In this document: one piece after another, positions 1-64,000 of the stretch
Layout of the letters: every line of letters starts with the position of its first letter
How positions within the stretch are numbered: position 1 is the first letter of the stretch
Source: Schmidtea nova
Taxonomy: Eukaryota
NCBI GenBank assembly: GCA_044892505.1
Contig: CM097884.1
Coordinates: forward strand, 121,272,001-121,336,000
Direction: 5' to 3'
Length of the DNA stretch: 64,000 bases
Notes under the pieces: generated by a model
Databases searched by the model: none
What the model was told of the DNA's origin: nothing
The model's input: only the letters and a program-made list of their open reading frames with translations
Position numbers and translations under genes: made by a program

Positions 1-793
1 GGTCGATCTAGATAAAAATATTCTGAATCTTTTTGCTGTTAGTAACTAATTAATTTGCGGTATGTCATAACAGGAACATTTAATCAAGTTATGTGTTATC
101 GCGCACAAGGAAAGTAGGGCCCAGGGGTTATTTTTAAATGAGAAAAATCAATTATTATAATCGAAAAAATAATAACCTTATTCATAACAATTACAAACGG
201 TAACCCATAGTCACTGGAAACTCCTGATGCGTATAACACATTGGACAGAAAACCAACAGGATTTACTGAACGAGAACAATCGAATACATACACAATTGCC
301 GTTGGGAAATTGCATGACAACGATTGTATAATAACTTTACCTGATGCTGACCATTTGAACACCTCTATTTGTCCCGGTGTATCGATTATTACATGATTAG
401 TCAAACCGGTATTCTTGGAAATTAGTTCCACAACATCATTCATTTTAGTTGAGAAAAGATTTAATGATGTTAAAATTGCACCATTCGGTCCGATATTATA
501 CTGATTCATTGTTTCTTTATAATCTATCACATCACGAATATCTAGATTGCAACAAAATTTAATATCTTTTAGAAGAAAAAAAATATTAAAAATTTACCAA
601 TATTTGGCTCAAAAGGCACAAAATATGCAGCTGGATCCAAATTGATAGTATATGCTGGTAAGTCATGTTCGTTTATATATCCTTTCAAAGCTTTTACGAA
701 AGATGTTTTACCACTTCCAGCTAATCCTATTACAATAAGACAAAGTGGTTTAGACTGGAAATCTTCAATGGAATTAACTGATACTTTTTCCAT
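1..793 (-). CDS. GPN1: GPN-loop GTPase 1 (XAB1), 5' part; exons 793-598, 541-177 and 7-<1; runs off the window
   Basis: Walker A GLAGSGKT, INLDPA, GPNGAILTSLNLF and DTPGQIEVFKWSASG are GPN1-specific motifs. GT-AG introns 597-542 (56 nt) and 176-8 (169 nt) restore PFEPNI|DIRD and NK|ID. Confidence 0.93.
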
Positions 794-2630
794 TATTAAT
801 ACAAATAATTTAATTATTTCAAAATACTTAATTATTTGCAATTATTAAAACAATAATTTTACAATAAAAATCAGCAAAGGCTTATTTTGCTACTTATTTA
901 TTAATTAAATTAATAAAAATCATTGTTCAAATATTAAAAGTATATTACTTTTCAATTAATGTTTTAAATATTTCTCTTTACAATAAAAATGACGTCATTT
1001 AAAATAAATTTTTTAAAATTTTGATTCAATATTTGAAATGATTAAATTAAAATTATCCTTCAAACTTTGTCTACATGTTTAATTAATAATGCATAATTCA
1101 ACAATAAAACATTTTTAATATTCTCGAATTGACAGATTTTCAAAGTTCAGTAATTTTAGTAAATAATTCTTTGAAAATAAACATTCTACCTTGTTCAAAT
1201 ACGTAGTTTTATTATTTAAATTTTTTTCATTTTAAAAATATTTGTAATTTACTTATTTTATAATTATTTATCAAATTTGAAATTAATTTATAACTGAAAA
1301 AAGTTTAAAATAATAAATATAATTTTTTTCAATAGAAAGTGCAAAATTTTGAGCTGTGTTGGAAAATAATGTTTGATATATTATATGAAAAAGATTAATG
1401 GTCCTAATTAAAATTTAATTGTGTTTAAATTTAACAATATTGAAAATATTATTCAAAAACATCAAAATTATTATAAATGACTTTGCAATTATATTAAATA
1501 TCCCTTTACTTCATTGATTCGATATTTACAAGTAAATTTAATTTTATATTGATAAAAACTTTATATCAATATTCATAATTTAGATTTTTATTATTGCTCA
1601 AAGAAAAGGATTTATCAAAATTTTTCATGAGATTTAAAAATCAAGATTTTGGTTAAAAATGAAAATTAGTTTAAGTATGGTTTATTGCATTTATTATAGA
1701 CATTGTTTACGAATTCCATCATGATGTTAATTTTTGCCACTTTCAATTAAATATTATTTTGTTGAAAATAAACCATTTTAGAAAATATGAAATATTAAAA
1801 CTTTATTTGGTTCATGAAATCCATTTCATGACCCCCTATCATAATTAGGGAACTAACGCCTTAGAGAAAGATTGATTAACCATGTAATATTTTATACAAC
1901 TTAAAATTAGTTAACTTTTTTACGCGATAATCAGAGATGTTTTCCCAAATTCTGTTAGGGCTTCGTAGTGAATATATTTTCTAACATCTTTTTTAAATAT
2001 TAATATTCTCATTTTCAATGAAAACTATTTATCGTTCATATATTTTATTTATTTGAAAAGACAAAAAATTATTTAGATAAACAAACTTTATATATTATTA
2101 AATAAAAGTAATTAAATCATTTAAAATATTTTCAAATAGTACTTGACTTTCATTATATTCTTTCGATTTGGATTTTTTTGTTGCACAGGGAACTACGTTC
2201 TACTTTTTCAATGGGCGACCAATTAAGCTTAAAGTCATCAAATTTGATATGTTCTGCACTGTTAATCTGACTCTTCAATTCGTTCAACTTCAGCACTGCT
2301 AACTGCTATCGTATTAATGATATTTTTCGCCTTTGAATGTTTTCTGCAAAATAACTGATGACCATTACTTATTATTTTTTCTAAATAATGACGAAAATCA
2401 TTCTTATCGATAATTAAATTAAAAATTTTTCGAAATTTATCAAAACTTTCGGATCAACCTTTTAATTTAAGCCCTGAGGGTTAAATTAAAAGGTTGAAAA
2501 GTAATAAAATTTAATAAAGAGATATAAACTAAATTAATTATCAAATAATTTAATAAATATTAATATTTTAAAATTCATTAATATTTTGCAATATAAATTA
2601 AAAAGACACAAATAAATATTATATTTAAAA

Positions 2631-2964
2631 TCAAAGTTTAATTAAATTTAAGACCGCATTGAAAAAATCTGCTCTGTTATTAAAATAATAACAAAATTCA
2701 TTAAGAAAGTCCTGTCTTTTTTTTCTGTTAAAACACCTTTTCTTCGATTGATTTCTAACATTAATTCATTGTGGAATGATTCGATAGCTTGAGTGTTAAT
2801 TCCATTCCTTTTATTTATAAAGTCATACTTGTGGCAAACTGTGCCATGATAAAAACCTTATTCATCAAGATTGAAGTATGCTTTATGTTCATCTGTCCAT
2901 ATTACGCTATTATTGGCCACTTGATTACATATGATAGGCACTATTGTTCTTTCTTTCTTGCCTG
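2631..2964 (-). pseudogene. Merlin transposase, C-terminal piece
   Basis: Translates GKKERTIVPIICNQVANNSVIWTDEHKAY..*GFYHGTVCHKYDFINKRNGINTQAIESFHNE, matching the ISXO2 WTDE / TVCH / NTQAIES motifs. One in-frame stop and a poly-A frameshift; TGA at 2631-2633. Confidence 0.85.
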
Positions 2965-3426
2965 TGCTGGGTTCATGGAGGGGATAGATGAAAAATGTTC
3001 TAACAATGACTAGGGATCCCTCATCCATGATCATGCATAAAATTGCAATTCTACACTCAAGCGCCCTTGATTATTTCCCTATATAATCAAGTTGGTGATG
3101 CGCAGGGTGGTTAAACAATGATGGGCAGGTGAGCACTATCGCTAGTACCCATTTATGTTTACGGGTTCATTGCTGCCGTTAGAAGGACTTATGCTTTAAT
3201 CATCTACTTATGTATTCCGCGTTAATCTTTCAGAAAATTTATTTTTATCATTGCTCAGTCTGCGAGAAGTATTTCAACGAATGCTCGCTTAATTATTTAA
3301 TTATCTCTATTCGATATTTTGTAAACTGAATTTATACTTTTGTTCTATCTTTATCTAATCATTGGTAAAGTTAATTAAATCAATTTAAATGAACGATGAA
3401 ATTCTTAAGCCAATACAACAATTTAT

Positions 3427-4023
3427 TTAATTTTTAATGAGTTCGGTAAAAACTCCCGCCGGAGGAAAAATCTCCGTCAATAATGCCTCCTCGGTCATCT
3501 GATGTAGACCGTCTACTTGGCTTTGTAATCGCTGGGCAAATAATCTTCTCTGTCTCCGCCGTTTCTGCCCAATGCGCTTGCGTTTCTGGTGCGCAGTTGC
3601 CGGTGAGGTGGTTGAATTTGCTGTAGGAGCTGTCTCATTCCGACTTTCGATTAGATCGGTGACATCCGTGCCAATGGAGTTTACCGTCTTCTTTTCTGCT
3701 GTCCAAGCTTGGTACGTAACAGGACGGATTTGCTCTCTGAGTTCTTTCTCGATATATGAGGCAGTTACGGAATGGAGGCATTTTCGGAGTTCTATCTTTG
3801 TAGCCTCCCATTCCATTTGATAATCGGCTGCCGTCTGTTGGGCGCGCTCGGTTTTACTGATTTGCTCCTTCATTCGGGCCGGAGCAAACCAGCTTTTGCG
3901 CAGATATTCAATCTGTGCCTCTGCTTTGATCAATTGTGCCTTGAGGAGACCCAATTCCTTATCCTGGGCTCTCCGAATCCGCCACCTCTTTTCCAATTCT
4001 CTCTGCATCAAATCGGGGTTCAT
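3427..4023 (-). CDS. LTR-encoded 198-aa protein: coiled coil plus Arg-rich motif KRKRIGQKRRRQRR (3' LTR copy)
   Basis: ATG-started ORF, identical in both LTRs; TTATAG acceptor 1 nt before the ATG; AATAAA overlaps the stop. Confidence 0.65.
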   Translation of the reverse strand: MNPDLMQRELEKRWRIRRAQDKELGLLKAQLIKAEAQIEYLRKSWFAPARMKEQISKTERAQQTAADYQMEWEATKIELRKCLHSVTASYIEKELREQIRPVTYQAWTAEKKTVNSIGTDVTDLIESRNETAPTANSTTSPATAHQKRKRIGQKRRRQRRLFAQRLQSQVDGLHQMTEEALLTEIFPPAGVFTELIKN

Positions 4024-4215
4024 TCTATAATTTATTCAGGATATTTACTCTATGATTTAATTATATGAAAATTAAAATCTGATCATAGGATTATTAGGTC
4101 ACGAATATGAACTATTAAAATGCGAAACAAAACAAAAAAAAATATAAATAAAAAAACAAAATTCACTAATGAACTATAATATTTTAATACAATTTCAACA
4201 TTTGTTGATCAGTTT

Positions 4216-4677
4216 TCATCTTCGAAACAAACAATGCAATTCGCTGTTAATCGGTTTCTGACGCAGACGAGCCCAGGAAAACGCAGGTTGTCCTTTCTGG
4301 CATTCCTTGCCGAACGGTTTTCGCGGTAGGAATTCGTGCAGACCCAATCGGCATAGCTCTCGACGGGGAATATGCCCCCAATAAATTACACGGCTTATCC
4401 GTCCCTCTGTGTCCTGGATCAGTACGACAAGTCGGCCAAATTTGTTTGAGTACGGCCTTTGAGAAATCGGCCAGTTCGGTCCTCCTCGATAGAGTATTAT
4501 ATCGTTTCCTCCGTCCCAGATGGAAAACGGGCACTTTCGGCCAAACCCCTGTCGCCACTTATATATCTGGCAGTTGAGGGTTCGCAATATCGATGCCGGT
4601 AGATCCTTGAGCTGCGAGATATTTCCATTTCGTAGATTCCCTTGTTCCATATTCCGTAGTTGAGTTAATTGATTCAT
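4216..4677 (-). CDS. LTR-encoded 153-aa protein of unknown function (3' LTR copy)
   Basis: ORF present in both LTRs. A diverged protein-level homologue lies at ~62970-63340 (KWRQ..CPFS.W.GG.D....GG..WPI). Confidence 0.7.
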   Translation of the reverse strand: MNQLTQLRNMEQGNLRNGNISQLKDLPASILRTLNCQIYKWRQGFGRKCPFSIWDGGNDIILYRGGPNWPISQRPYSNKFGRLVVLIQDTEGRISRVIYWGHIPRRELCRLGLHEFLPRKPFGKECQKGQPAFSWARLRQKPINSELHCLFRR

Positions 4678-6091
4678 AAGTTCAGCTGTCGACCTCTATA
4701 TTACATTTATTGGATATAAAATATACGAGTTAAGGGGGAAATTCGTTGATAATTTAATTATACTGTATATGATCACAAAAGTTACTTAAAAATAAGATTA
4801 ATTTGATTTCTCTCCGCCGTGATCTACCACGGTCGGAATAAAGAGTTCATAATTAGCCCTGTGCTATATACAGCATTCAGGAATTATCAAATTTAATCAA
4901 GATTTCCGCGCTATATACAGCGATCGGATTATAACTTGGGAACCGCGCCATATACGACGATCGGCCTATTTTTAGTAACTAATTTAATTTGGATTTTCCG
5001 ACGCATTCCATCGCGATCGGAATTTATCGATATTAAAATTCTGTAGGCGAGATGCTGATTCCGAATGAAGTCGGACTTTGGACTACGTTGGATTTTCTCA
5101 TTTCAGCGAAATTATTCAAATTTATTTTATTTGTTGCTCACTGGTTTTCCATGCGGGAGGTTCCATTTCAATTCAATTTACTAAAATTTAAAGAATGAAC
5201 ATGCCTTACCATGGGGTGTCCCTCCTTATCAATCCGCCCTCCGCAATCTCCCTATTTGGCCCTCGACCTCCGTCCGTTGTGCAACCCAGAATTAAATAAT
5301 TAGTAAATGGTCTGTACTAGACTAAAAATTCAATCAAATTTTCTAAATAAAATTCCACATCTAAACTAAATAATAAAAAGGTTGAACCGCCATGTGAGAC
5401 CCTGAGGCCCCACAACGACGACTCGGACTCCCTCGCCGCGTGAGCAGCATAGGAAGTATAGCTATATGCATTAAAGTGTCAATAAAATAATCAATGAAAA
5501 AAAATAAAATGACGTTTACATATAAAATTTTAATTAAATAAAAATCATGGGTACATCATATAAGATAACATAAAAATTACTTCCGTACTTGAATGTGTGG
5601 TTCCTTGTATGAAATTCGGTTCTTTCAAAAAATTACTCAAATCAAAGTTTAGTCTTGATTGTGAGTGAAAATGTAAAACGTCTCTGTCTGTGATTTTTGG
5701 ATCGGTATTTATACTGATCCTTCTGGTTGGATTGACCAATCAGGATCAGGCCGTCCTTCAAAGTATTTTTATTATTTTAATCTAATCTAAACATTATTTT
5801 GTTTCCTTTTCCGGTTTCTCGCTGGGTGGTCCTGATTTTCTAAGTAATTAATTAATTATTTGTACTATTATTTTATTTAATTCTATTTTTTCTTATTTCA
5901 GGCCCCCTTTTGCGGTTGTTTACCGGTTTATTTTCAAAATTTCCTTTTACTGAAAATTTATCAATTATTATTTGTCGTTTTATTGTTATTTTTAATTTGT
6001 TTTTCTTGCTATTTTTATTTTTATTATTTCTTTATTGTTTCATGCTTTTGTTCGTTTTATTGTGTTTTTAGGTGATTTGGCGGGCCCAACA

Positions 6092-6107
6092 TCACCCGGG
6101 GACCCCT
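6092..6107 (-). promoter_or_regulatory. Putative, non-canonical polypurine tract AGGGGTCCCCGGGTGA
   Basis: Directly abuts the 3' LTR start TGTTGGG; G-rich but interrupted by TCCCC. Confidence 0.45.
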
Positions 6108-6293
6108 AAAATTGCGTCCCGCAATTAATTATACATAAATACTTATATTCATCATCCATAAAAAGTTTTATAAAGTTATACATGCAAAGAAAAATCACAT
6201 AAGGTGATCGAATTTATACATATCATAAAGTTTGTCAATAAATAGTCAAAATGTAATGATTTGTCACAATAGTTCGATAAGTTATCATGATGT

Positions 6294-6863
6294 TTATACA
6301 ATTTGTTCGATCGTCTGGCTCGCTTGGGGTTGAGTTCGGGTCCTCTCGTTGATCATTTGTAGTTCGTAGTGGGTTTGGATGTGGTTGAGGTGGCTCCTTA
6401 TTCGTCTTTGAGCTCGGTTATCTCGTCTGGAGGTTTGGTTGTAGATTTTCTGCTTTTGTTTTAGGATTTTTATTCTATACGAGGCAAGCAGGATTGTGAT
6501 TGCGATGATAGTTGTGCTGACTGCTAGGATTATGATGATTGTTATGATCCATTTCTCTTGATATTCTATTTCAGCTTGGGATAGGCTTTTTATGGGTTCT
6601 CTACCTTCTTTCAGGATTTTTCGGGTTTCCTTTAATTTCAGTTGTTGGTTACCGAAGATTTGTTGGATTTGATGGTCTTGATTGTGGGGGTATTTCTGTC
6701 GGAATTCGTTGATTTCTTTAATTACTTCTTCGATTAGTCTGTCTACTTTCTGGTAGATTTTGTCGGGTAGCACTCGTAATTGGGTTTCGGTTAGTTGTAA
6801 ATCTTCTCTCTGTAGGGTAATGGTTGTTAACCATAGGAGTGTTGCTATTGCGAGCTTTCTCAT
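6294..6863 (-). CDS. Accessory type-I membrane protein, 189 aa from ATG 6863 (signal peptide, coiled coil, TM, basic tail)
   Basis: MRKLAIATLLWLTTITLQ is signal-like; TM WIITIIIILAVSTTIIAITILLASY followed by RIKILKQKQK. The ORF-track start at 6896 is GTG. Confidence 0.7.
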   Translation of the reverse strand: MRKLAIATLLWLTTITLQREDLQLTETQLRVLPDKIYQKVDRLIEEVIKEINEFRQKYPHNQDHQIQQIFGNQQLKLKETRKILKEGREPIKSLSQAEIEYQEKWIITIIIILAVSTTIIAITILLASYRIKILKQKQKIYNQTSRRDNRAQRRIRSHLNHIQTHYELQMINERTRTQPQASQTIEQIV

Positions 6864-6938
6864 CTCTTTTATACATTGGTCAATACAGCTTGACACTTTT
6901 TATTTTACATAATTTATTTACACTTGGTTTCCGCACAT

Positions 6939-8000
6939 TTATACAAGGGTTTCGTTGGGTTCGTGAAAACCTTCGTCTTGAGGTTCCACCTGATTTATGG
7001 GGAGTGGCATCCATATTACCGTGCTCCTCCACATTTCGACTTCTTCTCGGTATGTGTGGGATATTTGGATCTCTTCGTCTAACAAGTATTCCAAATAGTT
7101 TGCTTGTTCTGTAAGGGTTTCAATTTGTCTTTCTAGTTCCATTAATCTTTTCTCTCTCTCCTCTTTCTCCATCATTTCGGTCACTGCTGCTGTGATACTT
7201 GTTTCTTTTATTGGCGTTGGTTTTTCTGCCAACTTCTTTCTCAGTTCTTCGTTTTCTTTTGTCAAATTTGTTATGTTCTCTTCATAACTCTGCCTCGTTT
7301 CTTCCAGTCTTTCTTTAGTTCTTTTTAATTCTATTTTCTTCTGGGTGATCACTCCTTGATATCCATTTATATCTCTTTTCATGTTTTCTTCTTTGTGATT
7401 CCACATTCCGGTCAGCATACCTTTTAATTGTTCTTGATTGGCTAAATCTTCTCCCATTCTTTGTACTTGATAAGTTAATTCTTTTATTTTCTTGGCTTGT
7501 TCTCTGATAAATTGTTGTCTTTTCTTACTCCATACTTTATTTGACGCTTCTTGACTGATCTTTTGCCCTAATTCCTCTTTTAATTCATCGATCTCTTTAA
7601 ACAGTTTCCAATCATCGCTGTACGCTGTTCGTTCTATTATCTCCCTTGCTTCCTTATAAGAGTCTTTTGCCTCTTTCTTCCAATATCTTGCTTGTTCTGT
7701 GATTGACTGAATCTTATGGTCTGTTTTTATTTGTTGTCTATCCCTATCCTCTCGTCGCTCTTTCATCATCTCTTTGTAGTATTCGTTTTGTTGTCTTAGT
7801 AGTTTGTAGACTTCTTCTATTTTTTCTCGACTTCTTTGATTCGTTTTCTCGGCTTCTCTTAGTGCTTGGGTTTGTCTTTCCAATTCCTCCTGTTTTCGAT
7901 AATAGGCATGAATCCATATCCCAATCCGCTCCATGTGATTTCTGATCATTTCGTCTTGATGTACTGTTACTTCTTGTAAGGTTACTTCTATATTTCCCAT
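6939..8000 (-). CDS. Accessory 353-aa long coiled-coil protein, unknown function
   Basis: Intact ORF with E/K/R/Q-rich heptads; AATTATAG acceptor 2 nt before the ATG. Confidence 0.75.
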   Translation of the reverse strand: MGNIEVTLQEVTVHQDEMIRNHMERIGIWIHAYYRKQEELERQTQALREAEKTNQRSREKIEEVYKLLRQQNEYYKEMMKERREDRDRQQIKTDHKIQSITEQARYWKKEAKDSYKEAREIIERTAYSDDWKLFKEIDELKEELGQKISQEASNKVWSKKRQQFIREQAKKIKELTYQVQRMGEDLANQEQLKGMLTGMWNHKEENMKRDINGYQGVITQKKIELKRTKERLEETRQSYEENITNLTKENEELRKKLAEKPTPIKETSITAAVTEMMEKEEREKRLMELERQIETLTEQANYLEYLLDEEIQISHTYREEVEMWRSTVIWMPLPINQVEPQDEGFHEPNETLV

Positions 8001-8113
8001 TTCTATAATTACAGATAAAAAGAATATTTAATCATTTTTTATTTTTATTGTTTTTGATTATTCGTTAATTTATATTGTTTCTATACATTTTATTTACATG
8101 GTCACTTCCTTCA

Positions 8114-9490
8114 TTACGCCAACCATCCTTTTCTGTCTGTTTTCTCATGCTTCTCCATCTCTATGTATAGCGTGTCTGCATATAGTCGCTCCCATAGGTT
8201 TTCTTTCCTTATAAACATTGGTTCTCCTGCTGCTAGTCCGCATTCTGTTGTGGGTTTTTCGCTCGTACTGGTATGTTTATCTGTTTCAAAGAACTTTTCT
8301 ACTGGTTTTCCCATACTTTTGATTCTTATAATGACTCCTACTTTCAAGGGCCATTCTATTAGGTCATCGTATTCTCCTTTACATAGCGAGAAAAATATTG
8401 ACACGTGTGTTCCTTGTCCTCTTCCGTCTCCATTTGGGTATACTTTCAATCTTATTTTAACCCCGTTTTTCCATAAATAAAATGGTGGGCTTATTTCTGC
8501 TGTTTTCGTCATATTTCTGGCTTCTGCTAGTTTGTCTCTGAAATCTGTTACTTTCCATAGGTAAGGTGCAATTGGTAAGTCCCTTCTTTCGTCAATTTCT
8601 CGTATTAACTGATTATATTGTATTTTCATTCCTTTTCCTAATTCTTCTATGGCTATTATTTTCTTTTCCATTCTTTCGCGAGTTAGTTCAAACTGCTCTC
8701 TTGTTTCTAGTAGTAAACTCATCATTATCTTATGTGATTCTACTTCTTTTTCTAATTTCTGGATTGTCTGTTCCGTTTCTTTTGTCGTTTCGTTTGTCAT
8801 TTCTACATGCGTTAGTGCTGCTTCTTCTAGGTGTTGTTTCATTGATTGCCGCGTCCGCTTTTCTTTGCATCCCTGTTTGTTATATGGACATTCTCTTGGT
8901 CTTTCGGTACATACTTTCCAATGTTCATGTAACTTTACTTCTTCTGTTATTTCGCAATTGTTTGGACATTTACTTACATATTGTCTGCATACTTTCTCCT
9001 CTGTTATATTCAAATGTTCTTCCTCGATTTTTCCCCTTGTTTCTCGAGTTTCACAATACTCGCATGCGATTTCTTCTTCTTTACATTCTTCCTTGTGTTG
9101 TTCTCTCTTCTTTAGAGTTATTGTCTGTTGGCATTTCTCGCATTCGGCTCTCTTTTCCTCGCATTTTTCCATATGGTTCTCTAGATTGCTTATTTGTCCT
9201 TGCCATGTACAAGGTGTATTTACGCACTCCGTTATGGTGCTCATAATTTCTCTCTGGGTTGCTTTGTCCGTTCTGGTTTCGTTCAACACTATTCTTCCTT
9301 CTTTACATTCTGGGCATGTTGTTATTCCTGTTACATCTAATTCTTGTATACATTTTGTACATATTCTACATCCACATATCGTTTGTCTGGGTTCTCGTAA
9401 TAAATTGTTACATTTTCCGCATGTGAGCCTCTTGCTCCATTTTCTGTTTTCTAATCTCAAAATTTCGATTATTCGTTCTTCTCTGTCCAT
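8114..9490 (-). CDS. Full-length TRAF-family protein (RING, TRAF zinc fingers, coiled coil, MATH/TRAF-C), intronless, element-borne
   Basis: RING CGKCNNLLREPRQTICGCRICTKC..CPEC; zinc fingers CVNTPCTWQG..LENHMEKC and CPYNKQGC; MATH YLWKVTDF..ISPPFY..KVYPNGDGRGQGTHVSIFF..GEYDDLIEWP. Confidence 0.93.
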   Translation of the reverse strand: MDREERIIEILRLENRKWSKRLTCGKCNNLLREPRQTICGCRICTKCIQELDVTGITTCPECKEGRIVLNETRTDKATQREIMSTITECVNTPCTWQGQISNLENHMEKCEEKRAECEKCQQTITLKKREQHKEECKEEEIACEYCETRETRGKIEEEHLNITEEKVCRQYVSKCPNNCEITEEVKLHEHWKVCTERPRECPYNKQGCKEKRTRQSMKQHLEEAALTHVEMTNETTKETEQTIQKLEKEVESHKIMMSLLLETREQFELTRERMEKKIIAIEELGKGMKIQYNQLIREIDERRDLPIAPYLWKVTDFRDKLAEARNMTKTAEISPPFYLWKNGVKIRLKVYPNGDGRGQGTHVSIFFSLCKGEYDDLIEWPLKVGVIIRIKSMGKPVEKFFETDKHTSTSEKPTTECGLAAGEPMFIRKENLWERLYADTLYIEMEKHEKTDRKGWLA

Positions 9491-9583
9491 TCTCTACAAT
9501 AATATATACATTCGACTTGTCATTTATTTTTTGGTTTTTCTTGTTTTTATTTTTACATATTTACAATTTTCCGCTTTATTTAT

Positions 9584-9940
9584 CTATGGCTCATTCGTTG
9601 AATCTGGTTCCGCTTCGTTGTTTAGTCTATTTATTACCCAACTCATCCATCCTTCTTCGGATTCTTCTCTTTCTCCTCGTGTTAAATGGTTTATTTCTAT
9701 TGCTTGTCTTTGATTGATATTGCTTATATTTTGATTTTCTCTGGTGAGCTCGGTTATCGCTCTTTGTTGTTCTTCTATTCTGTGTAATTGTTCGAAACAG
9801 TTGTTATAACTTTCTGATAATAACATTTGTCTTTCCGCTAATTGGTTCTGTAATGAGTTGACTGTTCGTACAAATAAATCACACTGTGCCTTCCATCTCA
9901 TAGCCATAGTTATTTCAGTTGTTTCGTCCTGTTCGGTCAT
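9584..9940 (-). CDS. Accessory 118-aa coiled-coil protein, unknown function
   Basis: ATG ORF with Q/E/N-rich heptads; TTTAG 3 nt before the ATG; AATAAA just after the stop. Confidence 0.65.
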   Translation of the reverse strand: MTEQDETTEITMAMRWKAQCDLFVRTVNSLQNQLAERQMLLSESYNNCFEQLHRIEEQQRAITELTRENQNISNINQRQAIEINHLTRGEREESEEGWMSWVINRLNNEAEPDSTNEP

Positions 9941-10065
9941 TTTCTAAATTATATACATCATTTACTTTGTTTTTCTAGCTTTTTACAATTTTTATAATAT
10001 CGATACCCATACTATTACGGTAATGCTTTGTTATTTACACTATTATTTACAGTCATAATCCGCCC

Positions 10066-13000
10066 CTATACCATCATTATCGTCTTTTCCTCGTATCGTT
10101 CTTCATCTTCTATTTGTTTCCAGAATTCTTTACCTTTCGTTCTTCTTTGGAATTCTTGCTGTATCTCTTCTGGTATTTCTATTCTTTGTTTCATAATTTT
10201 AATATCTGGCCATTGTATGGCTGTCGCTTTGTTTCTCTTTCTGTATCTCCAATATATTATCATGCTTGTCGTCATTATCCCATATGCTATTAATATTCCT
10301 ATACTGATTAATCCTATTACTGTTTTTCCACGGTTTGTTGCTTTGATTTTATTCTGATTCGCTTTTATCTCATTTTGGGTTTGAGCCTCTGGCTTCTTCT
10401 CCTTCTGTACTTGATTCTTGACTTTGTTCATTACTTCTTGGGTAGACCAATGGCGGTTTAGTAGTTGTTTGACGTTATTTTCTTTTGTCTGGTTTTCTAC
10501 GCTTCCTGGTTCGATCTGTTGTTGTAGTTTCTCTGAGATCTGATATAATCCGCATTCTGGTTTTTCTGAACCTTTTCTGGTGAAGGTACATATCGCGTAT
10601 GTCCTATTTACTTCCATTTTCTTTAATTCGACTTTTTCTTTATTCTTTATTTCTTTACAGTGGGTTAGGTTGTCTTCTTCCCCTTCTGGGTTATGCTTTG
10701 TCCAACATATTCCTTTAACTGTCTGATCGAGTCCTGTTAATGTCAGAGTTCTTTCTGTCTTTGTTAGTTCTTCTTCATCGAATTTCAGTATCTCTCCTTT
10801 TTGGAATGTCTTGCAATGCTCTATTCCCTCTTGGATTCCTTTCTCCCAGATACATATACTTCCTTCTTCATTCATTTGTATTTCTTGTATTTCGATTTCC
10901 TTGTTTGTTCGTGATTCGTCGCTTGTCTGAACTTGGTATTCCTTCCTTGGTTCGTTGTATGTTCCCCAGCATAGTTTGTTGCTACTTGTTTTCCTTATTG
11001 TTATGGCCATTTGTTCTATTATTATTCCTTTATCGATACGTTTGGACATTGCTAGTATTAATGCTATGCATACGCACTCCTGTTGGGGTGATATTCTTTC
11101 TCTCGTTTTATTGGTGCTTTTCTCTCCTTCTCCTGGTTTATCCGTTGTGTTTCTTATCTGAGTTGCTGGTTGATCTATGGTGTTTTTGATTTCTTTCTTT
11201 GTTGGTTTTACTCTATACCATTCGAGTCCAGGCGTTTCATATTTTTGGCATACGACTGTCTTAGGTAGCCCCGCCTTCTTTTCCTTTCCTATTATGCATA
11301 TTCGATGCATGATTCCTCTATACATCCCTTCTATTCGTACTACATCCTGGTCGGATTTTCTGATTATGCATTTTAGTGGGTTATCTTTCCCAATTGGTTC
11401 ATCCTCTCTATTCCAGCATATTTTCTCGACCTCTTGGACATTTACTATTTTTATCCCTGCTTGTAGGTTTGTTGCTTCATCCCTATTGATTAATGTCAAT
11501 ATTATTGTTAGACCCAACCATTTTGAACTCTGCGGTAGACTTCTGGTTCGCCTTTCATATTTTTTCTCTTCTCCTTTAATCTCTTTTATTTCCTTGTCTT
11601 TGTTGTTCATTCCTGGTTTTACGATTTTTGCTTCTTTCTTACTCCTGGTCGGTTTTGGTTCTTTTCGTGCTTCTAGTATTTCGACTCCATGGCTTGTATT
11701 ATCTATATTTAGCCATTGGGTTGTTGATTTTCTTGGGCTTATCTTGCGTATCCATATAGCTGATAACGCGATTATTACTGGTATGGTTGCTGTTAATATT
11801 CCTAAGCCGATCAGTTCTTTAATTTCTTTATTCTCGTCTGTTTGTATAGGTTCGCTTTGGTTGTACATTATTCCGTATTGTCCCTTTAGTTTTCTCATTA
11901 ATTGTTCTCGTTCCTCTTGCTTTCTTTTGACTTCTTTGATAACTTCTTCAGGTGTCCATTTTGCTTGAGGGTCGGTTATTGTTTTTTCTGCGTCCATTTG
12001 TTCATTCGTTTGGCTTAGTTCCCTGAATTCGAGTTTCCTTGTTATTCCTTTTGATGTTGCGTTTACTGGTGTATAGTAGGTTTCGCATCTTTCTTGTTGG
12101 TTTCCTAGTGCGTCCGTTTTTTCTATTGTACATACTTCGTACTCGCTATTAAATTGTAGTCTTTCGATCTTGATTTCTTTATTTGTTTTTCTGCACTCTC
12201 TTGATTGTCTTCTTATATATTTCTGGACTAGTATCCAACATATCTCCAATGTTTTATTCTCTATTTTCCATAATGTCAGAGTTGCTGATGTCTTTTTCTC
12301 GGATTTTGTCGTAACTTCTTGGCTTATCGGTTGTTTATTGTTTTTAAAGGTAGTGGTGTACTTCGGTTTCCCTTTGTTTCGTTGTCTTCTTTTATTTTTT
12401 CGTGTTAACGTTTTAGTTCTTGTTCCGGATGAAGTGGTGTATATTCCGCATTCTAGGTCGTTTATCGTTATCTGATCATTTTTCTTTACCAGACATATTT
12501 CGTAAGTTTGTTTACTTTCTAAACCTTTTATTTGTATCGTCGTTGCTCCTGTACTTGTTCGACATTGTGGTGTCTTTCTTTCATTCGTCTCTTTTTCGTA
12601 CTTCCTCCAGCATACTCCTTTCACATTTGGTTCTATTTCTTTTATTTCTAATGTTATGTTTATTTTCCGCTTGATTTGTTTATTTCTCTTCCTCGTTCTC
12701 CTTCTGAACTTTATTACTTCTCCGGGTTGAAATGTTTTACATTTTGTGGTACCTTTCTTGTTTGTCTCTTTTTCTAATAGGCATAGTTTGTACATCTTAT
12801 CTGCTTTTACTTCGGATACTTTAATTACTTTGTTTGTTGTTGGTTTTCGACTTTTCCTTATTTCATTTACGCCGATTTCCTCGTTATTCCTCGCCCAACA
12901 TTTTATGTTAGTATTCTGTGTATCTTCTACTTCTGTTATTGTCATAGTTTCAATTTCTATTCCTTCCTCTAATCGTTTTATTATTATTAGTATGAGTGCT

Positions 13001-13520
13001 AAGCATAATACTTCCATTTGGTAAGACACTCTTTCGGTTTCGTTTGTGGCAACTCTTGCTTCGGGTCTTTTTATTGTAATTCGTATAGTTGGTGTTGTTT
13101 GCTTATCTATTGCCTGGGGTTTTTTGTTTTCTGTTCCCTGTGTCTCTGTTCTTCCACATTTTCCGAGGATGTAATCTCCTTTGGGTGACTGTTGTATTGT
13201 CATGGCTGCTTTAGGTGTTTGGTATTTTGCACATGCGATTGTGTTGTGTGATCTTGGATGCTTTTGTTTTCTAACGGTGCATATTTTGTACCAGGTATCT
13301 AGATCTAAGTCATTGATCTCTATGATCTCTTGCTCGTGTTTTGAGATTCTGCAATCCATCGGGCTATTTTGTTCCGTGGTTTTGTCCTTTTTCGACCAAC
13401 ATACTCGTTCGATTCCTTTTGCGTTTTTTATTTGTATTATTGCCCTTTCTTCACATGTCATTCCCTGACTTGGGTTAATTAACGTTAAAATCACTGTTAG
13501 TAATAGTAATTCTGGTTTGA
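10066..13520 (-). other. C-terminal duplicated extracellular modules: signal-like segment, several FN3-like repeats, TM helix (two copies)
   Basis: Repeated pattern ICW..C...I.I..L....Y.IC......C..Y.T. Paired segments LLTVILTLINP / LTIILTLINR and VLCLALILII / VCIALILAM. TM helices at ~11750-11818 and ~10250-10325. Confidence 0.6.
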
Positions 13521-16500
13521 AGAATGGTTTTATGGTTGATTTATAACCTGTTCTTTGGGTGTCATTTTTATCTCCTTGGTCGTTTGTTCCTTGTTCTCCC
13601 TCTTCATCTCTTTGTTTTTCGTCTTCACCTTTCTTTCCTTCCTTGTCTCGTTTCTTGTCTTTTCTCTCGTTTTCCTCTTTATCGGGTGGTTCGTGATCGC
13701 TTGGATTTTCTGAGTTGTTACCGTCGTCACTATCTGTGTTGTCATCTCCCCCTGGCTCGTCGAAAATGTCGTCCTCGACATTGATTTCTTCTATTAGTTT
13801 CGCATACGCTAATGTCGTTAGATTACTTGCCTCAAATTCTTGTGTTTCTATTTGCTCTGGTATTACTTTGTTAGTGGATTTATGTTCCAAGATTTCCTTT
13901 TTGGCCTTGATCCAATTGTTGATGTATGTCTTCATCAATTCTTTCCATTTGCCTGTGTATTTTTCCTCTTTCGGGCTGGTTGTGATTTTTAGATCTTTTC
14001 TTTCCATAAACATCTTCAATATCTCTGGCCATTTATACGTTATTAAGGCACTTCTTATGCACCAGTTTTGGTTATGTTCGGTAAACTTATTAATCCTGAA
14101 TGCTGGTTCGTTAGTATTAGGATTTATCCACGTAAGTATTGATTCTGTTAGTTCGACGTTGTTCATCATTGCTAGTACACTGGGTTTCTTGACCGTATCA
14201 GTTAGGTGATCTATTTCTTCCTGATTTGGGATTGTTTTAATGAAATTGACCATTTCCCAATTATGTGTTAATAATGCTACATCCAATATTGAATTATCTT
14301 TCTCTGTTTTGCCTGTAAGTCCTGCACCTGCTTTGTATAGTTCTTCTAATACCTTTGTTTTCGTTTTGGCCCTTGCTGCAAATACCATAAGTGTATCTCC
14401 TTTCTCGTCTATCATATTCATATTGCTGCCGCAATTTAGCATTACTCTTGCAATTTCCATTACTTTCCTATCTTTGCCATTTCGTAGAGCTCTATGTATG
14501 GGCATTATTCCGTCTTTTGGTAATAGGAATGTTACTGGCATTTCCTTTTTTATTATTACTATGTCGTTACCATTGTATGTTCCTTTTGCGTATGCGTGTA
14601 CTTTTTCAACTAATGCGCCGAGTATTTCCAGTGCATGTTTACTATTCTCGAATTCCGGTAACAATTCTTTTGCTTTTTCTTGTATCGCATCTAGTCTAGC
14701 TTGGTATGGTGCTTCTGCTTTGAAGAGTGGTGTGAGTTTCTTGTTACTTTCTCTTTCTTTTTTCTCTAAAACCTGTTTGCATTTTTCGGGATGGTTTAAG
14801 ATTTTTACTAATTCCTCATATTCGCTTACTATCGTCTGGTATATCTCGTTAAAATTGCTTATGTCTCTGTATGTTATTAGTTTATCAAGTGGTTTCGCGC
14901 ACCATTTCCTAATCTTATTGAATAAGGCTTCCTTCTCTTTATCGAATTTGTATTCTTCTTCATTCTTTGTGATGTTTATGTTTCCTCTGTCTAATAAGGT
15001 TAGTAATGTCTTCTGATCACAAGTAAATTTCAGAAGATATCTTAACAGCGCGTTTTGTCCTTCGCTGTATACTTCGTTTATGTCTAAGACCCATGTATCC
15101 TCTTCTGGTCGTTTCCATTTGATTAACTTACGGATCGTGTTGCATTTACCAATTTTGATTGCTTCTTTGATAATGTCTCTTTTAACCAATTCGTCTATCT
15201 CCCAAGTGCAGTTAGCTATTATGTATTTCAGCATTGGTTGGTGAGAACTCCATATTACGTGATTTAGCACTGTTTTGTCCTCTCTATCTCGTTCTGTCCA
15301 ACTGAAATGAGCTTTTATCAATAGATCTATCATTTCTTTATCTGCTTGGTGGATTGCGGCTGTCATTAATGGAGTTTCTTGTTCCCGATTCCCTACGTCC
15401 AAGTTTTGGTTTGTTTCTTTTGCGATTTTTAGGAATTCTTTTGCTCTTTCAATGTTTTTACACTCTATCGCATTATGTAAGGCTGGTTGTCCTCCTACAT
15501 CTTTCAATAAGAGTATTTCAGGGATTTTTTCCAATAATTCAGAAATAATTGGTTCGGTTGGTAATCCTTGTGCGTAACGGCTAATTATATGTCTAATATC
15601 CCTTGATATGCCTGCTTCGTCTCTAACATGCCATCTTCCCATTATCTCTCTCGCCTTCAATATGATTTCTTTATTTCTGATTTCTTTTTGCCTTATTTCT
15701 GCTTTGTCGTCTTCGGTTGCATTAGCTCTGAGCATATTTATCCTGGCTGTTTGTGATCTGGTTATTATTCGATTTTCTGGTGTTGTAGTTATCGTTTTAG
15801 GCACTTTCTTACATCTGCAGGTGTTTACGTATATGGGTCGTATTAACGGTCGATTTACTAGCTTAACTTTGACATTATTGTCCTTCTTGTATATAATTTC
15901 GTAAGGTCCTCTTCCAGGTCTTTGGAGTTTCTTAACAGTTCCTGGTATTATTTCGGGAGTTTCTATTATCACCCAATCTCCTGGTTTTAGATCGTTTGCC
16001 TTTACATTTTTCTTTTGGTCGTGTAAATCCTTATAACTTTCCTGATAAAATTTAATGTTGAGTTCTGCCGTTTTCCATATTTCCTGCATTCTCTCTTTGA
16101 ATTTGGTTACGTAGTCGTCATCTTCCATATATTGCGATAATGGTGGCTGATACTCTAAATCTATGGGCATGTTGCATTCTCTTCCATACATAAGTTGAAA
16201 TGGGCTTAGTTTTGTTGCTGCATGTATCGACATTCGGTATGCCATTAAACATAATTTTATATATTCGTCCCAATCAGTCTGATGTCTGCTGACGTAATTT
16301 GATAACATTCTGATCAATGTACCATTGAATCGCTCCGTTTGTCCATTCGTTTGCGGGTGATATGGTGAAGTTCTCAATTTTGCTATTCTGAAATAGTTTG
16401 TCACCTCGTTCAATAACTCACTCATGAAGTTAGTTCCTTGGTCTGTGAGTATTTGTTTTGGAGTTCCGTATCTGCAACATATTTCTTCCACTAGAATTTT

Positions 16501-19500
16501 TGCTACGGTTTTTGCTTTTTGATCTTGCATGGCAAATGCTTCCGGGAATTTCGTCAGATAATCCGTTATCACCAATATATAAATATTTCCGTTTAGACTT
16601 TCTGGTAATGGTCCTATTACGTCCATTGCTATAGTTGTCATTGGCTCTGCTGGTATCGGCATTGGTTGTAGCGGGTTCTTCCATTTCTTCCCACTATCCT
16701 TTCTGGTTGCGCAAGTTAGACAATTTTTAATCCATTCCTTTATATCTTCTTCCATTGTTCGCCAATAATATTTTTGTCTCATACGATTTATGGTCTTTTT
16801 CTCGGACATATGACCTCCCAATTTCCCATCATGGTATTGGATCATTATCTCTTTCCTTCTGTTTTCTGGTAAACACATCAATCTCTTTTCACCGTCTTGT
16901 ATTAACAACCATCCTTTATTTATTATGTAGCGATGTTGATATTTTCCTATATGTTCCTTTAGTTCCTTATTATCCTTGAATGCCTCCATATTTCGAGACG
17001 TTAGGAACTCTAGGATCTGTCCTAATTCTTTGTCTTCCTGTTGATCTTTCTTTAACTCACTAAAATCTAAATCCTCCGCTATTAATACACAAATTCGTTG
17101 TACATCAGGATCGGTTAATTCCGGAAATGTCAGTCTTGACATACAATCTGCATTCGCATTCGTTTTTCCTGATTTAAATTTTATGTCTGGTGAGTACTCC
17201 TGTAACTGCATTGCCCATCGCATTAATCTACTGGATGTTTCCTTGTGCTGTCCTAACCATACAAGCGGTTGGTGATCTGTTGTTATGCAGATGATGTGAC
17301 CCCATAGTAAATATTTAAAGTGTTTAATAGCTAATATAATTGCTAATGCTTCCCGTTCTGTTACTGAGTAATTTTTCTCGTGCTTTTTGAATGTCCGGCT
17401 ATAATATCCGATTACCCGTTCTTTTCCTTCGTCGTCGTATTGTCCTAATACTGCTCCTGCTGCATATCCGCTTGCATCTGTTGCAAGTAGGAATGGCTTC
17501 TTGAAGTCTGGGTGTACCAATATGGGTGCGGTTATCAGTTTATCTCTCAATGTTTCAAAAGCTGTTTGTTGTTCATCTCCCCATATGAATGATACGTCTT
17601 TCTTTACCAGCTCCTGTATAGGCTTTGCTATTCCGGCGTAATCTTTTATAAACTTTCTATAATATCCACATAGTCCGAGAAATTCTTGTATTTGGGTTAT
17701 TGTTTTTGGTACTGTGCATTCTTTTACTTTGTCGATATTTCTAGGATCCGGTTCTTTTCCTTTTGCTGACACTATATGTCCTAAAAATGTAACCTTTTCT
17801 TTTGCCCAATCGCATTTTGATGGCTTGAGTTTTAACTTCCATTGTCTAAGCCTAACGAATACATCTCGAATATCCTGTATGTGTTGTTCGAATGTACTAG
17901 AGTAAATCAATAAGTCGTCGATGTAGACCATGCACTGCTTTATTCCGTGGGTGACGAAATTCATGCATCTCTGAAATGATGCTGGTGCGTTCGTTAATCC
18001 AAATGGCATTTTCCGAAATTGATATAGGTCTCTACCGATGGTAAAGGCAGTTTTCTCTTTATCTTCTTCCTTCATTTTTATTTGCCAGTATCCGCTTTTC
18101 AGATCTAACGACGTAAAATATGCTGCTCCTTGTAATGTTAATAGCATTTCATTAATGTCTGGTAATGGGTAAGTATCCCTTTTTGTCACAGTATTCAATC
18201 TTCGATAGTCTATGCAGAATCTCTGTGTTCCGTCTTTCTTCTTTACCATTACCACTGGAAATTGCCAGGGTGAACAACTTGGTTCGATTACTTCTGCATC
18301 CAACATTTTCTTCACTTCTGCTTCTGCTACTGCTTTCTGTGCTTCCGCTAATTTGTACGGCCTTAATGCAATTGGTGTTTCATCTGTTAATGGTATTGTA
18401 TGTAGTGTGACATCACATGTTCCTAGATCTAAATCGGATGCTGCAAATATATCCTTATACTCTATCAGGAGTTTTTCTAGCTGCTTCCTTTGATCCTCAT
18501 TTAATAATTCACTATCAATATTCCAGGTTGGTTCTTTATCTTTCTCTGCTCCTTCTATTGGCAGTTCGATATCCATCATTGGGGTTAATTTACCTAATCT
18601 TTCGTTTTCGTATATTATTTTGTCCTCTTCGTCGAAGTTTACTACGTTTATTGGGATTTCTCCATTATCGTTTATGTTAACTAGTCCTCTTGCCATTGGC
18701 AACGCTTTTCTTTTCTCGAATCTCTTACTTGGTTCGAAAATCATATCCCCTTGGATTGTCGGATCTATTTTTACGTAACATATTTTCTCCTTTCTTGCGG
18801 GTATTATCATTTGCTTTGAACTTGTCACTTTGGCTTCTATTGCGCATATTTTTCCTGTGCTATCCTTTAGTCTCATTGTTCCGAGGTCGATTACAATCTC
18901 TTTAAATAATGCTGGCATCAAATCTGTTCCGATGATGCAAGGTACGCTTAATGCTGGTATAACTGCTACGTATGTATCGATTTCCGTGTTTAAGTGGCGT
19001 ATTTTTACCCACCATCTTCCTGCTACTTCTACAACTTCTTTGCTACATGCAATTATATGGACGTTTGTCCTTTCTATATCTCGTCTTTGCTCTTGTGGTA
19101 TCCATTTGATGTCGATGGCAGAAATGTTTGCTCCCGTGTCGATCATTGCTTCGATTTCCCTTCCGTTAATCTCTATTGTCGTGGTTAATACTGGACCTGT
19201 GTTTGATGACATCACTGCGATCGTGTGTGTATCTCCTTGTGGATCCACACTTCTACATCTTCTCATTTTATAATCTTCTGGTATCATGGGATATACATTT
19301 GTCATTGGCATCATTTGCATCGTGCTATTTTTTCCTCCTTGTAGTGGTTCTTGATACATTGTTGGTGGAGGTGCGTAACATTTCCATGCGTCGGCTGGAT
19401 TCTTTTCGATGTATTGTGGTGCTTGGTTCTTATACACTTGTCCTCCCTTATAGTCGTCATCGTCGTCATCGTCGTCACTCGAATCATTTTGGGTTTTATA

Positions 19501-22500
19501 TCCTTTCATCCTCTCCCATAAACCTTTTCTTTCTCTCTTGAGCTGTTGTCTTGCTTGTTCGTCATTCATTATCTTTTTAAATTTTCGTCCTACTTCTTCA
19601 TCTGTTCCCTTCATTTTTGCAAGTATCTTCAACAATCTCTTTATTCGATGTATGTCCTTTGAGTGTCCGTGCAACACCATCGTTTTCGCGAGGAATGGTA
19701 AAAATCCTACTACCATTTTCCAATTCACTTTCTTTTCTCTCTTGTAAATATCGAAACACGCTAACATTTGCGTTATTATCACTCTGACGATTTGTATTAT
19801 TAATATAACCCCCAGTATTCCGGCCATCATTTGTCCGAATATCAGAAATCTTCCCCACATTGCTTTCATCATATTTTCGGTGGCTTTCTTGAAATGTGCT
19901 GGTGACAACAACAGTTCATAATTCGGTCCTTCTCGATAATTCGTTCCTCCCGTTATCGTTACGATATTTGACAGTAATGCTTCTCTTCTTGCCGGGAATA
20001 ATATATTCTGCCTTGCTGCTTCTAAATCCTTTGGACTATATATTCCGTTGTTTGAGACATCTACGTCGCTGAATTGCCTATCCTTTGACAACTGCATTAG
20101 CTCGAATTCTCTTGGTGCTATCACTTCGGATCTTCCTGGGAACATAACCCATTTACCATCTGGTTTCTGATAAAGCGGTCCATACGCATTACTACAGTTG
20201 AATGGATTTGGTTCAAACCCTGGTGGATTGATGATTCTCGTCACCGGTTGGACGTATCGTACTTTTCCTTTGTAATCGATTTCTAACTCATTTGTACAGG
20301 TTCCAGGTTTCAACTGTGTTGTTGCTGCTAGCGACGCGTGTGTTTTTTCGCAAATGTATACGTACATTGCTTCTCCGACCACTCTTCCGAAATGTCCTTC
20401 TCTCAGTGGTAATAATGGCATCGCGCTATCTGGATTCGTAATCGCTACGGTCAATTTCGTCTTTAATATTTCTCGATTCAGTATACAATCATTGTTTATC
20501 AGATCGTAGTACACTTTTTGTAATGAGGCTTGTCCTCTATGGAATAGGAAATCCATTTTATTATTCACATATAGGTGTAGTTTGATATCCATTGTGTCGA
20601 TTTTGGGTTTCGCGTTTGGCACTTCTTGTTTTGACACATATATTCCTGGGTAATTTGTTTCGTATACCGTTGTACTACACTTGAGGGTTGCTTTTCCTTT
20701 TATGAACCTCATTCCCACATCCTGATTTGTGGTTATCAATACTGTTGGTGTGGCTCTCATCTCTATTCGTTTTTCTCTATGATCTGGTTTCAGTTGTCTT
20801 TTATTCTCTAAAGCTTCCTTGAGATGCTTTGCTCTCTCTTTGTCGTCATCGTCTTCTTCCTGGAACGTTTTTCCTTGGATTTCGTCGAACTTTGCTCCTT
20901 GTAGCAGTTGTAACTGACATTCGTTTACCTTTGGTTTGTACACTAATGTTGACATTCCCGTTTGACACATGCTCCTGTCGATTTTACACATGGATAACGT
21001 TTTCATTTCTCCCGTTGTTGGTTCGAAGAATGCTTCGTAGCTTTTTAGTTCGACTATATACGTATCCATCACCACTAAGTTGGTTGCGGGTACTCCGAAT
21101 ATCGGGTAGGTTTCTCCTTGACAATATCCTTCTCCTCCCGTAATCCGTCCTGCTACATAGTATGTCTGTTGCATCATCATTCCTGGCTTTCCTCTTATCT
21201 TGATTTTATCTCTTGTTGTTACTTCTCCATGTTTAAACAGTGCTTCGCAGTCTTCTCCTTGTAACACGATTGGTTCTCTTTCCGTTCCTGTCATGACAAT
21301 TGCTGAATAATGTCCTCTCCCGCAGTAGAATGCGAATCTCGTCTTCTGCACTTTACATTCATTCACCATTGTCTTTATGAGTTCTGCTTCTTGATACACG
21401 TGGTACCATTGTTCCTTTTTAATCTTTTGCAACTCTACCGGAGTTGCATCTTTGCATTGCTCCGTACCTCTCAATGAATACTTTTCTCCTAACTTCATTT
21501 GGTCGCAATCAAACACTTCGAATGCTGTTGCGCTATCGGTGCTAATCATCCATATCAACATCATCATTATTATAGCACTCAGATTCATTGATGACTTCGC
21601 GTTTCCTGTTCCTGCTTGTTCTTTTTCTAACTCTTCCAATATTTTTTCAAATTTCTTTTTCATATTCTTGGCTTGTGTTTTCTTCTGGTTAGTTTTTATA
21701 AATGTTTCCCATCCTCCTTTGTTAATGACGTAGGGTTCTATTTCTCTAGCTATAATCTTTGCGGTATTTTTTATATGTATCTCTAATGCAGTGGGTTTTG
21801 GTCGACCTCTACTCAGTGTCAACAGATTGTAGATCGTGTATGCAATAGCTATTACGTATTTGTTATCTGTTTCCGCTCCTTCTGTCAGTTTCTTTATTAA
21901 CATAGTGGTTCCTTGCCAGTCTAAGTGATTTGATTTCGTCTTTTCTTTTATGAATTCCGGTAAGATGGGTGCGATTGCGCTGTGTAGTGACTTCGCCTTT
22001 TCGCTTATCTCAGTTATCCGCCAGTATTTTCTTAATTCCGGATCAATTATTGCCAATATTTCCATTATTGTTTTCGATATCCATTCCTCCCCCTGACATA
22101 TTGGTGTTGTCTCTTTTTCTTTCATCTCCGCAATTTTATTTAATTTCCTTAAACATAATTCCCATTGATCTTGTCTCTTTTCGTCTTTATTTCTTACAAC
22201 TACAGTTGCTGGGTCTGTCTTAGGTCTACCTCTAGGTCGTTTATCCATTCCTGTACCTGTTTCCACAAATCTTGTTGTTCGTCCGGTTTCCTCGGTGACA
22301 TCTCTTGGTTCGTTAGCTCTTTCTTCTAACCATCTTTCCATTTCTTGTGTTAATTGTACATTTTCGACATTCGCTCCTCTCGTTTCGTCTTCTGTTAGAT
22401 CGTTTACTTCTTCTATTATTATTTCTTCTTCGACTTCTGCTTCTCCGGTGTTGGTTACTTGTATTGTCGTAGGTAGTTCTTGTATTCTTTCGAAAATGTT

Positions 22501-23922
22501 ATCGTCCTTTTCCCTTGTTAATTCGGTTAACTCTTCTATCATATCGTCACTATCCGTTAAAATTTCGTCCACGTCGTATGGTTGTGGTGGAGTCCTTTCT
22601 CTGGTTCCTCTGGGTGTTGTCTCAGATCGTCTTGAACTTGTTCCTGGCGTTAGTACTGGTTTCATCGGACTTGGCGTACTTATACTTCCGTGTGGTTTAT
22701 GGTTTTCTTCTTTACGTTTCAATGGTTGACCCGCTATTGCTTCTACTGTCAATGTATTCATGAGGTCTAATTGTGCTGGTGTTATTCCGATTTCCAAACT
22801 GTTATCTAATGATCGTCCTTGGTGTTGTAAATGGAATGGTGGTTCGTATCTCAATTTCTTTTTAATATCTCGAATTTTTTCTGCTATTCCTACCCACAAC
22901 TCTTCCTTATCCTTGTTTGGGTATATTATTCTTAAATGTACTTTCTGTGGAATTTCCTGCGAGAATTCTTGATTTCTCCATTTCCTAATTACGTGGTCTA
23001 GTTGTTCCGGACACCACTCGTTAACTCTTTTATATTCCGCGATTGCTTTTGCTACTTTACGCAAGCATGTTATATCTTCCCCATTTACCACGAAAAAATC
23101 TGCGAGACCCTTTATTACTTTTCTCTTACCGTGCGCATTAGTTTTTAATATTTCGACAAATTCTTCCGTTTTTTGCTTTTCCCTTTCTAGCCACATGGCC
23201 GCGGTTTCTGGTCCATCTAGGTCTATTGGCGTAGCTTTCCTTGTCACCATGCAAACTCTTCCTATCTCTGGTTCGCAGTCATCTTCAATTCCTCTTTTAT
23301 ATTCTTCTTCATATTCCCCTTCTTTTGGTTCCCAACATTTTCCTTTCTCGTTCCATTGTTTTTCTACGGGTGTTCGTATTCGTCTGTTGAGATTGCGTTC
23401 TTCTAATACATTTTCCCACTCTGGCCAAATTCGCCAATTTCGATAAATTTCTACTATTTGTTGTAATTTGCGCACAATTTCTTTCCGTCGTTCCCGTTCT
23501 CTTTTCTGATCTTTAGCAGTTTCCCTTGGTGTATCGTCCATTCTGCTAACGTGGATTGTTTGGTGATTATCCCATATACCGATTTTATATAGTCGTCTCT
23601 CATCGTGATTCCATAATACATGTTCGTTGTATTGTATGATTATGTCGTCTTCCCATTCGTCTTCTGGTTCTCTTTGCACTAGTGTCTCTTTGATGACCTT
23701 TATTAATTCCTTTATGGTACAGTCTGCTACCACTTCAATTTCTTTGGTGTCTTCATTAGGCAATGCTACTGAAATTTTTAGATCTGTTATTTTCCCTTGT
23801 CTGAACATTGTTTTTCCCATTTTTGCGATTAATTTGTCGTGTGAGATTTGTGACCATCTCGTGTGACTTGTGTCACGTATGCACTCAATACATCGTTTCA
23901 ATTTCTCGTATTCGCTTCTCAT
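10066..23922 (-). CDS. pol: 4618-aa polyprotein: Ubl x2, AT-hook, Bcl-2-like, Env (class III, chuvirus/gB-like), PR, dUTPase-like spacer, RT, RNase H, IN, ankyrin repeats, FN3-like/TM modules
   Basis: PR IDTG (19132-19140); RT YIDD (17914-17925) with MPFGLTNAPASFQR; RH TDASG / EREALA / TDHQPL; IN HHCC plus MDVIG, TDQG, TERFNG and a GPY motif. No stop over 13.9 kb. Confidence 0.96.
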   Translation of the reverse strand: MRSEYEKLKRCIECIRDTSHTRWSQISHDKLIAKMGKTMFRQGKITDLKISVALPNEDTKEIEVVADCTIKELIKVIKETLVQREPEDEWEDDIIIQYNEHVLWNHDERRLYKIGIWDNHQTIHVSRMDDTPRETAKDQKRERERRKEIVRKLQQIVEIYRNWRIWPEWENVLEERNLNRRIRTPVEKQWNEKGKCWEPKEGEYEEEYKRGIEDDCEPEIGRVCMVTRKATPIDLDGPETAAMWLEREKQKTEEFVEILKTNAHGKRKVIKGLADFFVVNGEDITCLRKVAKAIAEYKRVNEWCPEQLDHVIRKWRNQEFSQEIPQKVHLRIIYPNKDKEELWVGIAEKIRDIKKKLRYEPPFHLQHQGRSLDNSLEIGITPAQLDLMNTLTVEAIAGQPLKRKEENHKPHGSISTPSPMKPVLTPGTSSRRSETTPRGTRERTPPQPYDVDEILTDSDDMIEELTELTREKDDNIFERIQELPTTIQVTNTGEAEVEEEIIIEEVNDLTEDETRGANVENVQLTQEMERWLEERANEPRDVTEETGRTTRFVETGTGMDKRPRGRPKTDPATVVVRNKDEKRQDQWELCLRKLNKIAEMKEKETTPICQGEEWISKTIMEILAIIDPELRKYWRITEISEKAKSLHSAIAPILPEFIKEKTKSNHLDWQGTTMLIKKLTEGAETDNKYVIAIAYTIYNLLTLSRGRPKPTALEIHIKNTAKIIAREIEPYVINKGGWETFIKTNQKKTQAKNMKKKFEKILEELEKEQAGTGNAKSSMNLSAIIMMMLIWMISTDSATAFEVFDCDQMKLGEKYSLRGTEQCKDATPVELQKIKKEQWYHVYQEAELIKTMVNECKVQKTRFAFYCGRGHYSAIVMTGTEREPIVLQGEDCEALFKHGEVTTRDKIKIRGKPGMMMQQTYYVAGRITGGEGYCQGETYPIFGVPATNLVVMDTYIVELKSYEAFFEPTTGEMKTLSMCKIDRSMCQTGMSTLVYKPKVNECQLQLLQGAKFDEIQGKTFQEEDDDDKERAKHLKEALENKRQLKPDHREKRIEMRATPTVLITTNQDVGMRFIKGKATLKCSTTVYETNYPGIYVSKQEVPNAKPKIDTMDIKLHLYVNNKMDFLFHRGQASLQKVYYDLINNDCILNREILKTKLTVAITNPDSAMPLLPLREGHFGRVVGEAMYVYICEKTHASLAATTQLKPGTCTNELEIDYKGKVRYVQPVTRIINPPGFEPNPFNCSNAYGPLYQKPDGKWVMFPGRSEVIAPREFELMQLSKDRQFSDVDVSNNGIYSPKDLEAARQNILFPARREALLSNIVTITGGTNYREGPNYELLLSPAHFKKATENMMKAMWGRFLIFGQMMAGILGVILIIQIVRVIITQMLACFDIYKREKKVNWKMVVGFLPFLAKTMVLHGHSKDIHRIKRLLKILAKMKGTDEEVGRKFKKIMNDEQARQQLKRERKGLWERMKGYKTQNDSSDDDDDDDDYKGGQVYKNQAPQYIEKNPADAWKCYAPPPTMYQEPLQGGKNSTMQMMPMTNVYPMIPEDYKMRRCRSVDPQGDTHTIAVMSSNTGPVLTTTIEINGREIEAMIDTGANISAIDIKWIPQEQRRDIERTNVHIIACSKEVVEVAGRWWVKIRHLNTEIDTYVAVIPALSVPCIIGTDLMPALFKEIVIDLGTMRLKDSTGKICAIEAKVTSSKQMIIPARKEKICYVKIDPTIQGDMIFEPSKRFEKRKALPMARGLVNINDNGEIPINVVNFDEEDKIIYENERLGKLTPMMDIELPIEGAEKDKEPTWNIDSELLNEDQRKQLEKLLIEYKDIFAASDLDLGTCDVTLHTIPLTDETPIALRPYKLAEAQKAVAEAEVKKMLDAEVIEPSCSPWQFPVVMVKKKDGTQRFCIDYRRLNTVTKRDTYPLPDINEMLLTLQGAAYFTSLDLKSGYWQIKMKEEDKEKTAFTIGRDLYQFRKMPFGLTNAPASFQRCMNFVTHGIKQCMVYIDDLLIYSSTFEQHIQDIRDVFVRLRQWKLKLKPSKCDWAKEKVTFLGHIVSAKGKEPDPRNIDKVKECTVPKTITQIQEFLGLCGYYRKFIKDYAGIAKPIQELVKKDVSFIWGDEQQTAFETLRDKLITAPILVHPDFKKPFLLATDASGYAAGAVLGQYDDEGKERVIGYYSRTFKKHEKNYSVTEREALAIILAIKHFKYLLWGHIICITTDHQPLVWLGQHKETSSRLMRWAMQLQEYSPDIKFKSGKTNANADCMSRLTFPELTDPDVQRICVLIAEDLDFSELKKDQQEDKELGQILEFLTSRNMEAFKDNKELKEHIGKYQHRYIINKGWLLIQDGEKRLMCLPENRRKEIMIQYHDGKLGGHMSEKKTINRMRQKYYWRTMEEDIKEWIKNCLTCATRKDSGKKWKNPLQPMPIPAEPMTTIAMDVIGPLPESLNGNIYILVITDYLTKFPEAFAMQDQKAKTVAKILVEEICCRYGTPKQILTDQGTNFMSELLNEVTNYFRIAKLRTSPYHPQTNGQTERFNGTLIRMLSNYVSRHQTDWDEYIKLCLMAYRMSIHAATKLSPFQLMYGRECNMPIDLEYQPPLSQYMEDDDYVTKFKERMQEIWKTAELNIKFYQESYKDLHDQKKNVKANDLKPGDWVIIETPEIIPGTVKKLQRPGRGPYEIIYKKDNNVKVKLVNRPLIRPIYVNTCRCKKVPKTITTTPENRIITRSQTARINMLRANATEDDKAEIRQKEIRNKEIILKAREIMGRWHVRDEAGISRDIRHIISRYAQGLPTEPIISELLEKIPEILLLKDVGGQPALHNAIECKNIERAKEFLKIAKETNQNLDVGNREQETPLMTAAIHQADKEMIDLLIKAHFSWTERDREDKTVLNHVIWSSHQPMLKYIIANCTWEIDELVKRDIIKEAIKIGKCNTIRKLIKWKRPEEDTWVLDINEVYSEGQNALLRYLLKFTCDQKTLLTLLDRGNINITKNEEEYKFDKEKEALFNKIRKWCAKPLDKLITYRDISNFNEIYQTIVSEYEELVKILNHPEKCKQVLEKKERESNKKLTPLFKAEAPYQARLDAIQEKAKELLPEFENSKHALEILGALVEKVHAYAKGTYNGNDIVIIKKEMPVTFLLPKDGIMPIHRALRNGKDRKVMEIARVMLNCGSNMNMIDEKGDTLMVFAARAKTKTKVLEELYKAGAGLTGKTEKDNSILDVALLTHNWEMVNFIKTIPNQEEIDHLTDTVKKPSVLAMMNNVELTESILTWINPNTNEPAFRINKFTEHNQNWCIRSALITYKWPEILKMFMERKDLKITTSPKEEKYTGKWKELMKTYINNWIKAKKEILEHKSTNKVIPEQIETQEFEASNLTTLAYAKLIEEINVEDDIFDEPGGDDNTDSDDGNNSENPSDHEPPDKEENERKDKKRDKEGKKGEDEKQRDEEGEQGTNDQGDKNDTQRTGYKSTIKPFFKPELLLLTVILTLINPSQGMTCEERAIIQIKNAKGIERVCWSKKDKTTEQNSPMDCRISKHEQEIIEINDLDLDTWYKICTVRKQKHPRSHNTIACAKYQTPKAAMTIQQSPKGDYILGKCGRTETQGTENKKPQAIDKQTTPTIRITIKRPEARVATNETERVSYQMEVLCLALILIIIKRLEEGIEIETMTITEVEDTQNTNIKCWARNNEEIGVNEIRKSRKPTTNKVIKVSEVKADKMYKLCLLEKETNKKGTTKCKTFQPGEVIKFRRRTRKRNKQIKRKINITLEIKEIEPNVKGVCWRKYEKETNERKTPQCRTSTGATTIQIKGLESKQTYEICLVKKNDQITINDLECGIYTTSSGTRTKTLTRKNKRRQRNKGKPKYTTTFKNNKQPISQEVTTKSEKKTSATLTLWKIENKTLEICWILVQKYIRRQSRECRKTNKEIKIERLQFNSEYEVCTIEKTDALGNQQERCETYYTPVNATSKGITRKLEFRELSQTNEQMDAEKTITDPQAKWTPEEVIKEVKRKQEEREQLMRKLKGQYGIMYNQSEPIQTDENKEIKELIGLGILTATIPVIIALSAIWIRKISPRKSTTQWLNIDNTSHGVEILEARKEPKPTRSKKEAKIVKPGMNNKDKEIKEIKGEEKKYERRTRSLPQSSKWLGLTIILTLINRDEATNLQAGIKIVNVQEVEKICWNREDEPIGKDNPLKCIIRKSDQDVVRIEGMYRGIMHRICIIGKEKKAGLPKTVVCQKYETPGLEWYRVKPTKKEIKNTIDQPATQIRNTTDKPGEGEKSTNKTRERISPQQECVCIALILAMSKRIDKGIIIEQMAITIRKTSSNKLCWGTYNEPRKEYQVQTSDESRTNKEIEIQEIQMNEEGSICIWEKGIQEGIEHCKTFQKGEILKFDEEELTKTERTLTLTGLDQTVKGICWTKHNPEGEEDNLTHCKEIKNKEKVELKKMEVNRTYAICTFTRKGSEKPECGLYQISEKLQQQIEPGSVENQTKENNVKQLLNRHWSTQEVMNKVKNQVQKEKKPEAQTQNEIKANQNKIKATNRGKTVIGLISIGILIAYGIMTTSMIIYWRYRKRNKATAIQWPDIKIMKQRIEIPEEIQQEFQRRTKGKEFWKQIEDEERYEEKTIMMV
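14150..15510 (-). other. Ankyrin-repeat region fused after the integrase
   Basis: GGQPALHNAIE, QETPLMTAAIH, DKTVLNHVIW, GIMPIHRALRNG, KGDTLMVFAARA, DNSILDVALL. Confidence 0.85.
19640..21590 (-). other. env: Envelope glycoprotein domain, chuvirus-glycoprotein-like / herpes gB-type class III fusogen
   Basis: Signal MNLSAIIMMMLIWMISTDSATA; AFEVFDC; ECKVQKTRFAFYCG; furin site REKR (20767-20778); YVNNKMDF..CILNREIL; GEAMYVYIC; NGIYSPKDLEAARQNILFPA; TM WGRFLIFG..ILGVILIIQIV. Confidence 0.85.
21690..22170 (-). other. Bcl-2-like helical domain (clear BH2, degenerate BH1)
   Basis: EIEPYVINKGGWETFIK resembles Bcl-xL BH2 LEPWIQENGGWDTFVE. The preceding helical spacing fits a Bcl-2 fold, but NWGR is absent. 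Confidence 0.55.
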
Positions 23923-23932
23923 TAACTCTTTT

Positions 23933-26900
23933 CTATGTTTTTTTGACTTGTGGTATGATTTGTTCTATCAGGGAATTTAGATTCTTTCGTAAGACTCGTT
24001 CTTTCTCGTATTCTAAACGAGGTTTTATTCTCCTTTCGAAGCACGTGTTTGCCTCCCTTGCAACTTCTTGTAGGTTCTCTTCTTCCTTTTCATCGCATAT
24101 TGATAATAGGGTTATTTCTCCTGGCCATATACCTGTTTCTACTAAGTGCGTTCTTTTCTTTACGAGTCTATTCTGCGAATAGATGAATTTGTTTTTATAT
24201 GAGCTCCCTAGTCTATCCTCTACCCATCTGTAGATATCGTCTGTAAATGGAGTTTTGATCCAGATTCTTGGTGTAGATGTATTTATTATTATTGAGATGG
24301 TGTAATTGAGGAGTGGTTCCTCTATTAATTTCCCTACGTATCGATTCAACATGTCTACTTCCCGGTCTTGTAACCATTCTTTGTAGTTCATTTGTAATAA
24401 TGCTTTCATGAATTTCCGGTATTGTTTCTTGTCCATGAACTCTTCGTTATATATTACTTCTAGCGAGTTATCTAATAATTTCTGGATTTCATCTACTTTT
24501 ATCTGTGTAGGTTCTGAGGTCTTTATTACTTCTCTCTCTTTATTTTCGTCTTCGGATTCATTTAATATGTCTCCTGCTAGGCTACTGATGTCACTATCTT
24601 CTTCATCGGAAAACTCTCTGGTGGTATTTCTTAACATATTAATATGTGCTGTTTGGTTCGTTTCCCCTTGTATATTCTCCGTTGGTTTTGTTTTGTTTTT
24701 TCTGATTTCTGGTGTTAGTTCATTTTTGTCCTCTATTACTTCGACTTTTTCCATTTTCTTTCCCAACTCGTCTATCTCTTTTAAACGTCTTCTTATCATT
24801 TTTCCTTCAAATATTCGCCGGATTCGGGTTTCGTGACGTATTGGTGGTGGAATTTCTTCTGGTTCTATTTCTTTAATTCTCATCACATTTCTTTTTGTCT
24901 CTGTTACTCCCACGTTTTCCCATATATCCGTTAATTTCAATTTTACTGATGGTGCATCTCCTATTTGTAAGAACGCTTCTCTGGGCAGTTTCGTTACTCC
25001 CGGAATCATCTGGTTTACTTTATTGAACAGTATTTCCACCTTTTCTTTTGCGTTATATTGAAATCGAAACATATGGTCGTTGGGCATGATTACCATCATT
25101 CTTTTTTTCCAAATCTCCTTTCCCTCTTCCTGGTTTATCTCGGTTTCCACTTCCTTTTTTGTTTCTTTTTCTACTTCTTCATCTTTTTGTACTATCTCTT
25201 TTCGACTTTCGTTGTCGGCTGGATTCGGGTCTATCGAATTTATTTCCAGTGTGATTTCTTTCTCGCGAGTGTCTGTTTGGTTTGTTGCTCTTAACATGTT
25301 GATTCTTAGAGGTTGTCGTTCTCTTTCTTGCTGTTTTTGTTCATCCTCTCTTTGTATTCTTGCCCATTCCTGAGCGTGTCGTGCTTGACTTTCTCGATTC
25401 AACCGTTCGTTTTCGCTTTCTATTTTTCTCATCATGCTAATTTGCTGTTGATTGGTTTGCGGATTTCCTCTCGTCGTATTGTTTATGAGTTCCGTCAACC
25501 TTTGAACTTCTTGCATCAAATGAATTTCTTTGGGGGTGGTTTTGTTCTGATTATTGTTATTGTTGTTTTGTTGGTTTCCATAATCTGGTCGGTTTACGGT
25601 ATTTGCTTGATTTCCGTAATTTGGTCGGTTCCCATTACTCTGCCAGTTTCCTCGTTGATTACTTTTTTGTCCGCAATTTCTTGAATAGTGACCAGGTCGT
25701 CCGCAATTAAAACAGATTATTGTAGAACATCTGCTTTCCGAGTGTCCTTTAACTCCACATTTTCCGCAATTCAAATTTTGATAGCATTCTTGCTGCCAGT
25801 GTCCCAACTTCCCGCATGTTTTACATTGTTTTGTTTGTCTTTGAGGGTTGTAATTGTTTTGGTTTTCAAAGTTCTGCACTTTATTTCCTTCATTCCTTCG
25901 TTGAGGGGGTGGTCGGTTTAATTGTTGCGAATTTGGAATGTGATTGTTGAGATTTACCTCTGGTTCGGTTTGTGCTGTGTCCATGGCTAAATAAATTCTG
26001 CCCTCACTTCCTATCATATGCAATTCAAATCGGTTAGCTGTTTCTAACGCTTGATCTATGGTTTTGCATCCTTGACATCCTACTTGCGCTCTTATGTCGG
26101 GTCTTCTTAATCCTCCTATGAAGATAGCTGCCATTAACTCCTCGTTTATTGGACCTCCATCCTTGAATACCGATTTTGCTAATTTTTTCAGTTCGCTCGC
26201 GTATACCGCATTAGATTCATTCATCTTTTGTTTTCTCATTGAGAACTCTATGAATGCCTCGCTCAGCACTTTATTTATTCCAAATGTTTGTTGGAAAAAA
26301 TCCTTTATCGCTGTCCAGCTTGTAGGTGGATTGGTACCATTTTTCGCTTCCAAATATAGGTCCAATGCACTATCTTTCAAATATAACTGAATTCTGCTTA
26401 CCGTTGTTTCAGCTTTCCACTTGCATACCTCCACGAATATGCCAAATTCTTTTAAAAAGGTTTCTAATTTACTCGCATCTCCGTTAAACGGTTCTCCTGA
26501 AAATTTATCCTTTATTTCTTCTCTTGGTTCACCCATTTCAATTCCGCTGTCTTGAGTTATTTTACTTTCGTTTCCTCTTGTTTCTAGTTCGTTGTTATGT
26601 TCGTCTTCCGTTTTACTCGAGCTTGAATCGCTTTCTGTTTCTCTTATTCCTTCGTTATCTGATATTATACTTTCGTTATCACTCGCGTTGATTTCTATCT
26701 CTGGTTCTACCTCGTTTTCTACTTCTTCGATATTATCGTTGTTAGTTTCGTCGATTTCTCCTTCTTGTTCTATCTCGTGTTCTATTTCTTCGATATTATC
26801 GTTGTTAGTTTCGTCGCTCTCTATTTCACTTGCTTGGTTCTCCTTGGGTTCGGCTTGGTTTTCTTTGTTACTTGAGCTGTTGCTTACTATTGACAATTTA

Positions 26901-27118
26901 TCGTTTTCGGTAATCGATTTATCTCTTATTATTTTCCTCGATTTACTCCCTTGTGGGTTATCTTTGCCGGCTTTCTGCTTTTTTGTTGATTTTGTTGTAG
27001 TACTAGTTTTGTCTTTTTTGTTAATGTTGCTACCGACTTTCTTTTCCGTTGGCTTTACTACGACACTCTTTGCTCCTTTTCTCAAGGGGATTACTTTTGT
27101 ATACTCAATTTTCCTGTT
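23933..27118 (-). CDS. gag: Gag (~1050 aa): basic/acidic N-terminus, capsid, 3 CCHC knuckles, Q/N-rich linker, C-terminal Ubl-like extensions
   Basis: FSGEPFNGDASKLETFLKEF capsid-like start; CKTCGKLGHWQQEC, CGKCGVKGHSESRC and CFNCGRPGHYSRNC (25677-25826). Frame open from 27118; the track start at 27085 is TTG and the first ATG is at 26536. Confidence 0.9.
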   Translation of the reverse strand, partial: NRKIEYTKVIPLRKGAKSVVVKPTEKKVGSNINKKDKTSTTTKSTKKQKAGKDNPQGSKSRKIIRDKSITENDKLSIVSNSSSNKENQAEPKENQASEIESDETNNDNIEEIEHEIEQEGEIDETNNDNIEEVENEVEPEIEINASDNESIISDNEGIRETESDSSSSKTEDEHNNELETRGNESKITQDSGIEMGEPREEIKDKFSGEPFNGDASKLETFLKEFGIFVEVCKWKAETTVSRIQLYLKDSALDLYLEAKNGTNPPTSWTAIKDFFQQTFGINKVLSEAFIEFSMRKQKMNESNAVYASELKKLAKSVFKDGGPINEELMAAIFIGGLRRPDIRAQVGCQGCKTIDQALETANRFELHMIGSEGRIYLAMDTAQTEPEVNLNNHIPNSQQLNRPPPQRRNEGNKVQNFENQNNYNPQRQTKQCKTCGKLGHWQQECYQNLNCGKCGVKGHSESRCSTIICFNCGRPGHYSRNCGQKSNQRGNWQSNGNRPNYGNQANTVNRPDYGNQQNNNNNNQNKTTPKEIHLMQEVQRLTELINNTTRGNPQTNQQQISMMRKIESENERLNRESQARHAQEWARIQREDEQKQQERERQPLRINMLRATNQTDTREKEITLEINSIDPNPADNESRKEIVQKDEEVEKETKKEVETEINQEEGKEIWKKRMMVIMPNDHMFRFQYNAKEKVEILFNKVNQMIPGVTKLPREAFLQIGDAPSVKLKLTDIWENVGVTETKRNVMRIKEIEPEEIPPPIRHETRIRRIFEGKMIRRRLKEIDELGKKMEKVEVIEDKNELTPEIRKNKTKPTENIQGETNQTAHINMLRNTTREFSDEEDSDISSLAGDILNESEDENKEREVIKTSEPTQIKVDEIQKLLDNSLEVIYNEEFMDKKQYRKFMKALLQMNYKEWLQDREVDMLNRYVGKLIEEPLLNYTISIIINTSTPRIWIKTPFTDDIYRWVEDRLGSSYKNKFIYSQNRLVKKRTHLVETGIWPGEITLLSICDEKEEENLQEVAREANTCFERRIKPRLEYEKERVLRKNLNSLIEQIIPQVKKT

Positions 27119-27695
27119 CTATCTCTTATCGTTTCTGATTCTTCTTGCTTGATTGATTGATTTGATTGATTTGTATATCTAAAATACAAAGGTCCTCAAC
27201 GATACATTATTGTTATCGTCGCGCTTTTATTCCCTTTCTTTCGGGATTACTTATTACTGGGTTTTCATTATTTCCCATTCCCAGATTCCCCTTTATTTTT
27301 AGTCTATTTAAATTATCTATAGACTGGTCACAATTATCTGTTTATGTCGTAATAATTATCTATGTTTTATCAAATCAATTACTTTTCCCACAGTTTCCCA
27401 AATTATTGGTCGCTCGAGCGCTCTAATTCCCTGAGTCTTTCTGACTCGTTTATCATTATTTTATCATCTCTACTCATTATTCATCTCTAACTTATCCTTT
27501 TGTCTATTCTGCCGGTTTCTCCGGTCAGCTCCAATTTTTATTATTCTCCTTGCATGCTTTACTTAAGGTTGCATAATCAGCTTTACTCGCATTCTCTTAA
27601 CTACTAGTGCGCACTACTCTAAATCTCGTCGACGATTACACTATGGGTCTATATTCCTTCTATTACTATTTATCCGGATATATCTATAGTTCACT

Positions 27696-28015
27696 ATGGC
27701 TCTTCCGGCCTCAATTTTATATCTCACATGGCTCTATTGGCCTCAATTTAATCTCTCAAATGGCTCTCCTGGCCTCAATTTAATCTCTCAGATGGCTCTC
27801 TTGGCCTCAATTTAGTCTCTCCAATGGCTCTCTTGGCCTTAATTTAATCTCTCAAATGGCTCTATTGGCCTCAATTTAATCTCTCAAATGGCTCTCTTGG
27901 CCTTAATTTAACCTCTCAAATGGCTCTCTTGGCCTCAATTTAATCTCTCAAATGGCTCTATTGGCCTCAATTTAATCTCTCAAATGGCTCTCTTGGCCTT
28001 AATTTAATCTCTCCA
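27696..28015. repeat. Tandem array, 10 x 32 bp (ATGGCTCTCTTGGCCTCAATTTAATCTCTCAA)
   Basis: Units start every 32 nt from 27696 to 27984, with a partial unit near 28040. Confidence 0.95.
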
Positions 28016-28055
28016 TAACGCCTAGCTAGGTCATTCAATATGGCTCATTGGCCTC

Positions 28056-28260
28056 AACCCTTTTTTTCAAGGGACAAACCGCTAATAACCCTTTGTTTCA
28101 AGGGACAACTCTCATAACCCTTTGTTTCAAGGGACAAATCTCATAACCCTTTGTTTCAAGGGACAAATCTCCTAACCCTTTGTTTCAAGGGACAAATCTC
28201 ATAACCCTTTGTTTCAAGGGACAAATCTCATAACCCTTTGTTTCAAGGGACAAATCTCCT
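28056..28260. repeat. Tandem array, 7 x 29 bp (AACCCTTTGTTTCAAGGGACAAATCTCAT)
   Basis: Seven near-identical units, each with an internal inverted repeat CCCTT..AAGGG. Confidence 0.95.
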
Positions 28261-28741
28261 AAAACTTTACTTAACCGGTTAATCACAATTCCCTACTTCG
28301 CTAGCGATTAAAATTTCTCAGCTGAGTTATAACTACTTCTATGCGAGCTGACTATGCACCTTTTATTCTTTCCAAATTTGTCATTTATCTCTTTATTCTA
28401 TCATAACTAATTCCTGATCAGCCTGCTTCAACTTTTTATTTATTTTTCTTATGCGCGCTTTACTCCATCAAGATTTCCCTATCTCTCTTCCCAGCCAAAA
28501 TATACAAAAAGATCGCGTCGGTCCATTAATGCAGGATGTGGTGATCAATCACATCACAAAAACTTTCCAACATTTGCGATGGGCCCCTTTCTATACACCT
28601 TGAATAAGTTGATCAATCGGTGCTTCCCAATGGATTCTTATCGGACTACTTTGCAGTAGCTCAAAAATTATTTATATATGACAATTGTACCCATGATTTC
28701 CTTATTAATAAATCAATAAAATCCCATTCAAATTTTATTTA

Positions 28742-29203
28742 TTATAAATATACAATAATTTTATCGTCTATCATCAGGTTGCACATAGGACATAGGTCGC
28801 ACTTGCTGGCACATATTTTACAAAAACGAAAATGTCCGCAAGGTAAAAACATAATTTGTATCTCGCTATCCTCACATATATAGCACTGTCGGTATCTTTT
28901 CGCTGCTTCTACCCCCTGCGCCCTCCATCGATTGTATGTTGAGGTTAATTGTTGTTCTATTTGCCTGCACTTAATATTTAATTCTGCATTTTCTAATCGT
29001 GTTCTGTACCATTTGTAGCGGGTCTCTATGTCGATTTTTCTTGTTCTTTCTGTTATCTTTATTAATCCATCTGTTTCCTCAGTCTGTGTTGTGGGTTCCT
29101 GAAATTCAATTTCTCTAAATCGGTTTATTTTCTTGCCAATCGTTTCTAATGTTTCGCTTTCTGTGTTGAGAAATTCTTCAATTTCTTTCAGTTTTTCCTC
29201 CAT
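28742..29203 (-). CDS. 153-aa coiled-coil plus C-terminal IAP-type RING (C3HC4) E3-ligase-like protein; no BIR domain seen
   Basis: CYICEDSEIQIMFLPCGHFRFCKICASKCDLCPMCNLMIDDKIIVYL at the extreme C-terminus matches the cIAP/XIAP RING pattern. TTCAG 3 nt before the ATG; AATAAA after the stop. Confidence 0.85.
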   Translation of the reverse strand: MEEKLKEIEEFLNTESETLETIGKKINRFREIEFQEPTTQTEETDGLIKITERTRKIDIETRYKWYRTRLENAELNIKCRQIEQQLTSTYNRWRAQGVEAAKRYRQCYICEDSEIQIMFLPCGHFRFCKICASKCDLCPMCNLMIDDKIIVYL

Positions 29204-29516
29204 TTACTGAATAAATAATCGTTTTAACTCTATTATTTTTATCGTTTTAAGGTAGTAATATGTTTCGTTTTGTATCTTTTAATCTTTAACTCCCCCCGTG
29301 TTTCCGAAAATTGTCGTCCCGACAAATTATGCATGTATTTTAATTTTTAAATTCACTTTTGTTCACTGCCGTGTTGTTTATTTGATACAATAATTTACAT
29401 TTAATTATAACCTTTCTGTTTTTTTTTTTTTTTTTTTTTTATTAAATTAATTGACCCGAGCATTTTAAACCTCTCTGCAGATTTTACGTTTACATTTTTC
29501 CGATAAAACGAAGTTG

Positions 29517-29534
29517 ATCCCGGCTGAGCCCCCA
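29517..29534 (-). promoter_or_regulatory. Primer-binding site, tRNA-Pro
   Basis: TGGGGGCTCAGCCGGGAT is 16/18 identical to the MLV tRNA-Pro PBS TGGGGGCTCGTCCGGGAT and lies 6 nt from the 5' LTR. Confidence 0.88.
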
Positions 29535-30008
29535 AATTTATGCTGGGTTCATGGAGGGGTTAGATGAAAAATGTTCTAACAATGACTAGGGATCCCTCAT
29601 CCATGATCATGCATAAAATTGCAATTCTACACTCAAGCGCCCTTGATTATTTCCCTATATAATCAAGTTGGTGATGCGCAGGGTGGTTAAACAATGATGG
29701 GCAGGTGAGCACTATCGCTAGTACTACTCCCCATTTATGTTTACGGGTTCATTGCTGCCGTTAGAAGGACTTATGCTTTAATCATCTACTTATGTATTCC
29801 GCGTTAATCTTTCAGAAAATTTATTTTTATCATTGCTCAGTCTGCGAGAAGTATTTCAACGAATGCTCGCTTAATTATTTAATTATCTCTATTCGATATT
29901 TTGTAAACTGAATTTATACTTTTGTTCTATCTTTATCTAATCATTGGTAAAGTTAATTAAATCAATTTAAATGAACGATGAAATTCTTAAGCCAATACAA
30001 CAATTTAT

Positions 30009-30605
30009 TTAATTTTTAATGAGTTCGGTAAAAACTCCCGCCGGAGGAAAAATCTCCGTCAATAATGCCTCCTCGGTCATCTGATGTAGACCGTCTACTT
30101 GGCTTTGTAATCGCTGGGCAAATAATCTTCTCTGTCTCCGCCGTTTCTGCCCAATGCGCTTGCGTTTCTGGTGCGCAGTTGCCGGTGAGGTGGTTGAATT
30201 TGCTGTAGGAGCTGTCTCATTCCGACTTTCGATTAGATCGGTGACATCCGTGCCAATGGAGTTTACCGTCTTCTTTTCTGCTGTCCAAGCTTGGTACGTA
30301 ACAGGACGGATTTGCTCTCTGAGTTCTTTCTCGATATATGAGGCAGTTACGGAATGGAGGCATTTTCGGAGTTCTATCTTTGTAGCCTCCCATTCCATTT
30401 GATAATCGGCTGCCGTCTGTTGGGCGCGCTCGGTTTTACTGATTTGCTCCTTCATTCGGGCCGGAGCAAACCAGCTTTTGCGCAGATATTCAATCTGTGC
30501 CTCTGCTTTGATCAATTGTGCCTTGAGGAGACCCAATTCCTTATCCTGGGCTCTCCGAATCCGCCACCTCTTTTCCAATTCTCTCTGCATCAAATCGGGG
30601 TTCAT
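30009..30605 (-). CDS. LTR-encoded 198-aa Arg-rich/coiled-coil protein (5' LTR copy)
   Basis: Identical translation to 3427-4023. Confidence 0.6.
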   Translation of the reverse strand: MNPDLMQRELEKRWRIRRAQDKELGLLKAQLIKAEAQIEYLRKSWFAPARMKEQISKTERAQQTAADYQMEWEATKIELRKCLHSVTASYIEKELREQIRPVTYQAWTAEKKTVNSIGTDVTDLIESRNETAPTANSTTSPATAHQKRKRIGQKRRRQRRLFAQRLQSQVDGLHQMTEEALLTEIFPPAGVFTELIKN

Positions 30606-30797
30606 TCTATAATTTATTCAGGATATTTACTCTATGATTTAATTATATGAAAATTAAAATCTGATCATAGGATTATTAGGTCACGAATATGAACTATTAA
30701 AATGCGAAACAAAACAAAAAAAAATATAAATAAAAAAACAAAATTCACTAATGAACTATAATATTTTAATACAATTTCAACATTTGTTGATCAGTTT

Positions 30798-31259
30798 TCA
30801 TCTTCGAAACAAACAATGCAATTCGCTGTTAATCGGTTTCTGACGCAGACGAGCCCAGGAAAACGCAGGTTGTCCTTTCTGGCATTCCTTGCCGAACGGT
30901 TTTCGCGGTAGGAATTCGTGCAGACCCAATCGGCATAGCTCTCGACGGGGAATATGCCCCCAATAAATTACACGGCTTATCCGTCCCTCTGTGTCCTGGA
31001 TCAGTACGACAAGTCGGCCAAATTTGTTTGAGTACGGCCTTTGAGAAATCGGCCAGTTTGGTCCTCCTCGATAGAGTATTATATCGTTTCCTCCGTCCCA
31101 GATGGAAAACGGGCACTTTCGGCCAAACCCCTGTCGCCACTTATATATCTGGCAGTTGAGGGTTCGCAATATCGATGCCGGTAGATCCTTGAGCTGCGAG
31201 ATATTTCCATTTCGTAGATTCCCTTGTTCCATATTCCGTAGTTGAGTTAATTGATTCAT
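30798..31259 (-). CDS. LTR-encoded 153-aa protein (5' LTR copy)
   Basis: Identical translation to 4216-4677; the single substitution is synonymous in this frame. Confidence 0.65.
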   Translation of the reverse strand: MNQLTQLRNMEQGNLRNGNISQLKDLPASILRTLNCQIYKWRQGFGRKCPFSIWDGGNDIILYRGGPNWPISQRPYSNKFGRLVVLIQDTEGRISRVIYWGHIPRRELCRLGLHEFLPRKPFGKECQKGQPAFSWARLRQKPINSELHCLFRR

Positions 31260-32658
31260 AAGTTCAGCTGTCGACCTCTATATTACATTTATTGGATATA
31301 AAATATACGAGTTAAGGGGGAAATTCGTTGATAATTTAATTATACTGTATATGATCACAAAAGTTACTTAAAAATAAGATTAATTTGATTTCTCTCCGCC
31401 GTGATCTACCACGGTCGGAATAGAGTTCATAATTAGCCCTGTGCTATATACAGCATTCAGGAATTATCAAATTTAATCAAGATTTCCGCGCTATATACAG
31501 CGATCGGATTATAACTTGGGAACCGCGCCATATACGACGATCGGCCTATTTTTAGTAACTAATTTAATTTGGATTTTCCGACGCATTCCATCGCGATCGG
31601 AATTTATCGATATTAAAATTCTGTAGGCGAGATGCTGATTCCGAATGAAGTCGGACTTTGGACTACGTTGGATTTTCTCATTTCAGCGAAATTATTCAAA
31701 TTTATTTTATTTGTTGCTCACTGGTTTTCCATGCGGGAGGTTCAATTTACTAAAATTTAAAGAATGAACATGCCTTACCATGGGGTGTCCCTCCTTATCA
31801 ATCCGCCCTCCGCAATCTCCCTATTTGGCCCTCGACCTCCGTCCGTTGTGCAACCCAGAATTAAATAATTAGTAAATGGTCTGTACTAGACTAAAAATTC
31901 AATCAAATTTTCTAAATAAAATTCCACATCTAAACTAAATAATAAAAAGGTTGAACCGCCATGTGAGACCCTGAGGCCCCACAACGACGACTCGGACTCC
32001 CTCGCCGCGTGAGCAGCATAGGAAGTATAGCTATATGCATTAAAGTGTCAATAAAATAATCAATGAAAAAAAATAAAATGACGTTTACATATAAAATTTT
32101 AATTAAATAAAAATCATGGGTACATCATATAAGATAACATAAAAATTACTTCCGTACTTGAATGTGTGGTTCCTTGTATGAAATTCGGTTCTTTCAAAAA
32201 ATTACTCAAATCAAAGTTTAGTCTTGATTGTGAGTGAAAATGTAAAACGTCTCTGTCTGTGATTTTTGGATCGGTATTTATACTGATCCTTCTGGTTGGA
32301 TTGACCAATCAGGATCAGGCCGTCCTTCAAAGTATTTTTATTATTTTAATCTAATCTAAACATTATTTTGTTTCCTTTTCCGGTTTCTCGCTGGGTGGTC
32401 CTGATTTTCTAAGTAATTAATTAATTATTTGTACTATTATTTTATTTAATTCTATTTTCTTATTTCAGGCCCCCTTTTGCGGTTGTTTACCGGTTTATTT
32501 TCAAAATTTCCTTTTACTGAAAATTTATCAATTATTATTTGTCGTTTTATTGTTATTTTTAATTTGTTTTTCTTGCTATTTTTATTTTTATTATTTCTTT
32601 ATTGTTTCATGCTTTTGTTCGTTTTATTGTGTTTTTAGGTGATTTGGCGGGCCCAACA

Positions 32659-33118
32659 CCTGGTATTGTAACTGCAAATGCTCTTTCAATATTATTATTT
32701 ACCTCCACAATATACAGCGAATCAGTTCTGTTACTAGGAGCCCGGCCACGATGACTTTTGACCTTATAATTAAGCATGGTCTCATCGATTTGTACTATTT
32801 TTTCAGGCCCCCTAGTTTAGAATTGCTAAAATCAACTCTAGGTATTTTACTTTTTAACCTCTTTATTATCTTTTCAATTGTTGAATCAGAGGTATCTAAT
32901 GCTAATTTGATACTAAAAATAGGCTGCCTTGTAGAATATTTTATAATTATTCTTAAAATCAAAGACATCTTAACAGTTAATCCATCAAAAAAAGAACCTT
33001 TTCTCACCGATTCATAGACTTTGTACCTTTTACAAGCTGGTGTCATACACCTCCAAGCAATTTTGCCTATAGATCTTTTACGACCTACCAATTTCATTAA
33101 GGTATTACATGTACTGCA
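32659..33118 (-). pseudogene. Merlin transposase, middle piece
   Basis: STCNTLMKLV..WRCMTPACK..SVRKGSFF..KLGG/EKIVQIDETMLNYKVKSHRGR: zinc ribbon plus the first catalytic D region of ISXO2; one frameshift. Confidence 0.85.
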
Positions 33119-33467
33119 TTTGATGAACCGGAAACCACACCGAGGTATCCTGATTTTTGGCGTGGTTGCCGATTCATCAATTTTATATTATCGTGCGGGT
33201 TAACCGCTTAACAACCTCTTTTTAACAAAACATACAATGTTGAAATTATAAAATTTTTACATATATAACAATTTTTTACAACCTTAATTTACATAATTTT
33301 AAATATACATAAGACACGAATAAACATTTATTTATGTTAAAAATTCATATCCAAACGTGTGTCCACAGAACATTACATTACCCCCCATCCAGTAACGCGG
33401 AGCGTTTTTCTTAAAAAAAAAAACAAAAAAAAAATTTAGAAGTGTTAGTATTGGTGCTCGCCCTAAG

Positions 33468-36400
33468 TTACAAGTCGTTAGTTCTAGATAGGCGGATTGG
33501 TAAGTTCGGGTTTTCGCCGATTCTTTTAGTTCGGTGCCATTCTGCTATACGCACTTTCTTAATTTGTTGTGCCTTGGGTATCTTATTCGATGATTTTAGG
33601 ATGGGGTTCGGAGTATATTTTGAAGTAGGAGTTGATTGAGTTGGCTGGTCCAATATAGTTGCCGGGATAAACCATGTGTTATCTGGTTGCGATGATTGTG
33701 TTGGTCTCTGAATTGGAATTTGCTTCTGGTTAACTATTGGTTGTAATGTGCTGGGTAATGGGTTTTCGATTTGTAACTGAGTGGTGCAGTGATTAGTTAT
33801 GAGGGATGGAATGATTTCATTTTTGCTTGGAAGTAATTTCGGTGATGATAAAAATTGCGGAGGTAAGCGAACGACGGTCGGGTTATCCCTCTGCAGATTA
33901 TGGGTTTGTATGGGGTCCGGAGGATTTGGTGGTGTGAAGTCTTGTGTCTCAGCATGCGATGTGATATTTGTAGGACTGAGGTCTTCTTCCATATAACCAA
34001 AAGCTGGCTTGAGACGGGCTAGATTTATAATTGAATCCATTCCATTAATGAAAACTTTTGCAGTGCCGTTATCAAGTATTTGGAGAAGGGAATACGGTCC
34101 TTCGTAGCGTGGTTTTAGGCCAATATCGGCAATTGAACGGATCCATACATGAGTTGCGCGATCAAAAGATCTGGGAATATATGGTTTGTAAGTGTTCGAC
34201 ATTGAAAAGTTTGGGTTTGAGTCCAAAGATAGGAAATGGTTTCTTGCATCCGCTAGATTTTCTAAAGTTGGTTCGCCGTTTAGCTCGACAAGTTCGTTTG
34301 GTAACATGACGTTATTACCGAACAGGAGTTGAGCTGGAGACGAACCGGTTGTTTTTGATGGCGTATTGCGCCATCCTAGTAGAACAAAAGGTAGGGCCTT
34401 TGTCCAGTTCTTTGAAGTTGAAAGTATTCGGAGGGATGTCTTGAGTGTGCGGTGAAACCGCTCGACAGCTCCGTTTGTTTGTGGGTGGTAGGTACTAGTC
34501 CTCAGGTGTTTAATTCCTAGTTGTGTCGAAAGTTGTTTAAAAAGATGGGATTCGAATTGGGGTCCTTTATCGGTAATGAAATGTAGAGGAACGCCAAATA
34601 TCGAGATCCAATGTTCTATGATCGCCGATGCTACAATATAGGCAGAAATGGATTTTAAAGGAACAGCGACTGGAAAACGAGTTTTTCTGTCCAGCATGGT
34701 TAGTATATGTGTGTAACCGTTGTCTGGAGGAAGAGGTCCAACTAGATCGACATGCACCACTTCGAAACGGTTTCCCGTTGGAAAGTTATGTAAGGGTGGT
34801 CGAGTATGTCTGTGGATTTTGTGTTGTTGGCATCCTAAGCAAGATTCACACCAGTCTTTTACGTCTTGTCTCATACTTGGCCAAATGACACGAGAACGTA
34901 GTAGATTGTATGTTGCAGACGTGCCCGGATGGTGAAGGTTGTGGGTGTGGTTGAAAGCTTCGCGCCTTAACTTTTCTTGCAAAATTGGGCGGATATTTCT
35001 AGATAAGGCGTTGTCGTAGTAGATGCCTTTATCGAAAACCGTTGTATTTTGGAAGAATGACAGGTCTTTTGGGGAAGGTGGTAGAGACCTGAGAACGTCG
35101 TCAGTGAAGATCGGCTCAGTAGTGATCGCTGCAACAAGATTTCGCGATAGATAATCTGCTACAATATTCTGGCGACCTGGGAGATGAGTGATAGTGAACG
35201 CGAATTCTGATAGGTAGTTGATTTGACGTCCCTGTCTTGGTGAAGGAGTCTTCATTTCCATCATGTGAACTAGAGGTTTATGGTCCGTCTGAATAGAAAA
35301 AAATCTGCCTTCGAGTAAGTAGCGGAAGTGGCGGACTGATTCATAAATCGCTAACAATTCGTGGTCAAACGTGGAATAGCGTTGTTCCTGTGTGGTTAAT
35401 TTGCGTGAAAAGAATTCGATTTTCTCTTGACAACCTGTGTTGTTCTGTTCGAGAACTCCAGCAATGCCAATGTTGGACGCATCGGTAGTTAAAAATAGGG
35501 GTAGATTGTTCTTTATGTAGGACAAAGATTGTGCTGTCGACATTGCGTCCTTGACGGATTGAAAAGCTCTTTCTAGTTCGTCATTCAACGGTAGGAGAGT
35601 GTTTTGGGCCGCTACAGAGAGCGGAAAGAGGTGCGGTGACCTCGGATATCTTTGGAATAAATCGGTGACAGAAATTAACAGTTCCTAAGAAGCTGCGCAT
35701 TTGGGAAACTGTATTTGGTCGTGAAAAATTGCGGATTGTATCTAGGCGTTCTGGAAGTGGCCTTACTCCGGACGTCGATACGAGGTGTCCAAGGAATTTT
35801 ATTTCCGATTGAAAGAAGGAACATTTGTCCAAGTTAATTTGCAAATTGTTATTGTGCAATAACCTGAACACTTCTTTGATAATTTCAAGATGTTCCGTTG
35901 CATCTTTGGACCCGATGAGGATGTCATCGATGTATGCCACCATGTATTTCTTGTCCCCTAAAATATTGTCAATGTTTCGCTGGAACGTTTGAGCTGCGTT
36001 TCGGAGACCGAATGGCATGTATTTGTATTCAAACAAGCCGAAAGGGGTGATAACAGCGGTCTGCGGGATGTCTTCTGGTGCTACCGGGATTTGGTGGTAA
36101 GCCTTTTTTAGATCTAGGGTGGAGAAGATTGTAGCTTCAGGTTATCTCGAAAGAACGTCTGATATAAGTGGCATGGGGTAAGAGTCATGTATAGTGACTT
36201 TGTTGAGGTGTCTGTAGTCACCACAGGCGCGGATAGATCCGTCTTTTTTTGTAACCACATGGATGGGTGATGCCCAAGGGGAATTCGATCGGTGGATAGT
36301 ACCGGCTTCGAGTAGTTTATTGAATTCTTCCTTGACAAGTGTGAGCTTCTCGGGCGCGAGTGGTCGCATACGTTCTCTGTTAGGCATACCGTTATTGGTG

Positions 36401-36947
36401 ACTATGACGTGTAGAAAAGAGGGAGTTTGTTTGTGATTGTTTGATCTCTTTTCGACGTTTGGAAACGTCTTTAGTAATTGTTCTATATAGCAAGGTGTGG
36501 CGGGTAAGACATTGAGAGCGTCGCTACAGAGGTGGTCGAGAACTTGAGCTCTAGGTGTGTGTTGTGAGAGGATTAATTTGCGTTCTCTGCAATCAGGGAG
36601 TAAACCTTCAGCATCAAGAAAATCGGCACCTAAGAGTGGATGAATCACCTCGGCGACTTGGAATGTCCATGAAAAAGTTTTAGACAGACCAGGAATTTGG
36701 AATATTAAGTTTTTGGTTCCAATAGTGGAAAAGTTTTCGCCACTGGCTGTCCGGAAAGACCTTTTTTGGTTATTATCAATTCCGAACCGATTAGGTAGGA
36801 ATGAAATGATAGAGCCGCTATCGATAACGAAGTGAATGGGGGCATCGACTTCGTTAGAGTTCTGGGAATGAGGTACGGCGGAAACAGAAAAGAGTCCACA
36901 GGTTATGGGATCGCCATCAAAAACTGTGGGGGAGTTCGATGGCGTCT
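33468..36947 (-). pseudogene. pol: pol of the second element (PR DSG, RT YIDD, RH, IN) with an in-frame TAA at 36142-36144 and a frameshift at ~35585
   Basis: FVIDSGS; ..[20 protein letters not shown]..; [14 protein letters not shown]; TDAS; HVDLVGP; TDKGPQF; VERFH. Confidence 0.9.
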
Positions 36948-38252
36948 TCAGTTTTTCGAAGACTTATTATATGAATTTTGATTAACGTTACTGGTATTGT
37001 GATTACCAGTATGGAAACGGCAGCCTTCCAAGCATGTTTTGGCCTCGGTCTTAAATATTGCGTGATAGATGCAAAGGTTGCGAGGCAGGCATGTTGGAAG
37101 TCGGTTGTTCCACTTACAACCGACATAGCAATGGTGGGCTTTGTCTCCATACGTCTTATGGTAGGAGCATATGAGCCCTCGTGCAGATGTGGACCGATGT
37201 CGTTTTTGATTATTGTCACGACTGTCTGTTCGACTTCGACCTCGGGTGTGTAGACTTGTGTCTAAATTGTCCATCCTCGATGTTAACGCAGCTATGGCGC
37301 TGACTCGGGCTCCGAATTCGGCGTGTGGGAAGCTTGTTGTTGCGACTACCGGTGATGGAGTAACGGGTGACGTGTTGATTTCCACGATCTTGTCGGCAAT
37401 TTTGGCCAGTTCTTCCAATGTTGTGTTTGGAACAACGGCCAGAATGGACTGGGCTGATGTAGGTAGTGCTTTTAGAAAGAACCTACGGAGTAGAGCGTCG
37501 TCTTTAGTAAGACCAGCCTGGATCCTCTCGAGTTGTTCCTTGGCTCGCTTGAGGAAGGCGCTTGGTCTTTCATTATTGAGAGGTTGATTTCGGAACCAAG
37601 CCTCATATAAATGGTCTAATTTTGGTCGGTAGGCGTCTAGCACTGCCGATTTCAGTGAGTTGTAGGGCTTACTTGCCGTGGCTGCGGTTGCAATGGCGGT
37701 GGACAATGTGGTGTAAATAGTGCTTGGAAGCATGGACAAGAGTGCACCAAACTTCTGCCCTTGAGATTGAGTGGGTAGAAAGGTTGGAGTCACTTCTAGT
37801 GCCAGGAACCACGTTTGTGGGGAGCCAACGCCGTCTAGGAAAAACGGTATTGGGGTAATAACTGGTGTTGTTTGTTGTGTTGGCGGTTGTATGTGACTGA
37901 TTTCACAGTATGTGTTAGTCTCATCAGTTTGCATTCCTCCAGTCAAACGAGGAACGATGTCGAAATAGGTGGTGATGACTGGGGTATGTGTCGCAGATTG
38001 GGACTTCTTGACAAAGAAGTGGCGGTGTGTTTCTCTTGTGACACCAATTGCTAGGAGCAATGAAGACATTGAGGACAATTGTGACTTCGTCGGACACAGA
38101 GGTTGCCATCCGGAAGTCTTGTTAGGACACCGGAAGAGAAACTTGTGTGATACTTGCGTCCTCTCAATGTTTAAAAACCCGTTTGTTCTTATGATGTGGT
38201 TTCCATGTACCTTCAATTCAGTTAGTCCCGCCCAGGATTGTAGCGCCTTCAT
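36948..38252 (-). CDS. gag: gag of the second element; ends ..SKN* with a probable -1 frameshift (GAAAAAC) into pol
   Basis: PFFLDGVGSPQTWFLALE capsid motif; LEELAKIADKI; two CxxH-type motifs CSYHKTYG..C..GC. The -1 frame is open into the protease. Confidence 0.8.
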   Translation of the reverse strand: MKALQSWAGLTELKVHGNHIIRTNGFLNIERTQVSHKFLFRCPNKTSGWQPLCPTKSQLSSMSSLLLAIGVTRETHRHFFVKKSQSATHTPVITTYFDIVPRLTGGMQTDETNTYCEISHIQPPTQQTTPVITPIPFFLDGVGSPQTWFLALEVTPTFLPTQSQGQKFGALLSMLPSTIYTTLSTAIATAATASKPYNSLKSAVLDAYRPKLDHLYEAWFRNQPLNNERPSAFLKRAKEQLERIQAGLTKDDALLRRFFLKALPTSAQSILAVVPNTTLEELAKIADKIVEINTSPVTPSPVVATTSFPHAEFGARVSAIAALTSRMDNLDTSLHTRGRSRTDSRDNNQKRHRSTSARGLICSYHKTYGDKAHHCYVGCKWNNRLPTCLPRNLCIYHAIFKTEAKTCLEGCRFHTGNHNTSNVNQNSYNKSSKN

Positions 38253-38602
38253 TTGGAAAGGAATAGGAAAAATAATAAATGTGGGAATATAATAATATAA
38301 AATATAAATGTTACTGGAGGGAGGGAGTAACTTCTGACACCAATTTGATGAACCGGAAACCACACCAAGGTATCCTGATTTTTGGCGTGGTTGCCGATTC
38401 ATCAATTTTATATTATCGTGCGGGTTAACCGCTTAACAACCTCTTTTTAACAAAACATACAATGTTGAAATTATAAAATTTTTACATATATAACAATTTT
38501 TTACAACCTTAATTTACATAATTTTAAATATACATAAGACACGAATAAACATTTATTTATGTTAAAAATTCATATCCAAACGTGTGTCCACAGAACATTA
38601 CA

Positions 38603-38706
38603 CTGCACACATGTTCATTCTTCAAAAATGAGTTTGTCATTAAAAATAAAGCAAGATTTCTTTCGTCCAGTGTTATGCATATTCTTTCAAATTCATCAGG
38701 AGTCAT
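38603..38706 (-). pseudogene. Merlin transposase, N-terminal piece
   Basis: MTPDEFERICITLDERNLALFLMTNSFLKNEHVC joins in frame to STCNTLMKL once the second LTR element and one TSD copy are removed. Confidence 0.8.
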
Positions 38707-39109
38707 TTAAGGTATTGAAAAATTGACTATTATTTTAATTAATATTAATGTATTAATATTACTTTTTATTTATTTTCGGGGGTTAAATTAAAAGGTTGAT
38801 CAAAACTTTCTTCGGCCTCTAACCACGGAACTACAAAATCTTCAATTTCCTAAGTGCTCGGCTCTAACAAATTGACTAGTTCATGAAATTTTATGTAACC
38901 AATATTATTTTTGTTATTTGATCCTACTTGAGAGAAATCAATTTTTTATGATAATGTCATCATAAATCATTACAAGGTTTATAATCTCAAAATCTTTATT
39001 TAAAATTTTTTTAAACACAATTTCTCACAAAATTACACAATTTTTCTATTTAAATTTTAAACAAACCCAATTCATAATTAAAATTTTTAAAAACCTACTC
39101 AGCAACTGG

Positions 39110-40960
39110 CAAAAAGCAGTCAACAAACCAAATGGGTGTGCTGAGCACAAATACATTATCCAAGCTCAATTAGAGAAGCAAAACAGAAAAAGATATACCA
39201 AGGAGGAGACTCACCTAATATTTCCAGACTTGGCCGACACCTTTAGGAGTATACCATATGAAATAATATGGCACACCTTATCCAAAATGTATTTATTGAA
39301 AAACATCATAAATCTCATAAAAGAAAGCTACAATAACTGATCAACCACTTACAAATGCGGACTTCGTAAATTAGATCAAATATTGCTAGTCAAAGGAGTG
39401 AAGCAAGCTTATCCCCTTTCAATGACCCTATTCAATCTATGCATTGAATATCTCATTAACGGCATCACTGAATTAAAAAAAGGAACAAAAAGGACCGGAA
39501 TAGAAATTGACATACTTGCATATGCAGATGATCTAGTTCTTATAACCAACTTAAATGAAAATTCTCAAATAATGACCAACCAGATAACTCTTCTAGCAAC
39601 AAAAGCCCAACTGGTATTCAAACCTGAAAAATGTGGTTACTTCAGTAACCCAACATCCACCAAGGAGATTAATATATACCACTAACCGATTAAATGGATA
39701 AATGACCAAAATACCTATACATATCTCGTAAACAAAGTTGATTGTATGAAGAAAAAGAATACGGAAGGCCTCTTCAAACAGGTCTTAACTAGAACGAAAA
39801 TTCTTTTAAATCAAAATTACGAAACCAACAAAAAATCGAAGCTTACCAGATATTCGGTCACTAAAAAAAGACATTGCGAAAACTAGTATTGACGCCTTCC
39901 AAATCCTTTCCCCTTCATGGATATAATTATCTACGCCACAAAAGACAAAGGAGGACTAGGTGTCACAAAGGTCAAAGGAGGACTAGGTGTCACAAAGGAC
40001 AAAGATGAACAAATTCAAAGCCTGGCCAGATTCATTTAACAGCAATCATGGAGCCATAAATCATAACCTTTCAGAAGAAATTATTGACATTGCCTCATCC
40101 GGAACTGAATCTCCAATGAACAATATTAGTGACGCCTGCATGTGGTTAGATGGAACCTTTCCAACAATTAAAAAATATGGAGCAAAAACCAGCTGGCTAA
40201 TTAGAGTAAAAAATGCAATCGGAGAGCTCAACAAGACCCACCAAATTAAAATAACAATACTCTGGGAACCAAAACTGAATACTCAACAGCTATAAACCCA
40301 ATAGCAACTTATAACGTAAAAGAATCTACACTCGATGATCAAAGAAAGATATTATGAAAACTGGGAAAATGCCAAGGATACATCCAAAGATTAACAACCA
40401 ACAATCATATGTAAAGAATAATCCAAAAACAGTTGAAAGACAAAGAATGTAGATTCCTTATAAAAGCCTGGGCCAACATGCTTGTTATAAATTACAAGCA
40501 ATCTAACCAAGGATGAAGAATGTGACTGATCAACTGCCGCCGATGCCCTTATGACAAGGAGTGTGCACCCCATGTGATAAACCACTGTGACTTCGGAACA
40601 GCAATTCGCACAGCTAAACACAACTAAGCACAGAAAATCTTAGCATCAATACTAAAATCAAAAGAAATGTACTTCGAAATAGAATCTACTCCACCTGAAA
40701 GTCAACAAAACCTTAAACCTGACATCATAGTCCATCAAGCAGAAAATATTACAATTATCGATATCAAATGCACTTTCGATGATGCAAACGCTATAGAAAT
40801 GGCCAGAGATAAAAACCTCAACAAATACAGACAATTAGCTAAAGAGATTCAATCTGCTACAGGTACCAAAACCTCAGTCCAAACCTTCGTGGTCTGTTCC
40901 CTTGGAACATGAGACAAGACAAATAGTGAAGTCTTTCGAGAAATCGGAATCAAATTGAAA
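39110..40960 (+). pseudogene. Degraded, 5'-truncated non-LTR retrotransposon with restriction-like endonuclease (R2/NeSL/Utopia-type)
   Basis: GVKQAYPLSMTLFNL, LAYADDL, FKPEKCG, KDKGGLG, CRRC..HVINHC knuckle and KPDII..IIDIK (PD-(D/E)xK); many stops and frameshifts. Confidence 0.8.
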
Positions 40961-42219
40961 GATTACATAAAACAGAAAACCCTGATGACCGAAAAAGGCC
41001 CCACAAAGGTTTTAATACCTAAATAGGAATTTTCTGCAAGTATCCAGTATACTCTTGAACCACTAATCGTCTCGATCCACTGTGAAGCTTCCAGAGGATT
41101 TTTTTTGTTATTTTGTCCTTAGTGACAAACTTGTATTGTTTTATTACTAAATATTAGTCTTTCCATCAGTTCGGTTTTTGACGACGATAATATTTTTGAA
41201 TGCTTCGGAATTTATAACTTCATCCATTTTTCTCGTAATTTCCGCGACGGTCTTCGAGAATTCGTAAAGCATTAATTGTTCTTCTAATCTGTTGATCTCC
41301 TCTGCAAATATTTATGTTTCTAGCTTGAAGTTCATTGGATAGTAGAGAGCACTTATGATGATGCCAATCATTAGAGCTGAAAATAAACTAGGAAATATTT
41401 GTCTTGTAATCCAATTTTAATTATATTCAAAGTAAGTTCCTGGGAAATATTATTTAGTTCTTTTTGGTTTGATAGAAAATACTATATAGTTTTTCCATGA
41501 AAACTTGAGAATGATTAACTTGCTTGATCTCGTTTATGGAATCATCTAAAACAAGTTGGGGACGGTGATTGAGACAATGTAAAATATTAGAATTAAGAAA
41601 AATCTCTTTTATTCGTAAGCTGACTCCAGATTTGCAACCAAGAACTATGCTAGCACCGTCAGAACAGAATCCTTTTAAATTCAGTTTTATATAATTTGTA
41701 TCAAATCAAACAGAAAGCAATACACTCAACAAACTTAGGAAAATAGTTTTCGCATCTTGTGTTTCATGTTCCACAATAGCTAAGCATATTATTTGGGATA
41801 TTTCAGAAGATTTTACTGTAGAAGATTCCACTTTAATGAAAACTATGAGCGTTGATTTATTGGAAAAGGTGGAAGCTTCATCAATAATAGTTCAAACTTT
41901 TAAATTCTTCTCAATAATTGAACTAAACCATTCGTTTTAAGTTTCTTTCGCGACATGCTCTACTATCTTGCTTGCACTGTCGAAAATAAAGTCCAAGTCC
42001 CTTGTCCAAAATGAATTTTACTTTCTATGTCTGAAAACGGACAGTTTCTTTTCGCTAGGCTGTAAACAGTGCTGAAGACTTCTTTCAGTAGAATTAATAA
42101 ATTTCTCGTTCATCTTATTGATACATGTTGTAAAGGTTTGCTTTTCAAGGATCTTTGGCATGTTCAACAGCTAATATGTTTGCTTTTGATACAAAATGTT
42201 TATTCATTTTCTTCCTTAA

Positions 42220-42943
42220 CCCTTTCGTAGCGGTTTTAATTTTAGGTTTTAAACGACTTTTTAAAAATGTATTATGTTAATGATCATTACAGGCTGAGCT
42301 ATCTGATAAGTTCAACAAATGTTCTTCAATTTCTTTTGCATTCATTTTTTATTACTTTATATAAAAAACGAAATGAAAAACTTTATAAGACTATTGGGAC
42401 AAATATGTACCACAAAAAGGACGCGTGGGACAAATATGTACTGTCAAAAGGACGCGTAAGACAAATATATTCCACCAAAAGGGCGCGTGGGACAAATATA
42501 TTCCGCAAAAAGGACGTGTGGGACAAATATATTCCACAAAAAGGACGCGTGGGACAAATATATTCCGCAAAAAGGGCGTGTGGGACAAATATATCACACA
42601 GCAAAAAACTTTTTAAAATGTTATAAAATAAATATAAATATAGTGCTTACCTTATGTAAAATACTCCCAATAATTACGTTTTTCACAAATTGTATTATAA
42701 AAAACCTCTATTTAAAAAAAATATAAAATTTATTTGGGTGAAACAAGAATTTATCACAAATTACAACTGCACTTCACAATTTCAAATGCAAGACTAAACA
42801 TGAATAACTTTAAAGAGACGTTTACAAAGCTAAATACTGTTAGATAAGATTTCAGAAGACTATTCGGGACACATATGGAAACTTTTAAATTAAGCCGTTT
42901 TTAAATTTCTATTGGGACATGTGTCCCAACAGCTGCGAATGGG
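42220..42943. mobile_element. Non-autonomous piggyBac-like element (724 bp)
   Basis: TTAA at 42216-42219 and 42944-42947; ends CCCTTTCGTAGC / GCTGCGAATGGG (10/12 inverted match). Confidence 0.8.
42395..42597. repeat. Minisatellite ~6.5 x 31 bp (TGGGACAAATATATTCCGCAAAAAGGACGCG) inside the piggyBac MITE
   Basis: Six full units plus a partial one. The same TGGGACA motif recurs as an inverted pair at 42913-42928. Confidence 0.9.
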
Positions 42944-44222
42944 TTAAAGATGCTTGTTGCACTTCAACAGATTGGTAAATTGTTAGTGTCGGTATTTTGG
43001 GAACTCGAAATATCTAATATTTGTTCCTGTAAAGCTTATGAACCCGCTTCTAACACTTTTGTGGACAACCTGCTTTCATCAGTTACTAATGTTTCCTCTC
43101 CTAATTTTTTTGAGAAATATTTAGGTAACGTATTTTGTCTCGTAATCTTCAAAAAATAAAATAGGGATGAAAATAAAATATTTTAGGTAAAACATGAAAT
43201 TGGTTAATTGAAATTAGCTTGCGCAAATTTTTAAAATTTTCGATTTTATTACAAAAATAAATTATAATTTATTTATTATTTTAAGTAATTAACAAATATA
43301 TAAAACTGAACTTAAGAAAAAAATTTATAACTGCAAAAGAAAGTTTCAACTTTTACTGATAATCGTAATTAAAATTTTTTAATTACCTAAAAAGATTTTT
43401 TTTATTTCGCAATTTTTTTAGAAATTAAAAATTACAATCGCAATGAAAACTAGATAAAATATAGAAATTTGCACTAAATACATTTCGAAAGTATTTTTTT
43501 TCCTGAATAACAGCCAGTTCGCACGAACCATAGCATTCACACGAAGGGGTACGCATGAACCCCTGCGAACCTTAGGAAAGCATCATTGGTTATAATTAAT
43601 TACTCCTTTGTTTAATTTACTACCCGAAAGTTCTAGCATGATCCTCATTACAATTCAAATTTGATATACAAACTAAAATAATAAATGCTTTACTAGTTAA
43701 CAATAAAAAATTTAGAAAATAACACAAAATAATATAACTGCTTTAGAATATATCTCAAAATAAAAATAAAGTCAAATTTTGAAGTATATCTTACACCTAA
43801 TAAGACGTTTTAATAATTAATTGTAAAGAAAGTCGTCAGAGCAGCTTAATATGAAATTATCAATCGGAATAATTGTCCGAATAATATCGGCATTTTGTTA
43901 GAAGAAATTGATATTAAATCCAAAATAAATTTCAGATAACTAAATTGTGAAATAGTTGACTAACTTAAAGTGACTAAATACTTCATTCAAACTTAGCCGG
44001 AAAAGGGTGAATAATTCATGATTACTTATCAGTGATTGGCTTCTTTCGTACAGATGCAGAAAACCTAGCTACATGTGGTTCATATTAATCATTAATGTGT
44101 GCGACGACTGTAGGTAATATATATCTATATATATATATACCTCATTCAAAGAAAAAACTTATTTATTCCAAAGCTACAAGATAATTTAAATTATTTATAT
44201 ATATGTTACGGTTATAGTACAA

Positions 44223-44830
44223 AATGTCAAAATGTACACATTCGCCGGTAAATGTACACATAGACCACACCAATGGGTAAATCTAAGTTTACTATTTCGA
44301 AAAAGTTTGTTATACATACATTTACGGGTAAATGTATACATTATATCAAGGTCTTGTAAAATGTAGAAATAATGTCAAAATGTACACATTCGCCGGTAAA
44401 TGTACACATAGACCACACCAATGGGTAAATGTATTGAGGTTTATAAAATTATTACGTAAATCATGAACTATAATAAAACTTACTTAAAATTGTAATATTT
44501 ACAATAATTGCTGTTTAATAATGCACCTAGAAAATTTGTTGAGTTTTAATTTACGCTTAAAAACATAAACATAAAATAATAAACATAACCTTAAAACAAT
44601 TATTAAGAAATTTTGGTTTTGGTATAATAAACATAACCTTAAAAAATGATTTAAAAATTTGTTTTGGTTATATAATTAACTCGAATAATTACACTTTTAC
44701 CATTACCTCTAGGTAAAAGTATATATGATTACTAAATAATCGGTAAATGTATGTTATATGTACATTTGCCAAATCTTGCAGTTAATGTATACATTTACTG
44801 GTAAATATATACATTTACCTGGTAATGTAC
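44223..44830. repeat. 60-bp direct duplication (44223-44282 / 44371-44430) plus dispersed GTAAATGTA(C/T)ACAT motifs; probably subterminal repeats of a DNA transposon
   Basis: Directly visible repeats adjacent to the piggyBac transposase relic. Confidence 0.55.
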
Positions 44831-45032
44831 ATTTACCGTAACATATATAATCCGAAGCAATTATTGTGCGAATCAATTATTGCTTCATTTATACAGTTTA
44901 TACAAATGGTTTGTATCTGTTGCGCAAAATGGCTGATTGCATATATAACATCATGTTCCTGTTTTTTATCACGGTTCGTGGGCAAATGTAACAGCCTACA
45001 ATATCAATCATGTTGAAAAATAAAACCATTGG

Positions 45033-45450
45033 TCATTGCTTGGTCTTTCTTTGGCAGGTAAAGAATCGAGCTAATTTGTCAAGGGTGTCAACCCCACCCT
45101 TAGTATTGTTATAGTCCAATATGATATTGGGTTTATTTGAAGCGAAGTCAACATAATTATCGTGGAGAGTGGATGTTAATAAAACATTTTTGTTTGCTTT
45201 CGGAACATAACTTACCAAAGTTAGATGATTATCGAAGCAAAATTTCGAGAAGTTTTGATTTCGGCTTTGTTCGTAAATTCCTTCGGTAAATACGGTTCAT
45301 TTATTGTTGTTTTTTGTAACATATATTCTGCTAACGAGCAACATGTAAAGAAGTTATCTATTGTTACGATTTGAACTTAATTGATATATGGCACATACAA
45401 TCGGTGAGCTGAATTTAGTGCGTAATCAATCGCACGTGGTTCATTTGGTT
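45033..45450 (-). pseudogene. piggyBac (PGBD4-like) transposase fragment
   Basis: SYVPKANKNVLLTSTLH..KPNIILDYNNTKGGVDTLD. Confidence 0.8.
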
Positions 45451-45695
45451 GCCTGCCTACATAAATAAGATAATTTCTTCGCTTTCTCAAATCACATAAT
45501 TCTTCCCTAAGTTAGTCTATGGATCATTCTAAAGTCTTCATTGAGTAATCATTCATTCAATTTCATTTTAAAAATAAATTCCGGAATATGTTTCAAAAAA
45601 TTATATATTTAACTCCTTTATTCTACGAATAAGTAAAAAAATATGTTTACAATATAATTTGAAAGATAATATAACAAATATATTATGATTAAAAT

Positions 45696-46771
45696 TGTTG
45701 AGGATACCTAAATAACAATTTACTAATAAATAAATAAAATTACCTGGGGAAAATCGTCATGACGAATGATATGGCTAATGGGAACTCAGAAAAGAAAACG
45801 GAAATAAAAAGAAATGAGAAATGAGAAGGAGGAATCAGACAAAAGAAATCAGACAGGAAAATAAAAACAAAGGTCAGTACTAATTAATTAGTACATAGGA
45901 AAAAGGAATTTCAAATTGGGAATAACAAAAATAACAACGACGAATTTATCTCGACAGCTTGTCAGAGATAATGAAAGCGAAAAGAAAACAGGCCGGAGCG
46001 GCAAAAGAAAATACAAAATAGCTGAGTTGCTAAAGGCAGCATGGGAGTCTAAAGAAGTATGGGAAATGCCAGAAGCAGAAATGGGAAAAAGGAAAGTGGT
46101 CACGAGTGCCGAACTGTCAGGCGCAACATGGGAATTGCGTAGAAAGATGGTAAATGCCAGAGACAGGAGTGGCAAAGGCGAAGTGCCACAAAGGGACGAG
46201 ATATAAAAGGAGACAGCATAGCAGAAGCAGGCAGAATTTTAGACGGAAGCGGAGACAGAAGTGGAACATTGAGAAACAGAAATCAAATTGTTGAATTGAA
46301 GTTGGAAGAAAAAAATTGGGAGCCTGAACAGAAGTGAAGTTAAGAGTCGAAGTGAAATACGAATAGAAATTTGTTAATTGAATCAGTTGCAGAAAAGAGT
46401 TTGCGTTGCAAAGGACAAAGAAAGCTAAGCAGACAAGAAGTTAAAACTAAAGAATATTGAGAAAGAATCAAGTCAAAGCGCGGAAACAATCAAAATCAAT
46501 TACCAATATTTAATCCAAATCAGTGGTCAGTAGTTGTTGTTTTCAAGACATTATACAGGTGAGCTGTTTTTCACGAAGTGTCGTAACAAGCTCGTATAAT
46601 TGTCAAAAGAGTTTATTGAATTGGTTGTGAAAATTGAATCGTGTAAATCAGTGTAATAATCAATAAAGTTTGTTGTTGAAAGTGTTACTGGGGTCAATTA
46701 ACAACACGTTTTGGAGTCAGGTATTTGATTGGTAATTTTTACCATTTCACCAACAACCCCAGAACCCAACA
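45696..46771 (+). mobile_element. Solo LTR (~1076 bp) of an unrelated family
   Basis: TGTTG...CAACA ends; 4-bp TSD AAAT; TATAAAA at 46202; AATAAA at 46662; no PBS or internal domain follows. Confidence 0.65.
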
Positions 46772-47859
46772 AAATCATGAATATAAATTCTTTTTTTTTA
46801 AATAATTAAATTAGCCAAAATATTATTAAATAAATTATTTTCATTCATTTGCAATTACAGTATATGGTGCTTGCCAATAATAGTGCACATCTGCTTAGGA
46901 CATATTTTTGCGCCATTGCGGATTTAATTAAAATAAATTCCAAACGTTTATCAATTTTCAAATTCCTATTCACATTCTAACCAAACTCAAAATCATTCTA
47001 AAACACACTAATCGACAACAACAAAAAACACAGATTGAATTAATAAAGCAAAAATGATAATTAAGTTGAAATTATGAAAATTATGAAAATTCAAAAGATT
47101 CTAATTTTTAAATTAAAATCTTATTTTTCTGATTGACGAATAAAATTGCTGAGTAATATAATTAAATTTAATATAAGGGAATGAAATTATGAACTTTATA
47201 GAGAGGTTGTTTTTTAAAATAAATAAATCATATATTTAGGGTTTTTATGAACATCTAAATGAATGAAAAAGACAAGTGATGGCTTTTTGAGTAACTTAAA
47301 TAAAGGATAAATAGATACAATTATTTAACAAGTACTAATAATCCAGACGACATCCATATGCCTAAATTAACGCTAAAAATTTGTGATTGGTAAATATTGG
47401 TTAAAAAACAAATAGATTCGGTTTATACATAAATTCCCGTATTTAATTACTGGGTATTATCTGTTAGACTTCAGGCGATAGTTAATAATATGAATTTCTG
47501 GATAAGGTCGAAACTTTTCCAAATTATAATCGATAAACTAAAATGACAATATGAGATTTTCTGTTAGAGGTTCAAGAAACCCGTACTGTCTTTCGAGTTA
47601 TCATACCGATTTTCTTTTAAACTTAATTTTTTTCGTTGTCCTGATGTTCATTACATGATGTAAATATGTTTGAAAGTAATTAATGTAGGTTTGTTTCAAT
47701 TTGTATCTTTATATGTATAATTATGCGTGCTATGTATATAAAAGATTTTAATTTTACAAAAAATAATTTGAAAAATCCTTGCTTTTGACCAATTCACCGC
47801 TTTGAGCATCAGCGCACAAGAATGAGGTGAAAGAGGATGTCTTTATAGATACATTGGCT

Positions 47860-48882
47860 GGGAAATATTGTTTCACTATTTCCCGGCGTTCTACGCAGGC
47901 TACCTGTTTTTATCTCTTGAATTATAAAGTTCCTTATATGACGCTAAAGCTTCAATCAAACGTCTGCGGAATATTAAAGCACGCTCCAAATCAGGTTCTA
48001 AGTTGATGGCTTCTTCAACAAGTTGATTGCCAATTTTCAAAAATTCCTCCTGTGCTTTGCTACTTAATTTTTTTTTCTTTGATTATTTCTGCATCATCAC
48101 CACTTTCGTCTTTTTGACTTTATTACCCGCGAAATACGTTACCATTTCTTCAACAGTAAGATCTCCTTGAGCCCATTAAATAACTTCAGAAATATCTTCT
48201 GAACCTATATTATATAATCCTTCACCACCAACTTTTTTTACCCATTTCCACAATTTCCACTAGTGCTGACATATCCACAGCTGCTTCTGTGATGCAGCAC
48301 TCAGGTCATATTTTTATCCAAACGGCATTCATAGTTGCGTTATTTACCTATTATGGCTGAGAATTGAAGCTACATGGAATTGGATAAAGACTGTTCTTCC
48401 TTTTTCAAATGATCAAAAATTGATAAAGCTTTGCTACGAATAATTCCTGAACTAATTGCCATTCTTTTTTGATTTCGGTTCTCTATTCACAAGTTTAGCT
48501 ATTTTTCTGTCTTTATTACATAATTTCGATTTTTTGTGGTTTTTGAAGATAATGGTGTAAAACAGGCAACTGAACTTTTAATTTTCTTCTTCTTTTGCTT
48601 GATTCATTTATATTGTCTCCTACCTAATATAGATAATTTTTCGTCATTTTCTATTGTTTTAACAATGGTTAATTTTCTATTGTTTTAACAATGGTTAATT
48701 TTACCTCCAATGTTAAAATTTTTCTTTTTCTAGCCAAGCTCATTTTATGGGATTTAATATAACTGAAAAATATGTATATGTATAACAAAAAAAATTTACT
48801 TTTTATAATTTTACTGGTAAAAACAAAATCGCGCAACTCCGAAACCACGCAGTCAGAAACAGTGAAGTTCGAGGAATTACTG
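47860..48882 (-). pseudogene. Internally deleted Tigger/pogo element
   Basis: MSLARKRKILTLEVKLTIVK (psq-type HTH start); KKVGGEG and ERALIFRRRL C-terminal motifs; TA|CAGTAATTCCTCG-type terminus at 48870-48884. Confidence 0.65.
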
Positions 48883-51365
48883 TATTTATATTTATCATAA
48901 CAATAATATAAAATTTATGAAATAGCAATAAAATAATGACAAAACAAGATAAATAAAATTAGAATAACGTGAAACGTAATATATAAAAATACCTAATGTA
49001 GAGCAATCGTGAGGTTTGATCCGATGCTCTACACTCATGGAAAAATTCTCCTCACATAATAATAATTTGCTTCGTTAAGACTAAAGTCATCCGCTTACGA
49101 TTTTTAATATATTTCAGAGTCCAATTCTAGCCAGGAAGTCTATTACTGCAGAGTTATCGTGAATGAAACTAGTGAAATTTGAGAAATAATAATGTTATAA
49201 TGTAGAGGAAAATTAATAGTAAACAAAATTAGGGCTGGACTAAAACTAAACCCAACCAGTTTTGTTTTATTGATGCAGCGATAAAGAAGGGAATTTAAAA
49301 TTTGTAATGAGAAAACACGAAGTAAACAAATCAATAACAAAACACTTCAGAAAATTAAATAAAACACGTTTAAAAATTAAACTGAACAAAAGCGCATTAA
49401 GTAAACACAAACATAATATAAAAACACTAATTACAGCATTTTCATTTTTTTCTAAAAAAATCTTTTTTAATTTTTGTAAGAATAAATTTTAAAATACAAA
49501 AAAAATTATTTTTATTAAAATTTATTAAAATTTTTGGGAAGTTAGCAAAAAATTTTATGATGAAATAAATTTATTTGAAATTATAAAATTTTACTTAAAA
49601 TAATAATTTAATTTTTAATAAAATCAAAAAATTAAAATTTTTGGGAAAACTTGAAAAACTTGAAAATGTAGGTGGTTGATTAAAATAATGATAACAAAAT
49701 AATGAAAACTAATACAAATTGATATTTTTGTTATGATTAGATCTTATGTATTTATTTTAAATACAAAATAGTAGGTAAATGGAAGGAGTTAATTCAGACT
49801 TAAAAGCCATTTTTGTACAAGCAATGACTCACATGTATGAAATATGAACCATTGTACATGATTCATATTATACATAGGACATTCATGTGTTATGCATGTG
49901 TATTGCACTTGTTTTACAGTAAGCAAAAAACTAAAATCTTAAAATCAAATACATAGCAATGAAAACAAACCCATTTAAATTAAATATTTATAAGTAATAA
50001 ACAATGGTTGAGAAATAACAGTTTTTCAACTTCTTAAAAATCCACACATGAAAATTCTTTAACCGATCAACGCAACTTTCACATCGATATACACAATGTT
50101 CATGATATAGTACTACCGAGAGGTCATGATCATTCGTCTTTAAATGATCCATCTATTCCAGTTGACATCCATATTCAAAATTGTATATTTTCTTTGGCTC
50201 AATAGATCAAATTTTTAAGGCTCTTAGATAAAAAAATAAAATTTGCATCAGCTTTTCTAAAATAAATCTTAAAAATGAAAAGAAAATAATCAAATTTGCA
50301 TTTTAAAATACAAATTAAATGAAAAATAATTAGTATGTTTCTTATTTGTCAATAATTTCTTAAGTTCATTTGATGACATGAACTTTGATACCCAAAATCC
50401 CTTACAAAACAGATTCTACTACTAGTGTTCTAATGTATTATTCGCCACTTTTAAAAGTCATATATGTGAATTGTATTTGTATTGTTGAGATAAATCACTG
50501 TCACACATGTCCAACTATGGTGTTTTCAAATCCATGTATATTTTCTAGATATTTCTCAGTCATTTCCCTTAAATTTAATACAAGTCAGAGAAAATATTGG
50601 AAATTTCTGTATAATTGGTAACATATTGTTAAAATTAAGTCATTTATAAATCAATTATGTCTGATTTTGGTTGCTTTCCGATGACATTTAATGGACTAAA
50701 AGTTTATTTTTGTAATAGTTTGTAATTAATTTTCATGACCACTATCAATTTCTTTATATGATCAAATATTATCATTCACTTTTTGAGAATGTAAGGAATT
50801 TTTAAAATTTTCAAGCGGAAAAACCACTTAATTACAACAAATAATAAAGAACATCTATTGCAAAATGTATTACTCTGTCTTTTACTTGTAATAAAAATGA
50901 AAACTTTGCATATTGAGTCTTTGAAAATTAGTTGTTGAGTCATTATCTTTGAGCATGTATCTTTAATGCACAAAAGCTATCACAAAATGGGTTCTAATAT
51001 CATAAATTCTGCTGCCAAGGTTCTAATATATAAATGTAATATGGAATAAAAAATATTACCACAAACATATTCCCAAAACAGAATATCACAACGTAATAAA
51101 ACATTACCACAAAGATATTACCAAAACAGAATACCACAACATAATAAAAGTTGGTATAAATCTATCAGCATTTTATTAACTCAATTTTTTAATTTCCCCT
51201 CTTTTTATTGACTATGAGTCATTTGGTCGCGCCCACTTAATAAAATATTTAAAAATTAATTAAATAAAAATTAAATAGTTAAAGACGGTGCTTGATTGCT
51301 GTGAGAGATTGTGGAGCGAGTCTGAAGCCGTTAGATGGTCTTATCGAAATCTATATAAATCTTAT

Positions 51366-52095
51366 ATGACTTGGATTTTATATTTTATTAGTGATTTTCC
51401 ATTTGCTTTATTAGAAAAAGCATATGATATTTTATCAGAATTTGAAGATGTAAAAATTGTAAAAATATCCGAAAATTTTATTATTTCTAATTTTGCGAAA
51501 TATGAATCAAATTGTTGTTTTGTGTTTTCCGAACTCAAAGGTAAAGCATTCGAATATCTGCAATCACTCGACACAACTTCAATATTTGGTCCAAATACAA
51601 TATTATATTGAGTTAGTCATGATTTACTGTTACCAAAGACAAAGTGCCCACTTTTTAATCTAAAATTAAAAGATTGCAAAATTTATGTTTCTCAACTGGA
51701 AACAAACGAAAAAATCAAATTAACTAAACTTATAAAAATGATGGACGGAAATTTGTCAGAAAGATTCACAAAATCTGTGCGAATTTTGCTTACAAGAAAT
51801 GTAGAATCACCAAAATATTCTGCTGCATACAACAATAATATTATCGTTTTGTCGCCAAATTGGATTTATGATTTATGGCATTCGAAAATCGATTGTGATC
51901 CGTTCAATGAACAGTATTTGAAAAGGTTTCAAATCCCATTATTTTACAATTTAAAAAGATCCATATCGGGATTTTATACTACAGACAAACTTGTAATTCA
52001 AAATATCATCGAAATCAACGGGGGAATTTATTGTTCCGATTTGATAAACAATGAAGCTACACATTTGATAACGAGAACATCAAATAGTCAAAAGA
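51366..52095 (+). pseudogene. TOPBP1: TOPBP1-like N-terminal BRCT0-1-2 fragment with a premature TGA (51609-51611), truncated
   Basis: FVFSELKGKAFEYL..IFGPNTILY*..CPLFNLKL..KMMDG..SPKYSAA..VLSPNWIYDLW..GGIY....NEATHLIT follows the TOPBP1 BRCT order. An ECT2-like origin is not fully excluded. Confidence 0.65.
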
Positions 52096-52388
52096 AATTT
52101 ATGGGACGAAACGGTCTGTGTGCACAGTGGTGGTGTTTCATTGGTGTGCGCACGCAGACGCGAGTGATATGATTCGCTCTGAAAGTAAAATTCTATCAAT
52201 TTGGAATTGTTCGAATGATTTTAAGGAAAGAGTGATTTTGCTTTTGTTTTGCTGAACTATTTTTTGTTTTTGTTTTGGTACGGATTTTTGTGTTTCGGTT
52301 TCGGCTAGGAAGTGCGAACTTTTTGAATTGGATTTGAAATTCGTTATTAAATTTTTGAAATTTACTTTATAATTTAATAAATTAAAAA

Positions 52389-52515
52389 ATGTCATTGGGC
52401 TCGAGTGTTTTTGATCGTTATATGACTATTTTTCCACCCGAAGGCAAATTATTTCAAGTCGAATATGCATTTAAAGCGATTGCGTTAGATGGATTTCTTT
52501 CTGTTGGTGTTCGAG
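52389..52515 (+). pseudogene. PSMA6: Proteasome alpha subunit (PSMA6-like) first exon only
   Basis: [37 protein letters not shown]|GT matches the alpha-subunit N-terminal motif. No downstream exons recognised. Confidence 0.65.
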
Positions 52516-54841
52516 GTAATATTGTATATATACTGTATTTGTTTGCCGAGATCCGATTGCGCGGGTATTTCCGTTCATGCATTGGTTTATTTACCATCTT
52601 GTTCGGGTAAAGAATGCCTGGATCTTTAACTATTACTTTTATAAAGAAAACTTCGCAATATGATAATATGTAGTTTTTCGAGTTTCCTTGACTTCATTTT
52701 TATTAGCGTCGAAAATCCATACTCGAAAAGGTAAGAACCTTTAAATGGTAACAACAATTTTATTACTTCATTTCTCAGTCGAGTAAATTTGCTGCTCAGA
52801 GATATCCAGAACTCTGAGTGTTATTTTTATTCAGATTTTATTTAAATGAATTCAACTTTTTAGCAATTATGATGCTAAAAGTATTTTTATTTTGAAGTTT
52901 ACTTTCGAAATCTGACGTAACTTTGATCTACTGTTAGTAGCTGCTTTCTCATTTGTCGAAACAATTTGTTTTGGATTAAATATTTTTTACATGAAAGTAC
53001 AGTGATTTTCTAAATCTACTGCTAGTCATTACTTGCATTATTTTGAAGTCAAATGTTTCAGCAATTCACATAAAATAAAGCTGAACAAAAATTCACTGCG
53101 CAAATAATAACAAAAAATTCTCAGATTTTTTCCTTATATATTTTATGCTCAAGAAAATATGATTACTGTGTTCTATTTAATTTCGCGCATTAAACGCATG
53201 ATACGCGAAATCGCAAATTATAAATTGAAGATTTTCTGAAGTTAACTTTTTGAAATTGTTATTTACGTGTAACTGATGCAGCATAGTATTGATGAAATGC
53301 TTTTGTAAAATGAATATTTCAAATTTATAGCAATTTTAATGATAATTATAATTTGTATAAAATTGTGCTTTCTTTGTAGTTGCATAAATTAAATAATGAA
53401 TTAATAATAGGGATTGAAAAATTACCGAGTTTTGGTTTTACCGGTAAAAGGTAAATATTTTAAATAATAACCGGTTTACCGGTTTACTTGTAAAATTTTT
53501 TAAATTGAAAATTAGGTATTAGCAATAGCCAAGAAGTAAAAAAAATTCAAAAAAATTGTATGTACAAGAAATAATTAACAATAACTTTATAATATATTAT
53601 AATAAAAGCTTAATTAATTAATACAAGAAAATAAAAACGTACACATTAATTTATTCAATAATAATAAAACAACACAAAAGCATTAAAAAATCTTTTAAAT
53701 ATATATTAGAAGATCTTTTGTTGCATTGAAATATGCACGGAGCAGACATATCGTATCTATTGTGGTATCCCAAAGTCTGGATCTTATTTTCGTGCATATT
53801 ACCCCTGCTGATGAAAAAGCTCGCTCGGATTCTTGATGAAAGATGGTTGAACGCCAGCGTTAAATATTTACCACTGCTTTGTTCAAACACAGCGATTTAT
53901 TTTTTAACCAGTTTTGATAAGGTTGCTGTTTTTTGTTATTAGAGCGCGGGGAATTTTATTTAATTTTAAGACAATTTTATGTTTCATAGCCAATTGCAAC
54001 ATGCCTTTCATGGACAATTGTGTTGATTCAACGACTTCAGATACACGATCATCAGATGACTAAGTTATTCCATTCACTGTTATTTATAACGTTTAAGCGT
54101 TCTATAAGAGACAATAATTTTTGTAATTTTAGATTTATTAAATTAAATTAAATTGTAATTATCCTCTAGATCAGGGCTTCTTAAACTATGGGTCGCGACC
54201 TCAAATGGGGGTCGCTTAGCAAAATCTTGGGGTCGTGAAATTTTAATGTAAAATATTTAAATACTCGAATTTATAAAATCTAGATATTTAATTGTGACAT
54301 AATCACACTCAAACTTTTTTATCACTCGCAATTTTTAATTTTATATTTTTGTATGATTCTTAACAAATTCTAAAACTATATTTTTTTCATATGTATGTAT
54401 ATTGTTACCTAATCAATAGGGCTTGCAATACCGATTAACCGATTTACCGGTTAACCGGTAAATTGCTAAAAAATTCATTACCGAAAAACCGGTAAATTCA
54501 TTATTTTTTACCGGTTTTTTCTGTAAAAATTTAAACTTTATATTATACAATATTTATCGTTTTGTTCCGTTCCGTGCATACTATTTTATAAGTAAATAGT
54601 TGAATTTAATATTTAAAATTAATAATTATACTATAATAAAGAAATTCGACTTTATTTATAAAGTAGTATGTACGGAACAAAACGAAAAATATTGTAAAAT
54701 ATAAAAAGTTTCACACTTCTGTTCAGTGGTCACAAGTCACACTCGCACCTACGTAAATATAAAACAAATTTTTGTTTCTTGTTGTGTATGCAAATGCGTG
54801 AAATATTCATGCTTAATATTCTATTATTCTATACATATATA

Positions 54842-54929
54842 TGTTAAGTGCTCGCTCAAACCGTGTTAAGTGCTCGCTCAAACCGTGTTAAGTGCTCGCT
54901 CAAACCGTGTTAAGTGCTCGCTCAAACCG
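54842..54929. repeat. Tandem repeat, 4 x 22 bp (TGTTAAGTGCTCGCTCAAACCG), in the inner hAT 5' region
   Basis: Four exact units visible. Confidence 0.9.
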
Positions 54930-55188
54930 AAGTAGAAATTTTTTTTTTGATTGTAATATTCAAGTTATATACTGACAGAAACGAATGTTTTTCGTGGAAT
55001 TTCGAAATATTGAACAATTTTAACTGTTAAAATTGAAATACATAAATTGTTGCAGTATATAATTTATAATAAATATATCGAATTTTTTTTTAATATAATA
55101 GAACGTCTCATAACATTTAATAAAGGTAAGGTAATACAAAAAATACTAATTTATTCGTTATTTAAAACCAAAAAATATTTTAGCCATC

Positions 55189-57145
55189 ATGCGTACAAAT
55201 TTAATATGGACCTATTTCAAAGAAACAAATAAGAATGAAGCCGTCTGCAATAGTTGTGCGAAACCGATTAAATGTGTTGGTGGTAGCACTAGCGGTTTGC
55301 ATGCCCATCTTAAATCTCAGCATAAAATTAATCTATTGAAGAGAAAAGATGACGAGAGTGATATGGCATCATCTAGTCAAATTACAAACAAAGTCATCGC
55401 TAGCACTACAAACAATAATATATCAAATTTCTTTATAAAAAAGGTTGATGATTCACTTCCAGCTGTTCTCGCGCGTTTGACAGCAAAAGATAATATACCG
55501 TTTTATAGAGTTGCCACATCCTACGATATCCGAGTACTAATTAAAGCTAAATATAATAAAGAAGTACCAAGATCTTCCCATACGATCAAAAAAATTGTAA
55601 TGGACTATGGGGATAAAATTCGCAAACAAGTGGTTGAAGATTTATCCAACCGAAAAGCTAATAATAGTGTATTCAGTTTGACGTTTGACGAGTGGACGTC
55701 TGTTAAGAATCGACGATATATGAACATAAACGTTCATGGAAATGACCGCTTTTGGAACTTGGGTCTTGTGAGAGTACATGGTTCGATGCCAGCTGATAAA
55801 TGTATAACGCTGTTGCAAAATAAGTTAAATGAGTTCAAACTAACTTTAGACAACATTTTTTCAATAACAACTGATGGTGCTTCAGTGATGAAGAAAGTAG
55901 GTTCGTTGATTAATGCTAATCATCAATTGTGTTTAGCACACGGCATTCAGCTAGCCGTCATTAATGTTTTATATCGTAAAAAAGACATGAGCGATATTCA
56001 TATAGAGGAAGTAAGTATTGTGGATGAAACAGAAACCGATTTAGAAAGTGAAGAAGGCATTTCCGAAGAAGATGAAGTGGGCTTTGAAGTAATTAATACG
56101 GTACCCACTTGTATTGATGTTCAACATGAAGAAATAAGTCCTCTAATAACAGAAATTAGAAAAGTTGTTGTATTGTTTCGCAGATCCCCTACAAAGAACG
56201 ACAATTTACAGAATTATATTAAGGAAGAATTTAACAAAGAGCTATCCTTGATCATAGACTCAAAAACCAGATGGAATAGTCTTTGTGCAATGCTAGAGAG
56301 ATTCTGCGAAGTTGAAAGTGCAATAAGAAAAAGTTTAATCGACATTAAATCTGAGTTAAGTTTCAGCGAAAATGAAGTTTTTTTACTTAAAAATATAATT
56401 GCATCATTGCAACCAGTAAAACTTGCTGTGGAAGCACTATGTCGAGAAGACGTTAATTTATATGTTTCAGACATAACAATGAAATTTATGTTAGATGAGC
56501 TTAGTGTGCAAAACACACTTCTAAGTAAAGAACTTAAAGAATCTCTAATTATACGTATTAAAGAAAGGAAAAACATTTGTGCAGATATTTTGCACTATCT
56601 CCATGATCCAAATGTAATTAATGTAAGAATAAGAAATGACGATGATAATTAAGAAATATTCAATAAAACAACAAAACCATTGATAATAAAAAAATCGTTG
56701 AATTAATTGAACGGTTTACGTTAAATGAAGAGTCTGAAACTGAAATTTCAGATTCAGAAACATGTACTTCAAATGAGCGTGCAACTCCGTCAACATCAGC
56801 ATCGCCAGCGTTAACAATGAAAGAAAAGCTGCAACTTACAATTCAGCAGAAGATGAATAAATCGAATTTGGAAAGTACTCGCCCAAAATCACCTAAAGGT
56901 AAATATTAGCAAACATTATTAAAAAGGAAATGGACTTTTTCCAAGAACAGAACATCCGAGGTAAATATTTAGAGAAAGCATTTCAAATGTTGTTGACTGT
57001 TCGAGCGACAAGTGTCGAATCGGAGCGCGCGTTTTCAGCAGCCGGTCTGATCTGCACCAAATTGAGGTCGAGCTTAAATGATAACACGTTAAACATAATG
57101 TGTTTTTTAAGGCAGTATTTTAATCAAAAACAAGAGTTGAAATGA
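55189..57145 (+). pseudogene. hAT transposase: BED finger, DDE and dimerisation domain; disrupted after 56652
   Basis: WTYF..CNSC..STSGLHAHLKSQH; FDEWTS; TTDGAS; CLAHGIQL; TRWNS; ATSVESERAFS. Stop at 56650 and frameshifts before the C-terminal part. Confidence 0.88.
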
Positions 57146-59980
57146 AGTTTTAATTTTTTTCTAATTTGCGTTTATACTTTTTTTATGTATTATAATGTTA
57201 TGATTATGAATTAATAAAATATAAGAATGAATTAATAAAATAACTGACTTGAATTTTATAAAACATATTATAAGTAATTAGTTTGAATAAAATATCAACT
57301 AACTAAAATACTCTCAAAATTACCGGTAAATTACCGGTTTTTTCCACATAAATTACCGAATTACCGGTAATTGAAAAAGTCGGTAAATTTGCAAGCCCTA
57401 CTAATCAATAAATCATCACAGAATATTTATATCTTTTTATATTTATATGGGGTCGCCAAAAAACTCACAATCATAAAAGGGGTCGTGAATGAAAAAAGTT
57501 TAAGAAGCCCTGCTCTAGATAAATATTCTTAAATTCAAGCGGATTATGCAAAAACTGGATAACATTGGGAAAACTTGTACCACGCTTTTGTAATCGTAAA
57601 ATTAATTTATATTTTAATTCTCTACTTTGTGCAGACAATTCATCAAGCATGAATTTTATGGTGACATCGGCATTTAATAATGTACAATCAGATGCACCTA
57701 AGGCTTCTACAGCCAATTTTACAGGTAGCAACGTAGATATTATCGAGTTAATAAAATCAATTTCATTTGCTGAAAAAGAAATTTCAATATTTAAATAAAT
57801 AAGACTCTTTCTGACACATGATTTTAATTGACAGAAGCGTTCAACCATATCTAATAGGCTGTTCCATCTTGTCCTACTAACCAAAATAAAACAATTTTTT
57901 CCCAAATTCATTTTTCATGTGATGTCGAAGAACATCATCTTTCATGGGGGAACGACGAAATAATTTTACCACTCGTCGAATTTTTGTTATAATTGGTAAT
58001 ATAGTTTCGTTTGAAACATCACTTTCATCTACCAAATCAAATTCTAAGCTGGAAGCGTCAGGTAGGTAATATTCTTCTCCCTCTTCCTCTTCATCATCCA
58101 CTTCACTCGACTTCCCAGATACTGATACTGGTTCTACTATATTCTTTTTATATAAGACTTTTTGTATTCCATGTGCTAAACATAACTGATGATTTGTGTT
58201 CAAGCTTAAGCCTAACTTCAAAACTTTAATGTAACTTCACAATTTAAAACGAATTTCAACTATGACCTCAAATTAACACAATTAAGAAATACTTAAACAA
58301 ATATTTAAAATAATATTTAAAAATTGACACAATTTTCAGGACATACAATTTTAATTGGTGAATTTGGATAATAAATATGAATTTAAAATATAGTTCAGTT
58401 ATTTTTCAAGGATAATATTGAAATAATTTTTAAAAAATTACCGAAAGAACCGGTAATTTTTTTAAATTTACCGTTAATTTCGGTAATCAAATTGGCCGGT
58501 AAATCGGTAAACCAATTACCGGTTTTGCAATCCCTAATAATAACAAAGTTTTCTGTGATTATTTTCGATATTAAAATAATCTTTATCAATCTTATTTAAG
58601 AATCTAGGTGGAGTCTAAATCCCTAACTGTTGTTTCTTTCTATCAAATTATCTTTTTTAATTTGATGTAAATCTGATTAATACAATATTATTTACTATAA
58701 TTACTATTCTATTACAATTAATAATTACCGCTACTTATTTATCGGAATTCCTAATGTAAATCGGGATTTAGTTATTATGCCAATAGATTTATAGTTATTA
58801 ATTATTTTAAGTTACAACATACTATTTTTTTTAATAATTCGATCTTAAGAATTAAAATAATTTTAAACAACTTGATAAATTTTTTTCATCATCTGAGAAT
58901 TTTATTAAACATTTAGTATATTTTAAAAACTTATTCAAAATTTCATATGGGCGTATTAACCGTGCGCTTAAACATATTTAATGGGCAAAAGAATTTACTG
59001 TTCGCTAATTAAAAAATTTGTGCGCCAAATTTTATTTCTGTGCTCTAGAATAAATATTTTGGAGCGCATAAAAATATATTTAAGCTAAAAAAATCAATAT
59101 GAGCTACTATTTAAGACAGCACTATTTCAGATTCGAAGAATTCAGAATCTGAATGATATTCTTATAGCAACACATATTCAGTGCTGTCGTCCATTTAAAA
59201 AATTTGTTTTAGTTTTTTACCTTTAAGGGATTTAAAACCTTTTAAATTTAAAACCTTTTAATTAAAATAGTTCATCATAAAATATATTTTAGAGAACGCA
59301 TGGTCTATAGCGCCAAGTAATTTAATTAAGATTTAATTAAATTTATATAACTGCTCAAATAATATTTTTAAACGACGATGTTTTATTTAGTTAAGCTCCC
59401 AAATAATAATCACTATCTAATCATTTTTTCTAAATTTTTTGAAATCATTCACTTTTTATTAATTATTTTTTCAGTATTCCTTAAATTTTATTCCAAACTT
59501 ATTAATTTTTATTTATGAAATGTCTATTTTATGCTAAAATTATCTGTAAGCTAAATCTTTCGAATTTATTTTTTTTTTAAATTACATGTTTATTTTAATT
59601 TTTTGTACCAATTTAATTAATTAAAGCTATAACTTTCTTTATTTCTTAGTTACTTGATAAGTTTCTGTTTTTATTTTATCGAGTTTTCTATCTTGTATTG
59701 AATCTTTTAGTTTTCTGTTGTATTTACAAATAGTTTTATTTATCTTGTTTAGTTGAATATATTAATTGTATTTTAGAACTCTAAAAGACAGGATATTTTT
59801 AAAACATTCTTATTTTAAATATTTTTAGAGAAATAATGTTATTTGTAAATGTTTGTATTTATTATACACAAATGTAGATTTTAAACATGAATGATGCAGC
59901 AAGTTTGATATTTGTTATTACCATCAACAAATAAATACAATTTTAAAAATTTATTCAAAATAATACATAAAATCAAATAA

Positions 59981-60643
59981 TTATAATTCTCCGAAGAACG
60001 AATTGTAACTTTCCAAAAGACTTTGAATAGTCTCGGTTTTCTCACATGAATCAACGCAATCACACTGATTTTTTATGAGTTTTAATTGTTCGATGCAGTG
60101 GTTCTTAATTTTACATTTGAGGTCTTCAGTCACTTGTTGACTTGTAATAACACAAACATTAATGTATACAAATTTAATTATATTTGTTATGTGTCTCACA
60201 ATATTCTCTACAATGTTTTGCAATGGCATATAAATAAACTGCCTATTGCATATATATTCATTTTGAATATATAAAGATTGTCGGTCCAATACACGAAGTA
60301 GAAATTTTAAACATTGACTAATGTATTGTTGTGTTATAAGAATATCACATAATAAATAAGGTGATACCATAATTGTTTTTAATATACTTAAAAACTTACG
60401 AAGGACTTGGCTAGATATATTTAAACTCTCATGACAAAGAAGTTGGGCACTATTTTTAGAAGAATTTTTAAATATGTTATTTTCTATTTCTTTTATCCTA
60501 TTTGCTATTCGATTGTTAGTAAATGTTATATCTGATGCAATTGAATCTGATTGGTTAAACGATAATTCTGGAAAAATAATCTTCACTTCATCTAATATGA
60601 AACTGTTGCAATAAGTCAAAATTCTTTTTATCAACCATATCAA
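59981..60643 (-). CDS. 220-codon ORF of unknown function; no ATG at the start, possibly the 3' part of the upstream RING gene
   Basis: Long open frame in very AT-rich DNA, 22 nt downstream of the RING ORF stop. Confidence 0.45.
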   Translation of the reverse strand: MIWLIKRILTYCNSFILDEVKIIFPELSFNQSDSIASDITFTNNRIANRIKEIENNIFKNSSKNSAQLLCHESLNISSQVLRKFLSILKTIMVSPYLLCDILITQQYISQCLKFLLRVLDRQSLYIQNEYICNRQFIYMPLQNIVENIVRHITNIIKFVYINVCVITSQQVTEDLKCKIKNHCIEQLKLIKNQCDCVDSCEKTETIQSLLESYNSFFGEL

Positions 60644-60665
60644 TAAAATTTTACAACAATATAAA

Positions 60666-61322
60666 CTATTTATTGTTTTTGTAATATGATTTGTTATTTT
60701 CTGAAAATAAAAAAATAATTTGTTTTCGATTCATTGTTTCATTTTTATACGCAACGACGCCCTTGTTTATGAATTTAAAAATTTTCCGTTCTATTTTATT
60801 ATAAAATCTAAATTTATTTATTTGATTTACTAGTTCTGTCAAAAAGGGCATTTTGTTTCTGCCAATTTTTTGTTGAATCGAATAGAGTTCTTTGAATAAA
60901 TTCTCATAGTTTGATGTAGTAGATATTGATGGCTGATTCATTGAAAGGTAGTTAGTCGATAGTTCTGCAAATATTTCATAGATATCATCTTCTGACATTT
61001 CTTTATTTATAGGTTTGTAAAGATACTGTAACAACATACTGGGAACATCATTGAATATTGAATAAAATTGTATTATGATTTTATATATTTTAGTAAAATT
61101 AATAGAATTGATAAAATCCACAGTACTAATGATATTTATTAATGCCTCATTTGTAAACTTTAATGATTCAATCTTTGATCTATCCATTGGACAAGTTGGA
61201 TTATAAACTATCCATTCTTTGATGCAATTTATACAAAAAACATGTCCACAAGTTTCCAATTTGACATTTGATTTACTGTCCATCGGCGAATAGCATATCA
61301 AACATTCTAGATCGTTTTCCAT
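60666..61322 (-). CDS. N-terminal RING-finger (C3HC4) protein, 218 aa
   Basis: CLICYSPMDSKSNVKLETCGHVFCINCIKEWIVYNPTCPMDR. Confidence 0.75.
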   Translation of the reverse strand: MENDLECLICYSPMDSKSNVKLETCGHVFCINCIKEWIVYNPTCPMDRSKIESLKFTNEALINIISTVDFINSINFTKIYKIIIQFYSIFNDVPSMLLQYLYKPINKEMSEDDIYEIFAELSTNYLSMNQPSISTTSNYENLFKELYSIQQKIGRNKMPFLTELVNQINKFRFYNKIERKIFKFINKGVVAYKNETMNRKQIIFLFSENNKSYYKNNK

Positions 61323-62968
61323 TTAAATATATATAAATATATCTCAATTGTAAATTATTTAAACAATATTTAATTATAAATGTCATTGTGGTAAAATTAA
61401 ATATAAACTGATTCCAGTTGATTTTGAAATTTAAAATATTTTAAAATAATTTTCATTGAGATTTATTGATCTTTCGGTTATTTGAATATATTATTGCTAA
61501 TATAAAATTAGCAAAATGTTACAGTTTATTAATTTTTAAAATTAATTAAATTTATAATATTTATTACAAAAAAAATATTTTAAATTTAAATTTAAATTTT
61601 TATTTTTTTTCTGGAATTTAAGATTTTTAAAATTAATCAATCGCAAACAATGCAGATTACATCAAGATTTTTTTATTTTTTTTAAAAGAATAGATTAAAT
61701 TCAATTATAATATGAAAGCTTAAAAATTCTTATTATATCATTTATAAATAGTTTAAATAGTATAGGATAATAATCAGATAAAATTAAATATTTTTAATAA
61801 ATATATTTTTAATAAATTTAATAAATAATTTTTGATAAATATATAATTTTTGATAAATAAATTTTAATAAATAAATTTTTAATAAATTAAATAATTTTTA
61901 ATAAATATATTTTGAAAAACAAGTCCTGATGATAAACTATGCATTTGATTTTCGTTGTATTTAAAGCACAATATTTAATTTTAAAAATAACATTTCTTTA
62001 AAAATACTTTATTTAATTAATTTAAAACAATTTTAGACAACAAATAATTTTTAAATATTTTTTAGTACTTTAATAATAAAATAAGAAAATTCTAAATAAT
62101 TTTAAAAATGTCACAAAATAAAAAATCAATTTTAATTGAAAATAAAAAAGCTATAAAAAAGCTATTAAATGCCCTAATGATAAACAATACATTTCATTTT
62201 TTGTGTATCTACATCCCGTTATTTAATTAAAAAATTATATTTAATTAATTTAAAACAATTCTTAGGTAACAAATAATTTTTAAATAATTTTAGTACTTTT
62301 TTAATCAAATAAGAAAATTTCAAATAATTTAAAAAAAGTTACAAAATATAAAATCAATTTTTATTGAAATTAAAAAAGCTATGATTAAAAATGCTGTTAA
62401 ATTGTTAATAAATTAAAACAATGAAGATTGATTAATGATCTAAAAGTATATAGAATATAAAATTAGATGCGCATTTAAATTTTATTTTTAGTGCATATAA
62501 AAATTTGTGTTGATTTTTAATTAATATTACGTTTGGATAATTGATTTTTTGTACTTACTAACTTCTATTTCGTAACATCTGTTATTCTGACATGCACACC
62601 TACACATCTTTATTAATTTTCCAGCGACTTTTGTTAATTACTCAAACAAATTTTTTTAGTAACTCATTCACGGTACATGATAATAACTGGTTCATATTCC
62701 ATCTCCTTTCGTATCTTTCGCCTGGGTTTAGTGGAATAGTAATAAAAATTCCCCTAATAACTCAAAAGATTCCAATCGCAATCGCCGTAACCCACTCTGC
62801 GGATAGTTTGCAAAATTCAATGATATTTAGCTTCTCACATTGAAAAATGGTTGAAAAATAATATTTAATATAACTACAATTTAAGTAGACGAATAGTATG
62901 AAAGAAAATGAAAAAGTATTCGAAAGGACTCATTCATTTATTCCATTTCCCCTGTCGAATAGTTCGGT

Positions 62969-63340
62969 TTATATGGGACTAGCCGGAGAATATGTTAACC
63001 AAATGACCTTTTTCTTCGGCTGATGCTTGGGTGGCGACAATGATAATATTTCTAACTCCTTAAAAATATATTGGGGATATAGCCAAAACGAATGGTCCTT
63101 TCCCAACCTTTTGAGTCCTCCGTCTAATTCGAACGAATAATGTCGCGTTAGATAAATGAAAATCTTCCTTGGATGCAATGGGCCATCGGAGGCCTCCTTG
63201 CCACCAAATCTCGTCTCGTCCGCCCTCCCAAACGGAGAACGGACATCGGCACTTTTTCTTTGACGCCATTTTATTATTTCGGCTTCTACCTGATGAAGAT
63301 TCTCAGACAGGAGAGGTTTTAGATTTCCTAGCACCCATTT
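62969..63340 (-). pseudogene. Frameshifted homologue of the giant element's LTR ORF153
   Basis: LKPLLSENLHQVEAEIIKWRQ / KCRCPFSVWEGGRDEIWWQGGLRWPI aligns with LKDLPASILRTLNCQIYKWRQ..RKCPFSIWDGGNDIILYRGGPNWPI. Confidence 0.75.
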
Positions 63341-63546
63341 CTTTTGTTGATCGGATTTGTGAGACTATACAGCGGTTTTCTTGGTTCGTGACCGTGGGTT
63401 GAATGTGGATAATTGATTTTTCATTTTCATCGAAACTGGAATTATACTGAATGATATTTATTATTCTAATCTAAACATGTTCGAGTGAATGATATTCAGC
63501 CAATTGTCATCGAATGTTCACATCCGGTAGATGTTGACATAATACG

Positions 63547-64000
63547 TGATAGGTCATGGGTGGGTTTTGAAGTTTTAGATGTTATATACTAGGGATCTCG
63601 CATCCATAACCTTATATAAGTCGACTAATTACACTCGTATGCACTTAACTACCCCCTAACTAGCTAACTTGACACTGCATACAGTGGCGAAAGAATGATG
63701 GGCAGGTGAGCCTTGTCACCGAAACTACTCCCCATTAATCTTCATCTACGAATTCGCGCTGCTGATGGGAGGTCTTATTCCTTCAAGTTTTGTCGTTCTC
63801 TTTTTCTATCCTTATCCTTGTCGGACCTTGAGATCATCTACTAGTTCTTGGTAACTCTATTGATCTTAACAAACACTATCTTAATAGGCATTTATACTAC
63901 GACATGAGAAAGAATTCTACACCCATATTATTTAAAATTTTATTCGTCTTAAAATAACAATTTCGTCTAAGAGTTCCAATTCTGATAATTCGTTTAAATG
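63547..64000 (-). mobile_element. End of a diverged LTR related to the giant element's LTR; continues beyond the window
   Basis: Collinear blocks shared with 29541-29780: TG..GGT(T)CATGG, ACTAGGGATC..CATCCAT, TACACTC, ATGATGGGCAGGTGAGC, ACTACTCCCCATT. Confidence 0.75.

Follow-up and report, generated by a model that had tools for sequence, protein, structure and literature searches.

Conserved spacers and splice acceptors in the accessory cassette of a Burro-type giant retroelement of Schmidtea nova, and a tentative operon model of its expression

Complex retroviruses and the adenovirus major late unit carry many alternative splice acceptors directly before accessory ORFs, and adenovirus also has several poly(A) sites. 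Both use a common cis leader, whereas no conserved leader donor was identified in the element described here. In nematode SL2-type and flatworm operons, as described in PMC8629364 and PMC12582326, same-strand ORFs lie about 100 nt apart (the gaps of Macrostomum operons peak near 100 bp; PMC8629364), a T-rich YAG stands just before the ATG and the host has a spliced leader (SL), all of which this locus shares. Unlike these operons, the element is mobile, its full-length RNA must escape processing, its putative cleavage would fall just 37-49 nt before the AG, and its use of the SL is our proposal. The Cer1 gypsy element of C. elegans likewise has splice sites that its genomic RNA skips, and its subgenomic RNA takes SL1; according to PMC3315495, however, Cer1 has one cis-spliced subgenomic mRNA and not a row of separately resolved cistrons. 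The Burro elements of Dugesiidae, as reviewed in PMC6431247, share with our element a size of about 30 kb, multi-kilobase LTRs, an env-like domain between gag and protease, MATH/TRAF, ankyrin and RING domains, accessory ORFs and tandem repeats. That review places TRAF inside the polyprotein or upstream, whereas here it forms an ORF of its own, among four that follow pol on the 3' side, and the terms trans-splic, polycistronic and subgenomic are absent from the review. Our literature search found Burro to be known and did not find this processing architecture; other papers may cover the transcripts of Burro or the spacers of planarian operons.

Structure and class of the element

The window, a stretch of 64,000 nucleotides of Schmidtea nova DNA, contains a Burro-type giant gypsy LTR element of 29.7 kb on the minus strand (2965-32658). 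We assigned this class by size, LTRs, target-site duplication and domain order against the published description: the LTRs are 3.1 kb long, the duplication is of 4 bp, and Pfam matches follow the order gag, env-like and PR-RT-RH-IN, with ankyrin, MATH and RING as extras. The features, from the 5' end of the element, are as follows.

29541..32658, minus: 5' LTR, 3.1 kb; the 4-bp target-site duplication lies outside both LTRs
29517..29534, minus: 18-mer resembling a primer-binding site, next to the inner end of the 5' LTR and unchanged in family B; putatively for tRNA-Pro
29419..29440, minus: leader A-run, A22 in the window copy, 54 nt after TGTAAAC
29412/29411, minus: candidate donor AG/GTTATA, directly after the leader A-run
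28742..29208, minus: RING ORF, 153 aa; acceptor ATTCAG 3 nt before the ATG, kept in family B
27107..27190, minus: T-rich gag acceptor, AG ending at 27179, conserved in family B
23933..26536, minus: gag, with CCHC knuckles
10066..23922, minus: polyprotein of 4618 aa, with fusion-glycoprotein (env-like), protease, RT, RNase H, integrase and ankyrin repeats
13546..13548, minus: donor CAG/GTTATA used in spliced copy L049
9941..10065, minus: spacer 1, 125 nt; two copies of TGTAAATA (10051, 10039), a hot spot of long A tracts at 9993 and the acceptor TTTAG, ending at 9944; no AATAAA
9584..9940, minus: ORF118, without a match in Pfam; family B counterpart 49% identical
9491..9583, minus: spacer 2, 93 nt; TGTAAATA at 9565, acceptor TTGTAG ending at 9494
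8114..9490, minus: TRAF-like ORF, zf-TRAF and MATH, 458 aa
8001..8113, minus: spacer 3, 113 nt; TGTAAATAAA at 8098; at 8040 an A-run, which is A18 in copy L099; acceptor TTATAG ending at 8003
6939..8000, minus: coiled-coil-like ORF (cc353), 353 aa; sole match a sub-threshold filament
6864..6938, minus: spacer 4, 75 nt; TGTAAATAAA at 6922; a weak acceptor, AAG, ending at 6866, where family B has CAG
6294..6863, minus: ORF189 (tm189), hydrophobic N-terminal and internal stretches, no Pfam match
2965..6091, minus: 3' LTR, containing ORF153 (4216-4677) and ORF198 (3427-4023)
Within the 3' LTR, minus: acceptor TTATAG, 1 nt before the ATG of ORF198

A frame break between gag and pol in the window copy is absent from all six sister copies seen. 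The Met-free open frame of gag begins at 27118, near a conserved purine-NN-ATT-G where a non-AUG start is possible, and the hydrophobic stretches of ORF189 point to a putative membrane role.

Conserved spacers, acceptors and a shared motif

The sequence-only reading had described the four ORFs after pol as an operon-like cassette with AT-rich spacings of 125, 93, 113 and 75 nt, an AG just before each ATG, and an AATAAA poly(A) signal in most spacers. The spacings proved exact (GC 0.18-0.29), and the distance from the AG to the ATG is 3, 3 (or 1), 2 and 2 (or 0) nt for the starts at 9940, 9490, 8000 and 6863, the last of these being the site of tm189 that had rightly been called weaker. The same pattern was also correctly seen before RING (AG at 3 nt) and LTR ORF198 (1 nt). 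A YAG occurs 1-3 nt upstream in just 52 of 513 internal-region ATGs, and when the 2159 internal AGs were ranked by T content, the cc353 acceptor came first, with the RING and TRAF acceptors in the top 0.5% and that of ORF118 in the top 1.5%.

Sister family B keeps the cassette, with proteins 37-55% identical. Spacers 1-4 are 84, 81, 74 and 69% identical between the families, compared with 41-50% at third codon positions of the flanking ORFs and 64-65% for shuffled spacers, of which 0, 0, 0 and 10 of 500 reached the observed score. The short same-strand spacing expected of an SL-resolved operon, here 75-125 nt, is kept in family B, where each of the four ATGs also has a YAG 1-7 nt upstream and the acceptors of RING and gag are retained. 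Family A copies retain the AG in 25 of 26 cases at spacer 1, 30 of 30 at spacer 2 and 28 of 28 at spacer 3.

The proposed AATAAA signal did not hold up: three of the four spacers have it, spacer 1 lacks it, and its counts do not exceed those of dinucleotide shuffles (P 0.11-1.0 for a count as high as that observed or higher). The motif TGTAAATA, in contrast to AATAAA, is concentrated there, as all five of its sense-strand matches in the 29.7-kb element fall within the 406 nt of spacers, with at least one copy per spacer, 15-26 nt after the upstream stop; this clustering has a probability of about 1e-4 even against non-coding internal DNA alone, for a motif chosen post hoc. It recurs in family B and was absent from the 420 nt upstream of four host SL acceptors. 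The host has a CFIm25 gene, and we infer a UGUA/CFIm-like role for the motif; planarian poly(A) sites have been reported without upstream UGUA (PMC5068929). Structured RNA was rejected as a spacer feature, no spacer folding better than shuffles (z 0.5-1.3).

The spacers might instead be small internal promoters, with the unpaired acceptor trimmed as an outron or little used, and the motif would then presumably be a forkhead-type DNA site. Its position 58-111 nt upstream of each ATG, the unstructured spacers and the tissue-patterned RNA of Burro1 (PMC8532177) agree with such promoters, but the five matches are all on the sense strand and positioned relative to the upstream stop, and in family C the motif occurs twice after pol without a homologous cassette downstream, so that we consider this explanation improbable. 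Still further from likely is the absence of any RNA processing, in which the ORFs would be reached by reinitiation on one RNA, the AG would be a by-product of a purine-rich start context, the A tracts described below would come from reverse transcriptase (RT) slippage and the motif would presumably be a Pumilio-type 3' UTR element. Any AG is found 1-3 nt upstream of 27% of internal ATGs, the consensus TGTA(A/C/T)ATA occurs seven times in the spacers and spliced copies are rare, all in favour of this explanation; against it stand the T-rich YAG that both families keep at six ORFs and the exact GT-AG fossil of copy L049.

Long A tracts, spliced copies and the host spliced leader

Seven copies carry A16-A39 at 9993, 49 nt upstream of acceptor 1; these long tracts arise in at least three separate places on the tree, and none of the seven is from family B. 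Controls yielded no long tract in 565 coding A-run and 344 T-run observations. The long-A site lies 46-58 nt downstream of TGTAAA(T/C) at 9993, 8040 and 29440 and in family C. The leader run is usually A6, but of 11 other matches, two have longer runs, A16 and A31. No poly(A) hexamer, canonical or among the listed variants, was found 10-30 nt before 9993. The tracts at 9993 are possibly captured poly(A) tails. Since all seven begin at the same base and a weak hairpin adjoins the run, they fit RT slippage as well. Strand- and site-specific long A tracts, present at spacers 1 and 3, rather than AATAAA, suggest internal 3' ends, with RT slippage as the rival source.

Copy L049 joins 13548 to 9943 with GT..AG ends, in an exact deletion that ends at acceptor 1, showing that this acceptor was used by the spliceosome at least once, in cis, in one copy. 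This type of junction was present at 1 of 30 loci and was the sole match genome-wide; it is known from the assembly and may be an assembly artefact. In L263, a family B copy, a deletion lies one base off a GT-AG junction at the TRAF acceptor, and use of the other acceptors is suggested by their conservation. Other large deletions (L090, L100 and L108) are not GT-AG, and contigs from four runs of unrecorded kind gave no acceptor joints among the best 15 of 20. We rejected the idea that the spacers are ordinary introns with T/GTAAAT donors, as spacer-less copies numbered 0 at spacer 2, versus 127 control copies, and none was seen at spacer 3, where one probe covers about half of the possible junctions at a spacer.

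A search of the host genome for SL RNA genes, as the sequence-only reading had suggested, found at least three, together with SL-joined mRNA copies. In four parent genes the SL is joined at a T-rich YAG, and 16 of 40 distinct inserts have their first ATG no more than 7 nt beyond the junction. AUG forms the 3' end of the SL; the AG-to-ATG distances of the element (1, 2, 3, 6 and 7 nt) are not frame-keeping, and AUG-UAA would result at the family A RING. No SL-Burro junction appeared among the genomic SL-joined copies in several searches, one of which covered the best 100 of 149 matches, a comparison of low power with an estimated 58 or so inserts (Chao1), and the ten matches of a further search for Burro junctions were six A-run length variants, two unrelated host sequences and two non-coding Burro fragments. 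No SL was seen on the six enolase copies examined, and a homologue of ORF118, sought in public transcripts for protein N-termini, was not found. Separately, about 1,670 SL-bearing host cDNA fragments lie within another repeat family, one of them in the window.

Because the spacers are conserved, end in acceptors and are accompanied by one exact joined copy, one RNA is likely cut into single-gene messages. The operon reading is supported in part, for its conserved acceptors, the splicing of acceptor 1 and the host SL genes, and not for AATAAA as the 3'-end signal. We tentatively propose, as a reading that is quite possibly correct, that the element is an operon with internal cleavage and polyadenylation and with host SL trans-splicing at its acceptors, the SL being the normal donor. 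One long transcript would be cleaved and polyadenylated inside each spacer, probably about 45-60 nt after the TGTAAA motif, a position that depends on reading the long A tracts as former poly(A) tails that RT picked up by template switching. The downstream piece would be capped by SL trans-splicing at the acceptor, and unprocessed RNA would remain the packaged genome.

The same acceptors and internal poly(A) sites could serve a different arrangement, in which a shared 5' exon from the LTR or leader is cis-spliced onto every ORF, as in complex retroviruses or the adenovirus major late unit. Both junction fossils are indeed cis (L049 exact, L263 one base off), the L049 donor hexamer recurs at 29411 just after the primer-binding site, and with an exon ending in AG, position -3 at the 1-nt spacings would be a purine, where the SL would presumably give U. 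However, searches at the acceptors of ORF118, TRAF, cc353 and gag found no copy joined to a leader donor, although RNAs of this kind might be without the packaging signal. The family A candidate donor at 29411 is not evident in family B, and cleavage just upstream of the acceptors would be expected to stand in the way of introns as long as 22 kb. We tentatively favour SL trans-splicing, and regard a common cis leader as rather unlikely.

Implications for Burro elements and planarians

Planarian genomes are rich in Burro elements, one of which reportedly aids stem-cell survival via an accessory protein (as cited in PMC13465017). The Burro literature searched does not explain the expression of many separate ORFs from an LTR element of 30 kb. 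It is possible, if somewhat doubtful, that this env-bearing retroelement took up host operon grammar, with up to eight or nine cistrons (counting the LTR ORFs, RING, gag-pol, ORF118, TRAF and the coiled-coil and membrane ORFs) released from one transcript through polyadenylation at internal sites that is coupled to SL trans-splicing, and with captured poly(A) tails and spliced junctions as its fossils. If the SL model is true, the retroelement has the build of a eukaryotic operon, and planarians would gain their first worked intercistronic signal, made up of paired TGTAAA, a cleavage site and an acceptor. Even under the cis model, the locus provides exact junction and 3'-end coordinates that could be tested at once with existing RNA-seq.

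The Burro-type element and its relatives

The accessory ORFs belong to a Burro-type LTR element of 29.7 kb on the minus strand, which has a 4-bp target duplication and agrees with what PMC6431247 describes for Burro elements in dugesiid planarians. This agreement and the Schmidtea-type spliced leader of the host suggest that the host is itself such a planarian.

Features of the element and its surroundings
2965-6091, minus: 3' LTR, with two internal ORFs
29541-32658, minus: 5' LTR, with two internal ORFs
Internal order: RING ORF, tandem repeats, gag, 4618-aa polyprotein, four accessory ORFs
Polyprotein domains: fusion-glycoprotein, protease, RT, RNase H, integrase, ankyrin
ORFs 3' of the polyprotein: 118 aa, 458 aa (TRAF: zf-TRAF and MATH), 353 aa, 189 aa
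27632-28288: two adjoining tandem arrays between RING and gag (32-nt and 29-nt units), copy number differing among copies
26536-27118, minus: Met-free gag frame upstream of the first ATG
4810-4940 and 31390-31520, minus: LTR segment upstream of ORF153, 3-4 degenerate, partly palindromic units at ~45 nt spacing
33118-38602, minus: second gypsy element, 5.5 kb, identical 260-nt LTRs, adjoining the 5' LTR
99-509, minus: GPN-type ATP-binding gene fragment
55189-56652, plus: BED-finger/DUF659 transposase-like ORF
60666-61322, minus: RING ORF outside the Burro element

In the host genome, all 150 scored matches to the TRAF domain were 94-100% identical, and a 20-nt probe matched exactly in 127 copies of the element. 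A MATH search found a sister family with the same cassette (family B) and a further relative (family C), in which MATH lies inside the polyprotein and a homologous 3' cassette is absent. The host also carries a large TRAF/MATH gene cluster (G000:C2:405-455 Mb), from which the TRAF ORF of the element may have come. The LTR units upstream of ORF153, variable between copies, are candidate promoter elements. The Met-free gag stretch (also read at loci L077, L078 and L005) is open for 170-197 codons in family A (the window element and its close copies), where its length changed only in frame across 10 full copies, and for 121 codons in family B and 100 in family C; the open frame starts near purine-NN-ATT-G in all three families, and AUU initiation of gag is possible.

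Spacer signals and their conservation

The sequence-only reading had described the cassette as operon-like, with a poly(A) signal and a splice acceptor around each accessory ORF. The AT-rich spacers 1-4 (125, 93, 113 and 75 nt, before the ORF118, TRAF, cc353 and tm189 ORFs) and the AG positions before the ATGs measured exactly as it stated. However, AATAAA occurred in three spacers and not in spacer 1, no more than in shuffles, and this part of the description was not confirmed. The non-random signal was TGTAAATA, picked post hoc after looking at the spacers: five of its five sense-strand copies in the element fell within the spacers, which total 406 nt, and stood 15-26 nt past the upstream stop. 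Most were accompanied by another TGTA motif, and a further TGTA stood directly before each AG. Family B had the same pattern in spacers 1-3, and TGTAAAA in spacer 4. Overall, the operon-like observation is confirmed in part and extended.

Compared with the family-B copy L002, spacers 1-4 were 84, 81, 74 and 69% identical, whereas identity in the cassette ORFs was 37-55% at the protein level and 41-50% for third positions. Shuffled spacers gave 64-65% identity and reached the observed score in 0, 0, 0 and 10 of 500 shuffles, respectively. In the five family-B copies read, one of which lacked spacer 3, the ATGs after spacers 1-4 were preceded by CTAG, GTAG, YAG and CAG at 6-7, 1, 1 and 2 nt. The RING ORF had ATTCAG 3 nt upstream in both families, which also shared a further acceptor, overlooked in the first reading, before gag (27179). 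With the exception of the tm189 site, these acceptors ranked at or near the top in T content among 2159 internal AGs. Acceptor 1 (TTTAG ending at 9944, before ORF118) shares its final ten letters with the end of a host enolase intron. Spliced enolase cDNA fragments were also seen in dozens of scattered copies inside a repeat (L011, L014-L019), their parent being an intron-containing gene in L020.

Junction fossils and long A tracts

At one of 30 family-A loci (L049), 13548 was joined to 9943, and the missing 3604 nt start with GT and end at acceptor 1; a genome-wide probe for this junction matched that copy alone. From this GT-AG junction, as assembled, we infer that acceptor 1 works in cis, at least now and then. 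The missing stretch starts ~13 codons ahead of a hydrophobic segment (13548) so that the polyprotein loses its entire C-terminal membrane-type region; the splice could therefore be a regular alternative rather than a cryptic event. Three other large deletions inspected were not GT-AG. The family-B copy L263 lacks spacer 2 and is one base off what GT-AG splicing to the TRAF acceptor would give, but a deletion via one-base homology fits too, since the non-matching base is present in all eight other aligned family-B rows. In family A, junction probes for the acceptors of TRAF, cc353 and gag had 0 matches. Such cis junctions agree with a common cis leader used with alternative poly(A) sites, an arrangement that also predicts identical spacer anatomy and that we consider possible, if rather unlikely.

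The A5 run at 9993 was A16-A39 in seven copies, four of which occupied at least three separate positions on trees (29 rows each, one row left out of each). Expansions of at least 8 made up 6 of 625 observations at non-coding A-runs (four at 9993, two at 29440), 0/565 at coding A-runs and 0/344 at T-runs, LTR sites entering these counts twice. L099 carried A18 at 8040, and L107 A15 at the run adjoining 9993. The long-A sites lay 46-58 nt downstream of TGTAAA(T/C), a distance also seen for a long A tract of family C. Those before acceptors 1 and 3 were 49 and 37 nt upstream of them. The tracts are slightly more likely than not to be poly(A) tails that were captured through template switching, for which retroviral transduction offers a precedent. 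Against capture stand the single fixed start base of the tracts at 9993, a weak hairpin directly adjoining that run, the absence of all listed poly(A) hexamers 10-30 nt upstream of it, and the absence of long A tracts at 9993 from family B. Also counting against it, planarian poly(A) sites are reported to be without UGUA and CFIm59/68 (PMC5068929), although the host does encode CFIm25.

The host spliced leader and proposed processing

The spliced-leader (SL) motif of Fig. S6 in PMC10899757 had 1,671 matches genome-wide; at least three were SL RNA genes, as sought in a check that the sequence-only reading had suggested. At the 66 loci heading the match list, 75 of 75 matches were SL exons fused to other sequence. 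They represent 40 distinct inserts, of which 9 have their first ATG no more than 3 nt away and 16 no more than 7 nt away. In four host parent genes, the SL replaced a T-rich outron ending in YAG. The acceptors in Burro thus resemble those used by the host SL, but are less T-rich. Burro sequence was absent from the 113 SL matches examined, and targeted SL-Burro junction probes found no match, both with little power because the library is estimated at only ~58 inserts (Chao1).

We tentatively propose that Burro spacers are processed by cleavage and SL trans-splicing, a reading that is plausible without being probable. In each spacer the stop is followed by paired TGTAAA, a site of probable cleavage ~50 nt on, the acceptor and the ATG; cleavage would leave the downstream RNA uncapped and its acceptor unpaired, and SL trans-splicing there would then resolve it, as PMC12582326 and PMC8629364 describe for operons. 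The common cis leader has no problem with the terminal AUG of the SL, whose frame varies here. Internal promoters in the spacers, which are improbable, and the lack of any RNA processing, more improbable still, both fit less well than either SL trans-splicing or a cis leader.

Both Burro elements and flatworm operons are already known, as is the presence of SL1 on Cer1 RNA (PMC3315495). An LTR element built as a multi-cistron SL operon was not found in the literature searched; Lee et al. 2026, Grohme et al. 2018 and Zayas et al. 2005, which lie outside it, may treat Burro transcripts.

A repeat family separate from Burro carries the full SL exon and host mRNA 5' fragments between common arms (genome-wide, L112-L211).

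51221-52525, plus: window copy of this repeat, SL fused to a BRCT gene fragment

Intact copies have direct repeats of 0.8-1.5 kb that are 99.5-100% identical, with SL and cDNA inside; between the repeats lies one long ORF pieced together from the host (HSP90, ubiquitin, FKBP or FHA fragments), and the three scanned contained no RT. The family looks like a non-autonomous element that takes SL-capped mRNAs into its terminal repeats, the SL possibly serving as transfer homology. This SL-capturing repeat family may be more novel than the processing of Burro spacers.

Follow-up and report, generated by a model that had tools for sequence, protein, structure and literature searches.

The window analysed here, a stretch of 64,000 nucleotides of the Schmidtea nova genome, contains an open reading frame for a TRAF protein in the midst of a giant LTR retrotransposon. 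This raises the question of whether the element carries a whole host gene that it puts to use, and if so, what that use might be. A sequence-only reading of the window had proposed an intact, intronless, retro-captured TRAF2/3-like gene that rewires TNFR/TLR signalling. Both TRAF domains on Burro elements and parasite-encoded TRAFs are already known. The cargo listed for Burro elements comprises MATH_TRAF_C, BIR, BCL2, ankyrin and env, MATH_TRAF_C lies in an upstream accessory ORF in a Burro-like element of Dugesia tigrina, and interference with apoptosis and ubiquitination has been proposed for Burro cargo (Arkhipova and Yushenova 2019, PMC6431247, excerpt; sources marked in this way are cited from the parts available).

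Results

A whole TRAF gene in a giant element

The ORF is a whole TRAF2/3-class gene, from RING through MATH (Table 1). Pfam called the MATH domain (PF22486, E 3e-20) and zf-TRAF, and left the RING uncalled at E ≤ 0.01; residues 17-148 match the solved RING-zinc-finger regions of TRAF2, TRAF5 and TRAF6 (PDB sequences, E 3e-12 to 2e-7), and the metal ligands are complete in both the RING (8/8) and the zinc fingers (20/20). RING ligand 4 is Cys in place of His, as it is in all eight host planarian TRAF loci that have a RING and in four proteins outside the planarian clade. The AlphaFold2 model (mean pLDDT 92.4, pTM 0.47, 35-sequence alignment) has a single helix spanning the coiled coil, and its top PDB matches in Foldseek were the TRAF domains of TRAF3, TRAF1, TRAF5 and TRAF2 and the N-terminus of TRAF6. 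Ligands, Pfam, PDB and model thus agree that RING, zinc fingers, coiled coil and MATH are intact, as first read. From this architecture the protein would be expected to form a trimer.

The A-rich coding noticed in the same reading was also borne out. The coding strand of the TRAF ORF contains 46% A (third-position A 0.56) and the polyprotein of the same element 44% (0.51), against 32-38% (0.30-0.35) in all six host TRAFs measured, so that the base composition is fully element-like and unlike that of host TRAFs.

The gene belongs to the accessory cassette at the 3' end of a gypsy LTR element that is intact, 29.7 kb long and, by layout and domain content, of the Burro type. Its two LTRs are 99.27% identical, it is flanked by the target duplication CCTG, and we take the primer-binding-site-like stretch to be of the tRNA-Pro type. 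From 5' to 3' the order is LTR, 153-aa RING ORF, Gag, polyprotein, 118-aa ORF, TRAF, 353-aa ORF, 189-aa ORF and LTR. The C-terminus of the polyprotein consists of repeats with membrane segments; the FN3 label given in the sequence-only reading had no Pfam match. The RING of the 153-aa ORF most resembles those of XIAP/cIAP (E 5e-10), a homolog search with this ORF gave no match, and neither Pfam nor a BIR search found a BIR in it or anywhere else in the element. A BCL2-like domain likewise had no Pfam or PDB match in the element, and a GGW motif seen by eye is only presumably BH2-like. The 118-aa ORF has invariant W..W and EPDS motifs and belongs to no known family, an atlas search giving no reliable relative.

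Table 1. Features of the giant element in the window, in 5' to 3' order of the element.
Feature	Position	Strand	Basis
5' LTR, 3.1 kb	29541..32658	-	LTR comparison
Primer-binding-site-like stretch	29517..29534	-	sequence inspection
153-aa ORF, C-terminal XIAP/cIAP-type RING, no BIR	28742..29203	-	
Gag, 867 aa, zinc knuckles	23933..26536	-	Pfam
4618-aa polyprotein: fusion glycoprotein, protease, RT, RNase H, integrase, ankyrin repeats	10066..23922	-	Pfam
118-aa coiled-coil-like ORF, invariant EPDS near C-terminus	9584..9940	-	
T-rich tract and TAG immediately before TRAF ATG, splice-acceptor-like	9494..9510	-	
TRAF ORF, 458 aa, one open frame, no internal stop	8114..9490	-	translation, Pfam, PDB matches, model
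RING, aa 24-62, eight Cys ligands	9305..9421	-	PDB sequence matches, ligand check
Five TRAF-type zinc fingers, aa 89-228	8807..9226	-	Pfam zf-TRAF, ligand check
Coiled coil (TRAF-N), predicted helix aa 225-303	8582..8818	-	AlphaFold2 model
MATH/TRAF-C, aa 310-445, peptide groove altered	8156..8563	-	Pfam PF22486
353-aa coiled-coil-like ORF	6939..8000	-	
189-aa ORF, signal-like and membrane-like segments	6294..6863	-	by eye
3' LTR, holds 198-aa ORF (3427-4023)	2965..6091	-	LTR comparison

Copies of the gene and selection upon it

A protein search of the genome gave at least 92 scored matches to the TRAF at 95-100% identity, which together with the element in the window make up family A. Since selection of copies by the TRAF itself was to be avoided, sampling was anchored on an integrase 24-mer with 135 exact matches, of which the first 60 of the 100 listed were examined. 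A TRAF confined to this copy would have refuted the sequence-only reading, but the gene was found in full in 51 of the 60 and in part in one; in the remaining eight stretches the element match stops earlier, and two of these have a TRAF match 21-23 kb from the anchor. Dropping a tandem duplicate (L086) and adding the window copy gave a set of 52 full genes, 44 of them without stop or frameshift.

Variants present in at least five copies (alleles counted, not events on a tree) are here called shared. They comprise 31 nonsynonymous (N) and 96 synonymous (S) changes with zero stops, giving an omega of 0.10 (bootstrap 0.07-0.15), and 98 of 142 shared changes fall at third positions, so the copies do not evolve neutrally, the other outcome that would have refuted that reading. 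Shared N/S was 4/12 in the RING, 13/35 in the fingers, 5/12 in the coil and 7/29 in the MATH domain, the most constrained part of the protein (omega 0.08), and the 20 zinc-finger ligands had no shared variant in the 52 copies. When the frame was shifted the ratio reversed (90/26 and 102/11). Controls from the same copies gave 0/73 for the RT end with RNase H, 7/118 for integrase, 38/135 for the ankyrin region and 182/176 for the C-terminal repeats, which places the constraint on TRAF below that on integrase (p 3e-5), level with that on the ankyrin region (p 0.68) and above that on the C-terminal repeats (p 2e-7). Private variants (106/64) include 8 stops and have an omega of 0.53, as is expected after insertion. 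Purifying selection acts on all four TRAF domains across copies, and this is evidence of use, not of which use. One group of four family A copies lies in tandem at about 33-kb spacing (G000:C1:590.84-590.95 Mb).

Five sister families

Genome searches found five further families of elements (B-F), four of which contain a full TRAF that is 51% (B), 37% (D), 70% (E) or 45% (F) identical to that of family A. Between families the TRAFs are 36-70% identical, yet the gene is retained; dN/dS between A and E is 0.16, the other pairs being near saturation. Family B has the layout of A, including RT, and in both families Gag and Pol are separate ORFs. In contrast, family C has a Burro1-like layout in which a single ORF encodes a 4606-aa Gag-Pol polyprotein, and this contains the MATH domain only; the TRAF coil and RING are missing and the 118-aa ORF was not found, while the RING ORF is present. 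The RING ORF accompanies TRAF in families A, B, D and E, and the 118-aa ORF lies directly upstream of TRAF in all five full-TRAF families.

All six copies of family D that were examined lack RT, RNase H and integrase, as do the one informative copy of E and both copies of F examined, and other copies of these families may carry them. In E (L196-L198) and F (L175-L180, L199-L200) the loss is in frame, between the protease and the ankyrin region, and the deletion joins differ between the two families while TRAF is retained. We rejected the reading of the gaps in D, E and F as splice products, since the joins are in frame and different in each family and since family A lacks a GT at the matching 5' place.

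Family D is represented by a 24.7-kb element with 4.2-kb LTRs that are 99.98% alike (one copy, G000:C1:554514361-554539019, L164-L166) and by further loci (L141-L152, L181-L195). No Gag core, envelope, RT or integrase was found in the six copies examined, which retain the RING ORF, protease, ankyrin repeats, TRAF and, directly after TRAF, a 389-aa IAP with BIR and RING domains. There are at least 91 TRAF matches to this family and at least 150 BIR matches in the genome, and 12 of the best 14 BIR loci examined are the TRAF-IAP cassette of family D. Shared N/S among 13 copies was 12/20 for TRAF and 20/34 for the IAP.

Two other ORFs recur between families. The 198-aa ORF is present in each LTR of the window element (3427-4023 and 30009-30605) and is kept at 31-42% identity in families B and E. 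The 353-aa ORF and its homologues end in ETLV (A), ETDV (B), ETFV (D), ESLV (E) and ETIV (F), and ETLV also ends a 110-aa ORF of family C; to our eye these C-termini resemble the class I PDZ-binding motifs of viral proteins.

Origin of the captured gene

Trees were built on the RING, fingers and MATH, with either 35 rows (mixture model) or 25 rows after 10 were dropped. Both trees unite the element TRAFs and those of planarians in a single clade (100/96 for 35 rows, 99/97 for 25), in agreement with the proposed capture of a TRAF2/3-like gene from the host lineage. Within it the A, E, B and F TRAFs cluster at 99/96 (35 rows) and, joined by D, C and the proteins P0014 and P0040, at 92/96 (35 rows) and 85/86 (25 rows), unstarred. 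Constraining the elements to group with non-planarian TRAF2/3 was rejected (p-AU 0.007), as was placing the family A TRAF by itself with each of four host lineages. Since the element TRAFs group together, the capture predates the split of these families, whose backbone tree is ((A,E),(B,F)),(C,D); the TRAF tree departs from this backbone at B and F only, suggesting that some exchange took place. No close host donor gene was found among the host loci examined, and the element TRAFs may be sister to the sampled host genes rather than nested among them (93/84). Judging from these trees, with their long branches and skewed composition, the element TRAFs are one old capture from the planarian host lineage.

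While capture from the host is thus upheld, the intronless state is no proof of passage through RNA, because six host TRAF loci also run from RING to MATH in a single open frame, collinear with relatives and with no element ORFs in their examined flanks. Host TRAFs are much expanded in the genome, and named relatives of theirs are from Dendrocoelum lacteum and Dugesia japonica, which places the host among the triclad planarians. At G000:C2:405-455 Mb host TRAF/MATH genes are densely clustered and include tandem arrays.

Expression signals before the accessory ORFs

Since the TRAF lies behind a 14-kb ORF, it needs its own mRNA. The AG of the acceptor-like site before its ATG is kept in 52/52 copies, and acceptor-like YAGs occur at window positions 29207, 9943, 9494, 8003 and 4025 and at matching places in B, D, E and F. 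In five families, which are related and hence not independent, 22 of 27 accessory ORFs have a YAG no more than 11 bases before their ATG, compared with 135 of 513 background ATGs. The accessory ORFs are spaced in an operon-like manner, by 75-125 bases, with AATAAA in three of the four gaps. Flatworm trans-splice sites are UUNYAG and operon gaps there are below 300 bases (PMC12582326, excerpt). The TRAF would then be made from a spliced sub-genomic mRNA with its acceptor just before the ATG, for which cis-splicing and spliced-leader trans-splicing are the candidate routes. Among the matches listed for four sequencing runs of unspecified type over 2900-12000, neither a joint nor a loose end fell at the acceptor-like sites.

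Discussion

We are highly confident that the element contains a true TRAF, that it derives from the host lineage and that it is under selection, as a joint claim. On this account an ancestor of the planarian giant retrotransposons took a TRAF2/3-class host gene long ago, and selection at the level of the element preserves it. What it does is less certain. The MATH groove retains Tyr351, but the Phe, Ser and Cys of TRAF3 are replaced by Ser410, Ala421 and Glu423; these residues are fixed in 51-53 copies, and families B and D retain the groove aromatic. We take these positions to be those that shape the receptor-peptide groove. The altered groove means that the ligand is likely to be unlike vertebrate receptor tails, and since it departs from the receptor-binding form, the protein would not be a receptor-recruited adaptor. 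Instead, it may act on host TRAF and IAP partners through its coiled coil and RING, and the gain to the element would be the survival of its host cell, which is probably a stem cell or germ cell. We give an even chance to this reading of the element TRAF as a putative pro-survival accessory protein in host TRAF-IAP ubiquitin signalling. The IAP-type RING in the window and the BIR+RING IAP right after TRAF in family D count for it, and the lack of a BIR in family A counts against it. Knock-down of host TRAF leads to more cell death (PMC7586133, excerpt), and the IAP of Burro1 reportedly shields stem cells from caspase death (PMC13465017, excerpt). The direction of the effect could be either, because the one viral TRAF tested, ISKNV ORF111L, promotes apoptosis (PMC3352826, excerpt).

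Other roles have to be weighed against survival. The element TRAF could be an immune decoy that mixes with host TRAFs and damps a TBK1/TAK1 response to foreign nucleic acid, so that the element is expressed and survival is secondary. The altered groove beside a conserved coil and RING and the much expanded host TRAFs would fit, as would the finding that in planarians TBK1 restricts the expression of transgenes and switches on host TRAF genes (PMC13563047, excerpt), but the constraint on MATH is tighter than a passive decoy needs, and we regard the decoy as possible though doubtful. A role internal to the element, in which TRAF is a scaffold or ligase for element proteins in particle assembly or traffic, draws on the 118-aa protein, whose ORF precedes every full TRAF and was not found beside the lone MATH of family C. 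The invariant EPDS of its tail presumably resembles MATH-binding motifs. When a trimer of the TRAF coil+MATH was modelled together with this protein, without alignments, the score was 0.00, which counts neither for nor against binding. Since family D retains TRAF though it has no Gag core, envelope, RT or integrase, and family C replicates with MATH alone, such a role is unlikely.

The first proposal had been that TRAF pairs with the 153-aa RING protein as TRAF2 does with cIAP and so rewires TNFR/TLR signalling to NF-kB. The likeness of this RING to those of XIAP/cIAP stands, as does its company with TRAF in four families, but cIAP binds TRAF2 via BIR1 and neither the protein nor the element has a BIR, so that a cIAP-like pairing within family A is unsupported; the TRAF-IAP pair is seen instead in family D. 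Moreover, family C has the RING ORF as well but no TRAF coil or RING. A scan of the polyprotein tail and the 189-aa ORF for three standard TRAF motifs found none of them, and S. mediterranea yielded no clear NF-kB homologues (PMC13563047, excerpt). Searches of the S. nova genome for Rel-homology and TNFR domains, which had no positive control, gave no match and carry no weight here. With the groove altered as well, receptor rewiring finds no support, and the proposal as a whole seems very unlikely. That the gene is a neutral passenger, captured recently and without function, could be read from the stops and high omega of the private variants, but the low omega and third-position excess of the shared variants, the retention of TRAF in families that have diverged widely and its fully element-like composition make this extremely improbable.

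Returning to the pro-survival reading, the arrangement in family D may be taken further. We suggest, quite tentatively, that the operon-like cassette is a TRAF-IAP survival module captured whole, from which splicing or spliced-leader trans-splicing yields single mRNAs, and that high-copy satellites which shed RT and integrase kept this module and live as helper-dependent carriers tuning stem-cell survival. Replication-defective transducing retroviruses carry a host signalling gene in a comparable manner, and the copies of D, E and F examined are like them, by analogy only, in having kept a captured gene without RT-RNase H-integrase. The planarian families differ in being germline-inherited, high-copy and under purifying selection, with no sign of transformation.

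Burro/GYPSM1 of Schmidtea mediterranea and the D. tigrina element share with family A a length of about 30 kb, long LTRs, Gag, a fusion glycoprotein before protease-RT-RNase H-integrase, ankyrin repeats and MATH_TRAF_C cargo (PMC6431247, excerpt), whereas family A has a complete TRAF on the 3' side of the polyprotein, an ORF of its own for Gag and no BIR. The B-IAP of Burro1 (Lee et al. 2026 Dev Cell, via PMC13465017, excerpt) is likewise a captured apoptosis regulator on a Burro element, reported to be pro-survival in stem cells; it is a BIR+RING protein, while in family A a RING without BIR accompanies a whole TRAF, and in family D a TRAF stands beside a BIR+RING protein. Host TRAF2/3/5 (PDB; Smed-TRAF-2A/B, Dj-TRAF2A) have the same RING, five zinc fingers, coiled coil, MATH and fold, and the all-Cys RING is common to planarian host and element TRAFs, but identity is about 30% and the element TRAF differs in Ser410/Ala421/Glu423, in A-rich codons and in being mobile. 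The sequence-only reading held that viruses usually hijack host TRAFs rather than encode one; megalocytiviruses (ISKNV ORF111L, PMC3352826, excerpt) and giant viruses (BFVD) do have TRAF-like proteins, which are encoded by a parasite as here. ORF111L differs in being a pro-apoptotic protein of 296 aa in a DNA virus, closest to fish TRAFs and independently captured (PMC3352826, excerpt).

In the literature covered, to which Grohme 2018, Jurka 2007 and Lee 2026 are external and may hold one, we found no account of a full-length element TRAF, of its selection or of RT-less TRAF-IAP families. What was a domain label in Burro elements becomes a testable gene that is whole, old and under selection. 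If a co-carried TRAF joins the Burro1 IAP, the host-transposon mutualism would reach beyond a single caspase inhibitor and take in a signalling module. Hundreds of element-borne copies may also have entered counts of planarian TRAFs and the RNAi and expression data on them.

TRAF and ankyrin domains, both carried by Burro elements, are enriched among the targets of SMEDWI-3 piRNAs (PMC6824462, excerpt). Cross-targeting of host TRAFs by element piRNAs was considered and found weak, there being short DNA matches only (34 host loci; best 21/21 for D and 26/28 for A).

The rest of the window contains a second, ordinary gypsy-like element adjoining the giant one (33118-38602), with 260-base repeats that are 99.6% alike. 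ORFs at 55189-56652 and 57471-57911 we take by eye to be hAT-type transposase-like, and exon-like pieces at 96-509 and 51738-52172 presumably resemble a GPN-loop GTPase and a BRCT protein, again by eye. A single-frame, host-like RING finger ORF of 218 aa (Pfam zf-RING_2) lies at 60666-61322.

Follow-up and report, generated by a model that had tools for sequence, protein, structure and literature searches.

The element and its surroundings

The window, the whole 64,000-nucleotide stretch of Schmidtea nova DNA that was analysed, contains a Ty3/gypsy LTR element of 29.7 kb on the minus strand, spanning positions 2965-32658 (Table 1). It is flanked by a CCTG target-site duplication (2961-2964 and 32659-32662). 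The two LTRs are identical at 3110 of 3133 alignment columns, and because sequences of 3.1 kb differ by only two mismatches and four gaps, the insertion is recent. The TG..CA LTR ends, a target-site duplication within the 4-6 bp range of Ty3/gypsy elements, the order PR-RT-RH-IN (protease, reverse transcriptase, RNase H, integrase), a gypsy-type RNase H and an H2C2 integrase all place the element in this superfamily. The primer-binding-site-like stretch next to the 5' LTR presumably resembles the complement of the tRNA-Pro 3' end; a tRNA gene search found none. Downstream of the polyprotein lie three accessory ORFs, and the two shorter ones (362 and 201 aa) are both present in another natural copy too.

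Table 1. Features of the element in the window, ordered from its 5' end
Feature	Positions	Strand	Basis
5' LTR, 3.1 kb, TG...CA ends	29541..32658	-	LTR-LTR alignment
Primer-binding-site-like stretch, adjoining the 5' LTR	29517..29534	-	
Two tandem-repeat arrays (32- and 29-nt units), 5' leader	27696..28262	.	
Gag (CCHC knuckles)	23933..27118	-	Pfam and ORF scan
Rest of polyprotein, 4632 aa stop to stop, 4618 from first Met	10066..23964	-	
Two ubiquitin-like domains (23530-23787 and 22729-22947)	22729..23787	-	Cross-family profile
BCL2-like domain, immediately upstream of the signal	21661..22098	-	4-family profile
Internal signal sequence, predicted signal-peptidase cut before F801	21523..21594	-	
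Cassette common to families A and B: mature Env, TM and first part of tail (3' edge approximate)	19630..21522	-	
Class III (chuvirus G/herpes gB-like) Env ectodomain	19858..21522	-	PF24664 and fold
REKR in a variable loop; family-specific, possible furin site	20767..20778	-	
Env transmembrane helix, then basic stretch	19756..19848	-	Hydropathy
Second hydrophobic segment, also in viral homologues; predicted non-spanning	19672..19728	-	
Aspartic protease	18910..19182	-	PF00077, E 3.2e-7
RT, RNase H, integrase, Ty3/gypsy order	16354..18246	-	Pfam
Ankyrin repeats, lower bound approximate	14200..15480	-	Ank_2, E 3.3e-14
Two tandem cassettes: signal-like segment, Cys-bearing FN3-like domains (7 in total), TM	10249..13533	-	Repeats and model
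Accessory TRAF-like ORF (RING-like, zf-TRAF, MATH)	8114..9493	-	MATH_2, E 3.4e-20; zf-TRAF, E 3.3e-7
Two more accessory ORFs: a coiled coil (362 aa) and a 201-aa ORF bearing hydrophobic segments	6294..8027	-	
3' LTR	2965..6091	-	Aligned with 5' LTR

Several further features can be seen in the window. Each LTR carries a 202-aa ORF on the element strand (3427-4035 and 30009-30617) that has no Pfam match, and another copy of the element has an ORF of equal length in both its LTRs. The sense strand of the element is 44% A between the LTRs (6092-29540), a strong AT skew. About 460 bases from the 5' LTR lies a second, broken gypsy-type element (33118-38602) with 260-nt LTRs, a DUF7041 gag, RNase H and integrase. 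Farther along, a 500-aa plus-strand ORF (55150-56652) with a BED zinc finger and DUF659 looks like a fragment of a hAT-like transposase, and the AT-rich flank holds tandem arrays at 42395-42594 (31 nt), 54842-54929 (22 nt) and 62010-62465 (228-nt units).

A single Gag-Env-Pol reading frame

In the window copy, the gag frame is separated from the long ORF within their overlap at 23933-23964. The break is found in this copy only: among the best 20 of 40 scored matches, window included, the end of gag and the start of the long ORF are in one frame in all 19 other copies, so a programmed gag/pol frameshift is rejected. Open frames of 5,646-5,736 aa hold 22 of the 73 Env matches. The chain encoded by the family is thus about 5,685 aa long (~5,685 codons), with the order Gag, Ubl, Ubl, BCL2-like, signal, Env, TM, PR, a ~110-aa domain, RT, RH, IN, ANK and FN3-like cassettes. 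An earlier note, made from the letters of the window, had described an envelope embedded in a Pol polyprotein. Env does lie in frame ahead of the protease, but the chain is Gag-Env-Pol rather than Pol; a '4,618-aa Pol' appears because the private break splits gag off.

The envelope glycoprotein

Env is preceded by a signal-like hydrophobic segment (aa 777-800) that ends in a small-x-small site and is followed by FEVFDC. A signal is found at the equivalent place in relatives that carry Env within a polyprotein, and in free viral glycoproteins. The Cys-rich ectodomain matches PF24664 (Monjiviricetes_fusion) with an E-value of 3.6e-73, an Atlas search returns the same family, and 13 cysteines are nearly invariant in an alignment of 94 rows. 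The AlphaFold model built from this alignment has a pLDDT of 88.6; in structure searches, its best E-value is 3.8e-14 against herpes gB structures and 1.4e-35 against chuvirus-like glycoprotein models, with TM-scores up to 0.66. Fusion-loop positions are retained, and the ectodomain contains one N-glycosylation sequon only. A single TM helix (aa ~1359-1389) follows, and then RVP, RVT_1, RNase H, integrase and ankyrin matches. On modeled fold and conserved cysteines, the assignment of Env as a class III fusogen is secure, while fusion activity is predicted. The signal peptide, cysteine pattern and TM reported in the earlier note are all borne out, and so is the proposed kinship: a lack of structural similarity to class III fusogens would have spoken against it, and the search found likeness to both gB and chuvirus G.

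The furin site fares less well. REKR is present as reported and is kept in all 36 family copies in which the site could be located (39 were examined), but it is not typical of these glycoproteins: an R-x-K/R-R motif is seen in the ectodomain of none of 12 relatives with Env before PR, and one arises in 14% of shuffles of the ectodomain. We reject it as a hallmark of Env-before-PR glycoproteins.

Whether PR lies in the cytosol or the lumen depends on how many helices follow the ectodomain. Roughly estimated insertion energies are -0.9 to +1.5 for the Env TM; for the second hydrophobic segment, the equally rough values are +4.3 in the window and +2.3 to +5.4 in 11 relatives. With so poor a score for insertion, a second TM that would place PR in the lumen is disfavoured.

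Relatives and predicted membrane topology

Word-index searches for Env homologues gave no match, and a full HMMER scan with Env gave 896 matches at E<=0.001. From the best 150 of these, 19 relatives were chosen by length and rank and scanned for domains. In 12 of the 19, one protein holds Env and, after it, an aspartic protease, the arrangement for which the earlier note had proposed a survey, and several of these have Gag upstream. Of the other seven, five end within or at Env and two have a BEL/Pao-like order. Env before PR is common to relatives at 27-40% identity, and in the same genome, families of ~19 kb with frames of 3,393-3,401 aa have the same order at ~36% Env identity. A quick Env tree separates 16 in-polyprotein Envs from 12 free or BEL/Pao-type glycoproteins (SH-aLRT 100), with the BEL/Pao-type Envs on the side of the free glycoproteins. 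P0058, a relative of the BEL/Pao Anakin type, has its Env downstream of DUF5641, the usual end of BEL/Pao Pol.

A signal-like segment is found just upstream of the conserved [FY]DC start of Env in every relative that is long enough. The complete layout, signal-Env-one TM-Pol-signal-domain-TM, is seen in family C of the same genome, P0005, P0007 and P0014, and this layout with a second ectodomain recurs at 30-36% Env identity. P0152 has two extra hydrophobic segments between Env and IN, before RT. The topology is based on hydropathy with an approximate insertion scale, which overlooked both the Env TM in P0017 and, in the window copy, the first and weak signal of the FN3 region. Because one TM separates Env from Pol, Pol is predicted to be cytosolic. 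Threading through the ER membrane, with cuts by signal peptidase and the element protease, would be the simplest reading of the layout. The threaded topology put forward in the earlier note fits the sequence and recurs in relatives, and remains a deduction from hydropathy.

Some observations on these relatives fall outside this question. The ~19-kb families, with Gag-Ubl-BCL2-Env-Pol-ectodomain frames at C1:60.08 Mb, C2:373.5 Mb and C3:77.7 Mb, have a downstream ORF of 469-483 aa that has no Pfam match and that may, from its sequence, encode a DEDD-type exonuclease. Two to about seven aspartic-protease-like domains occur in one chain in P0152, P0003, P0005, P0002 and P0015, and in the 4844-aa P0152, ANK and C2H2 domains lie upstream of RT as well. 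P0007 is an Env-PR-RT-IN polyprotein deposited as a protein of a Flavobacteriaceae MAG; it is probably eukaryotic host DNA in a bacterial bin.

Other domains of the chain

A profile of the ubiquitin-like domains (eight domains from four families) matches ISG15 with an E-value of 1.5e-5, as well as ubiquitin chains. In a pestivirus-like scheme, such domains could serve as deubiquitinase cut sites; no C-terminal diglycine is seen in them, and this idea is not supported. The BCL2-like assignment is weaker: the four-family profile matches BAX (E 0.0026) and Bcl-xL (E 0.0046), with designed PPR repeats ranking above both through summed weak repeats. Pfam Bcl-2 matches family C (E 0.0018) and P0006 (E 0.00096); the window copy has no direct Pfam Bcl-2 match, and a PDB search with a single BCL2-like sequence gave no match. 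Between PR and RT, where Burro elements have a dUTPase-like domain, there is a conserved region of ~110 aa with no Pfam or PDB match. No BIR domain, a feature of Burro1, is matched by Pfam in the window element, although divergent forms may escape such a search.

The model of the FN3 region has a pLDDT of 85. Its structure search gives a moderate top Z of 8.0 with almost all rows FN3; with Foldseek, FN3 rows lead but no match reaches E<=0.001, and an Atlas search of the region gave no usable match. The FN3 assignment rests on these results together with the seven Cys-patterned repeats, and the cassettes are predicted to be a second surface protein or proteins. Extra hydrophobic segments at aa ~3633 and ~4284 make the topology there ambiguous.

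Selection on Env

The Env-Pol stretch was taken from all 39 other copies picked by gag-junction similarity rather than by env. The whole Env ectodomain is present in 36 of the 39, and 35 of those 36 also have PR and RT; within the 9 kb taken per copy, none of the 39 has RT without Env. A dN/dS-like ratio, calculated from variants common to at least two copies, is 0.023 for Env, 0.021 for TM, 0.014 for both RT and PR, and 0.026 for IN, with 0.075 for BCL2 and 0.10 for ANK. A set of copies selected by env, though a biased sample, gives the same picture. Purifying selection acts on Env with about the strength seen for RT. With the presence of Env in nearly all copies and its fixation in two families (see below), this is genomic evidence that Burro env is a working, selected part of the element.

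These data also bear on how Env is made. The single frame could be real while Env, and perhaps excess Gag, comes mainly from spliced or internally started RNAs, with threading of the whole chain a minor product. Drosophila gypsy env and copia gag are made from such RNAs, particles generally need Gag in excess, and family A (that of the window copy) has a Met just upstream of the signal. That Met is absent in family B, described below, and in several relatives, and the 130 bases before the signal are rich in purines and lack a T-rich stretch resembling an acceptor. Across the junctions of BCL2, signal, TM and tail, the frame is uninterrupted and evolves under purifying selection, and in most relatives a single TM keeps Pol cytosolic, as threading of the whole chain would have it. 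We regard a mainly spliced or internally started origin of Env as unlikely.

Probable exchange of Env between sister families

Depth is higher over 19624-21615 in four runs (contigs, one study), which we use as a lead only; it is higher because a second family, B, shares the Env cassette of family A. First-look counts of DNA candidates (496 for the junction, 785 for env and 851 for RT) do not make an excess of env apparent. With exact words, 247 occurrences of an env 20-mer compare with 157 of an RT 21-mer from family A, and 19 of 20 env-positive, RT-negative loci belong to family B. This family has ~77% DNA identity to family A and at least 131 copies genome-wide, as counted with one exact B-specific 20-mer.

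The similarity of the two families changes abruptly along the chain. Protein identity between A and B reaches 94-98% in the Env ectodomain and, for the most part, 98-100% in the TM region; around Env it is 55-76%, with 91% for RT and 41% for ANK. At fourfold sites, the difference between B and the window copy is 0.18 in Env, 0.57 in RT, 0.67 in IN and 0.67 in BCL2, whereas the corresponding values within A are all alike (0.087, 0.092, 0.093 and 0.104). The step in divergence falls at codon 800/801, which is the predicted signal-peptidase cut and so gives independent support for the start of mature Env; at the other end, similarity declines ~20-30 codons beyond the membrane region.

To check for selection bias, 64 family-B loci were collected on C1 up to 404 Mb with the B-specific 20-mer, 18 of which lack the env 20-mer. 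In 17 of the 18, Env is complete and A-like (85-94% DNA identity); the remaining locus is truncated. No family-B copy with an older Env was found among them. As to the direction of the exchange, family A is nested in B, the more diverse of the two (5.4% vs 2.8%), with the caveat that the root of this tree rests on decayed copies. Recombination between A and B, followed by fixation, is likely the best explanation of the common Env, judging from these sequences.

The same similarity might instead reflect extreme constraint on both protein and RNA structure, or Env might be a passenger viral insertion. Within A, no part of the protein is more conserved than Env, which is level with RT. Its silent sites, though, diverge within A just as those of RT do, yet A and B differ there by only a third as much as in RT, and the edge at codon 800/801 is sharp; a passenger would not be expected ahead of PR throughout the distant relatives described above. 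We consider both versions highly improbable.

A proposed expression and assembly scheme

Our main reading, to which we give a probability of roughly 0.72, is that the locus is a recently inserted giant Ty3/gypsy element of Burro type, whose family has one Gag-Env-Pol frame of ~5,685 codons. The predicted course of the chain is through the ER membrane, with Env reaching the lumen and both Gag and Pol remaining in the cytosol. Polyproteins of flavivirus type are threaded through the ER. Here, the hydrophobic segment after the BCL2-like domain would act as an internal signal, and signal peptidase would free the N-terminus of Env at F801, leaving the Gag-Ubl-BCL2 part tethered to the membrane. The Env TM would stop transfer, and PR-RT-RH-IN-ANK would remain on the cytosolic tail of Env until released by the element protease. 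A second signal after IN/ANK would export the FN3-like ectodomains, likely as an attachment or decoy protein. The purpose may be to form enveloped particles able to move from one cell to another, such as from soma to stem or germ cells. In this reading, Env behaves as an exchangeable module, one that probably crossed between families A and B by recombination before reaching fixation.

Synthesis of Gag, Env and Pol would be equal (1:1:1), barring other RNAs or selective turnover that alter the balance. The earlier note had expected a fixed Env:Pol ratio of 1:1; any fixed ratio would be Gag:Env:Pol at translation, and it need not hold in particles. Because 1:1:1 output fits badly with the Gag excess that particles require, regulation that is not visible in the sequence is likely.

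Env could also be kept for a role at the cell that makes it, such as cell-cell fusion, transfer of cores at junctions or a block to superinfection, with the BCL2, TRAF and ANK parts keeping the host cell alive. The cargo consists mostly of apoptosis and ubiquitin regulators, and according to PMC13524379 no particle is known for gB-type elements. A virion surface is suited by the features that have been kept: the fusion-loop positions, the cysteine pattern and whole class III fold, a second predicted ectodomain, and an Env fixed in two families after exchange. A purely cell-associated Env is in our estimate quite unlikely.

A bolder picture can also be drawn, which we offer tentatively as possible rather than probable. 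Burro-type elements would be enveloped retroelements built like positive-strand RNA viruses, with a chain of ~5,700 residues threaded through the ER. The tail anchor of a captured BCL2 domain would double as the Env signal and tether Gag, Env trimers would cluster the Pol tails and so switch on the protease, a second, FN3 glycoprotein located after integrase would be the attachment partner of the gB-like fusogen, and mature Env would sweep between co-packaged sister families. The main reading, for its part, supplies a concrete processing map for elements of this class. Conservation of another ectodomain downstream of integrase hints at a way in which a gB-like fusogen might act without partners of the herpes type.

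Comparison with known systems

The earlier note gave env as normally lying 3' of pol; the premise that an envelope ahead of Pol has no precedent is contradicted by work already in print. As described in PMC6431247, GYPSM1/Burro1-4 are giant gypsy elements of dugesiid planarians (Grohme et al. 2018 is cited), with the order Gag, Ubi/SUMO-like, BCL2, env, PR, dUTPase-like, RT-RH-IN, ankyrin and MATH; env is in frame between BCL2 and PR and matches mononegavirus fusion glycoproteins. PMC13524379 (Chary & Hayashi 2026) reports GAG-ENV-POL elements of HSV/gB type in Platyhelminthes, Nematoda and Bryozoa, six of them from S. mediterranea (Smed_errantivirus_1-6). The window element belongs with this Burro/GAG-ENV-POL group; its arrangement is already known and nothing is overturned. 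For BURRO1, PMC8532177 reports expression upon PIWI loss.

Like Burro in that account (PMC6431247), our element is about 30 kb long and has one giant Gag-first ORF with Ubl-BCL2-Env-PR-RT-RH-IN, ankyrin and MATH/TRAF domains. Its 29.7 kb is borderline against a Burro length of about 30 kb or more. The giant ORF, Gag through IN, is found at the family level and is broken in the window copy. Env sits in the same frame, with the BCL2-like domain before it and the protease after it, and is related to mononegavirus fusion proteins, and Ubi/SUMO-like, BCL2-like (weak, E 0.003-0.005), MATH/TRAF and ankyrin domains are all present. Membership rests on this domain content, with Burro1 itself compared by description. 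The differences are in length (~5,685 aa here vs 4,873 and 5,140 for the published Burro-type chains) and in the TRAF-like protein, which is a separate downstream ORF here, in frame in Burro1 and an upstream accessory ORF in an element of D. tigrina, according to the same paper. Its accessible text holds no mention of post-IN FN3-like ectodomains, membrane topology or env exchange.

Smed_errantivirus_1-6 share the gene order and a gB-type Env, with a furin site that is 'not always conserved' (PMC13524379). Compared by eye rather than by computation, the window Env is colinear with those of Smed_errantivirus_5 and _6, and family C closely resembles Smed_errantivirus_1. That paper treats gag, env and pol as ORFs, and the terms 'Single ORF', 'fused' and 'in-frame' are absent from its main text. 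It also cites Sacco et al. 2022 on non-canonical nematode ERVs, metaviruses in which Env is ahead of pol, as it is here. The chuvirus-like glycoproteins of BEL/Pao 'Anakin' elements (PMC7642597) belong to the same Pfam family, PF24664, in a different retrotransposon superfamily; the window element has neither a BEL/Pao Pol nor a C-terminal env, and membership there is rejected. The resemblance to flavivirus-type polyproteins, in the predicted alternation of internal signals and stop-transfer helices and the use of signal peptidase together with an own protease, is an analogy rather than homology.

In the accessible literature (most subscription papers, Repbase and figures lie outside it), we found no account of env exchange between Burro families, of the polyprotein topology or of post-IN FN3 ectodomains, and no earlier account of selection on Env or of the recurrence of the signal-Env-TM-Pol-signal-ectodomain-TM layout. 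What the present analysis adds to the published arrangement is the evidence for selection, the conserved topology with its second ectodomain, and the probable env swap. PMC13524379 describes env-pol recombination as infrequent and ancient, whereas the likely exchange between families A and B is recent and resolved to the codon.

Follow-up and report, generated by a model that had tools for sequence, protein, structure and literature searches.

The locus holds a Burro-type LTR retrotransposon

The 64-kb stretch of DNA analysed here (the window) contains a full-length Ty3/Gypsy LTR retrotransposon on the minus strand (Table 1), whose two LTRs were 99.3% identical by repeat comparison within the window. 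The element is ~30 kb long, encodes a Gag-...-PR-RT-RH-IN polyprotein and carries, between Gag and PR, a BCL2-like domain followed by an in-frame Env. Judged by this layout against the published description of Burro elements, it is a Burro-type retrotransposon, a match that points to a planarian host. In the window copy, a frameshift near 23935-23964 splits Gag from the remaining polyprotein, which is held in a 4632-codon minus-strand frame at 10066-23964. A single frame of ~5640-5690 aa was found in many of 150 scored copies (genome G000, 1163 candidates), and in intact copies one frame runs in the order Gag, Bcl-2-like domain, helix, Env, TM helix and PR-RT-RH-IN. The ubiquitin-like (Ubl) domain had no Pfam match in the window; weak ubiquitin matches lay upstream of the Bcl-2-like domain in two relatives, P0003 (E 0.03) and P0001 (E 0.018).

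Table 1. Features of the element and of its Bcl-2-like/Env junction, in window positions
Feature	Position	Strand	Basis
Burro-type Ty3/Gypsy LTR retrotransposon, full-length, 29.7 kb	2965..32658	-	LTR pair, TG...CA ends, 4-bp TSD (CCTG), layout per PMC6431247 section 7
5' LTR	29541..32658	-	repeat pair, 3.1 kb each
3' LTR	2965..6091	-	repeat pair, 3.1 kb each
Gag with CCHC knuckles	23933..27118	-	Pfam
Probable ubiquitin-like domain (approximate limits)	23545..23787	-	weak ubiquitin matches in relatives and Burro description
Degenerate Bcl-2-like helical domain, aa 595-758	21691..22182	-	profile/family comparisons
BH1-equivalent position, TDNK instead of NWGR	21859..21870	-	alignments
BH2-like motif IEPYVINKGGWETF, aa 742-755	21700..21741	-	translation, alignments
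Charged linker, 37 aa, part helical at low confidence	21589..21699	-	translation, fold prediction
Predicted internal cleavable Env signal peptide MNLSAIIMMMLIWMISTDSATA, aa 793-814	21523..21588	-	-3/-1 rule, PF24664 alignment in relatives
Env, Monjiviricetes-type fusion glycoprotein ectodomain and TM helix (aa 1379-1397)	19774..21522	-	PF24664 E 2e-70; hydropathy
Protease, reverse transcriptase, RNase H, integrase, in frame downstream of Env	16354..19182	-	Pfam
Ankyrin repeats	15214..15480	-	Pfam
Polyprotein C-terminal part: signal-like helices (aa 3486, 4149), TM helices (aa 4051, 4552)	10255..13509	-	hydropathy, signal rule
Accessory TRAF-like ORF (weak RING, TRAF zinc fingers, MATH)	8114..9493	-	Pfam

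After the integrase and ankyrin repeats, a unit comprising a signal-like helix, a Cys-/sequon-rich stretch and a TM helix occurs twice in the C-terminal part of the polyprotein. The sequence suggests that two extra type I membrane proteins may be cut from this part. The polyproteins of families B, C and D and of P0001 likewise end with two hydrophobic helices. The TRAF-like ORF inside the element is intronless; in family F, a MATH-like stretch (recognized by eye) lies within the polyprotein rather than in a separate ORF. Three further accessory ORFs occupy 9584-9943, 6939-8027 and 6294-6899 of the element, the last showing signal- and TM-like stretches. Outside the element, the window contains a second, decayed Gypsy element at 33118-38602, with 260-bp terminal repeats that are 99.6% identical and with broken RNase H and integrase frames, as well as a BED-finger/DUF659 (hAT-like) ORF at 55150-56652 (+) and a RING-finger ORF at 60666-61322 (-).

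A BH2-like motif lies 37 residues upstream of a predicted Env signal helix

The junction, at 21523-22170 (-), corresponds to aa 599-814 of the 10066-23964 frame. The original prediction placed a BH2-like motif about 35 residues before a hydrophobic Env signal, and this arrangement was borne out, with 37 residues between F755, at the end of IEPYVINKGGWETF, and M793, at the start of MNLSAIIMMMLIWMISTDSATA. The helix has a 13-aa hydrophobic core and a predicted cut between ATA and FEVFDC, after A814; FEVFDC opens the Monjiviricetes-type fusion protein.

We compared signal anatomy across 13 lineages, one of which, P0001, was counted for this purpose only. As a rule of our own, in place of a predictor, we assumed a cut three residues ahead of [YF]DC and looked for small residues at -3/-1. 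A hydrophobic core, a short polar stretch and small residues at -3/-1 were present in all 13 lineages, the core measuring 8-18 aa (median 13). In the four relatives checked, the helix aligned to the PF24664 glycoprotein model from positions 4-7 onward. On this sequence anatomy the helix is very probably a cleavable signal and, given that in these relatives it matches the beginning of the model for the viral glycoprotein, is likely to be Env's own, carried in with Env, rather than a captured Bcl-2 tail. The distance from the BH2 Trp to the helix varied from 27 to 61 aa across lineages, and the linker sequence was poorly conserved. No Bcl-2-like domain was detected before the two signal-like helices far downstream in the window polyprotein (aa 3486, 4149), which indicates that internal signals are a general device of the polyprotein.

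The order from Gag to Env, with the Bcl-2-like domain in between, was fixed in 13/13 lineages. The relatives found were families B to F and E2 in G000, together with L099, P0001, P0003, P0005, P0006 and P0011; P0004 duplicates L099, and P0002, the top match of one relative search, was dropped as a false match to a repetitive protein. The Bcl-2 likeness of P0001 is weak, since its host-profile score was reached by 8 of 2000 shuffles and its scores with element profiles by 327 and 1469. In P0001, a 3700-aa metagenome relative, Ubl-like and protease-like stretches each occur twice.

G000 harbours at least seven envelope-bearing families that share the junction, several of them with more than 100 scored copies. 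Polyprotein lengths are ~5685 aa in family A, 3073 in B, 2992 in C, 2993 in D, 3442 in E and 4993 in F; E2 is also present. Three old derivatives of family C (L096, L097 and L098, 3/3 loci examined) retain Gag, the Bcl-2-like domain and the signal helix, after which all three run into a common sequence that is not Env and contains another hydrophobic stretch; they are likely to represent a deleted, non-autonomous subfamily that formerly spread. In-frame stops between the domain and the helix were observed at L099:3058-3060 and in L041, L116, L120 and L131, and are probably due to decay. Read-through may occur at the L099 stop, because this locus is otherwise open over 999 + 402 codons.

The probable Bcl-2 ancestry of the domain is traced through relatives

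Searches with the window domain alone returned no Pfam Bcl-2 (PF00452) match, as was the case for the family F rows, no PDB sequence match and nothing from a 5.8-billion-protein set or the ESM Atlas (best score 0.80); a viral contig search found no relative. HHalign gave 7-70% in the window-side comparisons, including 6.6% against host Bcl-2s. In six-frame searches of the window, a sister-family profile placed the Bcl-2-like frame at only E 0.21, and a host-Bcl-2 profile did not list it. The domain nevertheless scored 12.7 bits with a sister-only profile and 14.2 bits with a host-Bcl-2 profile, each reached by 0/2000 shuffles.

Homology to Bcl-2 is shown through relatives, in a chain from the window to family F, L099 and the Pfam-matching families, and not by this copy alone. 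The window domain aligned ungapped with family F over 165 aa (31% identity, E 9e-28), and family F matched L099 at E 5e-13. In an 11-row alignment (A7), 8 members matched Pfam Bcl-2 (best 8e-8), the exceptions being the window and two F rows. A profile of 11 element sequences retrieved Bcl-xL from the PDB at E 7e-7 and another element-only profile did so at E 3e-8, while a profile of the window and family F reached Bcl-xL only at E 1.3-2, below unrelated matches. Sister families gave an HHalign value of 95.7% against host Bcl-2s. Of 150 matches in a Pfam Bcl-2 scan of G000, 30 loci were examined; 16 proved to be element copies and 14 host-type genes. The element copies carried GGW, linker, helix and [YF]DC in the same order as the window. 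The BH2 motif (W..xxGGW) reads YVINKGGW here, the last Trp being invariant in 11/11 A7 rows and the first replaced by Tyr.

The fold check that had been proposed for the region gave a mixed result. The model predicted from the 11-row alignment was all-helical but of low confidence (pLDDT 54.6, pTM 0.56), and Foldseek returned no match to it at E ≤ 0.001. Among the matches listed, 14-3-3 proteins ranked first and Bcl-xL 16th, although Bcl-xL had the top probability (0.72) and TM-score (0.37/0.52, 0.52 by target) among them. The single-sequence fold (pLDDT 44.7) gave no significant Foldseek result. In a tree of 23 domains, a branch without firm support (82/88) set apart 15 element-type rows, three of them (P0007, P0008 and P0010) labelled by likeness only; P0001, P0002 and P0004 were omitted. 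The tree is compatible with a single capture of a Bcl-2-like domain by the elements. The links through sister families support the original prediction of a Bcl-2-derived region, and we consider Bcl-2 ancestry of the window domain highly probable.

The BH1 groove motif is lost and the whole region is constrained

The NWGR of BH1 is replaced by TDNK in the window and by EPAK, EDTK, TTEV, DKEV, DKDK, NRDR and DENR in sisters. NWGR was lost in 11/11 aligned element sequences; most families still have Arg or Lys where BH1 has its Arg. NWDR, seen in L041, was rejected as a trait of family C, being present in 1 locus only; the family-C tally was 19 NRDR, 6 NQDR, 1 NWDR and 1 NRVR (28/30 loci tallied, one of these a mis-parse). 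The Gly and Arg of NWGR are described as important for Bcl-2 family interactions (PMC9027176), and in the account given in bioRxiv 10.64898/2026.06.23.733989 the G138A change in Bcl-xL impairs Bax binding and leaves BAD binding intact. Because NWGR is TDNK here and absent from sister families, canonical BH3 binding or pro-survival activity by the window domain appears doubtful.

We examined selection in 29 family-A copies, 28 of them usable, picked by Env DNA, as picking by protein score biases dN/dS. The region is under purifying selection. Shared variants in the Bcl-2-like domain comprised 49 synonymous and 10 non-synonymous changes (ratio 0.05), and ratios were 0.09 in the acidic spacer upstream, 0.14 in the linker, 0.14 in the signal (few sites) and 0.02 in Env. 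Selection does not single out the Bcl-2-like domain, because the whole region is constrained, the upstream spacer nearly as much (0.09 versus 0.05). Between families the domain drifts faster than Env, with domain/Env identities of 31/46, 43/88 (C/D), 45/71 and 50/81%.

The signal helix may tether a Gag-side product to the ER

The best explanation of the junction, held tentatively and with somewhat less than even confidence, is that a degenerate Bcl-2-like domain is followed by the internal signal of Env and that the cut piece, Gag-Ubl-Bcl-2-like, would be tethered to the ER by this helix. Gag, the Ubl and the Bcl-2-like domain would lie in the cytosol, with the helix crossing the ER membrane and routing Env into the lumen; the Env TM helix would act as the stop-transfer element, so that Pol ends up in the cytosol again. 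With a signal peptidase cut after A814, the helix would remain at the C-terminus of a cytosolic Gag-side product of ~920-1870 aa, depending on the family. Targeting of Env would be the main task of the helix and tethering a by-product, in parallel with rubella capsid and HCV core; the capsid precursor, Env and Pol would be brought onto one membrane. A lasting tether seems to us evenly balanced, and the shortness of the hydrophobic core counts against it. In the least certain step, the tethered domain would dampen ER cell-death or stress signalling through a non-canonical surface, which we propose since the NWGR motif is gone. A role of the domain in cell death is predicted at not quite even confidence; the cargo context includes the TRAF-like ORF of the window element, beside the IAP-type domain of Burro1 (PMC13465017).

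The original prediction went further, with the Env signal serving as the tail anchor of a viral Bcl-2 (vBcl-2) once Env is cleaved off. A predicted cleavable signal would indeed stay on the upstream piece, and the proposed topology is reasonable because rubella capsid and HCV core provide precedents. 'Tail anchor of a vBcl-2' nevertheless overstates the case. Tail-anchored proteins carry one TM helix, at the very end of the chain as translated, and insert it post-translationally; the window helix is internal, with Env and Pol following, and could become C-terminal only after cleavage. The upstream piece would be the long Gag-to-Bcl-2-like chain and not a free vBcl-2, which would need an additional upstream cut by the element's protease. 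With a short helix that aligns to the glycoprotein family's N-terminus and a linker of variable length, we saw no sign of selection for a tail anchor.

Several other readings were weighed against the tethered Gag-side product. In the first, which we regard as unlikely, the tether is transient: signal peptide peptidase (SPP), or the element's protease cutting the linker, would free the Gag-side product, and the Bcl-2-like domain would work without a tail, like HCV core. The short hydrophobic cores and unconserved linkers fit this reading, as do the removal of the E1 signal from HCV core by SPP (PMC3970144) and the finding that rubella capsid lacking its signal still blocks apoptosis (PMC3040668). 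Against it, rubella capsid retains its signal (PMC3040668), and a non-systematic look at the linker revealed no protease site.

It is quite unlikely that a tail-anchored vBcl-2 is released and acts as cellular Bcl-2 does, binding BH3 ligands and blocking apoptosis. The homology established through relatives speaks for this reading, as does the order of BH2 then helix, which resembles that of cellular Bcl-2s (host examples). A retained viral signal can target mitochondria (PMC3040668), some BH3 binding can survive loss of the BH1 Gly (bioRxiv 10.64898/2026.06.23.733989), and the BH1 Arg position is Arg or Lys in most families. It is opposed by the loss of NWGR, with its important Gly and Arg (PMC9027176), from every aligned element sequence and by its dependence on the upstream protease cut. 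Moreover, in host-type Bcl-2s the last helix is followed by basic residues and then the stop, which is not the case for the window helix.

Poxvirus Bcl-2-fold proteins act as non-apoptotic immune-signalling scaffolds. A comparable repurposing of the fold here, either as such a scaffold or as a matrix-like protein joining capsid to envelope, is distinctly improbable in our estimate. It is consistent with the fixed position between Gag and Env, the loss of the groove motif while the core helices and GGW persist, and the fast divergence between families. The element's other cargo, however, points to death/ubiquitin signalling, and the matrix role is without structural support.

Very improbable is an Env made from a separate message, spliced or internally initiated, that starts at M793; the helix would then be a normal N-terminal signal, with no connection to the Bcl-2-like domain in the working product. 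A Met lies within five residues of the helix in 5/13 lineages, the window included, which leaves room for such a message, and the linker stops in L099, L041 and 3/29 family-A loci fit it too. Three of the 13 lineages, however, lack any Met between BH2 and the helix, and the polyprotein route is therefore favoured; inspection by eye shows purine-rich sequence ahead of M793 and no tract resembling a splice acceptor, and linker variants are mostly synonymous. Finally, a coincidental GGW match in an unrelated helical fold is barely credible: the window copy has no direct match and Foldseek was not significant, but the ungapped match to family F with its onward links, the same position in every family, the shuffle tests and the leading Foldseek probability and TM-score of Bcl-xL among the matches listed all argue against it.

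Comparison with known systems

Burro elements are abundant in planarian genomes. Section 7 of PMC6431247, citing Grohme et al. 2018, describes a BCL2-like motif in Burro preceded by a Ubi2/SUMO-like domain and places the Env homology 'between BCL2 and PR'; because it reports both, the Bcl-2-like domain and its position before Env were already known. As described there, Burro elements (Burro1/GYPSM1, Burro-2 to -4) resemble the window element in their ~30-kb length, LTRs and one huge polyprotein, in which Gag, Ubl (probable in the window element), BCL2-like domain, in-frame mononegavirus-like Env, PR-RT-RH-IN and ankyrins are common to both, as is MATH/TRAF cargo. The window element differs in encoding TRAF separately, in an ORF downstream of the polyprotein, and in its long polyprotein C-terminal part with extra signal and TM helices; Pfam found no BIR domain in it, unlike the Burro description. 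Stem-cell protection is credited, in the account given by PMC13465017, to the IAP-type (RING/BIR) region of Burro1 and not to BCL2. The Burro account in section 7 of PMC6431247 is silent on a signal helix or topology, and we found no functional or topological account of the Burro BCL2-Env junction in the accessible literature; Lee et al., Dev Cell 2026, may be relevant to this point, as may its supplements. The retained-signal reading of the junction is a hypothesis backed by precedent; neither the domain nor its place before Env is new.

With cellular and viral Bcl-2 proteins (PF00452; Bcl-xL, KsBcl-2) the window domain shares a homologous alpha5-alpha6/BH2 core and a hydrophobic helix C-terminal to BH2. 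Unlike them, it has lost NWGR and is embedded in a polyprotein, and its helix is short, precedes 550 aa of Env and matches a glycoprotein N-terminus in alignment. The junction also bears on whether death can still be regulated by a Bcl-2 domain that lacks NWGR.

The closest precedents for the topology are viral. Rubella capsid, which is anti-apoptotic, retains the signal of the downstream glycoprotein E2 as a membrane anchor and depends on it to reach mitochondria, though it can block apoptosis without it (PMC3040668); unlike the window element, rubella is an unrelated virus, and the accessible part of PMC3040668 describes no Bcl-2 homology of the capsid. In HCV core-E1, as proposed for the window, a polyprotein-internal signal is cut by signal peptidase and first left on the capsid protein; unlike the window arrangement, SPP then removes this helix (PMC3970144), and no Bcl-2 domain is present. 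A broader generalization, which we offer as speculative and rather doubtful, is that the polyprotein built by Burro-type elements is flavivirus-like and multi-spanning, with a single helix that would both deliver Env to the ER lumen and anchor a capsid-fused Bcl-2-like death regulator at the assembly membrane, the junction having been fixed once in an ancestor and kept in at least 13 lineages. The junction is a small testable unit for asking whether the retained-signal device of rubella and HCV also operates in a retroelement.
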